Assembly: GCA_021613535.1 (NCBI GenBank)
Contig: CP075492.1
Span: forward strand, 15,438,001-15,502,000
From: Adineta vaga
Lineage: Eukaryota > Animalia > Rotifera
Direction: 5' to 3'
Length of the DNA stretch: 64,000 nucleotides
Both the position numbers and the translations under genes were made by a program. Positions 1-64,000 of this stretch are shown here, piece by piece; within the stretch, counting starts at the first letter, position 1; every line of letters begins with the position of its first letter. The notes under the pieces were generated by a model. That model was not told where the DNA came from and did not search any database. It was given only the letters and a program-made list of their open reading frames with translations.

Positions 1-167
1 ACTCGAAGAAAACGTAAGTCGTTGGTACGAGTCATAGTTTTGGATATAGTTGTCAGCATAGCCATTTTTAGGATTAGAATATAGAATTCATATAGTCTCT
101 TTGAGATTGTAGCCTGTATGTAGTAGGGTTTCACAGGTCATGTTGAGTTATGTAATATTTGTTTTAG

Positions 168-3074
168 GATTATATGAGAATGTTTGTTCTCTTATTGTTA
201 ACATAAAACAATATGTTGTGAAATTAAATCTATTTATTAGTATTCCATTAACAAATGATGCCGATATTCTACATCGAAATCGGTATAAAACACGAATATA
301 TTTGATTTTATTACTAACTGCATGGTTTATTCTTATTCTTTATGCATCATTCGAACAAGAAACAAAGATAATTAGTATTGAATCACCATCAGTATCAATC
401 TATGATAAATTATTTTCGAAATATCATGTAACACTTCATTGTCCATGCACTCAATCAACTATAAAATATGAGAGATTTATTTCTCAATTCGAACCTATTT
501 ATCATGGAATTTGTTCAAGTGATTTTATTTCATTAAAATGGCTTGAAAGTATTGAAGATCCCGAAGGTTTATATGCTGATATGATCTATGGTGTTGATTT
601 TCGTTCGATTATTCGTTTGCAATTTCAAATCTTATCACATTTTTGTACGCTTTCAAAAAATACATTGAATACATCATTAATTCTATTTAAACAAACAGAT
701 TTTCTCACGAGAAATATTATTTCTCGAAAAGAATTTTCTATTCGTATTCAAACAATCATTGATCAATTCAAACGACAAACAGCAAATCGATTTATTGAAA
801 TAATGAAATTAATACAATTGATTAATCATGGAAATCAATTCGCCACAATATTTTCATCAAATTGGAAATTTATTTCGAAATATTCATTTGATTACGTTGA
901 TCTATTTCTTGATGAACCTATTCATCTCCTAGCAAAATCACAAACCTATGGTAATGATAATTGTTCATGTGGATTACAATCAAATTGTAGTAAATTATCC
1001 GATTTTCCATTTCGATCATCGAATATTTCTCTTAGACAAACTTTACCTGGTTTTCGTGTTGGTTGTTTTCTTCTTGATTCAATGCTTCAATCAAATCTTA
1101 TTTGTCTTTACAATCAAACATGTGTCGATATGATGCGAGCATCTATTTATTATACCAAACCTTTTCCTGTTGATGCTTTAAATGATACTTTATTATCCAT
1201 GGCAAATATAACAATTGAAACAATTCTTAGTCAACTTTTTGTTATTAAATGGTTAGAAAATATTTCATTTGATCGTTATTTTAATCAATGTCATCCTCAT
1301 TCATGTGAATATTCATATGTAAAACAACGTAATTTAATCTATATTGTTACAACATTAATTGGTCTTTTTGGTGGCTTGACAAAAGGATTATATTTTTCTG
1401 TTTATTATTTAGAATCATTAATATATACAGTTATTAATCATCGAAAAAAGAAGAACAAACAATTAGATATTCCAGTTGTTCATCAAGAAGATATTCATAT
1501 TGAACCAGTGACAACGACAACAACAATACAGGTAAATCTATTCGATTATTTCTAAAGTTGTTCGATTTGTTTTCTTTAGACAAATATGAATTTTGTTGGC
1601 GAACAAGAAATATTGTAAGTAGAACATAGTTTATCGAATTTTTCATCGTCTTCATGTTTAAGATCAATAAGACAAAGATATCGATATCGAATTTTTCTAA
1701 TTTGTTTGATTATTTTGTCAATCATTGCTATTATTACAGTTACGATTGTTTTGATGATCAATCGAAAAATACAACAAGATTTCATTCCATTAATCACATC
1801 CTCAACAATTGTAATGATGAATAGTACAACAACGGAAACATCTTTACAACCCATAGGTAAATTTAGTTAATAAGAATAATCAATAGTGATTCATATTTGT
1901 TTTAGATACATGTTATATGAGTTTGAAATATCAAACGGAAATATATCGAATAGGTCTTCATCCAATATCGTTTATCATTGGTGATTTTAATCAAGATTTA
2001 GCGATTGATTTAATTGTAACCAATGCTGATTCTCATAGTTTGAGTATCTTGTTAGGCAATGGTGATGGAACTTTTCAAACACAATTAATTTATTCGACTG
2101 GAAATAATACATCTCCACGAGAAATTGTCGCTGGTGATTTTAATAATGATACATTCGTAGATTTAGGTAAGTGCACGAAACAAAACTATAGAGCAACTGT
2201 TCTTTTCTCTTTCTTAGCTGTTACATTAGCTACAAAAAACAAAATTATTCTTCTCTATGGTCATAATGCGAATAATTCAATATTTTCATCACCGATCGAA
2301 TTTTCTGGTTATAGTTTTAATAATATTCCTACTGCAATGACGGCAAGTGATATAAATCATGATGGATTTATTGATTTAATTGTCAGTCGTCAGACAAATA
2401 TTTCCAATACAAAAGGCAAATTAATGATCTTTTTAAATCGTGGTGATGGTTATCAATTTGATAATGCAAATACATTTTCAACGATTGCTATGGCTGATAT
2501 TTTCTCAATCATTATTGCTGATTTTGATCGTGATGGTAAAGAAAATGAAATGAGTTTATCTCGACATAATGGTGATATCATAACTTATTCGATTACAAAA
2601 ATAGGTAATTCATTACGAGCGAAACAGATATCAAAACATTTTCTATATGAATATCCATCGATATTAGTTAAAGGAAAATTTAATGATGATGATCTAGATG
2701 ATTTAGCAACGATTTCTTCTCAATCAAATACATTACAAGTTTTACTTGCCTATGAAAAAGGAACATTTGTTCAACAAATTTATTTGACATATCATTATCC
2801 AATATCGATTGCTCGAATTAATTTTAATAATGATCAAATTGATGATTTAGCTGTTTTACATTGTAATGGAACAATAACAATATTTCTTGGAACAAAGATT
2901 GGAATTTTTAATCGAAATTATCTATTATTTCATGTTGATAGAATGAATATTAATCTATGTTTTCAATCAGTGAAAGTTATTGATTTAAATCAAGATAAAA
3001 AAGATGATCTGGTTGTAATTGATACAGAAATGAACAGTATTAGAGTTGTATTAGGAATTGATTGTCATCAATAA
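168..3074 (+). CDS. 5'-partial multi-exon membrane protein: two-TM Cys-rich ectodomain module, a third TM, an S/T stalk and about 7 FG-GAP/VCBS repeats (beta-propeller)
   Basis: ORFs 140-1555 and 1917-3074 join in frame through GT-AG introns 14-167, 1532-1579, 1615-1662, 1857-1905 and 2167-2217. The middle exon encodes IFLICLIILSIIAIITVTIVLMI. C-terminal repeats: GDFNQDLAIDL, GDFNNDTFVDL, DINHDGFIDL, DFDRDG, FNDDDLDDL, FNNDQIDDL, DLNQDKKDDL. Confidence 0.8.
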
Positions 3075-3715
3075 ATGTAAATATTGTCTAAGATTATTTT
3101 AATAAAAATCAAAATAGTTATTAATACTTCAACGATTATGTGTCGAAGGTGAGCTAGATGATAGTATAGTGAGTTCGATGTTAGATGCAAACGTTTGGAC
3201 ACTAACTACAGCCTTTGACGTGTAGTCTTAAGGACAAACCCATGCTGAATTTCATCAAATTAAGGTTATATAGTAACAGGCATCCGAATATTTTTCCAAT
3301 ACGGGTATAAAAATCTGTGGCAGATCATTCGTTTGAAAGAATTATTTTGGATAAATAATAAATCGATATGTAATACGAGATCGGATAAAAAATCAATAAA
3401 TGATAAATTATACGAACGAAATGTAACTAGATACTCTGCACTATTTGAAATCATATTTTCATTATGAAAAACACACATGGACTTTTTTCAACGCATTGAA
3501 ATACGATAAAACGGTAAAAACTTCTAAACGATAGAATAGAAGGTAAGAAATTTTAGAACAAAATTCCTTATCATTGCTTGATACCTATCAACATACAGAA
3601 GAACTATACGACACTCTTGTCACTTCGTATAATGACATGTCCTTGATTCTTACTTGTAGATTTCTTTCATATATATATAAATACACTGTCGAAGACCAAC
3701 TAGATTTTTAAACAA

Positions 3716-5203
3716 ATGGCTACTAAATCTAGCACGTCAATATCAAACATCTGTCTGGTTACTATTCTCTATACTTTACAAGGTTTCAATATTGGACTCG
3801 TTATGAGCATACCATTATTTTTAATTTATTACGGTGCGACATGGAAAGATCGAGGTACATTCAATTTTTCAGGTTATCCATTCTCAATGAAATTACTTTG
3901 GGCACCATTCGTCGATGTTCTTTATATAAAACGATTTGGAAGACGTAAATCATGGCTCGTACCTGTACAAATGATCATTGCTGCTGTTTTATTGGTCTTA
4001 TCATTCTATATTGAATCGTTGATTCTCGCTAATCGTATTGTCATATTGACTATTGTGTTTTTCATCGTTGTTTTTCTTACTGCAACTGAAGATATTTGTG
4101 TCGATGGGTTTGCTATAACTTTATTTGCTGCGACAAATCCTCAATGGGCATCGACTTCTCAAACTGTAGGACAGACGTTTGGTCGCTTTCTTGGTTCTTC
4201 ATTTCTTTTAACATTTGAATCGGCTAATTTTACGAATAAATTTGTTCGTGAACCTCTATCACTACCTCTACAAACATCAGGCTTATTTTCTCTCGCACAA
4301 TTCGTACGTTTTGTTGCTGTAACTTTTGTAATCGTTACTATATGTTTGATTATATTCGTTCGTGAAAAAGAAGAAATCACAAATGATGATGGCGAAAAAA
4401 TCAATGATCTTTCTCTGATAAAAACTTATCGTTCAATTATAAAACTGCTAAAAAAGAAGTGTATTCAACGATTGATGACCGTTTCACTTCTCGTATCGAT
4501 CGCTTTTGTACCGATTCAATTTATGAGCCAATTGGCACTCATAAGGTACGTAATGAAATTTAACTATATTTTACAAATTTTACATTTTGTTTTTAGTCGA
4601 GGAGTGCCAAGGGAAAGTTTAGCTCTTGTTAATATACCAGTAACTCTTGTGACAATCCTAGCACCTTTAGTTATTCGACGTACAAAGAAACCTCTTTACT
4701 GGTTTATTAAAGCTTACATTTTGTATCTTATTACTGCCATTCCATTTGCTATTTATATCTACTTCACTGAAAGAATGATTACTTCTAGTTACTATTATCC
4801 CGTACTGATTTTACTATTTTCAATCAGTGAATTTATTAGAACATTAGGGGCTGCTGCTCATGTCGGATTTTATGCCTCTATTTGTGAACCTCGTATCGGT
4901 GGAACTTATATGACACTTCTTGTTACGATCAGTAATCTAGGTGCTGCTCTAAACTCATCCATTATTCTCTATGCAGCTAATTGGTTTCCAAAAAGATACG
5001 ATTATCTCATCGCAACATGCGTATGTGAACTCTTCGGTATTCTATGGCTTGGATTTTTTTATCGTACATTAACACGACTACAAAATCTACCTGTTTATCG
5101 ATGGTATACAACAAAGCAAGCGAATAATAATAATGCAATTACAATAGAGGATCAAGATCATAAACAGTCATTTATTTCAAAGAACGAGACAGCAATTGAA
5201 TGA
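3716..5203 (+). CDS. SLC33A1: Acetyl-CoA transporter (SLC33A1/AT-1-like, AmpG-related MFS)
   Basis: Motifs LYTLQG, YPFSMKLLWAPFVD..FGRRKSWLVPVQ, ATEDICVDG and IGGTYMTLL. One in-frame 51-nt intron at 4546-4596. Confidence 0.85.
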   Translation: MATKSSTSISNICLVTILYTLQGFNIGLVMSIPLFLIYYGATWKDRGTFNFSGYPFSMKLLWAPFVDVLYIKRFGRRKSWLVPVQMIIAAVLLVLSFYIESLILANRIVILTIVFFIVVFLTATEDICVDGFAITLFAATNPQWASTSQTVGQTFGRFLGSSFLLTFESANFTNKFVREPLSLPLQTSGLFSLAQFVRFVAVTFVIVTICLIIFVREKEEITNDDGEKINDLSLIKTYRSIIKLLKKKCIQRLMTVSLLVSIAFVPIQFMSQLALIRYVMKFNYILQILHFVFSRGVPRESLALVNIPVTLVTILAPLVIRRTKKPLYWFIKAYILYLITAIPFAIYIYFTERMITSSYYYPVLILLFSISEFIRTLGAAAHVGFYASICEPRIGGTYMTLLVTISNLGAALNSSIILYAANWFPKRYDYLIATCVCELFGILWLGFFYRTLTRLQNLPVYRWYTTKQANNNNAITIEDQDHKQSFISKNETAIE

Positions 5204-5427
5204 CTTAAATTTAAATACGAGTATAGAAATGTTTGTATAATCATTTCACTACTAAATTATTTTTAGTAGATTGTATTCTAGAAAAACAAAGAATTATTGT
5301 TAATTTAAACATAGAAAATATGTTCAAATCATACGTAATTTAATCAATACAACTTCTATTGAGTTTTGTAATAGTTAGATGCGAATTTCAAATAAGATAA
5401 ATATGCATATCTTAAATTAATATTCCA

Positions 5428-6336
5428 TCATCTCATCAAGTCTTCCTTCAGCAATTTATATAGTTTTGGACTGATAAATGGTTGACTTATAGTGAATATA
5501 AGCGCGTTTACAGAAGCCGAAACCCATTCAATACGATACACCAATGGATCAAGTTGACCTTTTGGCACATAAATAATCAAATCGATGATTGCTGGTAGTG
5601 ATGCTATACTTAAAATAACAACAACCATCATTATACGTCGAATAACATGATAATCTCGTTGATTGCGTTGTCGATAGCGTAATAATGCTGATGCTTGACG
5701 TATTTTATAGATAATACAAATGTAACATATGAAAATAATCGAAAGAGGTAAACCAAAAACTACGAAAAATAAATACATCAATGAAATAAATTCATTCATC
5801 AATGCTGTACAATAATTTTCATTTGGAATCAATTGCATTCCATTGAAAACAAGAAGATGAGGTAAAACCATACCGAAGGCTACGGCAATTTCACCAGGAA
5901 TAAATACATAGAAATAAATCTTAGGTTGATATAACCATTCATAAGTTGGATAAACAACACGAATAAAACGAAAGAATGCTTGAAGAGCACAACTCCAATA
6001 TAGAGCACTGACTATTGAGAAAAATACATATGCACGAAATTGACAGAAGAATGATTGATTCTGTTCAATAACTAAATAAAAATCTCGTTTTAATGTAGCC
6101 AAATTAACATCAATCAATTGTAGAACACTTTTAGCAATGACAAGACAAAGAGTATTTAGAGAAAGAATAATCGGTACTTCTATTTTGATTTGTCGTGAAC
6201 GATGCTTGACTTGTACAAATCGATAGATAATCAAAAGAACAAAAATCATCGAAATCAATAAGGTCATTGATTCAGCACCAGTTGAAATCATATTCAATAT
6301 CGAACCAGAAGATATTAATGAGGAAATACTTGACAT
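5428..6336 (-). CDS. Divergent rhodopsin-like 7TM GPCR, intronless
   Basis: Seven hydrophobic segments, Cys at the start of TM3 (FFCQFRAY), FRFIRVVYP at the DRY position, GLPLSIIFICY in TM5. Confidence 0.7.
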   Translation of the reverse strand: MSSISSLISSGSILNMISTGAESMTLLISMIFVLLIIYRFVQVKHRSRQIKIEVPIILSLNTLCLVIAKSVLQLIDVNLATLKRDFYLVIEQNQSFFCQFRAYVFFSIVSALYWSCALQAFFRFIRVVYPTYEWLYQPKIYFYVFIPGEIAVAFGMVLPHLLVFNGMQLIPNENYCTALMNEFISLMYLFFVVFGLPLSIIFICYICIIYKIRQASALLRYRQRNQRDYHVIRRIMMVVVILSIASLPAIIDLIIYVPKGQLDPLVYRIEWVSASVNALIFTISQPFISPKLYKLLKEDLMR

Positions 6337-8852
6337 GTTTATTTTCTAAAGAAAAAAAAAAGCAAATTGACAATGTTATGTATGTTATGTGGTTTACCTA
6401 GTGCATATTCAGTTAAGTATATTTTTTTAATATTTATCTTGACACTTAGAGACAAATAAAAAAGAGAGAAAATGAAAAGCATGAGTTCATCATTAGTATC
6501 ATTTTTTTAGTTGATCTATAGAGAAAGAAATATAAAATGACGCAGATAAATGAGTAAAATATTCCATGACAACAATTATTAACGTTCTTTTCTTCTTTTG
6601 ATGAAAAATATCGTTACAAAATAATAGGACTCAAAAGAGGAGAAAAAGAAAAAATCAAATTGATATAACATTTTATTTAATTTGCTTCTCTATTAAACAT
6701 TTATACTTTGTAGTTATACAATAGAATAGAATTTCATCGTCACTTTTCATTGTTTATAGATTTTTTTAAATAGAATATCATTTGTAAACGAATGACATCG
6801 AAGTTTAAAACTCATGCACATACCCACACATATTTCCATTATGAAAGATAAAGATACATTAATAATCACGGATGAATTATGTAGAGATTATTGTTTCATA
6901 ATTACATATTCTCTTTCCTGATAATGTTCTTGTTAGGGCGTTTTGACTTTCGGCTATGTATATATATATAGTCTTTTGATAATGAAAATTCAAGTTCAAT
7001 AATAAATGATCTTTTTTTCTATATAAATGAACAAGTTCTTTTTTATCTCACATCTATATAACACCCAACACCCTCAATTGTATTACATCGTTATAATCAA
7101 TATTGTATGGAAGAAGAAAAAGAAATAAAAAAATCTTGAATAAAACAATATTTTTCTGCTTTTCTGTTTCTTTCTTCACTATTTTCTCTTATATACATAT
7201 ATGGTGAAATTGATAAGTCTCATTGTTCATTTTTAGACATTGTATAATCAATAAAAAATGCACTTCCATTTTAAATGTAAACATTTTTTGCTAAAATTAT
7301 ATGGATTTTACTCCGATAGTATAAGTTATAATGTAGGATCGGAATAGTTTCTTTCGTTTCGAAAGATAATGGACGGTTTTGACAGTCACAGATACACGTT
7401 AGTATAAGACCGCAAGCCATAATCATAAAAATCGTAAAAAAATATGAGAACGCGTACCTTTGTCTTGCCCCCTCCTTTCCTCCTTATGCTTACACGAAAT
7501 TTAAAGGAAAAAAGATACTGAATCGTGTGTTGAAGACCTCGATAAGTTTTTGTTCAGAAATCCTGAGACAGATGGAGTAAAAATACTATGAAAAACTATA
7601 GAATAACATCCCTTAACAAATATTGTACATCTCAAAACGGTTTACATTCAAATTTATTCTGATTATTAGAAAAACTTTACCGAAAATGAATACACTAAAA
7701 ACGTATAATAACCGTTAAACTTCATTTAAAAAAAGCACTGAATCCATCGTGTTTCACATATTGAATCTCGTAGGGATTGCGCTGACAAGCTCTTTTGCAA
7801 TGCTATACTTTTGTCCATTTAAATATGTTTTTTTTAAGAAGAAAAGGGGAACAAAATATTCGCAAGGATAGATTTCAGTAACTATTCATGAAAGAACTAG
7901 AAAACGTGAAGGAGTTTTTATTTTCGACGCCTTTCTTAAATATTCAACATACAATCCATTGAGCGAAGAAACAAGATGAATAGTTCATTAACAAATATTT
8001 AGCATGAAAAGACGACAAACAAATCAACGTCTATCTTTTTTCCAAAGTGTCTGACAAAGACGTGTTCACGATGATGGAAAGTCATTGCATCATTTATTAT
8101 CAATTTATTTCTTATTTTCGATGAAATATAGAAAAAAGTATGGACAAGTAATTTACTAAATATTGATTATACGCTTTTTTTGTCATGCTGACTGCGCATC
8201 GGTATGTAACGTTTGTAATTTCGTTCTACGTTCGATAATATCAACAAATCTTAATTGCTTACACTAAAAAGAGAAAAATACGTAACCTACACATTTTTTA
8301 CTCTGATTCATTGTTTTATTCGTATATATAAGAATGGAGGAGTAACGAATGATTTAGTATAAGTATCAAAGCAAAAGAATCGAGAAAAACACATGGTTTA
8401 GGTTTTGTATTCTGTTATGTTTTTGTTTTTTATTATAGATTCATAACTTACATATTCACTCGTCTCGTTTTCTCCTAACTTCGACCATCGTTAGGTGTAA
8501 TTTCGTGTTGATTACAGTCATGATATTTCTGTTGTAGTGCCACCATTTAAAGAAATTCTTTTCGTATTAGAGTTTAATGTTCGTGGCAAACCTTTAACTT
8601 TCAAGATTCTTCTATCGTACAGAATTATTTTCTACAAGTAAAATCTGTTTTAAAGAGAACTCTGCGTGTAAGAACTTAAAATTGTTATCTACATATATAC
8701 CTTTATTTTGTTCCGTGCTAATTTGTAATATTTTCATTCCGTGTGTTTATAATAAGAATAATCTGTTCGAGTTTATTGTTATTCGACTTCTCCTATCTCT
8801 TTCTCGACACTCTCATCCAAACTTGACGATTTATGACGCTCTGACTTAGAAA

Positions 8853-10535
8853 ATGAAACGTAACTATATTCTTTTTCTTCAGTTCGAGATGACAAATACA
8901 ATGGATTCTGAACAAAATACGAATGATGTGAAACACTCACCGGAAACAATCGATGCTGTTATTATCGGTGCTGGATTTGCCGGTTTGTTCATATTACGCG
9001 AATTACGTGAACGAGGATATTCAGTGAAAGTCTTGGAAGCTGCTGGTGAAATTGGAGGTACTTGGCATAGAAATCGATATCCTGGTGCACGATGTGACAT
9101 CGAAAGTATGCAATATTCCTATTCATTTAGTGATGAACTACAACAGGAGTGGCACTGGTCAGAACGTTTTGCTACACAACCTGAAATTCTTCGTTATCTT
9201 AATCATGTTGCCGAAAAATTCGATTTATTCAAGGACATTCAATTTCAAACTCGTGTAATTAGTATGGTTTATAATGAAGATTTATCATTATGGGCAGTAG
9301 AAACGAATCTAAATGATAAGATATCAGCTAAATTTTGTATTTTGGCAACAGGTTGTCTTTCTGTTCCGAGAGATCCGGATATAAAAGGATTGGATCAATT
9401 TGAAGGTAAAATTTATGTGACTAGTAACTGGCCAAAAGATGATGTTAACTTTGTTGATCATCGCGTGGCCGTGATTGGTACAGGATCATCCGGTGCTCAA
9501 TGCATTCCTATCATTGCGAAACAAGCTTCCCATGTCTATGTATTCCAACGGACACCAAACTATGTTATTCCATCGAATAATAAACCATTTGACACAGACT
9601 ACGAAGAAAATTGGAAGGCAAATTATAATGAACGTCGTCGTCAAATTCTAGAATCATCTGGAGGTATCTTTTTGGATGACGACAAAGAACTTTCGATTAT
9701 GAATATGACTGATAAAGAACGCTTTGAACTAGGATGGGCAAAAGGAGGATTTTCCTTTTATACAGCGTTCAATGGACGATTGAATGATAAGGATATCAGC
9801 GGAATCATTTCTAATCTTATTCGTGACAAAATACGTGAAATCGTTCAAGATCCTGTTGTTAGTGAAGCTTTACTACCATATGATCATTTGTTTGGCAGTA
9901 AACGTCCCTGTGTTTCTGCTCAGTATTACGAAACATTCAATCGTGATAATGTTACGCTTGTCGATATACGTGATCACGGTATTGATGAAGTTACAACAAC
10001 AGGCATTCGGATCTACGATAAACAGTACGACGTCGATGATATTGTACTCGCTATTGGATTTGATGCAATCACAGGATCCATGCTTAATATCGATATTCGT
10101 GGTCGTTCAGGCAAGACACTTCAAGAGAAATGGGCAATAAGACCACGTACTTTACTTGGTATGATGATCGCTGGTTTTCCAAATCTTTTTACCATTACAG
10201 GTCCTGGTAGTCCATTAGATTTAACGAATATGATTCCTCATATTGAGGAGAATGTTAAATGGATAATAAAATGTATTGATCATCTGAAAAAACATAATAT
10301 TTATAGTATAGAACCTACTATCAATGCCCAAAATTCTTGGATGGATCATGTCGACATGATTGCTAAGCAAATCTTATCTTCACGAGGTGATTTCCAAAAT
10401 AATGATTCAAATATTCCACGAAAATCTAGTGTCTACATGCGTTATGCTGGCGGTCTACATAATTATTTAAAAATGTGCGATCAAGTTGCCATGCATGACT
10501 ATGAAAAATTCTTTTTACTCAAACGATCTTCATAA
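8853..10535 (+). CDS. Type I Baeyer-Villiger monooxygenase (cyclohexanone/phenylacetone monooxygenase-like), probably horizontally acquired; likely start ATG 8889
   Basis: GAGFAG and GTGSSG Rossmann motifs, GGTWHRNRYPGARCD fingerprint, ATGCLS, FQRTP, KRPC. No intron in the coding region. Confidence 0.9.
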   Translation: MKRNYILFLQFEMTNTMDSEQNTNDVKHSPETIDAVIIGAGFAGLFILRELRERGYSVKVLEAAGEIGGTWHRNRYPGARCDIESMQYSYSFSDELQQEWHWSERFATQPEILRYLNHVAEKFDLFKDIQFQTRVISMVYNEDLSLWAVETNLNDKISAKFCILATGCLSVPRDPDIKGLDQFEGKIYVTSNWPKDDVNFVDHRVAVIGTGSSGAQCIPIIAKQASHVYVFQRTPNYVIPSNNKPFDTDYEENWKANYNERRRQILESSGGIFLDDDKELSIMNMTDKERFELGWAKGGFSFYTAFNGRLNDKDISGIISNLIRDKIREIVQDPVVSEALLPYDHLFGSKRPCVSAQYYETFNRDNVTLVDIRDHGIDEVTTTGIRIYDKQYDVDDIVLAIGFDAITGSMLNIDIRGRSGKTLQEKWAIRPRTLLGMMIAGFPNLFTITGPGSPLDLTNMIPHIEENVKWIIKCIDHLKKHNIYSIEPTINAQNSWMDHVDMIAKQILSSRGDFQNNDSNIPRKSSVYMRYAGGLHNYLKMCDQVAMHDYEKFFLLKRSS

Positions 10536-11986
10536 TCTTCTACTTCATACTTAAATGAATACAGAGCTGACACTGTATCACAAGAACAATATTTATTTTG
10601 AACACATTCTAGATTATAGAATAAATCAAAAGTTTTGTATTTATTGTTGATCATTATATTACTCAATTAAATAATAAATGTTTTTAATTTGCATTAAGAA
10701 AACGATTCTTTTTTCTTCGAATTATTTTGAATAGATTAAGTAATGCAATGAAGTGTCGCGTTGAAAATTAGAAATTTTCATTTCTGTTAAATTTGGATAA
10801 GAAGTGGTAAGAAGAATAAGTTCCACAACACAAAAAACAAATGTCTGCGATAAAATTCCAACATATATTGTGAAGATTTAGGAAATAAATTATGGGTTCA
10901 AATGTTTGAGTATCTTGATTGGATCGACTTATTTATGGAATTTTATGGTCTTAATAAACGAATTAATCAACTTCTTGAATTTCTGTTACGATTATTTGCA
11001 AAACAAAATGTAGGATTTTGATTTGTGTATAAAGATATTTAATTTAGTCTTATACATTTACAGTTATGAAAGCAATCTGACTGAATGCTAAGATGCCGTC
11101 AAATGCTTAGCTTTTTGTTCGATAATTTCTGTTGTTATTACGCATTTTCTGTGAAACATCTCTTGCGGTTAGTGTCTCTACAATAACCCACGAAAATGTT
11201 TTTACACGAATCCCGCGGATAGATGCGGTATTTTTATAATGATTGCGGTTATACTACTGAACACCGCGGGGTCAAAAATAAACCGTAGCTAACCGCGGTA
11301 ACCTCCAAAAGAACCGCAACATGATGCACCGTAAAAAATCGCGATTGTAAAAATTGTGATGAGATGTGGATTAGTTGCGGTATCAGAGAAGTGCCATCTT
11401 TCATAATTCTATTTTGCAAATGTCTCATTACAAATCGCGATTTCCTGATTTTCTCGAAAGATATTATCATTCTAAATATGGCATAATCTTATAATCTTGC
11501 TAGCTTTTTTCATATTATGTTTGTATAATGGTATATATAATAAAACTTTCAATAGGTCAAGTCATCATTTTATGCGAAATATCCTGATTGGAATTGAATT
11601 TACAATGCTCTTCTTCATAGGAATTGAAAAAATTGTAAGGAAATCATTTCAAAAATAGAAATCTAATCTTTGTTACCAAACCATTATGAACTCTATGTCT
11701 ATATTATAGCTGTTCTTTTTATGTGATAACGTAAGATAAATTCTAACAAAAAATAATTCAGTAAGTCGAAGTAAGAGAAAAATATTATAGAGTTATATAA
11801 ATATGAAATTTAAATAAACGGTTGTTTAATCTAATATTATATGTAATAAAAAGATGACTTCACTACGACAACTATTTATAATAACATTTACAAAATATTA
11901 GAAACATAGCGGGCGGAACTATTAGGCTTGGGGAGACTGAGTTTGGTCTACTCTTTTCCTCTTCAACAGCCTGATAAAATGGTGGA

Positions 11987-12168
11987 TGTAACGTATGTAG
12001 CTTTATTGAGGGAATGAGATTGAGAGAAAACACTCACACTCAGAAGCAGAAGCACTGCTCTTATATATTATCCGCGATCACATATATATGATTCAAAGCA
12101 TCCGACTCATATACGCACAATTCATAGATTCTTTCACTCATGAGTTATCATGGCTGTAGATCATGACA
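11987..12168 (-). mobile_element. Solo LTR (182 bp)
   Basis: TGT...ACA ends. Flanks GTGGA/GTGGG form a 5-bp TSD with one mismatch. The minus strand has TATATAA followed by AATAAA. Confidence 0.6.
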
Positions 12169-13244
12169 GTGGGACACATAGCTCACTTCAATGACAATCG
12201 CTACGGAAATTTTACCAATGCTTGTTTTTATCTCACATAATATGCCGAACAAGGAGTGACCAGTAAGCTTCAATGATTTTCTTATTTTTCTTAGCTCAAA
12301 CAGAAAGGAAGCAGAAAAAGTGAGCGCATATTCCAGTATGTTGGAAAAGTTTTTTCCCAGTAGACAAGATTGAAAGAATATACTGAAGTATGAAGTCGTT
12401 TTTTAATAAAAAAATGCTTTACACGTAAAAAAAGTTTTCTTTCTTGTCTGGATGTTTCGTTGCGTACGAGACGTTAACAACTATTTCATTGTTGCTACGA
12501 AGGAAAAGGAAAAAAACTTTGCTTAAACGCTTCTAATATATTAGTACATTTTTTTTCTTCTAACAGCATTATGCGCGTTTTAAGAGTTTGCTGTGTAGTA
12601 ATACATCAAAATATTCTTCATGCAACTTTTTCGTCTCTTCTGATCGAGGCGCAGTCGTATTATTCATCGAAAATCACCAATAGCTGATAATTATTCTAAT
12701 TCTTCCCATCAGCCCTCTGCTTGTTAGAACTCCATTTATTGTGTCTCAAAAAACCCTGTGTTGACAGTAGATTTATGAAATTTTTCGGAAAAATCTTAAA
12801 ACTTCTAAAGTATTATTACTACCGTTGACTTTATGCTCTTGCCATTGTGTCAACTTTTTTCAGCCTCCCTTCAGCTGAAAGTACTCCGTCGCGTATGGTT
12901 AGAAATTCACATATAATATTATTACAAGTCAATCTTTTCGATTTATAAAATTCAGGTATGCCCATAGAATAATATTTATGTATATTTCGGAGTATAGATT
13001 TACGTACATGTTAAATTCTGATAGATATAAAGCTAGACTTTTCATAACCACATAATACTGTAGTTTAACAACTGAATATTCGATTAAATCTGTATTTTAC
13101 TCTAGGTACTATTTATTAAAATAGATTATGCACTTATACGATAATAATTATTAGTATTAATTATAAATAAAAGCGACTTTCAATCTACATACAGTTCATC
13201 ATCAACATGAATGTTTCAGGAAGTTCGATAAAATTAATGATACG

Positions 13245-13819
13245 ATATATATAAAGAAGAAAGTTTATCTGTCTGTCTGTTCGCTATGCATTCAGTCGCT
13301 GTAATAGACACGATCACCAAACTTTCTACTATGCTTCCTTAGGTCCCAGGAAAGGTCGACATGGGGGTTCAAATTGTCATCAGGGGGTGAGGGTGGGGAG
13401 CGTGGGTGAAATTTCACCCAGGCAGTTCAATGATAGCTAACATTCCCAAACTTTCCACAATGCTTCTCTAGGCCCACGAGAAGGTTGACATTTACTTTGT
13501 TTGAAAAAAAAAACTGAATTCTACGCTTCCTACGGGCAATCTATGAAACTGACCAATAGGATTGCAGCATTTCAAAAACTTTAAATAATTGATAGCGAAG
13601 GCCGTCTGAGCGCACATCTACGATAATTTACACGTTCCGTATCAAAATATATTGATTTGAGGGTGGGAATCGGTGTCTGGGTGAAATTTCACTCAAGTCG
13701 TATTGAATTTCAATTGTGGTTATTTTGGTAGAAACTTACAGAATGTGCTGCAGTTTGAGGTTTTTTTATTTGATACTATTTATTTCTTGTAATAAATGTG
13801 ACAATCAAAGGTTCTTTAA
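13245..13819 (+). mobile_element. Non-autonomous Helitron-like element, copy 1 (no 3' end recognised)
   Basis: 5' ATATATATAAAGAAGAAAGTTT followed by TCTG repeats. About 170 bp are similar to copy 2. Internal repeats CCAAACTTT...GACAT and GGGTGAAATTTCAC. Confidence 0.55.
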
Positions 13820-13867
13820 TCTATATCTATCTATCTATCTATCTATATAATCTTCTATATATATATA
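13820..13867. repeat. (TCTA)n/(TA)n microsatellite at the junction of the two Helitron-like copies
   Basis: ctatatctatctatctatctatctatataatcttctatatatatata read directly from the sequence. Confidence 0.8.
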
Positions 13868-14585
13868 AAGAAGAAAGTTTGTTCGTTATGCGTACGTTCC
13901 CTGGAACAGCTAACGTCACCAAACTTTCCACAATGCCTCCCTCGATCTAGAGGAAGGTGGACAAGGGGTTGGAATGGCCATCAAGGGACGGGGGTGGCGG
14001 CGTGTGTGAAATTTCGCTCTCAAGATGGCATATAGGAATGAGGGCGTGTGTGGGTGTCTGCATCTAGGATAGACAACTACAAAGCGTGGGTTGGGTTCTC
14101 AAAAAAACTGAATCTAGAGTGAAATGACTATTCTACCTGTATAGAGTAGAAGTGAAGTTTATAAAGTAGAGAATGACTTGCGGCGCGACAGTAGGTGTAG
14201 AATGGGACTGGAGTTGCAGCGGGACAGTAGTAGTGGATTTAAAAGGAAAAGAGCTGTATATCGTATGCATAGCGAGACAAGATCAGTAGGAAAGAACGAA
14301 TGAAGAGATGCGAAGTTTTGAAAAAAAGACCTGGTGCATGACGCGAAAAGGGATATAGGAAGGATCTCAGTACGGAGGACAAAGACGTGTGGAAGACAGG
14401 TAACGTACGCTGAGTGACGAGCTGAAAGATAACACTAACTAAGTCAGGGCGGAAAAGGAGGGTGTGAGGATTTTTTGATACACGACGGATAAATACGAAC
14501 GGAGAGGTCCTTTGGTGATAAGAAAAGCACTGCTGTAGATAAAAAACTTAAATTGTGTCGTGTTTGCAGTGGGTATCTCCGCTAG
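13854..14585 (+). mobile_element. Non-autonomous Helitron-like element, copy 2
   Basis: 5' TCTATATATATATAAAGAAGAAAG. The 3' end is ...GGGTATCTCCGCTAG followed by T, giving the TC...CTRR termini typical of Helitrons. The subterminal hairpin is degenerate. Confidence 0.6.
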
Positions 14586-15387
14586 TACGATATAAATATT
14601 TCCAGTGATCATACGACTTTTATAAAGCTGTTAGTAAACGAAACATATTAGACTAAATGAAAAGATTTTTCATCACCGATTAGATAAACTATCATGTTTG
14701 ATATTGATTTGAACATTCCCAGATGGTTCAGCGGAACTAGTAGACTGCAATCATAAGGTAAGAAGTTCGAATTTAACTAGAAAAAATGAAATAAAATAGA
14801 CATGGTATTTAATTAATCGACCGAGGTGTTAGATAACCGTGTTAAGATGGTAGAAAGATTGCAAAGATAGAATAGATGTCAGAAACAATATACCATTATG
14901 ATGGTGAATTATTTTTCTTTGAAATCGTTAATAACTGCGGTTTAAAAATACCGCGATCTCAGGCGGTGTGAAAATACATAATAAAAGGTCTGACTTTCGC
15001 GGTGCGGTTAAACCGCTAAGATGAATGTTTTTCTGCACCGTAATTTACCGCAGTTCCGATCGAAAAAATTTTTCGTGGGAAGTATTCAACAGGAGAGAAT
15101 ACAATGAGAAAGTTTGCATTAGTGTTAACGAAATACAAATACATGTTCTTTCTTCTCTTTCCTTTTCATATGATATTATATATAAGTTGATTTCTTTACA
15201 TTAAGACAGAATTTTTTCTTTGAGAATAAAATGTTCGTTTAAAAGAGAGTCAACACAGGCTTCATATTTTGACAGAGAACGAAAAGAAGTGTAAGGTAAT
15301 TCTTTGTTTTCTTATATTTGCTACACAGTAAAGTGACATGTAAGATTTGAAAAATTTGTGGTTGATTTAGATTGAAATATGAAATAA

Positions 15388-17358
15388 ATGAATCGATTGT
15401 ATACTCGTGTTCAAGGTCTTGAATCGTCTGGACAATGTATTGTCAGTCTTGATTTAACTCAACAAGATTTTCAATCAAACCCTCGATTATCGTATTACGC
15501 CAAACATCAATTTATTGATGTCGATGATTTTATCGATTTTATTTCTACATTTAATCAACAAATAATTATGATTATTTCTGATTTAATAGCTGATATTACT
15601 TGCAATCTTCTTCGTCCAATGTTTCCACAAATTATTCGACTAATTATCGTTGGAAAACGAACATTTCCATATGAAAATGTCGAATATTTTCCCGATGTTC
15701 AATCATTAGTTAATCATCTCTCATTTAATATACGTGATCGACGTCGTCTCTACATAACATTTGATTCGTGGCCTATTGAACGAACATCATATGATCTTAA
15801 TAAACACACGACCAAATATCTTTGGTATAGTTATTTTTATTACATTCTTTCACGTTTAAAACATACAAATATAGCTCGAGAAGAAATGTTAACAAGTGTC
15901 AAAGCTTTTTACACGAAACAAACTGAAATCGTTCAAAGATCATGCATGGAATTTGAACAATCGTATAATTCCAGTGAGATTATTAAATGGTATACACGAG
16001 AATCATTTTTCTATCTTCTATTAAATCGAACATTACGATCCGAAGATATTAATCACATCTTTGCTATGCGTTATGTTATCGCTGATTTGGAAAATTATAT
16101 ACACAAAAATCGAGATAAAAATCATTCGATTACCACTGTCTATCGTGGTCAACAGATGCATTTAGTTGAAATACAAGAAATTGAAACAAATATTGGTGGT
16201 CTTCTTGGTTTAACAGCATTTTGGTCGACTACGTTTACGAAACAAACAGCTTTTGATTTTACTGTCATTTGGCCACCACATCGAACAGATGTCGTTGAAA
16301 AAGTTCTATTTTCTATTGATATTCCTTATCGTGTTCAGGGTATTTATGCCGATTTGTCACAATATAGTTGTATCAATCACGAGCTCGAAGTTTTATTTTC
16401 GTTTCGTTCAATGTTTCGTATTGAACGAGTAAAGCGACCTGCAAATGATAAATTCTGGTTTATTGATTTGACTTTAATTGATGAAAATGATGAACAATTT
16501 GTATCTATTATGAATCCATGGTATTCATCAACAAAGGAAATTCTTGATCATCGATCTTTCTTTACAGTACGAAATGAAACACCGAATAAGAATTTTTTTC
16601 GCCATTTAACACTAGAAAATGGATCATTTTTAGCTTTTCAGTTATTAATCGATATGATGTTACGATTAGATCAAAATGATTTTGCTCGTCAGGAACTTCT
16701 CGAAGTTTGTCGTGAATTTTATGCTGACAATGAAATAGAATTGAAGAAGATTGATCATTTTGCTCGAACCTATGATCCTCAAGATGCAATTAAATGGTAT
16801 ACAACTAATTGTTTTCTTTATCGATTAATGAATTCTTCGTTAAGAATTGAAAGTGTTGATCGAATTTTTAAATTACGTTACTTTATACATGATCTTCATA
16901 ATCAACTTGCTCAAATACAAATGGAATTTCTTCGTCTTTTACCATCAAATCAGAAAATTTTAAAACTTTATCGTGGTTTAAGAATGGAATCACATGCGTT
17001 ACATGAATTGCAACGTCATCAAAACGATCTTGTTTCAACAAATACATTTCTTTCTACAACACATGATTATGAAGCTGCCCTTTCATTTTCTGGCGATGGA
17101 AATGTTGAAGAAAATGATGTGTCAGTTATTTATCTTATCACTATCGATACAACAGTTGAGCATTCGACACCATTTGCTAAAATTGATTACCATAGTATTT
17201 TCAAAGATGAAGATGAAATTTTGTTTTCGATAGGTGCAGTTTTTCGTGTTGGTGAAACGAAACAATTAAGAGATCGTTTATGGACAGTTGATTTAACATT
17301 AACATCAACAGAAGATAAACAATGGAAAGATTTGACATCGCATTTACATTCGAACTAA
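15388..17358 (+). CDS. Protein with two tandem helical + ADP-ribosyltransferase (R-S-E class) modules and no TPRs
   Basis: Module 1: WYT, VYRGQ, FWSTT, HELEVLF. Module 2: WYT, LYRGL, FLSTT, DEDEILF. Single exon, with AATAAA downstream. Confidence 0.8.
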   Translation: MNRLYTRVQGLESSGQCIVSLDLTQQDFQSNPRLSYYAKHQFIDVDDFIDFISTFNQQIIMIISDLIADITCNLLRPMFPQIIRLIIVGKRTFPYENVEYFPDVQSLVNHLSFNIRDRRRLYITFDSWPIERTSYDLNKHTTKYLWYSYFYYILSRLKHTNIAREEMLTSVKAFYTKQTEIVQRSCMEFEQSYNSSEIIKWYTRESFFYLLLNRTLRSEDINHIFAMRYVIADLENYIHKNRDKNHSITTVYRGQQMHLVEIQEIETNIGGLLGLTAFWSTTFTKQTAFDFTVIWPPHRTDVVEKVLFSIDIPYRVQGIYADLSQYSCINHELEVLFSFRSMFRIERVKRPANDKFWFIDLTLIDENDEQFVSIMNPWYSSTKEILDHRSFFTVRNETPNKNFFRHLTLENGSFLAFQLLIDMMLRLDQNDFARQELLEVCREFYADNEIELKKIDHFARTYDPQDAIKWYTTNCFLYRLMNSSLRIESVDRIFKLRYFIHDLHNQLAQIQMEFLRLLPSNQKILKLYRGLRMESHALHELQRHQNDLVSTNTFLSTTHDYEAALSFSGDGNVEENDVSVIYLITIDTTVEHSTPFAKIDYHSIFKDEDEILFSIGAVFRVGETKQLRDRLWTVDLTLTSTEDKQWKDLTSHLHSN

Positions 17359-18205
17359 ATCATCATTTATAGAGTGCTATAGATTTCTATTTCATTAATA
17401 TAAATAAATATTTGTTTTCGGTTGATTAGAGAATGTTACTTTCATTTATACTTCTTTTTGCTTTTGTTGAGTCAACCGATGATTGTTTATGTATATGATA
17501 CCATCATCATTTAGTGATGATTTTGATTGAACAGCAATTATTTTTATTGGACGTGTAACTTCGACAAGTGTGACATCATCAAATTCTCATTTATGGCTTA
17601 TCAAAGTTAGTAAGCAAATAAATTTAATTTTAGTATCGAAAATAATTTCGTATTACTCAGTGTTTAAAAGTTTCTCGAAAACTTGCTGACAACATCATGT
17701 AATTGAAATATAAATATTGTATGAGATTGATTATTTAGTGATTTTTTGTATCTGATATAAAGCATGAATTGTTCTTTTTTTTTACTCAGTAGGTTTAAAC
17801 GATGTTTTTCATCTAATTGACAAACGATGGGTGTGATATCACTCACGTTTATTTTGTGTGCGTGTGTGTGTGTAAATTTTTATGTGTCGATAGCAGCCTT
17901 TCGGAGATAGGAAGAACATGCTACATTTCTTTGATAAAAAATTATTTGTCATGATTTACCTTTGCATGTACTAATATCATGAACAAAAACAATATACACA
18001 TCGTTTTAATGATTTCCGACGATTAAGATAAGTCACAACTTTGTCATCGTCTCGATCAGAAGCTAGACGTGGATATGATTTTTTCTCTAATTATAAAAAA
18101 ATTATTCATTTCCGCTCAAGGGCGTTGTCACTGTGCTAGTTTTTCCTAGGAAGAAGTAAAGCATATAAATACGTACACTTCAAAGTAATGTTTACATACT
18201 AATCG

Positions 18206-19678
18206 ATGAATCAAATTACAATGTTATTTGTGATCATTGCAGCGATTAGTCTTACTCTTTCAAATGGTGCTGTTGTTCGTAAGGTCGTTTTACAGCCACA
18301 GATCGATGATCTTCTTTCCCAATTACAATCGACACCAATGGATGCAATTCTTTATTGGAATTTGGTTACACTTCAAAGCTGTGCTAACGACTACGACCCT
18401 TCTGTCGCTGTTGTTCCCGATCAACCAGGACCAACGGCCACATCACGTGCTTTTGCTATTATTCACGGCGCTATGTACGATGCTATGGCGACTTTTAATT
18501 TGGCTTATAAATTGTTGTCCAAACCAGGTAATATGCCTACTACAAATGATGTTACAAAGGAATTAGCTACTGATGCAGCGATCATGCAAGCTGCTTATCG
18601 AACGCTGTATGAAATGTATCCGAAACAACGACCAATCTTCGATGCTATTCGTACTGAATATCTAAAACTGTTGAAAACTGATGGAGCCAAAAAAAATGGA
18701 ATTAACAAAGGTATTCTCGTCGGTGATTTGATTGCGTCATTTATTTTGACCAATCGACAACAGGATGGTAGTCAAGTTTCCGGTTCCTATACGCCAAAAA
18801 TGGTTTCAGGCTATCATCAAGTAGATCCAACTCATCCGACGCAAGGCTTCTTAGGAGTCAATTGGGGTAATGTTAAACCATTTCTATTAAATAGTGCATC
18901 ACAATATTTACCATCGAATATTGTTGGTTCAACACGAACATCTCGTCTCGTTTATCTCAATTCGACTAAATATGTTACTGATTTTAGTGAAGTTAAATCT
19001 CTTGGATCAAAATCCAGTAGTATTCGAACAAAAGAACAGACTGAAATCGGTATTACATGGGCTTATGATGGAGCACCAAAGATAGGTGTTCCACCACGTC
19101 TTTACAATCAAGTTGTACGAGTTATTGCCAAACAAAAGAATAATACTGTATCAGAAAATGCACGATTATTTGCATTAGTAAATTATGCACTGGCTGATGC
19201 TGGAATTGCCTGTTGGCAAGCCAAGTATTATTATGAATTATGGCGACCTATTGTCGGTATTCGTCTAGCATCTGGTATGCGTACAATTGCTGATCCATCT
19301 TGGTTACCATTGGGAGCGCCATCCGACAATTCCGGTACTGATTTTACTCCTGGATTTCCATCATATGTTTCTGGTCATTCGACGTTTGGTTCTGCATGTT
19401 TTGAAACACTTCGTCAATTTTATCAAACAGATAATATCAAGTTCAAATTTCAATCGGATGAATACAATGGCAAAACGATTGACTCAAATACAGGACAAAT
19501 ACGACCAGCTAAAACTCGTAAATATCAATCTTTTACAGAAGCTGAAACAGAAAATTTTCTTAGCCGTATATATCTTGGTGTTCATTGGCGAATCGATCAG
19601 GAAGAAGGACAAATATTAGGACGAAAAGTAGCACAATTCGGATTTAGCAAAATGAGTTTAACAAAGCTCATTAATTAA
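18206..19678 (+). CDS. Secreted vanadium-dependent haloperoxidase (chloroperoxidase-like, PAP2 superfamily), probably horizontally acquired
   Basis: N-terminal signal peptide. Vanadate-binding motifs KYYYELWRP, PSYVSGH and SRIYLGVHW. WAYDG..IGVPPRLYNQ resembles fungal and bacterial vanadium chloroperoxidases. Intronless. Confidence 0.88.
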   Translation: MNQITMLFVIIAAISLTLSNGAVVRKVVLQPQIDDLLSQLQSTPMDAILYWNLVTLQSCANDYDPSVAVVPDQPGPTATSRAFAIIHGAMYDAMATFNLAYKLLSKPGNMPTTNDVTKELATDAAIMQAAYRTLYEMYPKQRPIFDAIRTEYLKLLKTDGAKKNGINKGILVGDLIASFILTNRQQDGSQVSGSYTPKMVSGYHQVDPTHPTQGFLGVNWGNVKPFLLNSASQYLPSNIVGSTRTSRLVYLNSTKYVTDFSEVKSLGSKSSSIRTKEQTEIGITWAYDGAPKIGVPPRLYNQVVRVIAKQKNNTVSENARLFALVNYALADAGIACWQAKYYYELWRPIVGIRLASGMRTIADPSWLPLGAPSDNSGTDFTPGFPSYVSGHSTFGSACFETLRQFYQTDNIKFKFQSDEYNGKTIDSNTGQIRPAKTRKYQSFTEAETENFLSRIYLGVHWRIDQEEGQILGRKVAQFGFSKMSLTKLIN

Positions 19679-20048
19679 TAAAAAAAATATCTTTTTTTCT
19701 AAAGCTTTTTTGAAATAAAATAAACAAGAAATAAGTTAGAACTTTTTATATACAATCGACTCATATCAATTTTTTATCCCATAGTCTTGATTATTGTAAA
19801 ACTGGATATTTTCAATTAGACTAAATAAATCGGGTATCTATTTATTCATAAAACTAGTTTTCTTTTACCAATAGACTCGTCTTTCATACAAAATATAAGA
19901 TCTAATTCACTCACTTTTTCTTTTAGCCAACTAGAACAATCTTCAGATTTTTTGAATAACAATCCAGATATATTCTTGCATGAATATTTAGTTAAACAAA
20001 ATTGTCTAGTATCATCGTCACAGTATTAAACGATACATATGAGTCTTT

Positions 20049-20094
20049 AAGGGTGAATGTGAATACAAGAGACCTATGCATCCACACCACACCC
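20049..20094 (+). repeat. Dispersed short hairpin repeat (GGGTGTGG...CCACACCC family), degenerate copy
   Basis: aagggtgaatgtg...catccacaccacaccc, similar to the copies at 21901 and 23520. Confidence 0.35.
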
Positions 20095-20290
20095 TGTATT
20101 ACTATATTCATATGATTGCATCGTAAGAACAAGAAAGAAGTTTAGTTAAAATGGATAAAAAAGGTCTTCTTAGATTTATTTGCGCGATTAATTTACATTG
20201 TTTGTTTCTTTAAAAACGATGAATTTTCTTCGACACAAAAGCATAGATATCTGAAGAACATATATCGAAAAATCTGATATGAATATCGGA

Positions 20291-21458
20291 TTATTGCGAA
20301 TATTTTTTGCAGATTTCATCAAGATTCTCCATGAGTCGTTCATCATCTTCGACACTTGATTTTGTCCATGCCAGTGGCAAATGTTTCGAAACAACAGTTC
20401 GATCTTGAAAAAATTCACCATTTGCATAGCGATTAGCAATATCTTTCAAACAACAAAGCCACACAAGTGTATCTGCACCTTGTTCAGGTGTTCGAAGTCG
20501 ACTTTGCATTTTCGAATAAAAAGATGGCATTGCCGAACGCACAGCCGGTGTATCTACCCAACCTGAAAAAGATTCAATGAAATGACTAGTTTTCGACAAT
20601 ACTATACCTGGATGCCAGCTAGCGAAGAAAATTGATGGATATCGTTGTGCAAATCGTTCCATCATCACAACTTGTTGTCGTTTATTTTGTGAATAGACGA
20701 GATCACCGCTGAATGAACTCATTTTTGTTGAATTCAAGTCATCAGAATCCAATCGACACATATACATGCCTATTTGTAACAAGAAATTTCCTCGAATTTA
20801 AAGAAAATTCTTTCTTCTCACCTCCTGAACTTGTTGTAAACACACAAGCAGGTTGCTTGTTCATAAGTACTGGAATGAGATTGCTTGTTAAAATATAAGT
20901 TCCTAATGTATTTGTCGCAAAATTAACTTCATATTCATTGTCAACCAATTGACGTTCATTGATCATACATCCAGCATTGTTACATAGAATCTTAAAATAA
21001 TCAATTAAATTCTTTTTCATTCATTTGAAAAATGTCTTACATTGAGTGGTTTCTTTGATTGAACAAATTCTTTCGCAAATTTCAAAACATCTTTCGGTTG
21101 TGATAAATCACAAATATGTAAATCAACATTACGATTGTTTGATTTTTGTATAATTTCTTCTTGAGCTTCTCTACCTCGCGTTTCATCTCGACAAACCATA
21201 TAAACATGAGCTTGTCGTTTGGCACATTCGAGTGCAGTTACTTTTCCAATACCCTAAAAAGAATCGTGTTACTTTTTGCACTTGTTTTATCTTCGCAAAA
21301 AAACATACCGAATTTGCTCCAGTAATCATTACATGTGTACCAGTTAAATCGACCTCAGTATCGACTTGATTGAATTGTTTAGCAGCCGATTCAAAACCAG
21401 ATCGGGTATATTCCATTAGACCTTTAACTCCAAAAACCGCAGTACGATAAAATGACAT
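20291..21458 (-). CDS. DHRS12: Dehydrogenase/reductase SDR family member 12 (multi-exon)
   Basis: MSFYRTAVFGVKGLMEYTRSGFE N-terminus, ITGANS|GIG, NNAGCM, YSQNKRQQV, HPGWVDTPAV, RTPEQGADT, HLPLAWT. Several short introns. Confidence 0.88.
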
Positions 21459-21900
21459 TGTGAAAATAATAATCTAAAGAATATATTATCGAAATTAAAT
21501 GTATTTCATTCGGATCTGTACTTACATTTAAATGAGAATTACAGCGATGTACTGTATGGCATATATATTACAACATTGTTTTTTCTTCGTTATGTAACAG
21601 CATGATAAACAAAGGAACGCAAAAGTTTCATTGCGTTCTGTCGTTTTCTCCGCTTTGTATAGGCGAACAGAAGAAAAGAAAAATGTATGGTTACTTTTAT
21701 CGTCGCTTCATTCTCTTCGACATAAACATTAGAAAAAAAAGAATGGATGGAGGACACTTTGCTTTGTATCGATGGAAAATCTTTTGCATGAGTTTTTTGT
21801 AGATTATCGATAGCAATATTTGAGAAAATTTTCAAACTGTTGCATTAGCCATTCAGTCTATATGTATATGTAAATTTGCATATTATCGTCTTGAGAGTGT

Positions 21901-21990
21901 GAGTGTGGATGTAGGTATGGGTGAAGAGAAAAACGAGACTCACATCCACCCTCAAATTTTTGAAATGATGATTTTTGTTGTTGTGACAAA
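21901..21990 (+). repeat. Dispersed short hairpin repeat (MITE-like remnant)
   Basis: gagtgtggatgt pairs with acatccaccctc. The tail TTGAAA..TTTTTG.TG..GACAA is shared with the copy at 23520. Confidence 0.5.
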
Positions 21991-22264
21991 TTATCTAACG
22001 TAAAAATGAAATACTACATTCATTTTGAAAAGAAAACTTTGTTTATTAACATTAGTTATTTCGGAGAGAAATATAAATGATATTATCTTACAATTATATT
22101 AGCCTTGAAAATGGATTACATACTTATTCTTCTGTGGATGACACTCTCATTCATATACCACAATGAAAAGAAACGTCTTTCTCGCTGTCATATCTTTGTA
22201 TCTGTATTGATGAATTTCTTTTCTTAAAGTAAACATAAGATTTTACAAATAAAATCGGATTGTT

Positions 22265-23345
22265 TTATGAAGACTGAATCAAACGGAGTCGACATCCTTT
22301 AATAATCGTAAGAAATTTCCATGGTAAAGGACATGATTGAAGATTAATGTGAAGTTCTTGATACCATTGATTTCGTTTATTTTCCAAATGAATTAATCGA
22401 TGTTGACAATCAATTGTTAATCTAACACAATCACCTTTACCCCATTTTCTTTCTTCAGATTGACCAGATCTTTTCCCACTATTAACAAGATATCCACTTG
22501 ACCATACACCATAAACAGAATTCATTTGATCAACAAATAGTTTCAAAACTTGTTTGGAAGTCATTAAACCAAGAAAACATGTCCAACCTACGATTGAAAA
22601 CAAAAGTCATTTATATTCAAATCTCAATGATGATATTCAATAGCTAACCAGTCATGAAAACATCTTCGATTTGAAATTGTAAAGAATGTTTTCCATTGAA
22701 ATATGAATTTGATCCGGAAATAATCGAACGCATTTCAATATAACTTTCAACAAAAAGATTATTTTCAAAAACTTGACCATTTCCAAGGATTTGATCGAAT
22801 CGATCGTTTTCCAACTCAATTTTTATTCTTTTATTTGTTTGTTCATCTTCAACTGAAAGGTTTTTATTTTTTTGTTCTATTTTAATCAATGAAATTTGTT
22901 CAAAATCTTCAATTTGAATATGAAAATGTTCTTGATTCTCTGATTGAAGATCGTTTAATCGATGTTTCCATTGTTTAATTTCAATTTCAGAGAAATTTTT
23001 CATTTCTTCTTTTTCTCGAATTTCTGCACTAATTTCATCGATGGACGTACTGAAATACTCCTTCGATTGTTGAATTAATTTTTCAAGATCAGCTTTGGCT
23101 AAATCAGTATTATTTTGAATCTTTTCGATAGATTCCTTTTTCCATTGTTCAATTCGATCAAAATATTCTTGATAGTGATCATCATCTTTCCATGTTTCTT
23201 TCAAATTTTGATGAGTCTTTTTCAAATCATTCATTTGCTCATCGATTGAATGTTGATGATCAGTCAAATGTATTAAACAAAAGATTTGTTTACATCCATT
23301 GCATGTTACTTGCCGTGCATTGAGATTCCCTCATGTAATACACAT
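22265..23345 (-). pseudogene. B-box-like zinc finger + coiled-coil + SPRY/B30.2-like protein with an in-frame TGA at codon 5
   Basis: From ATG 23345 the frame reads MCIT*GNLNARQVTCNGCKQIFCLIHLTDHQ into ORF 22644-23267. One intron (gttagc...tcgtag) joins it to ORF 22265-22603 (GDCVRLTIDC..LPW). Confidence 0.6.
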
Positions 23346-23519
23346 TTTCGAATCGAATAACTTATGCGCGCTTGAAGATCAAATGTGACTTTTATCTAAT
23401 TAATCATATCGTGTCGATAATGAAACAGAAGAGAAACAGCGAATCATCAACGTAAAATTAATCATTGTTAATAAAAAAAAAAGATGAAAATGTTGTCTTT
23501 TATCTATTTATTGTTATTA

Positions 23520-23595
23520 AGGGTGTGGATGAGAAACTGGGAAATACCCATACCCTCGATACTTGAAAAAAGAGGTTTTTGCTGCAACAGACAAT
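23520..23595 (+). repeat. Dispersed short hairpin repeat (MITE-like remnant)
   Basis: agggtgtgg...ccataccct stem; same orientation and tail as the copy at 21901. Confidence 0.5.
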
Positions 23596-23633
23596 GAATA
23601 ATAGAAATTTAATTACCAAAGATATTTCGATTT

Positions 23634-24960
23634 TTATTTAATGGATTTATATTTATTTTCCGGAGTATAATAAGTTGACGTTTTTCCAAGCGTAAGTCTC
23701 AATTCATCAACGAGTCGACACCAATTTGAACTTAATGTTCCTGCATGTAAATCTGCATGTGCTTCAATAAATAAATCCGTAAGAAATTCTAAAACAATTT
23801 CTCCACGTTTTTGTTTTGACATACGTGTTAATGAAGAAAAAACAATATTTTTTCGTGTTTTTATAGTGAATAAATTATAATAACCTTGTTTTTCTTTATT
23901 TAATTGAGTAAATTCATCGAATACTTGATTTTCTTCAGAATTCAGATAAACATTTGTAATATTTGCTCGTCGAGCATCTGCATCAAATAGATCAAAATAT
24001 TCTTTCAATGAATAAGCTCGAGCCATTTCTTTTCCACTAATTTTATCCGATCGACGAACATAAACAGCAATAAATGGATGATATAAATCGATCGATGATC
24101 TTTTTAAATATGTAGTTATGACTTTCTGAACATGACCTAATGTTTCTGGTTTATAACGCATTATATAAAAGATTAATTGTGCACGATACCAATTAAGAGT
24201 TCGATTTTGAAATATAAGTGGATGAATAGGTTTCGACCAATAACCAAAATTAGCATTGATATAAATTGTTTGTTTACCGTCAATAATACGCGGTACTGAA
24301 CAGTTGGTTATTGGCAAAAAAACACAATCTGGATTAGTAGAATTACAATTTCCATAGAGCTAAAAATCAAATAACTAAATAAATTCGAAGATAAGAAAAT
24401 ACTTGTTTACCCAATTTCCTTTCGTTTCATAGACAGCAATTCTATTATCTGCTAATGCTATACCAAATGCCCAAACAATTTGATGGATAGTCGATCCAAA
24501 ATCTGACCAAGCAAATTGTCGAATAATTGCAAATCGTTTATTTGTACAGTTTATAGGATGTTGATGATCAAATAACCATTTTTGTGCTTGCAAAGTATTT
24601 TCTATAGAAAATTCATTACTTGATGAATTAATACAAGAATTTAGTGGGTGTTTTTGGTCCTGCAGAATATTCAACGGTTCGACATGGTAATAAACGTGCT
24701 ATACGAAAATAGTTATCATCTGCAAATCGTAATGACCAGAGATGTGTTCGATTTTGTAATCCAGGAAATATATTTGCTTTGCTCGAGTAAACTGTCAACT
24801 TCAATTGATTTAATAGTGAATCATAAAAATAATCAAAATGCAAGCGTAAAAGGATTAACAGAATTCCAAATATCACTGTAAGTATTCCAATTCTGTATCG
24901 ATGAATGTTCTTTTTGATGAAAATCATAGTAGATAAGATAGTTGATTTATTCTTCTTCAA
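23634..24960 (-). CDS. Alpha-1,6-fucosyltransferase-like protein (GT23, FUT8/NodZ family), type II membrane, with an apparent 1-nt frameshift near 24650
   Basis: N-terminal TM, QHPINC..FGSTIHQ, VYVRRSDK (GDP-fucose motif), VYLNSE, GTLSSNWCRL. Intron at about 24360-24410. The frames 24628-24960 and 24375-24674 overlap with no room for an intron. Confidence 0.75.
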
Positions 24961-25919
24961 CTTGCAAAGAGAGAAACATTCAAGACAAGCACTACCTCTT
25001 TCGTTGTTGATGTTTAATGTGAACTGTTTAAATCAACTCGTCATGGTTGCTTTTATTTTAGTCTTCAACACTTATTTTATGACGACGTTTTAAAGACAAA
25101 AGAGGAAAAGTTCGGGTCTTTTTCTTTGTTCCGTTCTGTGTACATTAGTCAACAGCGAATCAAAAACGTGGCTGCATCCTTATTACACTATACGGATACA
25201 TTGTCGGCCGCTTGAATTCTACAAGTGAATCACAGGAAGTAAATCAATAGATTTTGTTTGAATAAAAAAACGTCGTTTTAAAATGTTTATTTAGTTTGTA
25301 AAACTGTAGACAATTTCTTTTATTTCGAATATTTTGCGTTCAGTATAATTGAAAACAAAATCGAATAAATAGCTCTATTAGTCTTACTATCGACAACAGT
25401 AATTAAATATAACATGATTAATGCCAAGATAAGAAACTATTTGTGATTGCATATTAAGATACTTGAGTATTTCAAACTATAAGATCGATTCGATTCTATC
25501 AATGAATGTAGACAATTAAGTTATAAAATCAATTTTCTGTAGGAATAATCTCTGTCGAATGTTGACATTTATTTATTTGTGTCCTCATCTGGAAAGTACG
25601 AATTCAAGTTTACGTCAGATTAACACCTACTCACTATCTCAAGATGAATATTATTTCATTTGTATGATATCCCTAACATGAAAAGCAATCTTTTAAGGTT
25701 TCATCCATTGTTTGCTATTACTTTCTTAGATCAATAATATACATATATATTTTAGTAAACGTATCTCTAACGGTTACTTCATAATCGAACCTTAAGCTAT
25801 AGAAATGCTTTTTCTATATTTTTTCTTAATGGTCTTCTTATCTTGTAACGCTGAACAATTATCAAATATAAGAAATAATTATGATATTTATGGTACACGT
25901 CTTATAAGTAATGATCATA

Positions 25920-27006
25920 TAATGGTTATTATTCCATCGATATGTATTCAACAATACCAATGATTTATCTTCTTCATCTTGAACCTCCATCAAAAATTTA
26001 TGTTTTAGATAATTTAACATTAACGAATGGTGATGATTTCGATTATGTGATGTCATTATCAATCGAACATGAAACTCAACAAATTCTTGTTAGTTTGCCA
26101 TGTTTTACTAAAACATATTTATTGAAATTTACTAATACACAGTTAACAACTGTTTATACTATATTCCTAATAATCAACAAATAATTTCATCGAAAATTAC
26201 TAAGAATCCAAGTGAATTTATACGTTTAACTGTTAGTAATGGTCAATCAGTAATTCTCACAAGTGCAGGACTTGTTCTTTATGTTCCACGTACACCAGCT
26301 GGTTATTGTAGTGAAATAACTGAAATTTCTGCATCTATGTCTCGAGTAATACCATATTTAGCTGGAACTTTTAACAATAATATTGATTCAAATCCATGTA
26401 CAATTTGTACGAATGGTTTTAAAAAAGATGATTCTGTATTAAATATCGAATGTTTACCTTGTTTATCTACATCATTATTTTATCCACTTGCTTCGATTAA
26501 TGATATTAATCAATCCAATTATCCATCAATAAATCAAGGATATCCTTATCCAAATTCACCTACAATTACAAATTTTGATGATTATAATGGGTATTCTTTA
26601 TTACTTACCAAATGGTCGACGTTATTTTAAATGATTAACACGTTTATTTCGACGAATAGATTGAGTTGGAGAAGGTGAATTATGAATAAGAGGATTGATG
26701 TCTTTTGCATTAATCGTATTAATTATATTTGGATTTTGGTTTGGATCTGTTTATATTAAACAATATCGAATTGAAACAACAACTGATGCTTATTTTTCAT
26801 GTGATCATTGGTTAAGAAGATCAACAAAAGTTATTAATCAAACTGAAGATCTTTATACAACTGATTTGATAATTTATAGTGGAATTTGGATTCCAACAAT
26901 GATAATTAAATTATTAAATGATCGAATTGCTTATGGACAACAAGGAACTTATATTCGATATTTATTATCAAAACAAGTTATTTGCTTTATCATTTGTATT
27001 ATTTAA
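25920..27006 (+). pseudogene. Decayed copy of a large Cys-rich membrane-protein gene
   Basis: Collinear fragments in shifting frames, with stops: PRTPAGYCS, AGTF..NPCTIC, CLPC, YPYPNSP..FDD, a TM segment, FSCD, YSGIWIPT. Confidence 0.5.
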
Positions 27007-27564
27007 ATTAACTTTTCTATCATTTACTTCAATTAATTACTATCAGATAAGAAAACCGATGGTCGCCAATTCATTCTTATCAAACGAAACTATAAATTTT
27101 CATATGAAATCTTTTCTAATGTTTCTTGTTGAGTTTAATTATCCTCACTTTTCTACTACGATAAAGAGAACAATAAAAATGAATGTATAACTATTCAATG
27201 AAAACATAATCGAATAGATCGATAATGCTATTTAGAAATAGTTTTATTTACTTTTTCCATCCGTTGAAACGTTAGATAAACACAAATGGTTCATCTTCGT
27301 TCGGTAAGATGGAATACTATCACATAGATTCGAACCTGTATACTACGGATTTGATACACCGATATATTAGACAAGTGAACTAAATTTAGTTGCTATCGAC
27401 TTGTTCATATATCGATATATTTATCTATATAATGAATTTCAACAGGATGGAATATTCAAAGACTTTTCGATTGTTTAGATAATCATCAATCAAGAGTTCT
27501 TTTTGTTATTTAAACTCTACGAATAAATTTAAAGAATTTCTGAATGTAAAAGTTAGATTTATAT

Positions 27565-29792
27565 TTATCGTTTAAACAATTTTTTTTCAATGATAAAAAA
27601 TGGTGTTTCAAAAAAGATCGAAACAAAAATCGCTGCAAAGTAACAGAGAAAAGTATGTGAAATAAAATTATTAAGTAGAAGATATCCTTGATAATAAAAA
27701 GGCATCGTTTGATTGTATATAAGTATATGAAGTATGGTTGAATGAACTAAATAACATGAATAATTAAGACGAGCGAATGGTGTCCAAATAGACCAAGAAA
27801 GAATATCATTTACTATTCCACCTTGATTTGTACTACATAAAAATAAAAGCCAACCAATAACCATGGACCAAAATGTTCGAGAAAGTGATATATATGCAAC
27901 AATGACTGATCGACTTAAACTATTGACATAAATATTATCCGGATAAGTTCCAAATAGACAAATCAAAGCAAGTGGAATAATTAGAATATTTCCTATTATT
28001 TGAATATATCGATTCATACGATATTGACGACCAGTAATTGTAACAATATATCCAGTTAAAAGTCCAATAGCATATGCAGATATACGACACCATGGTTTTA
28101 TGTAAACATATGTATAAAAACTTGGACCACCAAACTATTATGAAAGAAGAAGAAGAAGTAGATGGTCAAAATGATTTCATATAGAAAAACTAACATTATT
28201 AGTTAAAGTTGCTGGATTATTGAGTGACACATTTGGATAATAAAGAAGAATCGATAAAATTGAACCAATTCCAATGAAAACAAAACTAATTGCAATAGAA
28301 ATTGCCAAAGTTTTTCTTCGAAGTACAAATGGAATTAAAGTTAAAGGTGCAATCCAATGAAATTGCATATCATTATTTAAATACCATCCAATATTTAAAC
28401 ACATGTCATCTGATTTGATGAAATTACTAAGATAAAAAATCGAAGTCCACCATGATCCTTCCCGACAACCTTTTGATTCAAAACCTTGTTCAATTGGATA
28501 CATAGGTCCTTGTCCAAAATATGGTGTTAAATTTATACTAATTAGAATCATTAGTAGAAAGACGGGTGTTAATCGAATATATCGATGAATATAATAAAGA
28601 AAAATTAAACGAAATGATAGTTTTTCGTCTTTTTTCACTTGACGAAGAAATAAAATTGTTGTTAAAAATCCACTTAAAACAAAAAATGTATCCACACTGA
28701 ATTGGGCATCAGATATTAATTGAAATAATATATTGCGTGTTGAAGTTAAAATATCTGTTATATTATTTGTATACGATAAACTATATAGTAATGAATGAGC
28801 AATGATCACCCAAAATAATGATAACACTCGAATACCATTGAGAAATACATATGAATCATTATTATTCGTTTCTTTCACTGTAAATATTCGTCGAAGTGAT
28901 TTTAATGCTGAAAATTCCGATAAAAATAATATTCGTGACGTTCGATTTGATTTTGATTCAGTTCTAATTTCATTTTCATTAACTAAATCATCATATGTAC
29001 CATTATGTATTATAAAATTATGAATCGAAGTCATTTTCGATTTAGGAATAAGATCAATCATTGTTCCAATAAGTACAAGTAAACATAAAACTGAAAGGAC
29101 AATAATAGTTAGTATTACTCCATTTGAAAGATGTCTTTGTCCATTGGGTGGATCATTTGAACAAACAAAATTATCTTCAGTAATATTCAGTTGTTTAAAA
29201 AATAGTTCAATTAAAGAAACAAGTGATTGTCGATCACATGACGATGGAACACAAAGACCAAGAATAAGAGAAATTCTTGAATTTGATTTAGATGATGTTG
29301 GTAGAAGTGTACCTAAAATAAACTTTCAAATATATTCTATTAAATAAAAATAAATACATCCATACAATGTTGTGTAGTCAATGGTTGTGACATAAATGAT
29401 TTATTTGCTGGATCATACATTGGATAAATACATTCATTATAATTTCCCAACCAATAAACATTACCTTTTAGTATACCTGATGGTAATGGTTTTCCCCAAG
29501 CATCGAGTGTTTTAAGTGCCCATGTCTGTTTTTCAATTGCTGCTTGTAAAATTAATTGAAAATCTTGTTGACATGAATTTGTTTCATTATTTGATAATAA
29601 CAACGACATATATTCTAACATTTGTTCAGGTGTAAGATTGAATTCCACATGTTTAAGTAGATTGTTTAGGGAAATTTGTTGATATTCTTGTAAACGATCA
29701 ATAGCCAAATCAAATCGTAATGGAATAATTTGAGAGATTGTATTTAATAATAAAGAAAATAATACAAAGAGAGAAATAGTTAACATTTTCAT
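27565..29792 (-). CDS. Nose-resistant-to-fluoxetine-6-like O-acyltransferase (NRF domain + Acyl_transf_3)
   Basis: Signal peptide, LDAWGKPLPSGILKGN.YWLGNYNEC, NGIRVLSLFWVI.AH, VDTFFVLSG, HRYIRLTP, WYLNNDMQF, YIKPWCR, RLNYSCYLVH, FETPF. Two short introns. Confidence 0.9.
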
Positions 29793-31217
29793 TTGATTGT
29801 AAACTACTCATTGGAAGTGTTGTATTATATATATCTATAATGATTCAGTTCAAAAGATAAAATTAGCAAAACGAACTTTTTATCATTTATTTAAATGATT
29901 CATGTCGTTTTCTGTCTTTGACATTAGATTAAAGTTTATGATTATTTATTGTTTTTACATTCAGACCATTTAATAGTACGAAAAAGTTCTACTATATGTG
30001 TGCACTTTGAGTATTCGCACCTTAGTTATATGCGCGAACTTTTCTTACTGTGAGAAGATAACCAAGAGAAATAGGTTTCTTTTTCTTCAAGTCCTTTATC
30101 ACTATCTCATTTACATCGCCATCGGCGAACCGAGTATATATCAAAATATGATGTATCTTAGATAAAACAATATAAGTAAGTTTTCAAAACATATTATTAC
30201 TAGATGTTCTATTTTTATTCTAATGAAGAAGTTTTACAATAAAAAACGTAGATTGATTTTTACCATCAACGACAGATAATGGTTTCCATTTTTGAAAACC
30301 GTATGAATTGAAAATATGCTATTTATAAGACAAATGAAAAAATAAACACTCACTTGTCTATTGATACGATTTGCTAAATTCTTCGTATTACGTCATATCT
30401 TGCGAACTAATCGACCAGTATGATGATGATGCACTCAGTCGATTAAAGCATAAGTGCTGGATATAGTATCATTTGATATGATTAATGCATCAGATATATT
30501 TCCATCTTCTTTCTGATTTCAATGACAAATGAGTCAATTGTTCTCTCATTGCATATACGATACCTCCGCGTTGAAAGAAACTTCGTTTCTATTTCAGTCT
30601 GTTTCTCTCTCGTGGAACAGATTACTCTATTATGGTTACAGCAACGTGTTAGTCGTGTTCTATCTTTATATCTTTGATACAAATAAAATTCTTTTTTTTA
30701 CACATCGAATTTTTCATTTAGTCTGATCCGTATGATCTCATCGAATAATGGCATACATCTTCCATTAACTATTTAAATCGAACACAGTTAGATTGACGAA
30801 GACAGGATTAATTGAACAAACAAAAACCACATCGAGTTTAACGGCAATAAGACAACGGCTAAAAATGGTGAAATTGATGTACGTTGATACTTGAATCTCT
30901 AAATTGTATATTTTATTGGCAACAAAACTGCATTGCTTATTTAGTATCACATTCTTTCGAACAAACGGCTCAAATCATGTCACACAAGTGTTAATAATAA
31001 GTTCACAATTTGGTGCCTAAATTAGATAAAGACTACAAATAAATATCATTAAATTGTGATCAAAAATAGTACATCATTCAATACACATGATAGATAGAAA
31101 AACTGATTCATCCTATCTTGTAATAAAACTATATTTGTATGTTTTTATCAGAAGATCAGCACATGTTCAACAAGAAAAGAATGAGTTATTTATTTATATA
31201 ATACAAAAAAGTTGTTT

Positions 31218-32672
31218 CTATGAATTATTGAATTGTTGTAAATAATCATTCGTATTTTTCTGATATTTCAATTGTTCATGCATTGCTTTAAAAAGTTCAT
31301 CTGAATAGATGAAATCATCGGCTTGTTGTATATGTGAAAAAGCAATCATCGGTAATTTTCTCAATGTTCTTCCACTTAATCCATCACTTTGTTTTGCTAA
31401 ATTCCACAATTTTTCTTTGATTTCTTCAGATTGATTTGATGATGACGACGAATGAATGAGATGTTTTTCAATCAATTCATCAAAACAAGCTCGATAAATA
31501 TGAAAAATAGTTTTCAATGATGGTGGTCCAATAAATAAAGTTAAATCTGATCGATCAATCAATGCTTGATCAATAATTTCAATAAGATTTGATGTTGTTA
31601 AAATAAGAATATTTGAAAATGATTTCAAACGATCAATTTGTGTAAGAAGTGTATTAACAACACGTAACATATCAGATGGTTCATTCGATGATAATGATGA
31701 TGTTCGTGACATAGATAAAGATTCAATTTCATCAATAAGTATAATAATAAATGTCATTGGATCAAGACAAATTTGTGTTATATCTTGAAAAAATCTTGTT
31801 AAATTATGTGATGATTCAGAAAACCATTTCGAAAACAATGAACCAGCATTTAATTCATAAAAATAAAATTTCGAAAATAATTCTTTCATTCGAATTGAAA
31901 CTTTTTGAGCTAAACCTTTACATAATGTTGTTTTTCCACATCCTAAAAAACAAAAACGAACATGATTTTTCTATTCAAAATTATCTAATAGATAAAAGAA
32001 AAGAAACTAACCAGGTGGTCCATAGAGAAGAATTGTTTGATTACAATGAAGAACAGTTCGATCAATATTTGCTTTATCAAATCGAATTACAGTAAAAACA
32101 TATTGCATTAGTTGTGATTTTAATGGTAAATCAAATTCTAATGTTTCCCAAAGTGATTCAAATTGTTCATGTGGTAATGACCATCGTGAAGCAAATTGTT
32201 GTTTTTCATTTTCAACGAGAATTTCTTGAATAAATGGATGATCATCTTTTGTTTTATAGAGAATAATATTCATTGAATGAATATCTTCTTGTCGTTTTTT
32301 TATTTGATTCTCGTCGAAATGATCAATATAGATTCGTTTAACACATTCATTTAAAAGAGAATAATTCATAAATGAATGAAAGATAAATGAATGATTGAAA
32401 AATTCGTTTTGTTTTTGTACAAATTCATAGACTTGTTGTGCAAGTTGATCAAGAAGATTTTCTGATAAAATTCGACAATTAACTTCAATAAAAAATCCAT
32501 GAGCAAATGCTTGTGCTAAAAGTGGAATAGTCTTTTGTATTTGTTCATTTTTATTTTCAAGAGAAAATTTTTCATTAGAAAAAATTTTCGATTTTTTCAA
32601 TCGTTTTTTCAATTTCTTTCGTGTTGCTGCTGCTGCTGATGATGATGATGTGACGGGGATTGTTTCTCGCAT
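31218..32672 (-). CDS. TRIP13: Pachytene checkpoint protein 2 / TRIP13 AAA+ ATPase
   Basis: WSLP..FESLWETL, Walker A LLYGPPG|CGKT split by an intron at about 31943-32010, LFSKWFSES, Walker B IDEIESL, EPSDMLRVVNTLLTQIDRLK, GLSGRTLRKLP. Confidence 0.92.
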
Positions 32673-32915
32673 TAATATGAAATTAGAAATGATAAATACA
32701 AATTAACAAAATATCTTTTTGTATTAGAAATACGCGCGTCCTATTTTTGATTAAGAAAGAATTTTCTCTCTTTCATACACATCTGTTTCTCATTCTCTAA
32801 AGATCATCAAACATCTTCGATTGATTAACACTTCTGTAATATAATCGGTACAATCGTATAAGACATACTTATATCTTTATTGGTTATTTTCTACATGAGA
32901 GAGAGAGAAAAAAAC

Positions 32916-34677
32916 TTATATGGATTGAATTGTTTGTGAATATGAAAATGATTGTCGACATGATTGAAATAATTTCAAATAAGCTTTACGATATTTAATT
33001 TGAATAAATGGATAAAGAAATGGATTGCATGTTGAATTCATCCATAAAAGCCAAAATGAGATTTCAAAGATAAGTGTAGAAATCTTGATACCAGCTGTTG
33101 ATGCTGTAGCACAAATAACATATGGAAATAAGAATATAAGAAAAACAATAACAAGAATAAATAAAGATCGAGCAGCTTTACGATCACGAATAATTCGAAA
33201 ACGTTTTTGATAATAACCACTAAGTTTTGGTCGAGAACGACGTATGGTATTAATGTCTTGAAGATTAACTCTTGATGTATCGAAATCACATTCAATAACA
33301 GATTCATCGGGATAGTGACGAGACGTTGAATTAACAATACTAATAGATCTTCGAAGAGAATGTATTGGTATAGATATTTGATGACATTCTTCTAAATCAT
33401 TATTGACAGAAGAATGAATTTGAGATGAATTAATTCTTAAAGAAAAACAAATCTTCAGAAAATGTCAAAAGAAGAAGAAGAAGAAGAAGAAGAAAAACAA
33501 TTGTTTTACCGTGATAATCTATGCTGAACAATCGTCATATGATTATCGGACAAACGTTTTTTTTTCGGATTAGACGATGGCATTCTTATCATACTCGGAT
33601 TTTCTGTAATCATTAGCGATGGACAACTTTCAGTTGATTTTACTTGAAATTTCGGTATGTTTGGTAAATGATTTTCATCTTCAACTTCTTTACTTGTACC
33701 GAAAAACGATGATGTATGAACGTCACCTTTAGCTTTCTGATATTGTCTTAAACATATAAGACGACTCATTTTTCGACTTCGTTTCCAAATATTTAACATA
33801 ATCAACATATTTAAAACACATAAAACAACAAAAGGCCAGATAAAATAATTGAATTGTGCTATTAACATATACATAAATGAATTATTATAATCACCCGAAC
33901 AATCCGTTCGTGTAACATTGGTTTCTATCGGCGAAAAATTTATCAACCATATGCCCGGTGCAAAATTCACTAATGAATAAAAAACAAAAAAGCAAATTTC
34001 TTTTTCTCATTTCAAATTCAATTTCTTACAAAATGAAAGACACCAAATACAAGCCATAACTATATAAACAAAATGTTGTTTGACATATTTTCGATAAATA
34101 ATCGGATATGCAATTGACCAATATCGATTGATACTTATTGCTACGATATTAATTACACTAGCCATTGTTGCAACATCATCAATTGTAACCTAAGAATATA
34201 TCAGCAACAATCGTTATATTGCGATGAAAATCCTCTCTAGTTTTACCCAGATTTTACAAAAAAGTCTTCCAAATGGCCATGATTGTGTTAAACTAGTCGA
34301 TTATTAAACAATAATAATTTGTCTACATATTACAATAAAACTTACCTGAATGGAATATAGAATGGAATACAAAAGAATCCGACAAGAAAATCAGCAATTG
34401 CCATGTTCAATATAAAATAATCTGTTTAATTGTAAATAAAGAAGAAAAGTTCATTATTTATTAAAAAAGGAAATTTTCTATGTGATTCACCATTAATTGT
34501 ACGTAATTTTTTGTCACAATGAAATGCCAAAAGTACAATAATATTTCCCAATGCTGTTATAAACGCAATTAAACTTAAAGCAGTACCAAGCAATACGGAA
34601 AAAATGATTGATGACGAATCTGATGAATCTGTCATCGTATCATTGAATATTGCGAATGGAGGCGGATACATTATCAT
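32916..34677 (-). CDS. Aminergic class A GPCR (histamine H3/muscarinic-like), multi-exon
   Basis: GNIIVLLAF..KLRTIN|DYFILNMAIADFLVG, WPFGRLFCKIW, TM3 Asp in VTIDD, NRYWSIAYP, long ICL3, RDRKAARSL, WLLWMNSTCNPFLYP. Confidence 0.8.
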
Positions 34678-35787
34678 CTCATTTTCTATTACAAACCAAA
34701 CAAAAAAAGAAATGAATATTTCTAATCCATAAAGAAAGATCTTCTTACTAGAAAAAAACAAATCCATCGGAAAAAATAGGAAGGAACTGATGAGGAGAGA
34801 GAAAAAACTAATGCACTATATGATACCATCTCATTCTATAGTAGACGGAAATTACCATCAGGTAAAAGATGCATCTTGTCTTGAATAACAAGTTCTTTTC
34901 CAATTATTTCTACTTCACTGATATTTCTCAAGTCAGAAAATATCAATTAAATTAATCCTCTTCGTAATATTACCTAAAAATTTGTCTTACCTTTTATCTC
35001 TGTGTTTTTTTCATAAAGCAATCTTTTTATTTTTCTTCTTCACAAAGATAATTATTTTACGCTTTTCTTTGTCTTCTTTGAACTAGTTAATAATGTTTCG
35101 AAGAAATAGTGTTAATTTAACTTGTAACTTTTGACACTTGTCATCCTGAAAAAAGAAAAAGACAAATTCAATAATGATGACGATAATGACAAAGATCTGT
35201 ATTTTGTATGAGAGAAAATTTTCTTTTTCCTTTCTCATCAACAGAATTTTGCATACTTATAATGATAAGATGATGCCTACGGTAATGAGTACTCTTTATT
35301 TCCTTGTTATTTACAGGAAGTCTGACTATATTCTAATAGTGATTTCCTTCTGTCATATCATGAAAATCATTTTTTCGACAACAAGTATTTCATTGCTTTT
35401 TCTGACGAGAATTCTGAAAGGTTTCTTACTTTAGAGAGAAAGAAGTTATCTGTTTCTGTAATGGAAAACGAGTATATGAAGAAAAGAAAAAAAGAAGAAG
35501 AAACAGAAGATTCTCTCTCTTCACAGATGTCGTTCATTCACTGACAAAACAATATCTAATCTACTAACGACATCTATACAATTATTTAATCAGCAATTCA
35601 ATGTTGTTCTTAAATGAAAAGAAGAAAAAAAAAAGTATGAAAATATTTGTTGAATTTTTTTTCTCAAAAATAAAAACAAAACAAATCAAAGAGGAAAAAT
35701 CGATTGAAATGAATCATCATCGTCTTACAAAAGATTTTTCTTTCTTTATTTATTTCATTTATATATTCACAAACTAAGTAAGAAAAC

Positions 35788-37634
35788 ATGGTTTGGCCTG
35801 AAGTTGAACAAGTTGCATTACATCGTCGTTATGAATTAGTTTTATCAGGAGAGAAATTACGAAAATATTATGAAGAAAAACAAGCATTAGACGAAACAAT
35901 TTGGACGTTGACTCAATTGAATTTTCTTGAAATAAGTCAATGTTCATTAATTGAATATTTATCGAAAGATATTGAAAAATTAGTTCATTTATCAACATTA
36001 ACATTAACATCAAATAAATTAATAGAACTTCCAAATGAAATGAAACATCTAACAAATCTTCGTCATTTAAATCTATCAAATAATCAAATTGAACATTTAA
36101 ATGATGATTTATTTGAAAAATTGATTCAATTAGAAACATTAAATTTAAGTCAAAATCGTTTAGAAAATTTTCCAAAATTTTCTCCTGAAAATCAAAAATT
36201 AGCAGTTGTGAATTTATCTCACAATCAACTTGAACATCTTCCTGATTTTCCAATTGAATTAGAAAATCTTTCGTCAATTGATTTATCATCAAATCGTTTT
36301 CAAGAGTTTCCTGAAACACTTTTACAACTTCATTCATTGAAAACAATTCTTATTGAATCAAATCAATTGAAAGAAATTCCAAGTCAATTAAGTCAATTAC
36401 ATAAATTAAAAGGTTTCCTTTTGAACGAATTTTCTAAGGTTTTCCTAAGAGAACTTTTATTCTTTTTTTTTTCATAGAACTTCGATTTAAATCTAATCCA
36501 TTGAAAGATAATCGATTGAAAAAATTAATGGAACAAGATAAAATCAAACCTGTTCTGGAATATTTAGCAAAACAATGGAATGAACAACAAAAATCATCTT
36601 CAACAACAGCAAAACCAACGTCACAACAAAAGCAACAACAAGGAAAACAAGCTGAACAAATTGTTCAAGATAAAATCGAAATTTTACATTTTGATCAATC
36701 AGAAGATTTAAAAGGAAGACAAAGTTTGTATTTGTATTTCAAGAAAAAGTTCAGTTTAAAATTCATTGATTTCTTCTAGTTACTTTATTACCAAGAGTAA
36801 TCAATGTTCGACCACATATTCTATGTTGTATTTTAAGAAATATTGATCTTGTAACACCAGGAAATTTAAAGAAATTCTTAAACTTACAAGTAATCTTTTG
36901 TTGAAGATATTGATTGAAAAGCATTATAAATCTTTCTTTTTATTGATTTAGAATGATTTACATGATGATATTTGTCAAAAACGTACATTAGCAACTATTG
37001 GTACACATGATTTATCATTAATCTCGGGAAATTTGGTTTATGATGCTCGAAATCCGGATGAAATCGGCATTGTACCACTTGGTAAAGGTCCAAAATTAGT
37101 ATCAGCAAGAGATTTTTATGATCAATTATGTCGAGATGCTGAACATGAAAGAAAATTAAAAAAACGAAATCAACTTTCTGGTCTTCATAAGTATGTAATT
37201 TTCATTTTTGATATTCTTTTTCAAATCATATTTATTTCTTTACCAGATATTTAACATTATTAGAAGATCAAACTGAATTTCCATGTTTATCCGATCAAGA
37301 TCGTTATGTTATTTCACTTCCACCATTAACAAATTCTGAACGAAGTAAATTAAGTCCGACAAGTGAATCGATCTTTGTTGAAATAACATCAAATCATTCG
37401 ATGGATACATGTCGTCGCGTAATGGATGCATTTCTTCGACAAGTTCTTCAAAATGGTTTAGGAAAAAAATCTGAACAAGATAATCAGTATCGACAAATTT
37501 TAGTTTTACAACAAACACGTGTTGTTGATGAAAAAGGACAATTAAAAACAACATTTCCTTCTCGTACTGATCTTGATTGGAATGAAATTTCTCAAGGAAC
37601 TATTTTTATTGAACGATTAACAAATGAAAAATAA
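35788..37634 (+). CDS. LRRC47: Leucine-rich repeat-containing protein 47 (LRR + PheRS B3/B4-like domain)
   Basis: MVWPEVE..RRYELVL start, LRRs, then VRPHILCC, KKFLNLQ, ICQKRTLATIGTHDL, VISLPPLTNSE, FPSRTDL. Four short introns. Confidence 0.88.
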
Positions 37635-37716
37635 AAGTTCATTTTTTTTCTTTTGGTTTTAGATATTCTTTCTTCTTTTCTGTTTTCGTTGCATAAAATG
37701 AAATAAATTGACGAGA

Positions 37717-39030
37717 ATGAATTCTCGTCGATCGAATTATTCCATGGCTAATAATTGCGAATATCGTATTGATTTAAATCCACAAAATAATATTGAAGAA
37801 CTTGAAACAATTGGAGAAGATATTCTTCATCAAGTTCAACCTGCAACAACAACAACAGCAACGACAACTCGAGCATCACCACCACCACCACCGTTAACGA
37901 ATGATATAAACAATGATCATCTTCATCAATTAATAGCATTTCTAAAAGATAATCTAACATCAACATTTCCTTTTGCACTTATTCTTATTCTCAAAGGTTT
38001 TTATGAACATTCAGCAGGTAAGAAAATCTTCAAATTGAATTTACATTGAAAATATTGTTTTATTTGAAGGTATATTGATGGTTATATTCTTTTCTGCAAG
38101 TATCTATCATGCAAATACAGTTTTAGTTCAACAAGCAGCTTTAAAAGTAAAGAATTGAATTTATTGAAAAGATGAATAAAAATCTTTTTGTATTTTAGTC
38201 ATCGCGTCGTTTATGGCCAGTTATTCGAGTGATAATTATTCTGAGTCTTTCTTTGATTCTTTTCCTGTATTTATATCGACAAGAAAAATTCTATTTATGT
38301 CTTATATTTGCTCGGCTTAATTATACTAAATGGGATTTATGGACACTTCTTTGGGTACTTTATTCAACATTTTGTATTGTCAAGTAAATTTTGGGATAAA
38401 AACAAAAATTTGAATTGAATTTAATTTGTTTTAGAATGATTGTGATGATTTTGAAAAGTTTATTAATTGTTTATCCAATTAAAAGTGATAAAAACAAATT
38501 TTGTTTAACATATCGTAAACGTGGATCATATTTTTCTTTCATGGAATATCTATCTCAATTTTATATAAGTTTATTAACAATTCGTCCATGGATACATTTT
38601 CTCTTAGATAATAATCAAGAAAAATATGTTTTTTCAACAATACTTTTAATATTATATTCAATTATAAAACTTTTCAATGTTTACAAAAGTCTTGTTCAAT
38701 TACGTCATTCATTAAAAGAAGCATTTCAAACTCTTCCATTTCCATCAGCATCAAATAATGATTTACGAGAAACGATGTGTCCTATTTGTCAATCAGAATA
38801 TCAAGATCCAATTGTTTTAACATGCAAAGTTTGTCTCTTTTTTTCTCTCCTTCTCGAAAGAATATGTATTGATTGAATTTAATATATTTTATTAGCATGT
38901 CTTTTGTGAAGAATGTGTTACATCATGGCTTGATCGAAATGCTTCATGTCCACTTTGTCGATGTAAATTACCAATTGGACAAGCAAATTATCGTGATGGA
39001 TTTACTTCGGGATATTTAATTTGGTACTAA
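37717..39030 (+). CDS. RING finger and transmembrane domain-containing E3 ligase (RNFT1/RNFT2-like)
   Basis: Multiple TM exons, then the C3HC4 RING CPICQ..CK|HVFCEECVTSWLDRNASCPLCR and terminal YRDGFTS. Confidence 0.85.
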
Positions 39031-39262
39031 AAAACCAATTTTTTTCCCTTTTTCTTTTCTTTATTTTAAATAAATATAAATAATTAACAAGAAAATCGAT
39101 GTTCGAGTCATTATTCGATTGTCGAATAAAACTCTGCTAATTCATCTACAATATAATAGAAATGACGAAATTAAGTATTGTAATTCGAAGAAAAATTAGA
39201 AATCTTTCATTAGAATTTGATGATGACAACATTTATATAAAGTTCTTTTGAGAATAAGTACT

Positions 39263-40243
39263 TCAACGTATTACTGTTTGATGTCTTCTTGAAACGCTAT
39301 GATCGACATTTATATGACGAATTTTTTGATAATTTGTAAGAATTAATTGTTTCCAATCTTCACGAAATGATGCTGATGAAATGTAATATGTATAGAATGG
39401 TGCTGCACTAAAAATAAATATCATCAAAAATGTTGCATTTAATGCAAAATATTCAATTTGAAGAAGTTGTACACTTTTATTTGGTAGAATAAATTGAGTA
39501 ATCATTCTTTCAAGATACATTATTGTCATTGGACTAGTTGTTATTATATAAATAATTACTTCACTCATAACAAGAATTAATAAATCTCGATCTCGTCGTT
39601 TTAAACAATTATTTCTTTGATTTAATTCTAGACCTGTTGATTGAATACGATTACGCAATTGTTTCATATTTTTATAAGTTAAATAAGCAAATACACATAT
39701 TATAATCGATGGAACTAATCCAATAAATATGACAGCATAAAAACCATAAAATGTACCATAATTGCCCGACGTCGCACATTGACCATTGTTCATATTTAAC
39801 CATATAAGCGTATGACTAGCAGCAATTGTCCAAAAAAGAAAAATAAAGAAAGTGAAATATTTTGCTCGTTTCAATGTGCTAAATGCTCTAAATGAAGTAC
39901 GACTACTTGTGATCATATAACGATCGATACATGCAAATATTAGAAGAGTTTTTGTAACTTGTCCAAGAAATGATGGAATAAACATTGAAAGTCGACATAA
40001 AATCAATGAACGCATTGTATCATCAGTATAAGAATATGAATAAATTCGAAATAAACCACTAATTGTTAAATAAAGAATATTTGTTACAGCTGAATTCATT
40101 AAATAAATTGAACAAGCATTGCGCTTTTGTCGATAAAAAATTATAAGTGTGAAAATATTACCAATATTTCCAACGACGAGAACAATTGGATAAACATAAA
40201 AATTCATTTGAATTTGGATCAGTGGTAATATTGATGTTGACAT
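39263..40243 (-). CDS. Rhodopsin-like GPCR (peptide-receptor-like), intronless
   Basis: GNIGN in TM1, CSIYL, ACIDRY, PFYTY..SASFR; seven TM segments. Confidence 0.82.
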   Translation of the reverse strand: MSTSILPLIQIQMNFYVYPIVLVVGNIGNIFTLIIFYRQKRNACSIYLMNSAVTNILYLTISGLFRIYSYSYTDDTMRSLILCRLSMFIPSFLGQVTKTLLIFACIDRYMITSSRTSFRAFSTLKRAKYFTFFIFLFWTIAASHTLIWLNMNNGQCATSGNYGTFYGFYAVIFIGLVPSIIICVFAYLTYKNMKQLRNRIQSTGLELNQRNNCLKRRDRDLLILVMSEVIIYIITTSPMTIMYLERMITQFILPNKSVQLLQIEYFALNATFLMIFIFSAAPFYTYYISSASFREDWKQLILTNYQKIRHINVDHSVSRRHQTVIR

Positions 40244-41160
40244 TGTTATTAATGATTAGAATTATGAAAGATAAAACTTTGTATTAGGCTTAAAAAAGAA
40301 TGAAGAAATGTAAGTTATACGAAGCAGGGCATATTTTCGAAAGGAACTCATTTATCAACAGGGATCATTAAAATTATCGAACCCCATGGATGTTAGCATA
40401 TTCATACAGAAAATCCTTATCTTATTTCACGAACAAAAGATAATAATCAGTCAATAGCAGGAGGACGTGTGATTACAAAATTATCATCTACCAGCCTAGC
40501 ATCTTAATCCCGTTTCATGGATAGTTAAAGCAAAAAATTGAAATATACAAAAGATGACAATAACATAATTAAAGATTCCCTTGATCTAAAATATATTTCT
40601 CGTTTTTCTACACGTGACCAGCCACTGGTTTCTGAAACTTTGCTATGATACGGGATACATTCTATCTATTCTCCTGAATCTAAGTTATCACTTGTAAATA
40701 TTTGATCTTAATTCTCATCATTATGAGATGTTCATTGATTAACGATCAGGGAAACGGAAATACGATACAAGGCTAATCGACAGTATTTCTGTAGATGCAC
40801 ACTCTCCAGCCATCAGCTGATCATTATCAAATATGAGTCTTTAGTAACAATCAAGTTTCCTTATTTCACCTGAAACTTTAATTAAAATGACGTGAAATTA
40901 ATTATCAACTGATAAGAATAAAGAAACATTTAAAATACTCTCCGAATCGTCCATATATAGGAAATTTCCGCAAATGACTCAATCAAACGTTATAGTCATG
41001 ATTTTCTACCTGTAAACATGCTTTGATTTTTATAACATCGAGCGTCGAAAATTTTTTGTATCATAACAGAACGTAAAAAAAAACTTCCTCCATTTTTGTC
41101 TCTTTCTGTTGACAACAACCTGTGCATGTTGGAGTCTTTTTTTTCTCCACCTTAAAAAAC

Positions 41161-44100
41161 ATGGCCAAACGACCTGATGAAAATAATTTGATTTATATTT
41201 GGCTTGATGATGAAAGAATTCGCTCGAAAGAATATCTCAATGTTCAACAAGAATTTCCAACACTTTTTAAATCTTTTCAAACATTCAACAATTCCGATGA
41301 GTGTATAGATTTCATTACTGATCTTTTCGATACAAAAATCATCTTAATTACTTCAAATATCTTAGGAAAACTTATTATTCCATTGATTCATTCATGTAAA
41401 CAAATTCATTCGATTTATTTATTTCATTCGAATATTCAATCTGATCAGATTTGGATAAAAACCTATCCGAAAATTTTACAAATATTCGACGATATCAAAC
41501 TAATTTGTAATCGATTTCAAGAAATTCGAAATGAATATAGAAACGATCCAATTGCATTGACATTTCTTTCCTCGTCAGATGTTACTGCAACCGATCGAAA
41601 TCGACAAGATCCATCGTTTATGTATTTTCAATTATTAAAAGATATTATTCTTAATGATCTATCGGATGAAAAGGAAGAAGAAACGAAATCAGATATGATT
41701 AATTATTGTCGAAGTATTTTTGCGAAAAGTCCAATAGTATTGGATATAATAAATGAATTTGAAAAAGATTATCGTCCTGATTCATCGATTTATTGGTATA
41801 CGAGAGAATGTTTTCTTTTTAAAATGTTAAATAAAGCCTTGTGGACACCCGAACCTGATGTTATATATCGATTAAGATACTTTCTTCGACATCTTCATGG
41901 ACAAATTTCCATTTATGCTCAATCACAACGTGATCATCTATCGAAAATGATTGTGTACCGTGGACAATCGATGTCAACAAATGAAATTGAAAAATTAAAG
42001 AAAAATATTGGTGGATTTCTTTCATTTAATAACTTTTTATCAACATCACTTCAACGTGATATTGCTATGAAATTTCTCTGGGGATCAGAAATCGGTGTTC
42101 TATTCGAAATTCATATTGATCCATCGATTGAAAAGTTTCCCTATGCAAATATTGAACAATTATCTAATCATCAAGGAATTCTCGGTGAACGTGAACTTCT
42201 CTTTTCCATGGGAACAGTCTTTCGTATTGTTGAAATTTTGAAAGAAAATGACTTTTATCATGTTCAATTAATTCTTAGTGATGAAGTTGATCAACAATTA
42301 GAATCTTATACAACAGTTACTCGTGAAGATACTCGTTCTTCACATTCATTTTTATCACTTTTGAAATTAATGAATGAATTAGGACAATTAAATCGAATTG
42401 ATCAATTTGCACAGATGCTTCAAGATCAAGTTTTATTGAATCTTCATCCATCAATGCTTGCATCTATACATCATGCATTTGGAATGATTTATCATTCTCG
42501 ATCACAGTCAAATGAAGCTTTAGATCATTTTCATCAAAGTTTAAGTATTTATTTGAATATTTTACCTAATAATCATCCAAAATTATCACCAACTTATAAT
42601 AATATGGGTTCAGTTTATTTATCTCAATTAAATTACGAAAAAGCTTTAGAATTTCATCAATTAGCTTTAGATTGCCAATATAATTCATTGAATCCAAATC
42701 AAGCATCAATTATTGCTTATATCAATAATATTGGATCAATTTATTATCGACAAGAAAATTATCAAGAAGCATTATATCATCATAAACATGCTTTAGACTT
42801 ACAAAAACAGTTTTTTGGTGAACGTAATCCAGAATTGACGAATACTTACAATATAATTCGAGCAATTTGTTTAAAACTAGGTGATTATGAACAAGCAAGT
42901 TAGTTTCATAAGCGACTTTCTTCTCTTCGACGAATATTTTCTCTTTGTTTCTTTTTTATTGCATAGGTTTTTATCATGATAAAACTCTTGAATTACAAAC
43001 TATTGCATCTCAATTAGATCCAACAGCATTAGCAAATTGTTCAATAACAACCGGTGCTGCTTGTCTTTCACATGATCAATATGATGATGCATTAATTCAT
43101 TTTAAACATGCATTAGAAATTGAACAACAATATTTCTTACCAAATAATCCATCATTAGCAAAAACATATAATTGTATAGCAAGTACTTTATATAAAAAAC
43201 GTCAATTCAAAGAAGCTTTATCTTATTATACTAAAGCATTAGAAATAGAATTAACTTCTCTTTCAAATCCTCACCCATCGATTGCAACGAGTTATCATAA
43301 TATTTCAACAGCATATGCTGGCTTAATAGAATGGCCGAATGCATTAGAATATTCAACCAAAGCTATTGATCAATTAAAAAAATGTTTGGAAGTAGATCAA
43401 ACTACTTTAGCATTATTTATTCATCATACAGGATATATTTATCTTCAACAAGAAATATATGACAAAGCATTGAATTATTTTCAACATGCACTCGATATTC
43501 AACAACAATATTTATTATCGAATGATTTATCTTTAGCTACAACAAATAATCATATTGCAAGAAGTTATTTCAAACAAAATCGATTTGAAGAATCTCTTCC
43601 GTACTATCTCAAAGCATTAGAAATTGAACAGAATTCTTTACCAAATAATCATCCTTCGATCGCCACTAGTTATCATAATATTTCAACAGCATATGTTGGA
43701 CTTGAACGATGGTCCGATGCTGAGAAATATGCATTGAAATCTGTTGAACAATTGAAAAGTTCATCTGATGCTGATCAAACAACATTAGCAGCATTTATTC
43801 ATTATGTTGGATATATTTATCATCAACAAAATCAAAATGAACAAGCGTTAATATATTATGAACAAGCAGTTGATCTTTATCGTCTATATTCATTCGAAGA
43901 TGATCCATTCTTAGCTGTGATTTATCATCGAACTGCTAGTGTTTATTATCAATTGAAAAGATATGATGAGGCACTTGTTTTGTATCAAAAAACCTTAAAT
44001 ATTGAATTAAAAACATTACCTGATAATACACAAACTATTGCTACAACATATTCGAATCTTTCAACTGCATATTTAGGTTTGAAACGATACGATGAAGCAT

Positions 44101-44252
44101 TATTTGCAGCTGAATTAGCGATAGATCAATTACGAAAAACTTTACCAAGTAATCATTCAGAACTTGTTCGATATCAAACTTATCTCATGGCTATTGAAAT
44201 GAGTAAATCATCGAACATAGATATTACACAATTTTTTTCTATTTCTCATTGA
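41161..44252 (+). CDS. Receiver-like domain + ADP-ribosyltransferase + long TPR array, paralog A
   Basis: Two exons joined by phase-1 intron 42899-42966. YRGQ, FLSTS and ERELLF motifs. About 42-aa TPR repeats (HPSIATSYHNI). Confidence 0.88.
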
Positions 44253-44717
44253 TTATTTGAAATATATTATCAATGAAATTATATATATATATATAGTACA
44301 TTAAGTGAATAGTAATAAAGATTTTGTATCGTATAAAATTTCAACATTCAACTGAACTATGAATACTATGCCTTTAATCGTATGATATATTTACTCACTA
44401 TATATTGTGAAATTTGCTAGATTAAATAACACTTTGGAATTGGAACAATATCAAGCGATGTTTATCACATTTAGAACTTGGTTTTACTGATTAAACAAAA
44501 GATTGAATAATTAAATGTTTTGTTCTATTCTGTTCTTCCGTCGTGAGTTTTCTTTTTTCTGTCATCTCTACCTATAGTCATGTGGTATGACTAAAGTCAA
44601 TAAAAATATTCTTAAGAAGAAAAGAAGAAAGGTGTATATGCTGTTTAATGTAATGTAGGCATTCTCCAACAACGAAATTATTCTTTTTTTCCAAGCCAGT
44701 ATTGATATAACGCGTAA

Positions 44718-47396
44718 ATGTTACCAAAAACGAATGATACACAATTAATATGTGTTTGGCTTGATAATCAATTACTTCGATCGGAAGAATATCTTAATGC
44801 TCAAGAAGAACTTCAAACTCTTTTCGAAACATTTCAATCTTTTAATAATTCCGATGATTGTACAGATTTTATTACTGAATATTCAGATATCAAAATAGTA
44901 TTGATAATTTCAAATGTTCTCGGGAAACTTATTATACCATTGATTCATTCATGTAAACAAATTCAATCGATTTATATATTTTATTCGAATAAATCAATTA
45001 GTGATGATTGGACAAATGATTTTTGTAAAATCAAAGGAATATTCAATGATTTTCAATTACTTTGTGAAGAATTTAAACCTCATACTATCGAATCCGAGGA
45101 AAATCTAACTGGTATTTCTTTTCTTTCATGTTCAGATGATATCAATCGACAAGATCCATCATTCATGTATTTTCAATTATTAAAAGATATTATTTTCAAT
45201 GATACATTGGAAGAATCAGAAGAAGAAACGAAATTAAATATGATTAATTATTGTCAAAAAGCGTGTGCTGATAGTCAAATTTCTTTGAAAATCTTAGATG
45301 ATTTTCGAAAATCATTTATTCCTGAACTTTCAATTCTTTGGTATACAAAAGAATGTTTTCTTTTTAAAATGTTAAATAAAGCCTTGTGGACACCCGAACC
45401 TGATGTTATATATCGATTAAGATACTTTCTTCGACATCTTCATGGGCAAATTTCCATTTATGCTCAATCACAACGTGATCATCTATCAAAAATGATTGTG
45501 TACCGTGGACAATCGATGTCAACAAATGAAATTGAAAAATTAAAGAAAAATATTGGTGGATTTCTTTCATTTAATAACTTTTTATCAACATCATTTAATC
45601 GACGTGTAGCTGAAACATTTTTATTCGGATGTCCAAGTGGAGTTTTATTTGAAATGGAAATTGATCCAACAATACAAAAATTTCCATTTGTTAATACAAA
45701 AGAATTAACTTATTTAGGAGATTCGGATTTCGAACAAGAACTTCTCTTTTCTATTGGTAGTGTGTTTCGAATTTTAAAAATCGAAAAACAAAATCATTTC
45801 TATCGAGTTCGATTAAAACTTAGTGATGATGTGGATGAACGATTAGCGAATTATGCAATGATTACACGAGAAGAAACTCGTACAACACATTCGTTTTTAT
45901 CACTTTTAAAATTAATGGATGAATTAGGACAATATGGAAGTGTTGATCGTTTCGCTCAAATGCTTGAAGATGATATTGGAATATCTTTAAATCTAAATTT
46001 ACGTGGTTCTATTCTTCATATGTTTGGTATAATTTATTTGAAACGAGGTCAATATAAAGATTCTCTGGATTATTTTGATAGATCATTGAATGTTTATTTG
46101 ACTTTTCTATCAGCTGATAGCGCAAAGTTATCACCAACGTATGCTTGTATTGGTTCTGTTCATTCTCGTCAATCAAATTATGATAAAGCGTTGACTTTTT
46201 TTCAATTAGCTTTAGATTGTCAAACAAATTCAGTTGAACCAAATATATCATCGCTTATTTATTATACACAAAATATTGCTCATACTTACAGTTCCATTGG
46301 AAAGAATAATGAAGCTTTAGATTATTATAAACGTGTTTTACAATTGCAAAAACAATATTTAGGTGACAATGATCCATCTATAGCAACAACATGTAGCTCA
46401 ATAAGTACACTTTGTTTGCGACAAGGTGATTTCATGGATGCTCGTTCGTTTCATCACTGCCATTTGACTTGATTAGTTTTTGAATAATTCTTTTCTATTT
46501 CAGTGACGTATATGATGCAATCTGGTTCATCGAGATCCAACGATCATAGTGCCAGTTTAGATCCAAATGCTGCAGCTGATTCTTCTATACAATCGGGTAA
46601 TCATGCTCTGTCAAAGGAAAACTATGAAGAAGCATTGAAACATTTCCAGCATGCCTTAGAACTTCAACATCAATTTCTTCTACCAAATCATCCATCGTTA
46701 TCCGAAACTAATCATCGAATTGCTAAAGTATATTACAAACAAAATCGATTTGAAGAATCTCTTCCTTTTTATCTGAAAACATTAGAAATTGAACAAAATT
46801 CATTAGCAAATGAGCATCCATCGATTGCAACTACTTATCGTAATATTTCGAAAGTTTATGCCGGCTTAAAACGTTGGTCTGACGCAGAGAAATATGCATT
46901 TAAAGCTGTTGAACAATTGAGAAAATCATCTGAACCAGATCAAAATACATTAGCTTGGCTTATTTTTCATGTTGGATCAATTTATCATCAACAACATCAA
47001 TATGAAAAAGCACTCATACATTATGAAGAAGCTCTACAACTTCATCGTCTTTATTCACCTGATGATGATGCTTCATTAGCGGGTGCTTACCATCGAACTG
47101 GTGATGCGTATTATCAATTAAATAGATATGAAACTGCTCTTGTTCATTTTCAAAAAACATTGGATATTGAATCTAAAACTTTATCAGATAATGCACAAAC
47201 CATTGCACATACTTATTCATCTTTAGCTGCTACTTATCTTCATTTAAGACAGTACGAAGATGCATTAGTAGCAGCTGATCAAGCAATTCATCAACTACGT
47301 AAAACTCTACCAGAGAATCATCCCGAAGTTGTTAAACTTCGAGATAAATCCGACGCTATTAAACAGAGACAGCAAAGCGATCGATTTATTTATTGA
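44718..47396 (+). CDS. Receiver-like domain + ADP-ribosyltransferase + TPR array, paralog B
   Basis: Phase-1 intron 46444-46503. YRGQ, FLSTS and EQELLF motifs. TPR repeats. Confidence 0.88.
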
Positions 47397-47690
47397 AAAA
47401 ATTTCATAATGTGACATTGTTCATAAATAAATAGATTATCAAATATTATTTCGCTTTTGTTGAAATCAAATTCAGATTAGACAGAATGATTTGAATTGTT
47501 GATTTTACTTTAAATATAAAGAAGATGACGTGTAAGTTTATGTTCTTTTCTTTTCTTTTTGTCACAGAACATTGTTTTCTCTCGTTCTTTCATCGGAAGA
47601 ACAAAAGAAAAGTCAACGTACGTTTTATCTTGGTTTTTTCCGTCTGAAAACAAACCTCAGTCTTCATCAGTCTCTTTTTCATTACAGAAA

Positions 47691-50354
47691 ATGATTGATA
47701 AACAATTAACATGTGTTTGGTTTGATAATCAATTACTTCGTTCAGAAGAATATCTCAATACTCAAGAAGAAATTCAAACTCTGTTCGAATGCTTTCAATC
47801 GTTTAATAACTCGCAGCAATGTATGGAATTTCTTACAAATCGAACGGAAAGAAGTATACTTCTTATTACTTCAAATACTTTGGCTAAAAATCTATTACCA
47901 ACTATTCATTCTTTCGATCATATCGATTCTATTTACATATTTTCAGTAAAGAAATCCTCCGATGAACAATGGATCAAAGCATATTCCAAAATTCAAGGAA
48001 TTGTTCATGATATTAAATTGATTCCTGAACAAATTCAACGAAATAGAAATAAAAATCAACAAGATCCAATTGCACTATCATTTGTATCATCAACAGATCT
48101 CATCTCTCAAGATCAAAATCGACAAGATCCATCGTTTATGTATTTTCAATTATTAAAAGAAATCTTTTTGCATGATTATCAATTAGAATCTGAAGAACAA
48201 ACGAAATCAGATATGATAAATTATTGTCGAGAAGTTCATGTTGATAATCCAACTGAAATTGTTATCTTAGATGAATTTGAAAAAGATTTTATTCCTGAAC
48301 TTTCAATCTATTGGTATACAAGAGAATGTTTTCTTCATCGAATGTTAAATAAAGCTTTATGGAAATTAGAACTCGATGTTTTGTATAAATTAAGATATTT
48401 TCTTCGATATCTTCATCAACAGATTATATCCGAAGCAGCAGTTCAACGTAAAAATCTATCGAAAATGATTGTTTATCGTGGACAGACGATATCCGCGGAT
48501 CAAATCGAAAAATTAAAGAAAAATCGCGGTGGATTTCTTTCATTTAATAACTTTCTATCCACATCACTTCAACGTGATATTGCTTTAAATTTTATCTTTG
48601 GATCTAAACTTGCTGTTCTATTTGAAATGCATATCGATCCATCTGTACAGAATATTCCCATTATTAATATTGAACAAATTGCTTATTTACAAAAAGAAAC
48701 ATGTGAACATGAATTACTAATTTCAATGGGTAGTGTCTTTCGTATTGTTAATATTGATCAAGAAAATGATTATTATCGTGTTCAATTAACATTGAGTGAA
48801 AATCTTGATGAACAATTAGCAGCATATACAGATGTAACTCGAGAAAAAATTCAATCACCTCATTCGTTCTTATCATTGGTAAAATTAATGCATACTGTAT
48901 CAGAATATTCTTATCTTGATCGATTTGCTCAAATTCTTCATGATGATATATCATTAAATAGTAATTTCCTAATATCTGGTGCTCTTTATCATTTATTTGG
49001 TTTAATTTATTTAAATCGAGGACAAAATAAAGACTCTTTAAAACATTCAGAAAAAGCCTTGGAAATTAATTTAACTTTTCGTCCTGCAAATCATCATACA
49101 TTAACACCAACTTATAATAATATTGGTTGTGTATATTTAGCACAATCAAATTATGAAAAAGCTTTAGAATATCAACAATTAGCTTTAGATTGTGAATTAA
49201 ATTCCAAACAACCGAATGCTTCATCCATTATTCTTTATACAAATAATATTGGCAAGATTTATAGTCAACAAGGAAAATATGATGAAGCAATTGCATGTCA
49301 TCAACGTGCGTTAGAACTACAACAACAACATTTAGGTGAAAATGATTCATCACTTGCAGAAACTTACAGATTGATTAGTGCAACGTATTACAATCAAAAA
49401 GATTTCGAACAAGCTAGTAAGTAAATCATCATGATTTCCTTTCTTAATCTTCTTTTCTATCTATTAGATTTATATCATCAAAAAGCTATTGCATTAGAAG
49501 AAACAACATTAAAATTAGATCCGAAATCTGCATCTGATCATTCGATAAAACTTGGTTTGAAATGTCATTCAAAAAAACAATATCAAGAAGCATTAACCCA
49601 TTTTCAACATGCCCTCAATATTCAACAACAATATTTTCTATCGAATCATCCATCTTTAGCTACAACAAATAATCACATTGCTCGAGCTTATTACAAACAA
49701 AATCGATTTGAAGAATCTCTTCCGTACTATCTCAAAGCATTAGAAATTGAACAGAATTCTTTACCAAATAATCATCCTTCGATCGCCACTAGTTATCATA
49801 ATATTTCAACAGCATATGTTGGACTTGAACGATGGTCTGAAGCGGAAGAATATTCTTATAAAGCTGTTGAACAATTAAGAAAAACGATTCAAACAGATGT
49901 AAATACATTTGCATCATTTGTTCATCATCTTGGATATATTTATGATGAACAAGAAAAATATGAACTAGCAATAATTTCATATCAAGAAGCACTTGAATTA
50001 TATGAAACACATTTATCATCTGATGATCCATCATTATTTGTTGTTTATCATCGAACTGCAAGAACTTATTATCGTTTACGTATGTATACTGAAGCCTTGA
50101 TTCTTTATGAGAAAACGTTAAATATTGCTTCGAAATATTTACGTGATCACGATAAACAAGTTGCAACAATTTATTATGATCTTTCTTTAACTTATGCGAA
50201 ATTGAAACAATTCGATGAAGCTTTCATTGCTGGTGAACAAGCCATTGAACAATTACAAAAGACTTTACCTAATAATCATCCTGATATTGGTCAATATCGA
50301 GTTCATTTAGACTTCATTAAACAACAACAAATACTTGCAAAACAAAATCAATAA
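47691..50354 (+). CDS. Receiver-like domain + ADP-ribosyltransferase + TPR array, paralog C
   Basis: ATG 47691, phase-1 intron 49417-49467. YRGQ, FLSTS and EHELLI motifs. TPR repeats. Confidence 0.88.
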
Positions 50355-50635
50355 TATGATTCATTTATATGAAAAAAAAGCCATTTCTCTATTTTATTTT
50401 CTACAAGGATGAACAGGAAAGGAAGAATAAATGTAAATGAAAACTATTCATGCATAGCATCACGTTGTCCTCTCATTGCCTATATAATTTGGTTTTGATT
50501 TCTTTTTTCTCTTCATCAAATAAAATAATGATTCCCAACATTATTGTTAGTGAGTCAATTGAAACAGACGATGATATTCCTCAACCAATTATTAAATCAT
50601 CAAAAGGGTTGAGTCAACTTTTCTATTGAAAAAAC

Positions 50636-52008
50636 ATGTACAGTATGATTTCTTTTAGGAAAACAGCACAGATCGTATGTTTCACATTGATTGTTATTAT
50701 GAACTTGAGTTCGTGGATTGATCTATATGGTGTATTTACGGAATTACCATTAATCATTCCATTAACACCAGAAGGATGGACGTTACCATCTGTTATGTCC
50801 ATATGTGTCACTGTAGCAAATATAATGCCAGCACTAGTGATATTTTTACGTTGGTATCAAGGAAAACGATTTTCAGAAATTCCTTATATTTATATAATTA
50901 TAATTATTGGAATACTTGCATCACTAATATTTGCATTATTTTGGAAAGAAACGATTTATTTATTTGGTCGCCAACGAAGTATTTGGATAATTGGATGTGT
51001 GTTTGCATTATCAATGCTTGATAATACATCATCACTTGTTTTTTTTGATTATATGAAACGATTTCGTAGTCACTATTTAAGTGCAGCTTTTCTTGGCGAA
51101 GGTTTGACAGGTGCCATTCCAACATTGTTATTGTTATTACAAGGAATTGGTGGTGAAGCTATTTGTGTAAAAACGAATAATGGTACTTTTGATAAACCTA
51201 CGTTTACTGAACCACGATTTAGTGTTACTGTATTTATGTTTATTATTACATGTATTATTCTGGCATCTTTAATTGCATTTCTCATTCTTCGATGGACAAA
51301 TATCATTTCATTAGCTGATGCTGCAGAACCAGTAGGATATTTTTGATTTCTTATTTTATTTCAATGAGATATTTATAGGTAAAAGAACAAGATAATACGG
51401 GGGAAAGTGTTCCAATGATTGTTATAAATGATTCGATTCAATTATCAACACCAACATCCACGTCAATGGAACAAATAACAGAAAAATCATTTTTTCTTCT
51501 TCTTTTTATTAATACTTTTAATTCATTGATATTATTTGGTATTCTACCACCGTTAGTTACCTATATAGTTTTACCCTATGGACAAAAAGCACTTTATTAT
51601 TCAAGTTTTCTTGGTACATTAGGATACTCATTAGTCTTGTTATTGAATGTAAAACGACCATATCTATCAATGCATCAGACTATTCTCGGCTCAATATGTG
51701 GATGTATTCTTGCTTCATTTTTGATTATAATTGCTGTTCAAAGTCCATGTCCATGGTGGGCCGATACTGTACATGGTGCTTTCATTACAGTATTTATTCA
51801 TTTTATATCGACAATGTTCATTGCTTATATACGAATAACTATTGGAAATCGAATTAAAGATCATTGGTCAAATGAAAAAGGTCTTTTCTATTTTGGTATT
51901 ACTATTCAATTAGGTTCAGTCATCGGTACTATTCCAATATTTCTATTGGTCAACGTTTTTGAAGTATTTGTTGCACGAGAACCGTGTCAAACTTATTGTA
52001 TTAAATAA
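50636..52008 (+). CDS. Riboflavin transporter (SLC52A family)
   Basis: SSWIDLYGVFTELP..PEGWTLPS, TSSLVFFDYM, FLGEGL, PRFSVTVF, SPCP, G..IQLGS..G..P.F.LVN. Intron at about 51332-51378. Confidence 0.88.
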
Positions 52009-52256
52009 AGAGTATTTAGCTTAGCTTCTATTATTCGTTTTTCTAAATAAATATACTAGATTTCAATATAATCACTATGATGAGATAGAGATGTTCGATA
52101 TCGAGCGGCATCTCGATCAGAGAAAAGAATGATTCGATTATCTATATATATATATCTTATCTTACGTTCTTTATTCTGATCTATCTATCGACTGTTATCG
52201 TATCGTATAAAGAAAGGCTGAATCGAAACCATTTGAATTTGAATTCAACTGATAAC

Positions 52257-52876
52257 ATGTCTTCGAATCGTCTATCAACATTTGGTCAACGTCTTCAATC
52301 ATTAAGTGATTCATTTTATTCAACTATTCTTCAAGATTCCAAAGAAGATAATAAACTTCAAATTAAAAATGCACAACAATTAGAACATCTCTCAAAATCG
52401 ACTTATAAAAATAATACTAATGATGATTTCACATTTGATCAATGTTCAATTAGTCATCTCACATCAAATGATGATTTTAGTTTTACATTTCATTCAGTTG
52501 AACAACCAACAACAAAAGTTCAAAATAAATCATTTCGACGAAAACATCAAGTTAGACAAAATATGAAAATAGATTTATGAAAAGATAATTTTCTTTTCAA
52601 TTTTAGTCATCAAGAATACAACATTCATCAACACCCTATTCAACTCATGCAGATCATTCGATTAGAAAATGTGAAGATGAAACGATTGTTGTTGAAGAAA
52701 CTCATCGTCGATCATCATCATCTCTCACTCAACCAATAATTATTGGTTATTATCCAGTTGTTACTTATCAACCAGTTTGTGTTCCACCACCAATGTATTT
52801 ATCCAAAGAACAAATACAATCACAATTAAATGATTGTTCAACATTAACAAAAGTTACTCCAATGAAAAAAGTTTAA
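52257..52876 (+). CDS. Small two-exon S/T/Q-rich hypothetical protein
   Basis: ATG 52257, phase-0 intron 52551-52606, second exon open to TAA 52874-52876, AATAAA at about 52922. No recognisable domain. Confidence 0.55.
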
Positions 52877-54293
52877 TTTTTTGTTTGTAAAATAATTAGT
52901 ATGTCTTCTCTATTCTATGTGAATAAACAAATAGTAATTCATTCTCTTTAAACTTATTAAATTTAAATTAGTAGAATTATGACTTTCATCTACAAAACAA
53001 AAGATAATGTGTTCATGATAAACAGAAAACAGTTTATCTTCGGAATAAAATTGACTAATTAATTATATATAAACTAAAAAACTTTAATCTTAACTTTTCT
53101 TTCTTATTGCCTAACAAAAATATTATTGAATAAATTGACTATTTATGATTTTTTATATACTCAGTTCCATATCAATTCAATCATATATATATATATATAA
53201 CTGAAATATTTGTTCTAGACCGATATCTCGTGGAAGAGATGATCATCATACGAGCATCTCAATGAATCGGTACACAGTTGTAGAAAAATAAATATAGGCA
53301 CGCAGAACTAAAAGGGTCTGCACAGGACAGTATCTTAATTCTCTTTTAGAATAATGATACAATTTGATTATTTTAGTAGTTGTCTTTTTAATCAAATGAA
53401 GGAAGTATTTGGAAACTAAGGTGATCAGTGCGAATATATGGATTTTTTTCTATTCAAATTGATCTTTAAATCATCGTTCAACAGAAAAATCTGAGGCGGT
53501 CTAGGTTCTGACAACCATAGTGTTCGATATGAATATTATTCTACTTTTTTGTTTTATTGTGAACTTGACGTATTCATCTCGAAACTTTCTTGTGTCAGTT
53601 AAGAAATTGCATGAGTAACCATTGCTAAAGAATAACATTAACAGAAGATGATGAAGTTTATTTCTAGTGTTTTTAACTATGTTTCCTGAGATATTGTTTG
53701 TATTTTTAATTAAATGAGCAATAATCTTACAATATTTTTTACTTTTTATGTAGAATCTATGTCGAAAAATAATTCGATTTGATTTTCTTATTTCGTATTG
53801 TTTTGAAATTCTGTTAGAAACAATAATAATAGAAAAGAAGACCATTTTTTCTCGGCTTATCGCGCGTTGATTTTATAAGCAAAATACAAATGAGTTGGTG
53901 ACGTCAAAATACTCCGTTTTTTTGTCTACTCAAAAGAAATACTTATATCTAATTACTTTTTAAACACTGCGAAAATTTCTAGGTTCTTTTCATCATATAT
54001 AAATATAGTTTACATTTGTTAGCAAAATATTACAATCTCTTCGGTAAGTAAAACGCTTTTTTTGTATTGAAGCTAGATATAAGATTCTCTGAACGCATAG
54101 AAGAGATCATTTGCAATTGTAAAATATCTAGTTGATGTTTTTTTTTTACATAAAACTAATTCCATAATTTTATTTTCATAAATAATAACAACTCGAGCTA
54201 TAATGCTACATCTAATTTAGATATAATCTCAACATTTGGAATAGTTTAATTGAAAATTTTCTTTTCGATCTTCTCACTTTGGTTGTTTACAAA

Positions 54294-57200
54294 ATGGTGG
54301 TAATGGAACGTTTACGATTACTATTCAATGTTGTTTGTATTAAAATCGCTTTACTCAATCTTTTTAATACAAAATTAATAGATGAAAGAATAGTTCGTCA
54401 TGAAATATATTCAACTCGATTATTTATCATTCTTTTCTCAATATCAGTTGTTATTATTACTCTTTATACTTCACTTAGCATTCATGTTAAGACAGAAACT
54501 CTAACAATGCCAACAAAAATTCAATATGAACAATTATTTGTACAATATTCAGATAGTTTACAATGTCCATGTACACAAATATCAATTTTTTATAATGAAT
54601 TTACTCGTATTACATCATCGTTTCATCAAGTTTGTTCAAGTGAATTTGTGTCTCAACAATGGATTGATTTTGTTTTTGCAACTAATTTAACATTTATCTG
54701 GACAATGGATGTACGAACAAGTATGAGTGCAATGTGGCAATTAATTTCTGCTCTTTGTCAATATGCAAATACGACATTTAGTGATACGATTGATACATTT
54801 TCTAATACATCATTTATAAGTCCAATGTTAATTTCAGAAAATCTCTTACGAACACAAATGCAAGCATCCATTGATTTAACACGTCAAACAGCATCAGACA
54901 ATATTCGTCGATCATTTACAGCTGTTCATGAAATTACACAAGCAAGTGGACTTTTAACTGGTGTATCAACTAATTTTATCGTTCCATTATTATCCTCTGG
55001 ATGGAATTCTTCATCATACACATTATTATTTTCTCAACAAAGTCGATATATTCAATCAGGATCAACAACAATTTGCTATTGTCAAAGTGATAGATCATGT
55101 CCAAATCCTGGTAATCTTTACCTATATAAATCCTAGGAAACATATGGTTTATTTAATTTAACTCAATTAATTGCTAATATAACATTACCTGGTCTTGTTG
55201 TTGATTGTTTACCGATTAAAATGACACTTTCTTCATCATTAGAATGCTTTTATAATCAAACATGTTTGAACATTCTTATATCAGCCTATTCACGAAATAT
55301 TAATATTTCAATACTTGATAAAGCATTCTCAAGTCGTTTTACATCACAAACAAAAGTTGAACAATTGGTCGGTGAACTTTTCATTGAAGAAGTTACTCAT
55401 GAAGTTACATTTAAATCCTATTATGATCGATGTAAACCATCGTATTGTACTTATACTGTAGCACGTCGATTTGATGTATTATTCGTTATTACCAGTATAA
55501 TAGGTTTAGTCGGTGGACTTAATGTAGCATTACGTTTACTTAGTCCATATGTGATTGATTTTATATTACGTTTTAAACAGAAATCAATAATACAAATAAA
55601 ACAAACCGAAAGTAAGACGACATACAGCGTACGAAACAATAGTCACTGTACTGAGGAAAAATCGAATTTCTCGAGTACGTCTTAGATAAGAAGTAAAAAA
55701 GTATAGATCCTAGAATCGATTTTCAATAGAAGTCAGGCGAAAACAAATTAGTCCATACTCTCACCTTCATTTAGAATTATATTTATTTTTTAGCTTTAAC
55801 AATAAAAATTCATCTTCAAAATTTAATCAATAAAATAAAACTCTCAATTATCGAAGTAAATGTTTTCAACAGTCATTCACAAGATCTTAATCGAACAAAT
55901 CAAGAACGTAGTTCAACACGATTTTATATCATTCTTATAATTATTTCAATCAGCATTCTCATTTTCTCTACATTATTATCCGTTCAAACAATAAGTAAAA
56001 CTATGGAATTTCCTTCGCAAAGTCAATATGAACTCTTTACAAAAACTTTATCCAAATACACTTAAATGTCCATGCACTGATATTAAAATTCTTTATGCAG
56101 ATCTGTTTCAAATAATTCCTCATTATCATCAATTATGTACGAGTGATTTTATTCAATCATGGTGGTATAAAACTCTGAATATTGTATCAAATATAGGTTT
56201 AGATACTCTATTTGATTTTCGTATTGTTGCATCATCTTATTTTCAAATGTTGTCAATATTTTGTGATTTAGCAAATTTAACATTTATTCATGCTAATCGT
56301 CGTTTTTCTTCGACAGTTTATATTAATAATCAGATATTACCACGAAATCTCTTTCATTCACAAGCAAATGCATTAATAAATACATTTTTAAATTCCATAC
56401 CTGTTGAATTTCAATATACACTATCAATGATTAACACAATACTTCAGTCAAATCAATATCTAACTAGTACACAAACAAATGCATTACTTTATACACTAGA
56501 TTTTTCTTTATATGGAATATCTTCAACCAATCCATTACAAATTATACCATATAGTATGGCTTTTCGTCTAGAAGATAATACAACTTGTACTTGTGCTCGA
56601 CATTCATCATGTAGAAGTCCCTATAGGTATGGTGGAAATTGGACAGCTCTTGGATTATATGGCGGATGTTTTGTGATGGATATGATACTCAAATCATCTC
56701 TTGCATGTTGGTATAATCAAACTTGTTCAACAGGTTTAAGACGATATTTTCTTTCGGCTAATGTAAATATTTCAAATAATGTTACAATACTTGATTCAAC
56801 GTTAACGAGCAGATTTTTACCAACGACTTCTTTTGAAGTTATTCTTCAAGAAATTCTCGTTGAACAATGGAATACATCAAGTTCATATGAAACCTTTTAT
56901 CAGAAATGTCGTCCTACATATTGTAAATATACATATCAAGAAAGAAGTAGTGTTGTCTATATGGTGACCACGATTATTGCATTATTTGGTGGTCTTAATG
57001 TTATTCTACGATTGATTAGTCCATTCGTGGCGAATACTTTTTCTACGTTTACTAATAAATTTCGAAAGAATCCTCAAGTATCTACGAATATTTATCAAAT
57101 AACGGCTGATAATCGTAAGTAGAGAGATTGATCACGTCTTTATTCTGTTAAACTATTTTTGAGAAACGCGAATATAATGAAGTTATCTCATTGTCAAACT

Positions 57201-58506
57201 GCGATTTACTTTAGAAGAACATCCAATAAATACTCGTCAAGATTCATTTTCAACTCAAATTCGAGAAAAATTTGTTAAATTTAATTTATTTAACAGTGAT
57301 TCAACTGAAATGAATATTATTCAACATGAACGATCATCTACACGATTATATTTATTGCTTCTTTTAAGTATTATATTGATACAGGTTATTTCTAATATTA
57401 TTTTAAAAGAAACCGTTAATAAGACAGTTTTAACACCAACACAAACTCAATATGAGGAATTATATACATTGTATAGTAACACACTTCAATGTCCATGTGC
57501 TGATATATCTTTACCATATAAAGGATTTCTGGAAATCGATATAGATTTTCATCAAATATGTACAAGTGATTTTGTTGGTGATGTTTGGATGAATTATCTA
57601 TTTGGTCAAGGATTTTGGGGTTTTCAAATAAAGCCTGATCTTCGTGGACGTGGAGCTGCATATTTCGGATTAATATCATCATTATGTAAACTTTCAAAAA
57701 CAACAATTAATAATGCTGTTGATAAATTTCTCGATGAAATTTTAGTCAATGATCAAATGATACCAGAAAAAGAATTTTCATCAAGAATGAATCTTTTTAT
57801 CAATCGATTTCAAACCAATACACCATATAAATTTTCATGTTCATTACAACTTCTACGAGATATTACTCACGGAAATACGTTCATATCAACTTATGTATTA
57901 AATTGGGAATATGTTGTTAAAGATAATAGAAGTAATGCAACAGTATCTACAGTTGCTGTATCACCTAATAATTTATGTTCATGTGGTAAACAAAGTAACT
58001 GCATTGCACCTGGTGGTATCTATCAGATGTTTACCAATAGACTTTTAGTTCCTCTGTTAGGATTTAATGTTGGATGTTCAGTAGTTGAAACAGTATTTCG
58101 ATCAACATTACAGATTTTATATAATCAAACAACTATTGATCAAATACAACAATATGGAACAGACAATGCAATATATTTTCCTGCAACAAAATATATAAGA
58201 GCTATGAATTCAACATATCCAAGTCGTTTTCGATTAAATTCAAGTATTATCGATATTATTGATCAACTATTTGTTGAACAATGGAAAATCAATATTTCAT
58301 ATGCATCATTTTATCAACAATGTGCTCCAATGTATTGTTCATATACATTTGATGAACGGCATGATGCTATTTATATATTTACACGACTTTTAGCTATATA
58401 CGGTGGTTTGACAGCTGTTTTACGATTAATAACTCCTTACATAATCAATATTATCTTCTCAGTTACAAATCGCTGTCGCAATAATCGAATTGTAATTGAC
58501 ACATAA
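54294..58506 (+). pseudogene. Three-exon gene encoding three tandem two-TM Cys-rich modules, disrupted by TAG 55134-55136 and a +1 frameshift near 56033
   Basis: Phase-1 introns 55612-55793 and 57115-57214 keep the frame. Each module has STR(L/F)(F/Y)-TM1, LxCPC, HQxCxSxF..W, CxC..C, (G/D)C, YNQT, CxPxYCxY and TM2 with GGL. Confidence 0.78.
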
Positions 58507-58787
58507 CGTACAAATAATCATTTTCTTGCTTATCGTATCTATTTTAATCAATAAAACTAAATATTAAAGTTATAAATTCATTTCAGTCGTCATTAATTAT
58601 CTTCCATTAAAAGAAGTATCTTCTATCGAAAACGAACCATTGATAGTTGATCAAATGAAAGGAAAGATTTGCTTTTTTTTCTTATAATTTATTTTGAACA
58701 AAATAGAAAACAATACATTAACGATTACTGTTCGGTTCCATTCAAAATAATTTTATTGATAGTCATTTTTTGATCAACAAGAATATC

Positions 58788-60527
58788 TTAGTTACTCATT
58801 CGTCGTCTTCTTTGAGGTTGTTCATCAGAAGAATTCATCGATCCACCATGAATATTAGTAAATTGAATATTCTAAAAGACATCAGTTTAAAACAGAATTT
58901 TCATGAAAGAAAACTTACGGCATTGTTTTGAACAAGTTTTAATTGTTTGATTTGATCAGTATTATAAATACAAATCGATGTTCCTTGTTTGCCTGCTCTT
59001 CCTGTTCGACCAGATCGATGAACATAGGATTCCCAATCCTATTGAAAACGAAATCTTTTACACATGAATTCTAATCGAAGAAACCCAAACCTGTGGTGGT
59101 GATGTAAGAATAACTAAATCAACTCGTGGAATATCTAAACCACGTGCTGCTACATCTGTTGTGATCAAGACACGAATCTGACCTTGACGAAAATTCTGAA
59201 AGAAGAAAAGTTAAATAATTATTTCAATCAAAACAAATATCTGTAATTCTACCTGTAAAACTAGTTCTCGTCTTCTTTGTGAAAGATCACCATGAAGAAC
59301 ATCAGATGAAATTGAACTCATTTCATTTGATCTTGCTAATTGATCACATTCACGTTTTGTTTGACAAAAAACAATTGCTTGACTTTGTTGAATATCTTTC
59401 GAATATTCTTCTAATAATCTTAAAACAATTTCTGGTCTTTTTGAAAGATCATTCGATCGATATGAGAGATGTTGAACATTCATTGCTGTTTGTTCTTGTT
59501 CATCACCAATTAAATTAATGAATGATTTATTCGTCGGTGACATATAACGTGCAACACTTTTCTTTAACCATAATGGTATTGTTGCAGAAAAAACAATCAT
59601 TTGTGATCGAGGAATACTTCGAATAATATAATCAACATCATCCTAAACAAAAGAGAATAAATGCATCATGAATAAAAAGAGAAATAAGTCTATCTTTACT
59701 TGAAATCCCATATCAAGCATTCGATCAACTTCATCCAAGACAACAATCTGACACTGTTGAAGATTTAATTTCTTTTGATTAAGAAAATCTTTGATTCTTC
59801 CTGGTGTTCCAACAACAATATCTGAACCACGTTGTAATGATAATTCTTGTTTTGAATATTCTTTTCCACCATAAAGTGTTGTAATGGAAAGAAAGCGAGA
59901 TTTTATTGAAAGAAAATCATTTGTCACTTGTTTCGCCAGCTCTCGTGTTGGTTCTAATACTAAACATCGTGGAAAACGACCACGAGCATTTGATACTTCA
60001 CGTTGAAGACGTTCAACAATGGGAAGACTAAATGCCAATGTTTTTCCTGTTCCCGTACCTTCGAATAACTGAAATAGTTAGTGAAAATTGTTTATCGAAG
60101 AAAATTACTTACGTGCTTGAACAATACAATCTTTTCCAGAAATTATATCAGGATACGAACGAGATTGAACTGGAAATAAATATTCAACATTTCGATCTGA
60201 AAATTAAATTTTAGACAAAAATTCTTGTAGTTGAATGAAATAACTGAAGTAAAACCTTTTAATCGTTTCTGTGTTTGATCACTAATATCAAAACGTTTGA
60301 ATAAACCTAATTCTTGTTCATTTTCATTCGACTGTGATTGATCAACAGTTGTATCCGATGATCTTGCAACATTTAATTGACTTTGATATCGAACTAAACA
60401 AGTACCTAATTAGAGGAAAATAATTCATCTTTGTAAGAAAATCGATTATTAACTAACTTTGAATAAGTAATTGTTTAGTATTGAATCCAATGAATAAATG
60501 GCGAATTGTAAATGATGAGGCAAACAT
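58788..60527 (-). CDS. DEAD-box RNA helicase, DDX21/DDX50-like core, with no GUCT tail and a presequence-like N-terminus
   Basis: [67 protein letters not shown]. Many short introns. Stop at 58788-58790. Confidence 0.85.
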
Positions 60528-60790
60528 TGATCAATTATTCTTTCTAAATTTTAATTCTAAGAATATTTCTTTTCAGTACATATAAATGCACTCTGATCGA
60601 TCGGTCTGTATTTTACCAATGAGAGATACTAAACGAGAAAGGGTAAAACAAGAATTTTTTCGAAAGATGTCGTTGGATATTGAGCAAAATAATACTGATA
60701 TTCAAACTAAAATCTCACATATTAATAATTGGTTTTACTCTTTGGGAGAAACGGAATTTGCCTGTCGAATATTTTTAGATATATATTGAA

Positions 60791-61696
60791 ATGGCTCAAC
60801 TAAAAGAAGTAATTATGGTCGAAGGACGAAATTTTAAACAAAAAGTTATGTTTAGGGGAAATGGTGCATGAGTCAAGATTTATCTTGATGAAAGAACTCA
60901 GAAACTAAACAAAATTCAAATAATTCAACATGGAATCAATCATTTTTATTGTCATAGTACATTCTATACTGAAAACATGATAGACTGATTGCATATGATC
61001 AAGACAACGTGCATTGAAAGGGAACAATTGTGGTACATTTTAATACATATAGTTATTTATAATTTTTGTTCATAGACAGTTATCATTCTTCCACGTCGAC
61101 ATTAAAACTTAAAGAAACAAAAAACGAAGTAATAGATCGCGTTTTTCTTTGTTAATCGTTGTAAAATGAGACACTTATTTTTATCACACATTTTCTATTT
61201 CAACTGGTACTTCTATTTTCATTGAAATACTTTCGATCAAAACTTTGAATGTCAAGATGAGTCTCTGGAGAGTTTTTTCACCGGTTAACAAGATGAGCAA
61301 ACCATATGTTTTTCGTTTTTAAGTGAACTTTATTTGAAATACATTCAAAATATTTATGCAATAATTTTTCAACCCTTTTTTAGAGGAAATTTAGTCTTCA
61401 ACAAAATGCAAGGAAAGTCGAACATCAGATGAACAAAATTTGACTTACAGTTCATTGTTCTTTAGTCATGGTGAGCGATATGAAACAGAATGGAAATGTT
61501 GCGTATGTCAAAATTTATCGTAATGAAAAAACTCCATAACAACAAACAAGATTACGTTCAAATAATTGAACTTACAGATAATCATCTTTCTTTTTTACTT
61601 CTTATTAGTAATCATTTGAATGAACACGATATTCTTTATGTTGATACTCATGATATATATATAATACGATTAAAGATGAAAAAAAGGTTTAGTTGA
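60791..61696 (+). pseudogene. Decayed small C2-domain protein gene
   Basis: MAQLKEVIMVEGRNFKQK....*VKIYLDE...STWNQSF with TGA at 60869-60871. The second exon NHLNEHDILYVDTHD follows an acceptor near 61608. Confidence 0.55.
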
Positions 61697-61709
61697 AACT
61701 AATCTACTA

Positions 61710-62276
61710 GGTGTAACTTTATTTCAATTATTAACATCATTTTGTACTTTTTCAAATATGTTTTATTTTCTGTATAATTATGTCGAATGAATATTTCAAT
61801 TCCAAAAAAACCACATTCGAGACCAATAAATTTATTTAAGAATCATTTACAAATTATGATTATTAAATTATTTGACAAAAGAATCTTCGCAAAATAACTG
61901 TTTATGCAACTATATTAAATTATCATAAATTTATTAATACATCATCATATTAATTAGAGTTCCTATTAATTTTTATAGTGGAAGTTCATTTCTTGTTCCT
62001 GGAATGTGTTTTGGTTGTTTTGTGGGTTGAAGCTTTGCTTCAATCACATTATATTTCTTTATATAATGAATTTTGTCTTTATAATCCTCGTCATATACTT
62101 GATTCATAGAGTATTGAATAGAAACTATTAGGATCACTGTCAAAGAATTGAAAAAAGCGATTTCATTATACTTCTAATAATAGTTATTGATTTAATTGGT
62201 GGATTAAATGCAATTTTTAAATTTGCTATAGAGCGAATAATTCAAATTTATTTCAGATCTTTTTTTCATAAAGTTA
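61710..62276 (+). pseudogene. Relic of another two-TM Cys-rich module gene
   Basis: Fragments LFQLLTSFCTFS (about 61720), LVPGMCFGCFV/VEALLQS (about 61992) and IVIDLIGGLNAIFK (about 62180), ending at a phase-1 gtaagt donor as in the other copies. Confidence 0.6.
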
Positions 62277-62808
62277 GTAAGTCACATTTATGTTCTCATC
62301 AGCTTCTTTTCTCTTCGTGGGAAAACCTTTTTACAATAATTAATCTCGTTCATACTCAACTTTGTTGATAGAATATTTACCAAGTAATGTCATGTTGACT
62401 TTTTATCATTGATATTTACAACACTTTTGCTAAGTTTCTACAGAAAATATCAAATATGACATTATCTCAATCCTATCAATTCATTTAATAAAAACGTCTG
62501 GACATATTGATAGTTTCATTATCGATCGAATTTGGACGTATATATCATTGTTTTTCTTCGTTTCCCTCGTCAGCTTGACATGGTACATATATATAAGTGT
62601 ACACTTCTTCGTTCATTCAAAACAAATCATTATTCTTTCTCTTCGATTCATCCAATATGTGCATACCGAAAGACGCAAATGTAAGTTTTAGTTACCAGTT
62701 TGATTAAGTGTAGTTCATATTTCTTCATATTTTAATAAAGAGATTATGGATATACTGGTAAGGAATCCTTGATTCTAGTTTACTAATAACAGTTTTTTTA
62801 ATATTCAG

Positions 62809-62977
62809 TCAAATCATTAACAATGATGATAAATTCGATACATTATTAAAGAAAATTGATGTTTTACAAGAAGAAAATACAAAGTTAAAAATACAATTAG
62901 TTGGTGTCCAATTTTTGTTTGGCGAAATAATAGCTGCTTTGATAGGAATCTATATTATATTAAACTTCTTCAAATGA
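62809..62977 (+). CDS. Possible terminal exon of a small coiled-coil, tail-anchored protein
   Basis: After the acceptor at 62807-62808 the frame reads QIINNDDKFDTLLKKIDVLQEENTKLKIQLVGVQFLFGEIIAALIGIYIILNFFK*. Upstream exons are uncertain. Confidence 0.3.
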
Positions 62978-63040
62978 ATACAAACAATTGTGTATGTTAA
63001 ATGTTTTCGTGTATGAATTGAAATAAAAATTTCATCTCTA

Positions 63041-63299
63041 TCCAGGACGATGTTTCCCGGCTCCGAATCCGCACGAAACCTGCCGGAAATCACGCCTTTC
63101 CGAGGATATTCCGATCAGAATTTCTCGGGCTGTTCCGGTGAATTCCAGTCGGAATTGTTGGAATACGACTGGAACTTACTGAAAGTTAGTCAGAAGCGAG
63201 CGGAAAAATCCGACAATATCTGGTTCGGAATCCTGCTTTCATGAAATTGCCAGAATATTCTGGTTCCGGCGGGATCCGGGTCGGATTTTTCGACCTGGG
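63041..63299. mobile_element. MITE (259 bp) with CMC-like termini
   Basis: Imperfect TIRs TCCAGGACGA / TCGACCTGGG, TA on both flanks, GC-rich interior full of TCCG/CGGA motifs. Confidence 0.7.
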
Positions 63300-64000
63300 T
63301 ATTTTCATATCATTTGCATTAGATAGCAGTTGCTTAGAATCGACTAAAACAGTCTCAAAATACTAAATTGAAACATATTTAATTGCTACTAAATATCATT
63401 CCTATTTCTCAGATTTAGTTTGAATTTTTTCAAAATTCATTTATAATATGTATATGAGTGTTTACGTCAACTCGATATAGAAGATGCTGCAAAGGAATTA
63501 AAGTGCGGCAGAAGCACCTTAAAAAGACATTTAAAGAACAAAGTTATATGGAAGAAAGCGCCAAAGAAAGAAAAAAAATCATAGTGACTTTGTTTCTGCC
63601 AAAAGAATTAATTTTACTCGAGCGTTATTGAATAGACGTGATGAATTAAAACCAGTCTTACAATGTAGAAGAAAAGGATCAACAAAACATTTGATGCCTT
63701 TATTAGTTTCAAAATCCAATCCATCCATTCATGGTATGTTTATCTCAAATAAACATTGAAGTGATGTATATTCACATTGATGATCACAACTATACGTCCG
63801 AGGAAACAAGTTAAGACATGGTTTGATGATCGATTGTATGAATTTGAATTATATATTAAAAGCTAGTAAACCTTTATTCAACAACCAAATAGAACTATAT
63901 GGAAATGTTGAATATCATCATCAGGTGTATGTTGGTTATCATCCGTATTCTCATGATTGTTCTATATTACACTCATCGGATGAAGATTCGAATCCAATTG

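Follow-up and report, generated by a model that had tools for sequence, protein, structure and literature searches.

Tandem pseudo-receiver/ADP-ribosyltransferase/TPR genes of the bdelloid rotifer Adineta vaga as candidate cytosolic immune receptor-enzymes

Introduction

Characterized animal ADP-ribosyltransferases (ARTs) of the ARTC type are ecto-enzymes, and by the ExE rule the acceptor of enzymes carrying this motif is arginine. TPR arrays are found in OGT and SPINDLY, which are single-copy housekeeping enzymes not known to diversify, and in the TPRs of KLC, LGN and OGT an asparagine ladder grips the peptide backbone. In the accessible part of a survey of fungal NLRs, the TPRs show the same repeat pattern that we describe below for one clade of rotifer genes, and such repeats reach only 0.8% in metazoans overall (Dyrka 2014, PMC4986451). 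Further, excerpts of PMC8195603 describe NTPase-free TPR-effector conflict systems in bacteria.

Here we analyzed a window of Adineta vaga DNA, the whole stretch of 64,000 nucleotides on contig CP075492.1. Based on its letters and open reading frames, the original prediction had proposed that three neighboring genes in the window encode receiver-like/ADP-ribosyltransferase/TPR proteins acting as a sensor-effector immune system. Our literature searches returned no description of a receiver/ARTC/TPR family in rotifers.

Results

The window contains three intact neighboring paralogs on the + strand, g1, g2 and g3 (Table 1). No internal stops were found in their reading frames, and their introns are all phase-1, bounded by GT..AG and located at one common position of the alignment. 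Gene models and alignment thus confirmed the predicted tandem of three paralogs with one intron position and the same architecture. The predicted N-terminal motif IWLD is present in g1, the equivalents being VWLD in g2 and VWFD in g3. The g2 and g3 models match the annotated A. vaga proteins I4U23_015876 and I4U23_015877, respectively, with 100% identity from end to end. In runs X1-X5, which we guessed to be RNA (no run covering the locus is recorded as such), the g2 intron was spliced out in contigs from three of four RNA-like runs (X1, X2 and X3) and the g3 intron in one of four (a contig of X2). A 302-nt piece near the 3' end of g1 occurred in an RNA-like contig with 0 differences. RNA-like contigs did not bridge the 5' part and intron of g1, which has no bearing on silence of the gene, and the intron is predicted from homology. 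Identity among the copies is 51-53%; given this value and the DNA contigs that back the locus, an assembly artefact was ruled out. Pseudogenes were likewise rejected as a reading of g1-g3. Nonsynonymous changes made up 12 of 31 coding SNP sites (31 from 40 listed of 70), a set too small and too strongly filtered to test for selection.

Table 1. Positions of the features of g1, g2 and g3, numbered within the window
Feature	g1	g2	g3	Strand	Remarks
Gene	41161-44252	44718-47396	47691-50354	+	
Exons	41161-42898, 42967-44252	44718-46443, 46504-47396	47691-49416, 49468-50354	+	
Intron	42899-42966	46444-46503	49417-49467	+	
Protein length	1007 aa	872 aa	870 aa		
Annotated protein		I4U23_015876	I4U23_015877		
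Receiver-fold (pseudo-receiver) domain	41188-41544	44745-45101	47706-48062	+	
ARTC catalytic domain	41608-42288	45153-45833	48126-48806	+	includes helical WYT lobe
YRG	41956	45501	48474	+	
FLSTS	42034	45579	48552	+	
ExE	42187	45732	48705	+	EHE in g3
Span of active-site motifs			48474-48716	+	
42-residue TPR array	42457-44162	46011-47327	48984-50288	+	13, 10 and 10 units; intron inside array in g3
Conversion tract g1/g2	41805-42048	45350-45593		+	244 nt, 2 mismatches, both synonymous; just past WYT to end of FLSTS
Conversion tract g1/g3	43571-43714		49694-49837	+	identical over 144 nt, inside TPR array
Internal duplication	43074-43829			+	378 nt (three repeats), copies 72% identical

Receiver, ART and helical repeats make up the full-length structure model of g3 (pLDDT 86, pTM 0.74). 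Residues 5-125 form a five-strand, five-helix receiver fold, which matched 4xlt (Z 12.2, rmsd 2.6, 117 residues aligned) and many other receivers (Z 10-12). We set the phospho-Asp position, at the end of strand 3, from the secondary structure of the model and the CheY pattern, which we take to locate the phospho-accepting Asp in this family. The residue is Ser in 114 of the 139 non-gap rows of the family alignment; among 50 metagenome genes it is Ser in 45 and Asp in one. Thus, the N-terminal alpha/beta domain that had been called receiver-like has the receiver fold in the predicted structure, with Ser in place of the phospho-accepting Asp, and a classical phosphorelay receiver was rejected. 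Prediction of a complex between receiver and catalytic domain scored 0.00, which bears on neither side.

The ART fold named in the original prediction was found at about residues 157-370 of the g3 model, where fold comparison gave a match to 6drh (Foldseek E 3e-8; Z 13.6, rmsd 2.7, 164 residues aligned). The family sequence profile matched Vis (E 9e-11). Among g1-g3, PF01129 was above the cut-off in g3 only, and searching the PDB with the ART region as a single sequence yielded nothing useful. The alignments start at model residue 126 for rat ART2.2, 157 for HopU1 and 168 for 6drh, and identity to the ARTC comparison enzymes is 15-21%. The helical WYT region, originally listed apart from the ART domain, aligned with the helical lobe at the N-terminus of ARTC enzymes and therefore belongs to the catalytic domain; a separate WYT domain was rejected. 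As had been claimed, YRG, FLSTS and ExE (ERE, EQE or EHE) are kept in all three genes, leaving an arginine-type active site intact, and arginine is the acceptor predicted by the ExE rule. Further, among segments from 140 new representatives of 50% clusters, 124 of the 136 that could be scored have R-S-E-x-E intact, as do 41 of 50 metagenome genes. The loop preceding ExE varies in both length and sequence.

Neither a Walker A motif nor a Pfam NTPase match was found in g1-g3, and by hydropathy there is no hydrophobic N- or C-terminus that would indicate a signal peptide or GPI signal. Hydropathy over 19 residues peaks in g1 (1.67) and g2 (2.16) at the segment that corresponds to strand 3/helix 3 of the receiver in the g3 model. 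A hydrophobic stretch ahead of the receiver occurred in 3 of 241 Met-starting relatives. The predicted lack of a signal peptide or TM was borne out, as judged by hydropathy and fold alone, and the Walker A scan, Pfam and the full-length model support a cytosolic architecture without an NTPase.

The repeats match the Podospora 42-residue TPR structures 4y6c and 4y6w (E about 1e-18). Asparagines at repeat positions 9 and 10 are kept in 61 and 65 of 68 units, respectively. g1-g3 fall into an older subfamily, whose repeats have diverged and which has orthologs in other bdelloids. No unit of g1-g3 has a 70% twin, and one of 121 units has its nearest repeat within its own protein. Between orthologs of this subfamily, groove sites (repeat positions 6, 13, 16 and 17) are the least conserved (80 of 201, 40%) compared with outer helix B (57%) and core (73%), and conservation is highest in the ART core (80-84% vs 66-72% for the TPR). 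Whole-TPR pN/pS between g1-g3 is 0.44-0.84, that is, below 1.

In a sister clade, at least three repeats with an 85% twin were present in 8 of 38 genes, and repeat number ranges from 4 to 14 inside one cluster of cores linked at 90%. The residue differs there at 103 of 192 groove codons (positions 6/13/16/17, chosen after a first look at the repeats; a prior set including 9 and 10 gives 113 of 288), compared with 186 of 1,621 codons elsewhere. Groove pN was 1.95 times background pS (95% CI 1.46-2.59), compared with 0.28 for outer helix-B sites. The selection signal at the groove was not clean. Synonymous differences were also raised at groove codons (local pS 0.164), giving a local ratio near 1.2, and single-base changes alone gave a ratio near 1.0 against background. 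Multi-base residue changes affected 50 of 192 groove codons and 33 of 1,621 elsewhere. Thus, the NLR-like variability claimed for the TPRs holds at the family level, in the sister clade, and near-identical shuffling repeats are absent from g1-g3.

As against the concerted repeats of the sister clade, g1-g3 exhibit groove-biased divergence and gene conversion. In the g1/g2 conversion tract pS is 0.04, compared with 0.35-0.60 in the flanks, and a contig of run X6 at 41900-42048 had about double depth and a loose end running on as g2. A second tract links g1 and g3, and an internal duplication accounts for the three additional repeats of g1 (Table 1).

The family comprises 4,559 clusters at 50% identity, and all named matches are bdelloid. 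According to the available part of PMC11258130, GO:0003956 is assigned to 431 A. vaga gene models, possibly with both haplotypes counted. Both A. ricciae and Rotaria have orthologs of the window subfamily; for A. ricciae, the entries P0005, P0035 and P0270 all gave one 246,889-nt contig, suggesting that linkage is kept. Relatives that lack TPRs but have intact ART units are maintained as ordinary orthologs. Pattern-based scans, which reach fairly close relatives only, gave no match to plasmid, phage or viral-contig relatives. The lone match among GTDB genomes, on a 1,953-nt MAG contig (L081), is nested deep inside a rotifer-type clade and is probably contamination. ESM Atlas rows toward ciliates (0.76) and bacteria (0.90, 133 features) are no more than leads. 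PADLOC gave no system-specific match, its generic TPR model PDLC01169 alone matching in three of four proteins.

In databases these proteins carry automatic labels only, namely arginine ART, TPR protein or, for some relatives, kinesin light chain. The last identity was rejected: a receiver fold and ART stand where kinesin light chains have the N-terminal coiled coil that binds the heavy chain, and only the repeat type is common to both.

Pathogen-responsive expression had been expected of an immune system. In the one infection RNA-seq study found (PMC11258130), the HGT-candidate genes down-regulated after exposure to a fungal infection show enrichment of arginine-ART genes (A. vaga, 6 genes at 7 h and 19 at 24 h; A. 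ricciae, 8 at 24 h), and the term is absent from the up-regulated tables. Induction was thus not supported for the enzyme class, and its enrichment among down-regulated genes speaks against a simple induced defence. Responses to desiccation and spaceflight are enriched for ADP-ribosylation terms, which the authors, in the excerpts available, read as PARPs (PMC10809525, PMC12220480). The enrichment file for HGT candidates in desiccation does not list GO:0003956.

Discussion

We propose that g1-g3 are cytosolic one-chain immune receptor-enzymes, in which the TPR groove binds a foreign protein and the enzyme ADP-ribosylates the protein so captured, and we assign this reading a probability of roughly 0.4. 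The predicted groove would grip a stretch of the foreign protein, and the adjoining transferase would modify an arginine on it and thereby disable it; the pseudo-receiver may serve as a phosphorylation-independent regulator. Peptide binding is suggested because Asn 9-10 are kept while flanking groove positions vary, and non-self ligands because the sister clade evolves like fungal NLRs. The captured protein is the probable substrate because there is no oligomerizing NTPase, helices join the enzyme straight to the solenoid as in OGT, the loop leading to ExE is variable, and cells that are killed in a eutelic animal are not replaced. Fold comparison of the full-length model placed OGT and SPINDLY near the top of the matches, those to OGT extending over the TPR part only (TM-score by query 0.2-0.3). 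g1-g3 would then be old receptors of fixed specificity and the sister clade the fast-recoding part of the repertoire. More tentatively, the largely asexual bdelloids may possess several hundred such NTPase-free intracellular receptor-enzymes, each combining a bacterial-type pseudo-receiver with an arginine ADP-ribosyltransferase. Repeat shuffling and gene conversion would recode their peptide-reading TPRs, yielding new immune specificities without sex, and the enzymes would tag invader proteins directly.

In a sensor-gated self-kill or arrest switch, the model outlined in the original prediction, a TPR ligand would free an inhibited transferase, essential host proteins would be modified or NAD drained, and the invaded cell or animal would be shut down, much as by an NLR that lacks an NTPase. 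We regard it as a close but less probable rival of capture and modification. The family-level repeat evolution shared with fungal NLR sensors, the match of the repeats to 4y6c/4y6w, the cytotoxic ARTs (6drh, Vis) as closest folds, the strong conservation of the ART core and the bacterial NTPase-free systems (PMC8195603, in the part available) all agree with such a switch. However, it has no oligomerization module, a variable loop before ExE suits one common host target poorly, TPR-less relatives with intact ART units are kept as ordinary orthologs, and losing cells is costly in eutelic, syncytial animals.

We consider it unlikely that the proteins are endogenous signaling or stress enzymes, in a family grown by ordinary duplication whose TPRs would select the rotifer proteins that are reversibly ADP-ribosylated on arginine during desiccation, recovery or development. 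The age of the window subfamily, with its apparently linked A. ricciae orthologs, the ADP-ribosylation terms enriched in desiccation and spaceflight (in the accessible excerpts, although read as PARPs) and the down-regulation upon infection fit this account, but host substrates leave the thousands of divergent clusters, the variation in repeat number and the groove-focused change unexplained, and GO:0003956 is missing from the desiccation file. A largely neutral expansion, in which duplication, conversion and repeat slippage amplify a gene with unconstrained exposed groove residues, appears improbable. The groove single-base nonsynonymous rate does about equal the background synonymous rate, and conversion tracts can be repair by-products; against this, about 90% of divergent members retain the catalytic residues, purifying selection acts on the other exposed positions of the repeats (0.28), and multi-base changes concentrate in the groove.

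It has long been asked how bdelloids, with little or no sex, keep up with their pathogens, and this family is a concrete, testable candidate. If its members are receptors, the family would diversify its binding face through within-genome recombination, provide an example from animals of arginine ADP-ribosyltransferases that are cytosolic and coupled to sensors, and indicate that NLR-style repeat evolution is possible without a STAND NTPase.

Compared with ARTC enzymes of the R-S-E clade (the 6drh toxin/immunity pair, Vis, HopU1 and rat ART2.2), the family has the same fold (Z 11.7-13.6), R-S-ExE and helical N-lobe, but it is neither secreted nor anchored, is fused to a pseudo-receiver and TPRs, and exists in hundreds of copies in an animal. 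Unlike the vertebrate ecto-ARTCs (ART1-5), g1-g3 have no signal peptide or GPI signal by hydropathy. The N-terminal domain resembles two-component receivers and pseudo-receivers in fold (Z 10-12) and in the acidic residue ending strand 1, and differs from two-component receivers in its Ser for phospho-Asp, its ART fusion and its occurrence in an animal. OGT and SPINDLY similarly combine a TPR superhelix and a protein-modifying transferase in one chain, but with a glycosyltransferase domain, N-terminal TPRs and a single copy.

In contrast to NLR/STAND proteins, g1-g3 have no central NB-ARC/NACHT NTPase. Bacterial NTPase-free TPR-effector systems (e.g., effector/TPR/GreAB/PIN) also join an enzymatic effector to TPRs without an NTPase, although their constant module, in the part of the source available, differs from that of the rotifer family (PMC8195603). 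With fungal TPR-type NLRs (effector/NB-ARC/TPR), as described in the accessible text of PMC4986451, the rotifer proteins share an upstream effector and downstream 42-residue KLC-like TPRs, and part of the family also shares high internal conservation, repeat-number variation and concave-face variability. The rotifer family differs in that it has no STAND NTPase and its effector is an ARTC, and g1-g3 in that they have no near-identical repeats.

Gene models and domain anatomy

Each of the three tandem paralogs, g1, g2 and g3, has an open spliced frame with one phase-1 GT..AG intron at an aligned position common to all, and they are 51–53% identical to one another. The g2 and g3 models are identical from end to end to annotated proteins of the bdelloid rotifer Adineta vaga. 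Contigs lacking the intron were found in three of four runs for g2 and one of four for g3, runs that we guess to be RNA. The motifs YRG, FLSTS and ERE, EQE or EHE lie where the original prediction had placed them. No mobile-element context was seen around the array in the window ORF list, and the flanking genes are ordinary animal genes.

Features of the window (window positions)
Feature	Position	Strand	Description
g1	41161-44252	+	open spliced frame, 1007 aa
g2	44718-47396	+	open spliced frame, 872 aa; I4U23_015876
g3	47691-50354	+	open spliced frame, 870 aa; I4U23_015877
GPCR gene	39263-40255	-	rhodopsin family; flanks array
SLC52 gene	50630-52008	+	riboflavin transporter; flanks array
Double-ART gene	15388-17358	+	fourth relative; one 656-aa ORF, two tandem helical-lobe+ART units, without TPRs
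Haloperoxidase-like gene	18203-19678	+	single ORF, vanadium type (VCPO_N, DUF6851); adjoins double-ART gene
FMO-like gene	8850-10535	+	single ORF, flavin monooxygenase
Membrane-protein-like ORFs	113-1555 and 54216-58506	+	several similar, Cys-containing; at least 3 in tandem

A structure model of g3 residues 1–385 (pLDDT 85) predicts a receiver fold at residues 5–125 (4xlt: Z 12.2, rmsd 2.6, 117 aligned) and an ARTC ADP-ribosyltransferase (ART) fold (6drh: Z 13.6, rmsd 2.7, 164 aligned), with HopU1, Vis and rat ART2.2 as further predicted fold matches of the latter. A Foldseek search agreed with these assignments, and a TPR-poor family profile matched Vis at E 9e-11. The helical WYT stretch, first described as a separate region, aligns with the helical lobe of ARTC enzymes and therefore belongs to the catalytic domain. 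In the receiver, the acidic residue after strand 1 is kept, whereas the phospho-Asp position carries Ser in 114 of 139 non-gap rows and in 45 of 50 genes; it is therefore a pseudo-receiver. The 42-residue TPR units number 13 in g1 and 10 each in g2 and g3, and in a full-length model (pLDDT 86, pTM 0.74) the solenoid is predicted to run continuously from the enzyme. By hydropathy, g1–g3 lack a hydrophobic terminus; neither a Walker A motif nor an NTPase family match was found in them. Judged by modelled fold and motifs, the family protein is an ARTC-clade enzyme. Ecto-ART, NLR, phosphorelay receiver and kinesin light chain were rejected as identities.

Family size, range and relatives

The receiver+ART query retrieved 1,037 proteins among 5,148 candidates. 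Of clusters built at 50% identity it matched 4,559, and E was below 1e-30 for 820 of these. All 32 organism-named matches among the 120 matches listed were bdelloid. The receiver–helical lobe–ART layout was present in 133 of 140 new cluster representatives, with R-S-E-x-E intact in 124 of their 136 scorable segments. Between 1 and 16 repeats occurred in 241 of 261 proteins examined, many of which represent a first exon only in part. The GO annotation supplied with PMC11258130 credits 431 gene models of A. vaga and 366 of A. ricciae with arginine-ART activity, counts that may include both haplotypes. Such GO/Pfam-type counts miss family members, because only g3 of the three paralogs reaches the Pfam ART cut-off. 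Shallow scans gave no convincing relative among prokaryotes or viruses. A family member in GTDB (L081:730-1953), on a Chitinophaga MAG contig of 1,953 nt, nests inside the rotifer-type clade and is probably binning contamination.

The double-ART protein is 74% identical to its A. steineri counterpart, 71% to that of A. ricciae and about 60% to that of Rotaria; its N-terminal 130 residues did not match the receiver profile. This conserved TPR-less form could be a partner or executor. The neighbouring haloperoxidase-like gene was likely acquired horizontally, and the FMO-like gene is by appearance of bacterial or fungal type. The membrane-protein-like ORFs, of which three were scanned without a Pfam match, are another expanded family. 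Other relatives carry an extra N-terminal LIM domain (P0263, A. vaga), a C2 family match (P0353, A. vaga), a weak RING-like tail (P0137) or the whole unit doubled (P0195), and some may be gene-model fusions. A 180-aa receiver-only ORF lies near a family gene at the DNA loci L073:7068+, L074 and L075, and short receiver-only rotifer proteins also form Atlas clusters; such sequences could represent either free-standing pseudo-receivers or exon fragments.

Evolution of the repeats

In a tree of 58 rows picked out of 263 proteins, the g1–g3 subfamily lay apart from the clade that has expanded in A. steineri. Both g2 and g3 form a pair with an A. ricciae protein (support 100/99+), and g3-like genes are present in Rotaria. 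Repeats are orthologous by position: 1 of 121 units had its closest match among the other repeats of its own protein. g1 contains a three-repeat duplication. A conversion tract shared by g1 and g2 (244 nt, 2 mismatches; pS 0.04 vs 0.35–0.60 in the flanks) ends exactly at FLSTS, and g1 and g3 share 144 identical nt inside the TPRs; g1–g3 are therefore mosaics. Paralog-to-paralog pN/pS was below 1 region-wide. In five pairs with the closest other-species relatives, conservation was lowest at repeat positions 6, 13, 16 and 17 (80/201), compared with 181/317 in outer helix B and 343/469 in the core.

In the sister clade, change between adjacent repeats (124 pairs, at least 65% alike) was concentrated at positions 13, 16, 35, 3, 17 and 6. 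Positions 6, 13, 16 and 17, which were picked after this comparison, we take to be TPR groove positions 2, 9, 12 and 13. The best 80 of 459 metagenome loci plus L081 yielded 50 genes, 43 with repeats. In 48 pairs from 19 genes, selected without regard to the test positions, residues differed at 103 of 192 groove codons vs 186 of 1,621 elsewhere, with 50 vs 33 multi-base changes. In 34 pairs from 13 genes, groove pN reached 1.95 times the background pS (1.46–2.59 when genes were bootstrapped), and the value at outer and core sites was 0.28; local pS was raised in the groove as well, giving a local ratio of about 1.2, and groove single-base changes taken alone were near neutral. Genes with cores linked at 90% identity had 4–14, 5–9 or 6–15 repeats, ORF counts that introns or contig ends may have shortened, with recombined three-letter codes. 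The 85% twin criterion identified 8 of 38 genes.

Expression after infection

In the supplements of PMC11258130 that were searched, numbered here by file order, GO:0003956 occurs only among HGT-candidate genes down-regulated after fungal infection. For A. vaga there are 6 at 7 h (6 of 26 such genes) and 19 at 24 h; for A. ricciae, 8 at 24 h. These figures are for the GO class as a whole. Neither the up-regulated nor the desiccation files contain the term. This down-regulation argues against an induced antifungal effector and would fit constitutive receptors directed at other microbes; the authors mention trade-offs of this sort when discussing down-regulated genes generally.

Possible mode of action

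A conserved Asn pair with variable neighbours suggests that the TPR groove would read an extended peptide. The ligands would be non-self, and the output arginine ADP-ribosylation. We tentatively prefer (probability about 0.4) the reading that the captured protein itself is modified by the adjoining enzyme, because there is no oligomerising NTPase, because enzyme and solenoid are directly joined, as they are in OGT, for which the fold match covers the TPR part only, and because the loop before ExE is variable. A self-directed kill switch, which would share the non-self ligand, is rather unlikely, since cell suicide is costly to eutelic animals. Capture and modification or a kill switch, and hence an immune role, would together account for about two thirds of the probability. 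A role in host signalling is less likely still, and neutral expansion is improbable.

Comparison with known systems

No description of the family was found in the literature searched, which covers few subscription papers and not the reviews of ART evolution, nor in passages of PMC3482391, PMC3417536, PMC8195603, PMC9503650, PMC4986451, PMC11258130, PMC10809525, PMC12220480 and bioRxiv 10.64898/2026.10.19.760177. Dyrka et al. (2014) report the repeat regime of the sister clade for the TPRs of fungal NLRs, place the selected sites on the concave face, and count 0.8% of metazoan repeats under this regime. The observation holds, and the family protein is likely to operate as a fungal TPR-NLR sensor would if its enzyme were attached directly.
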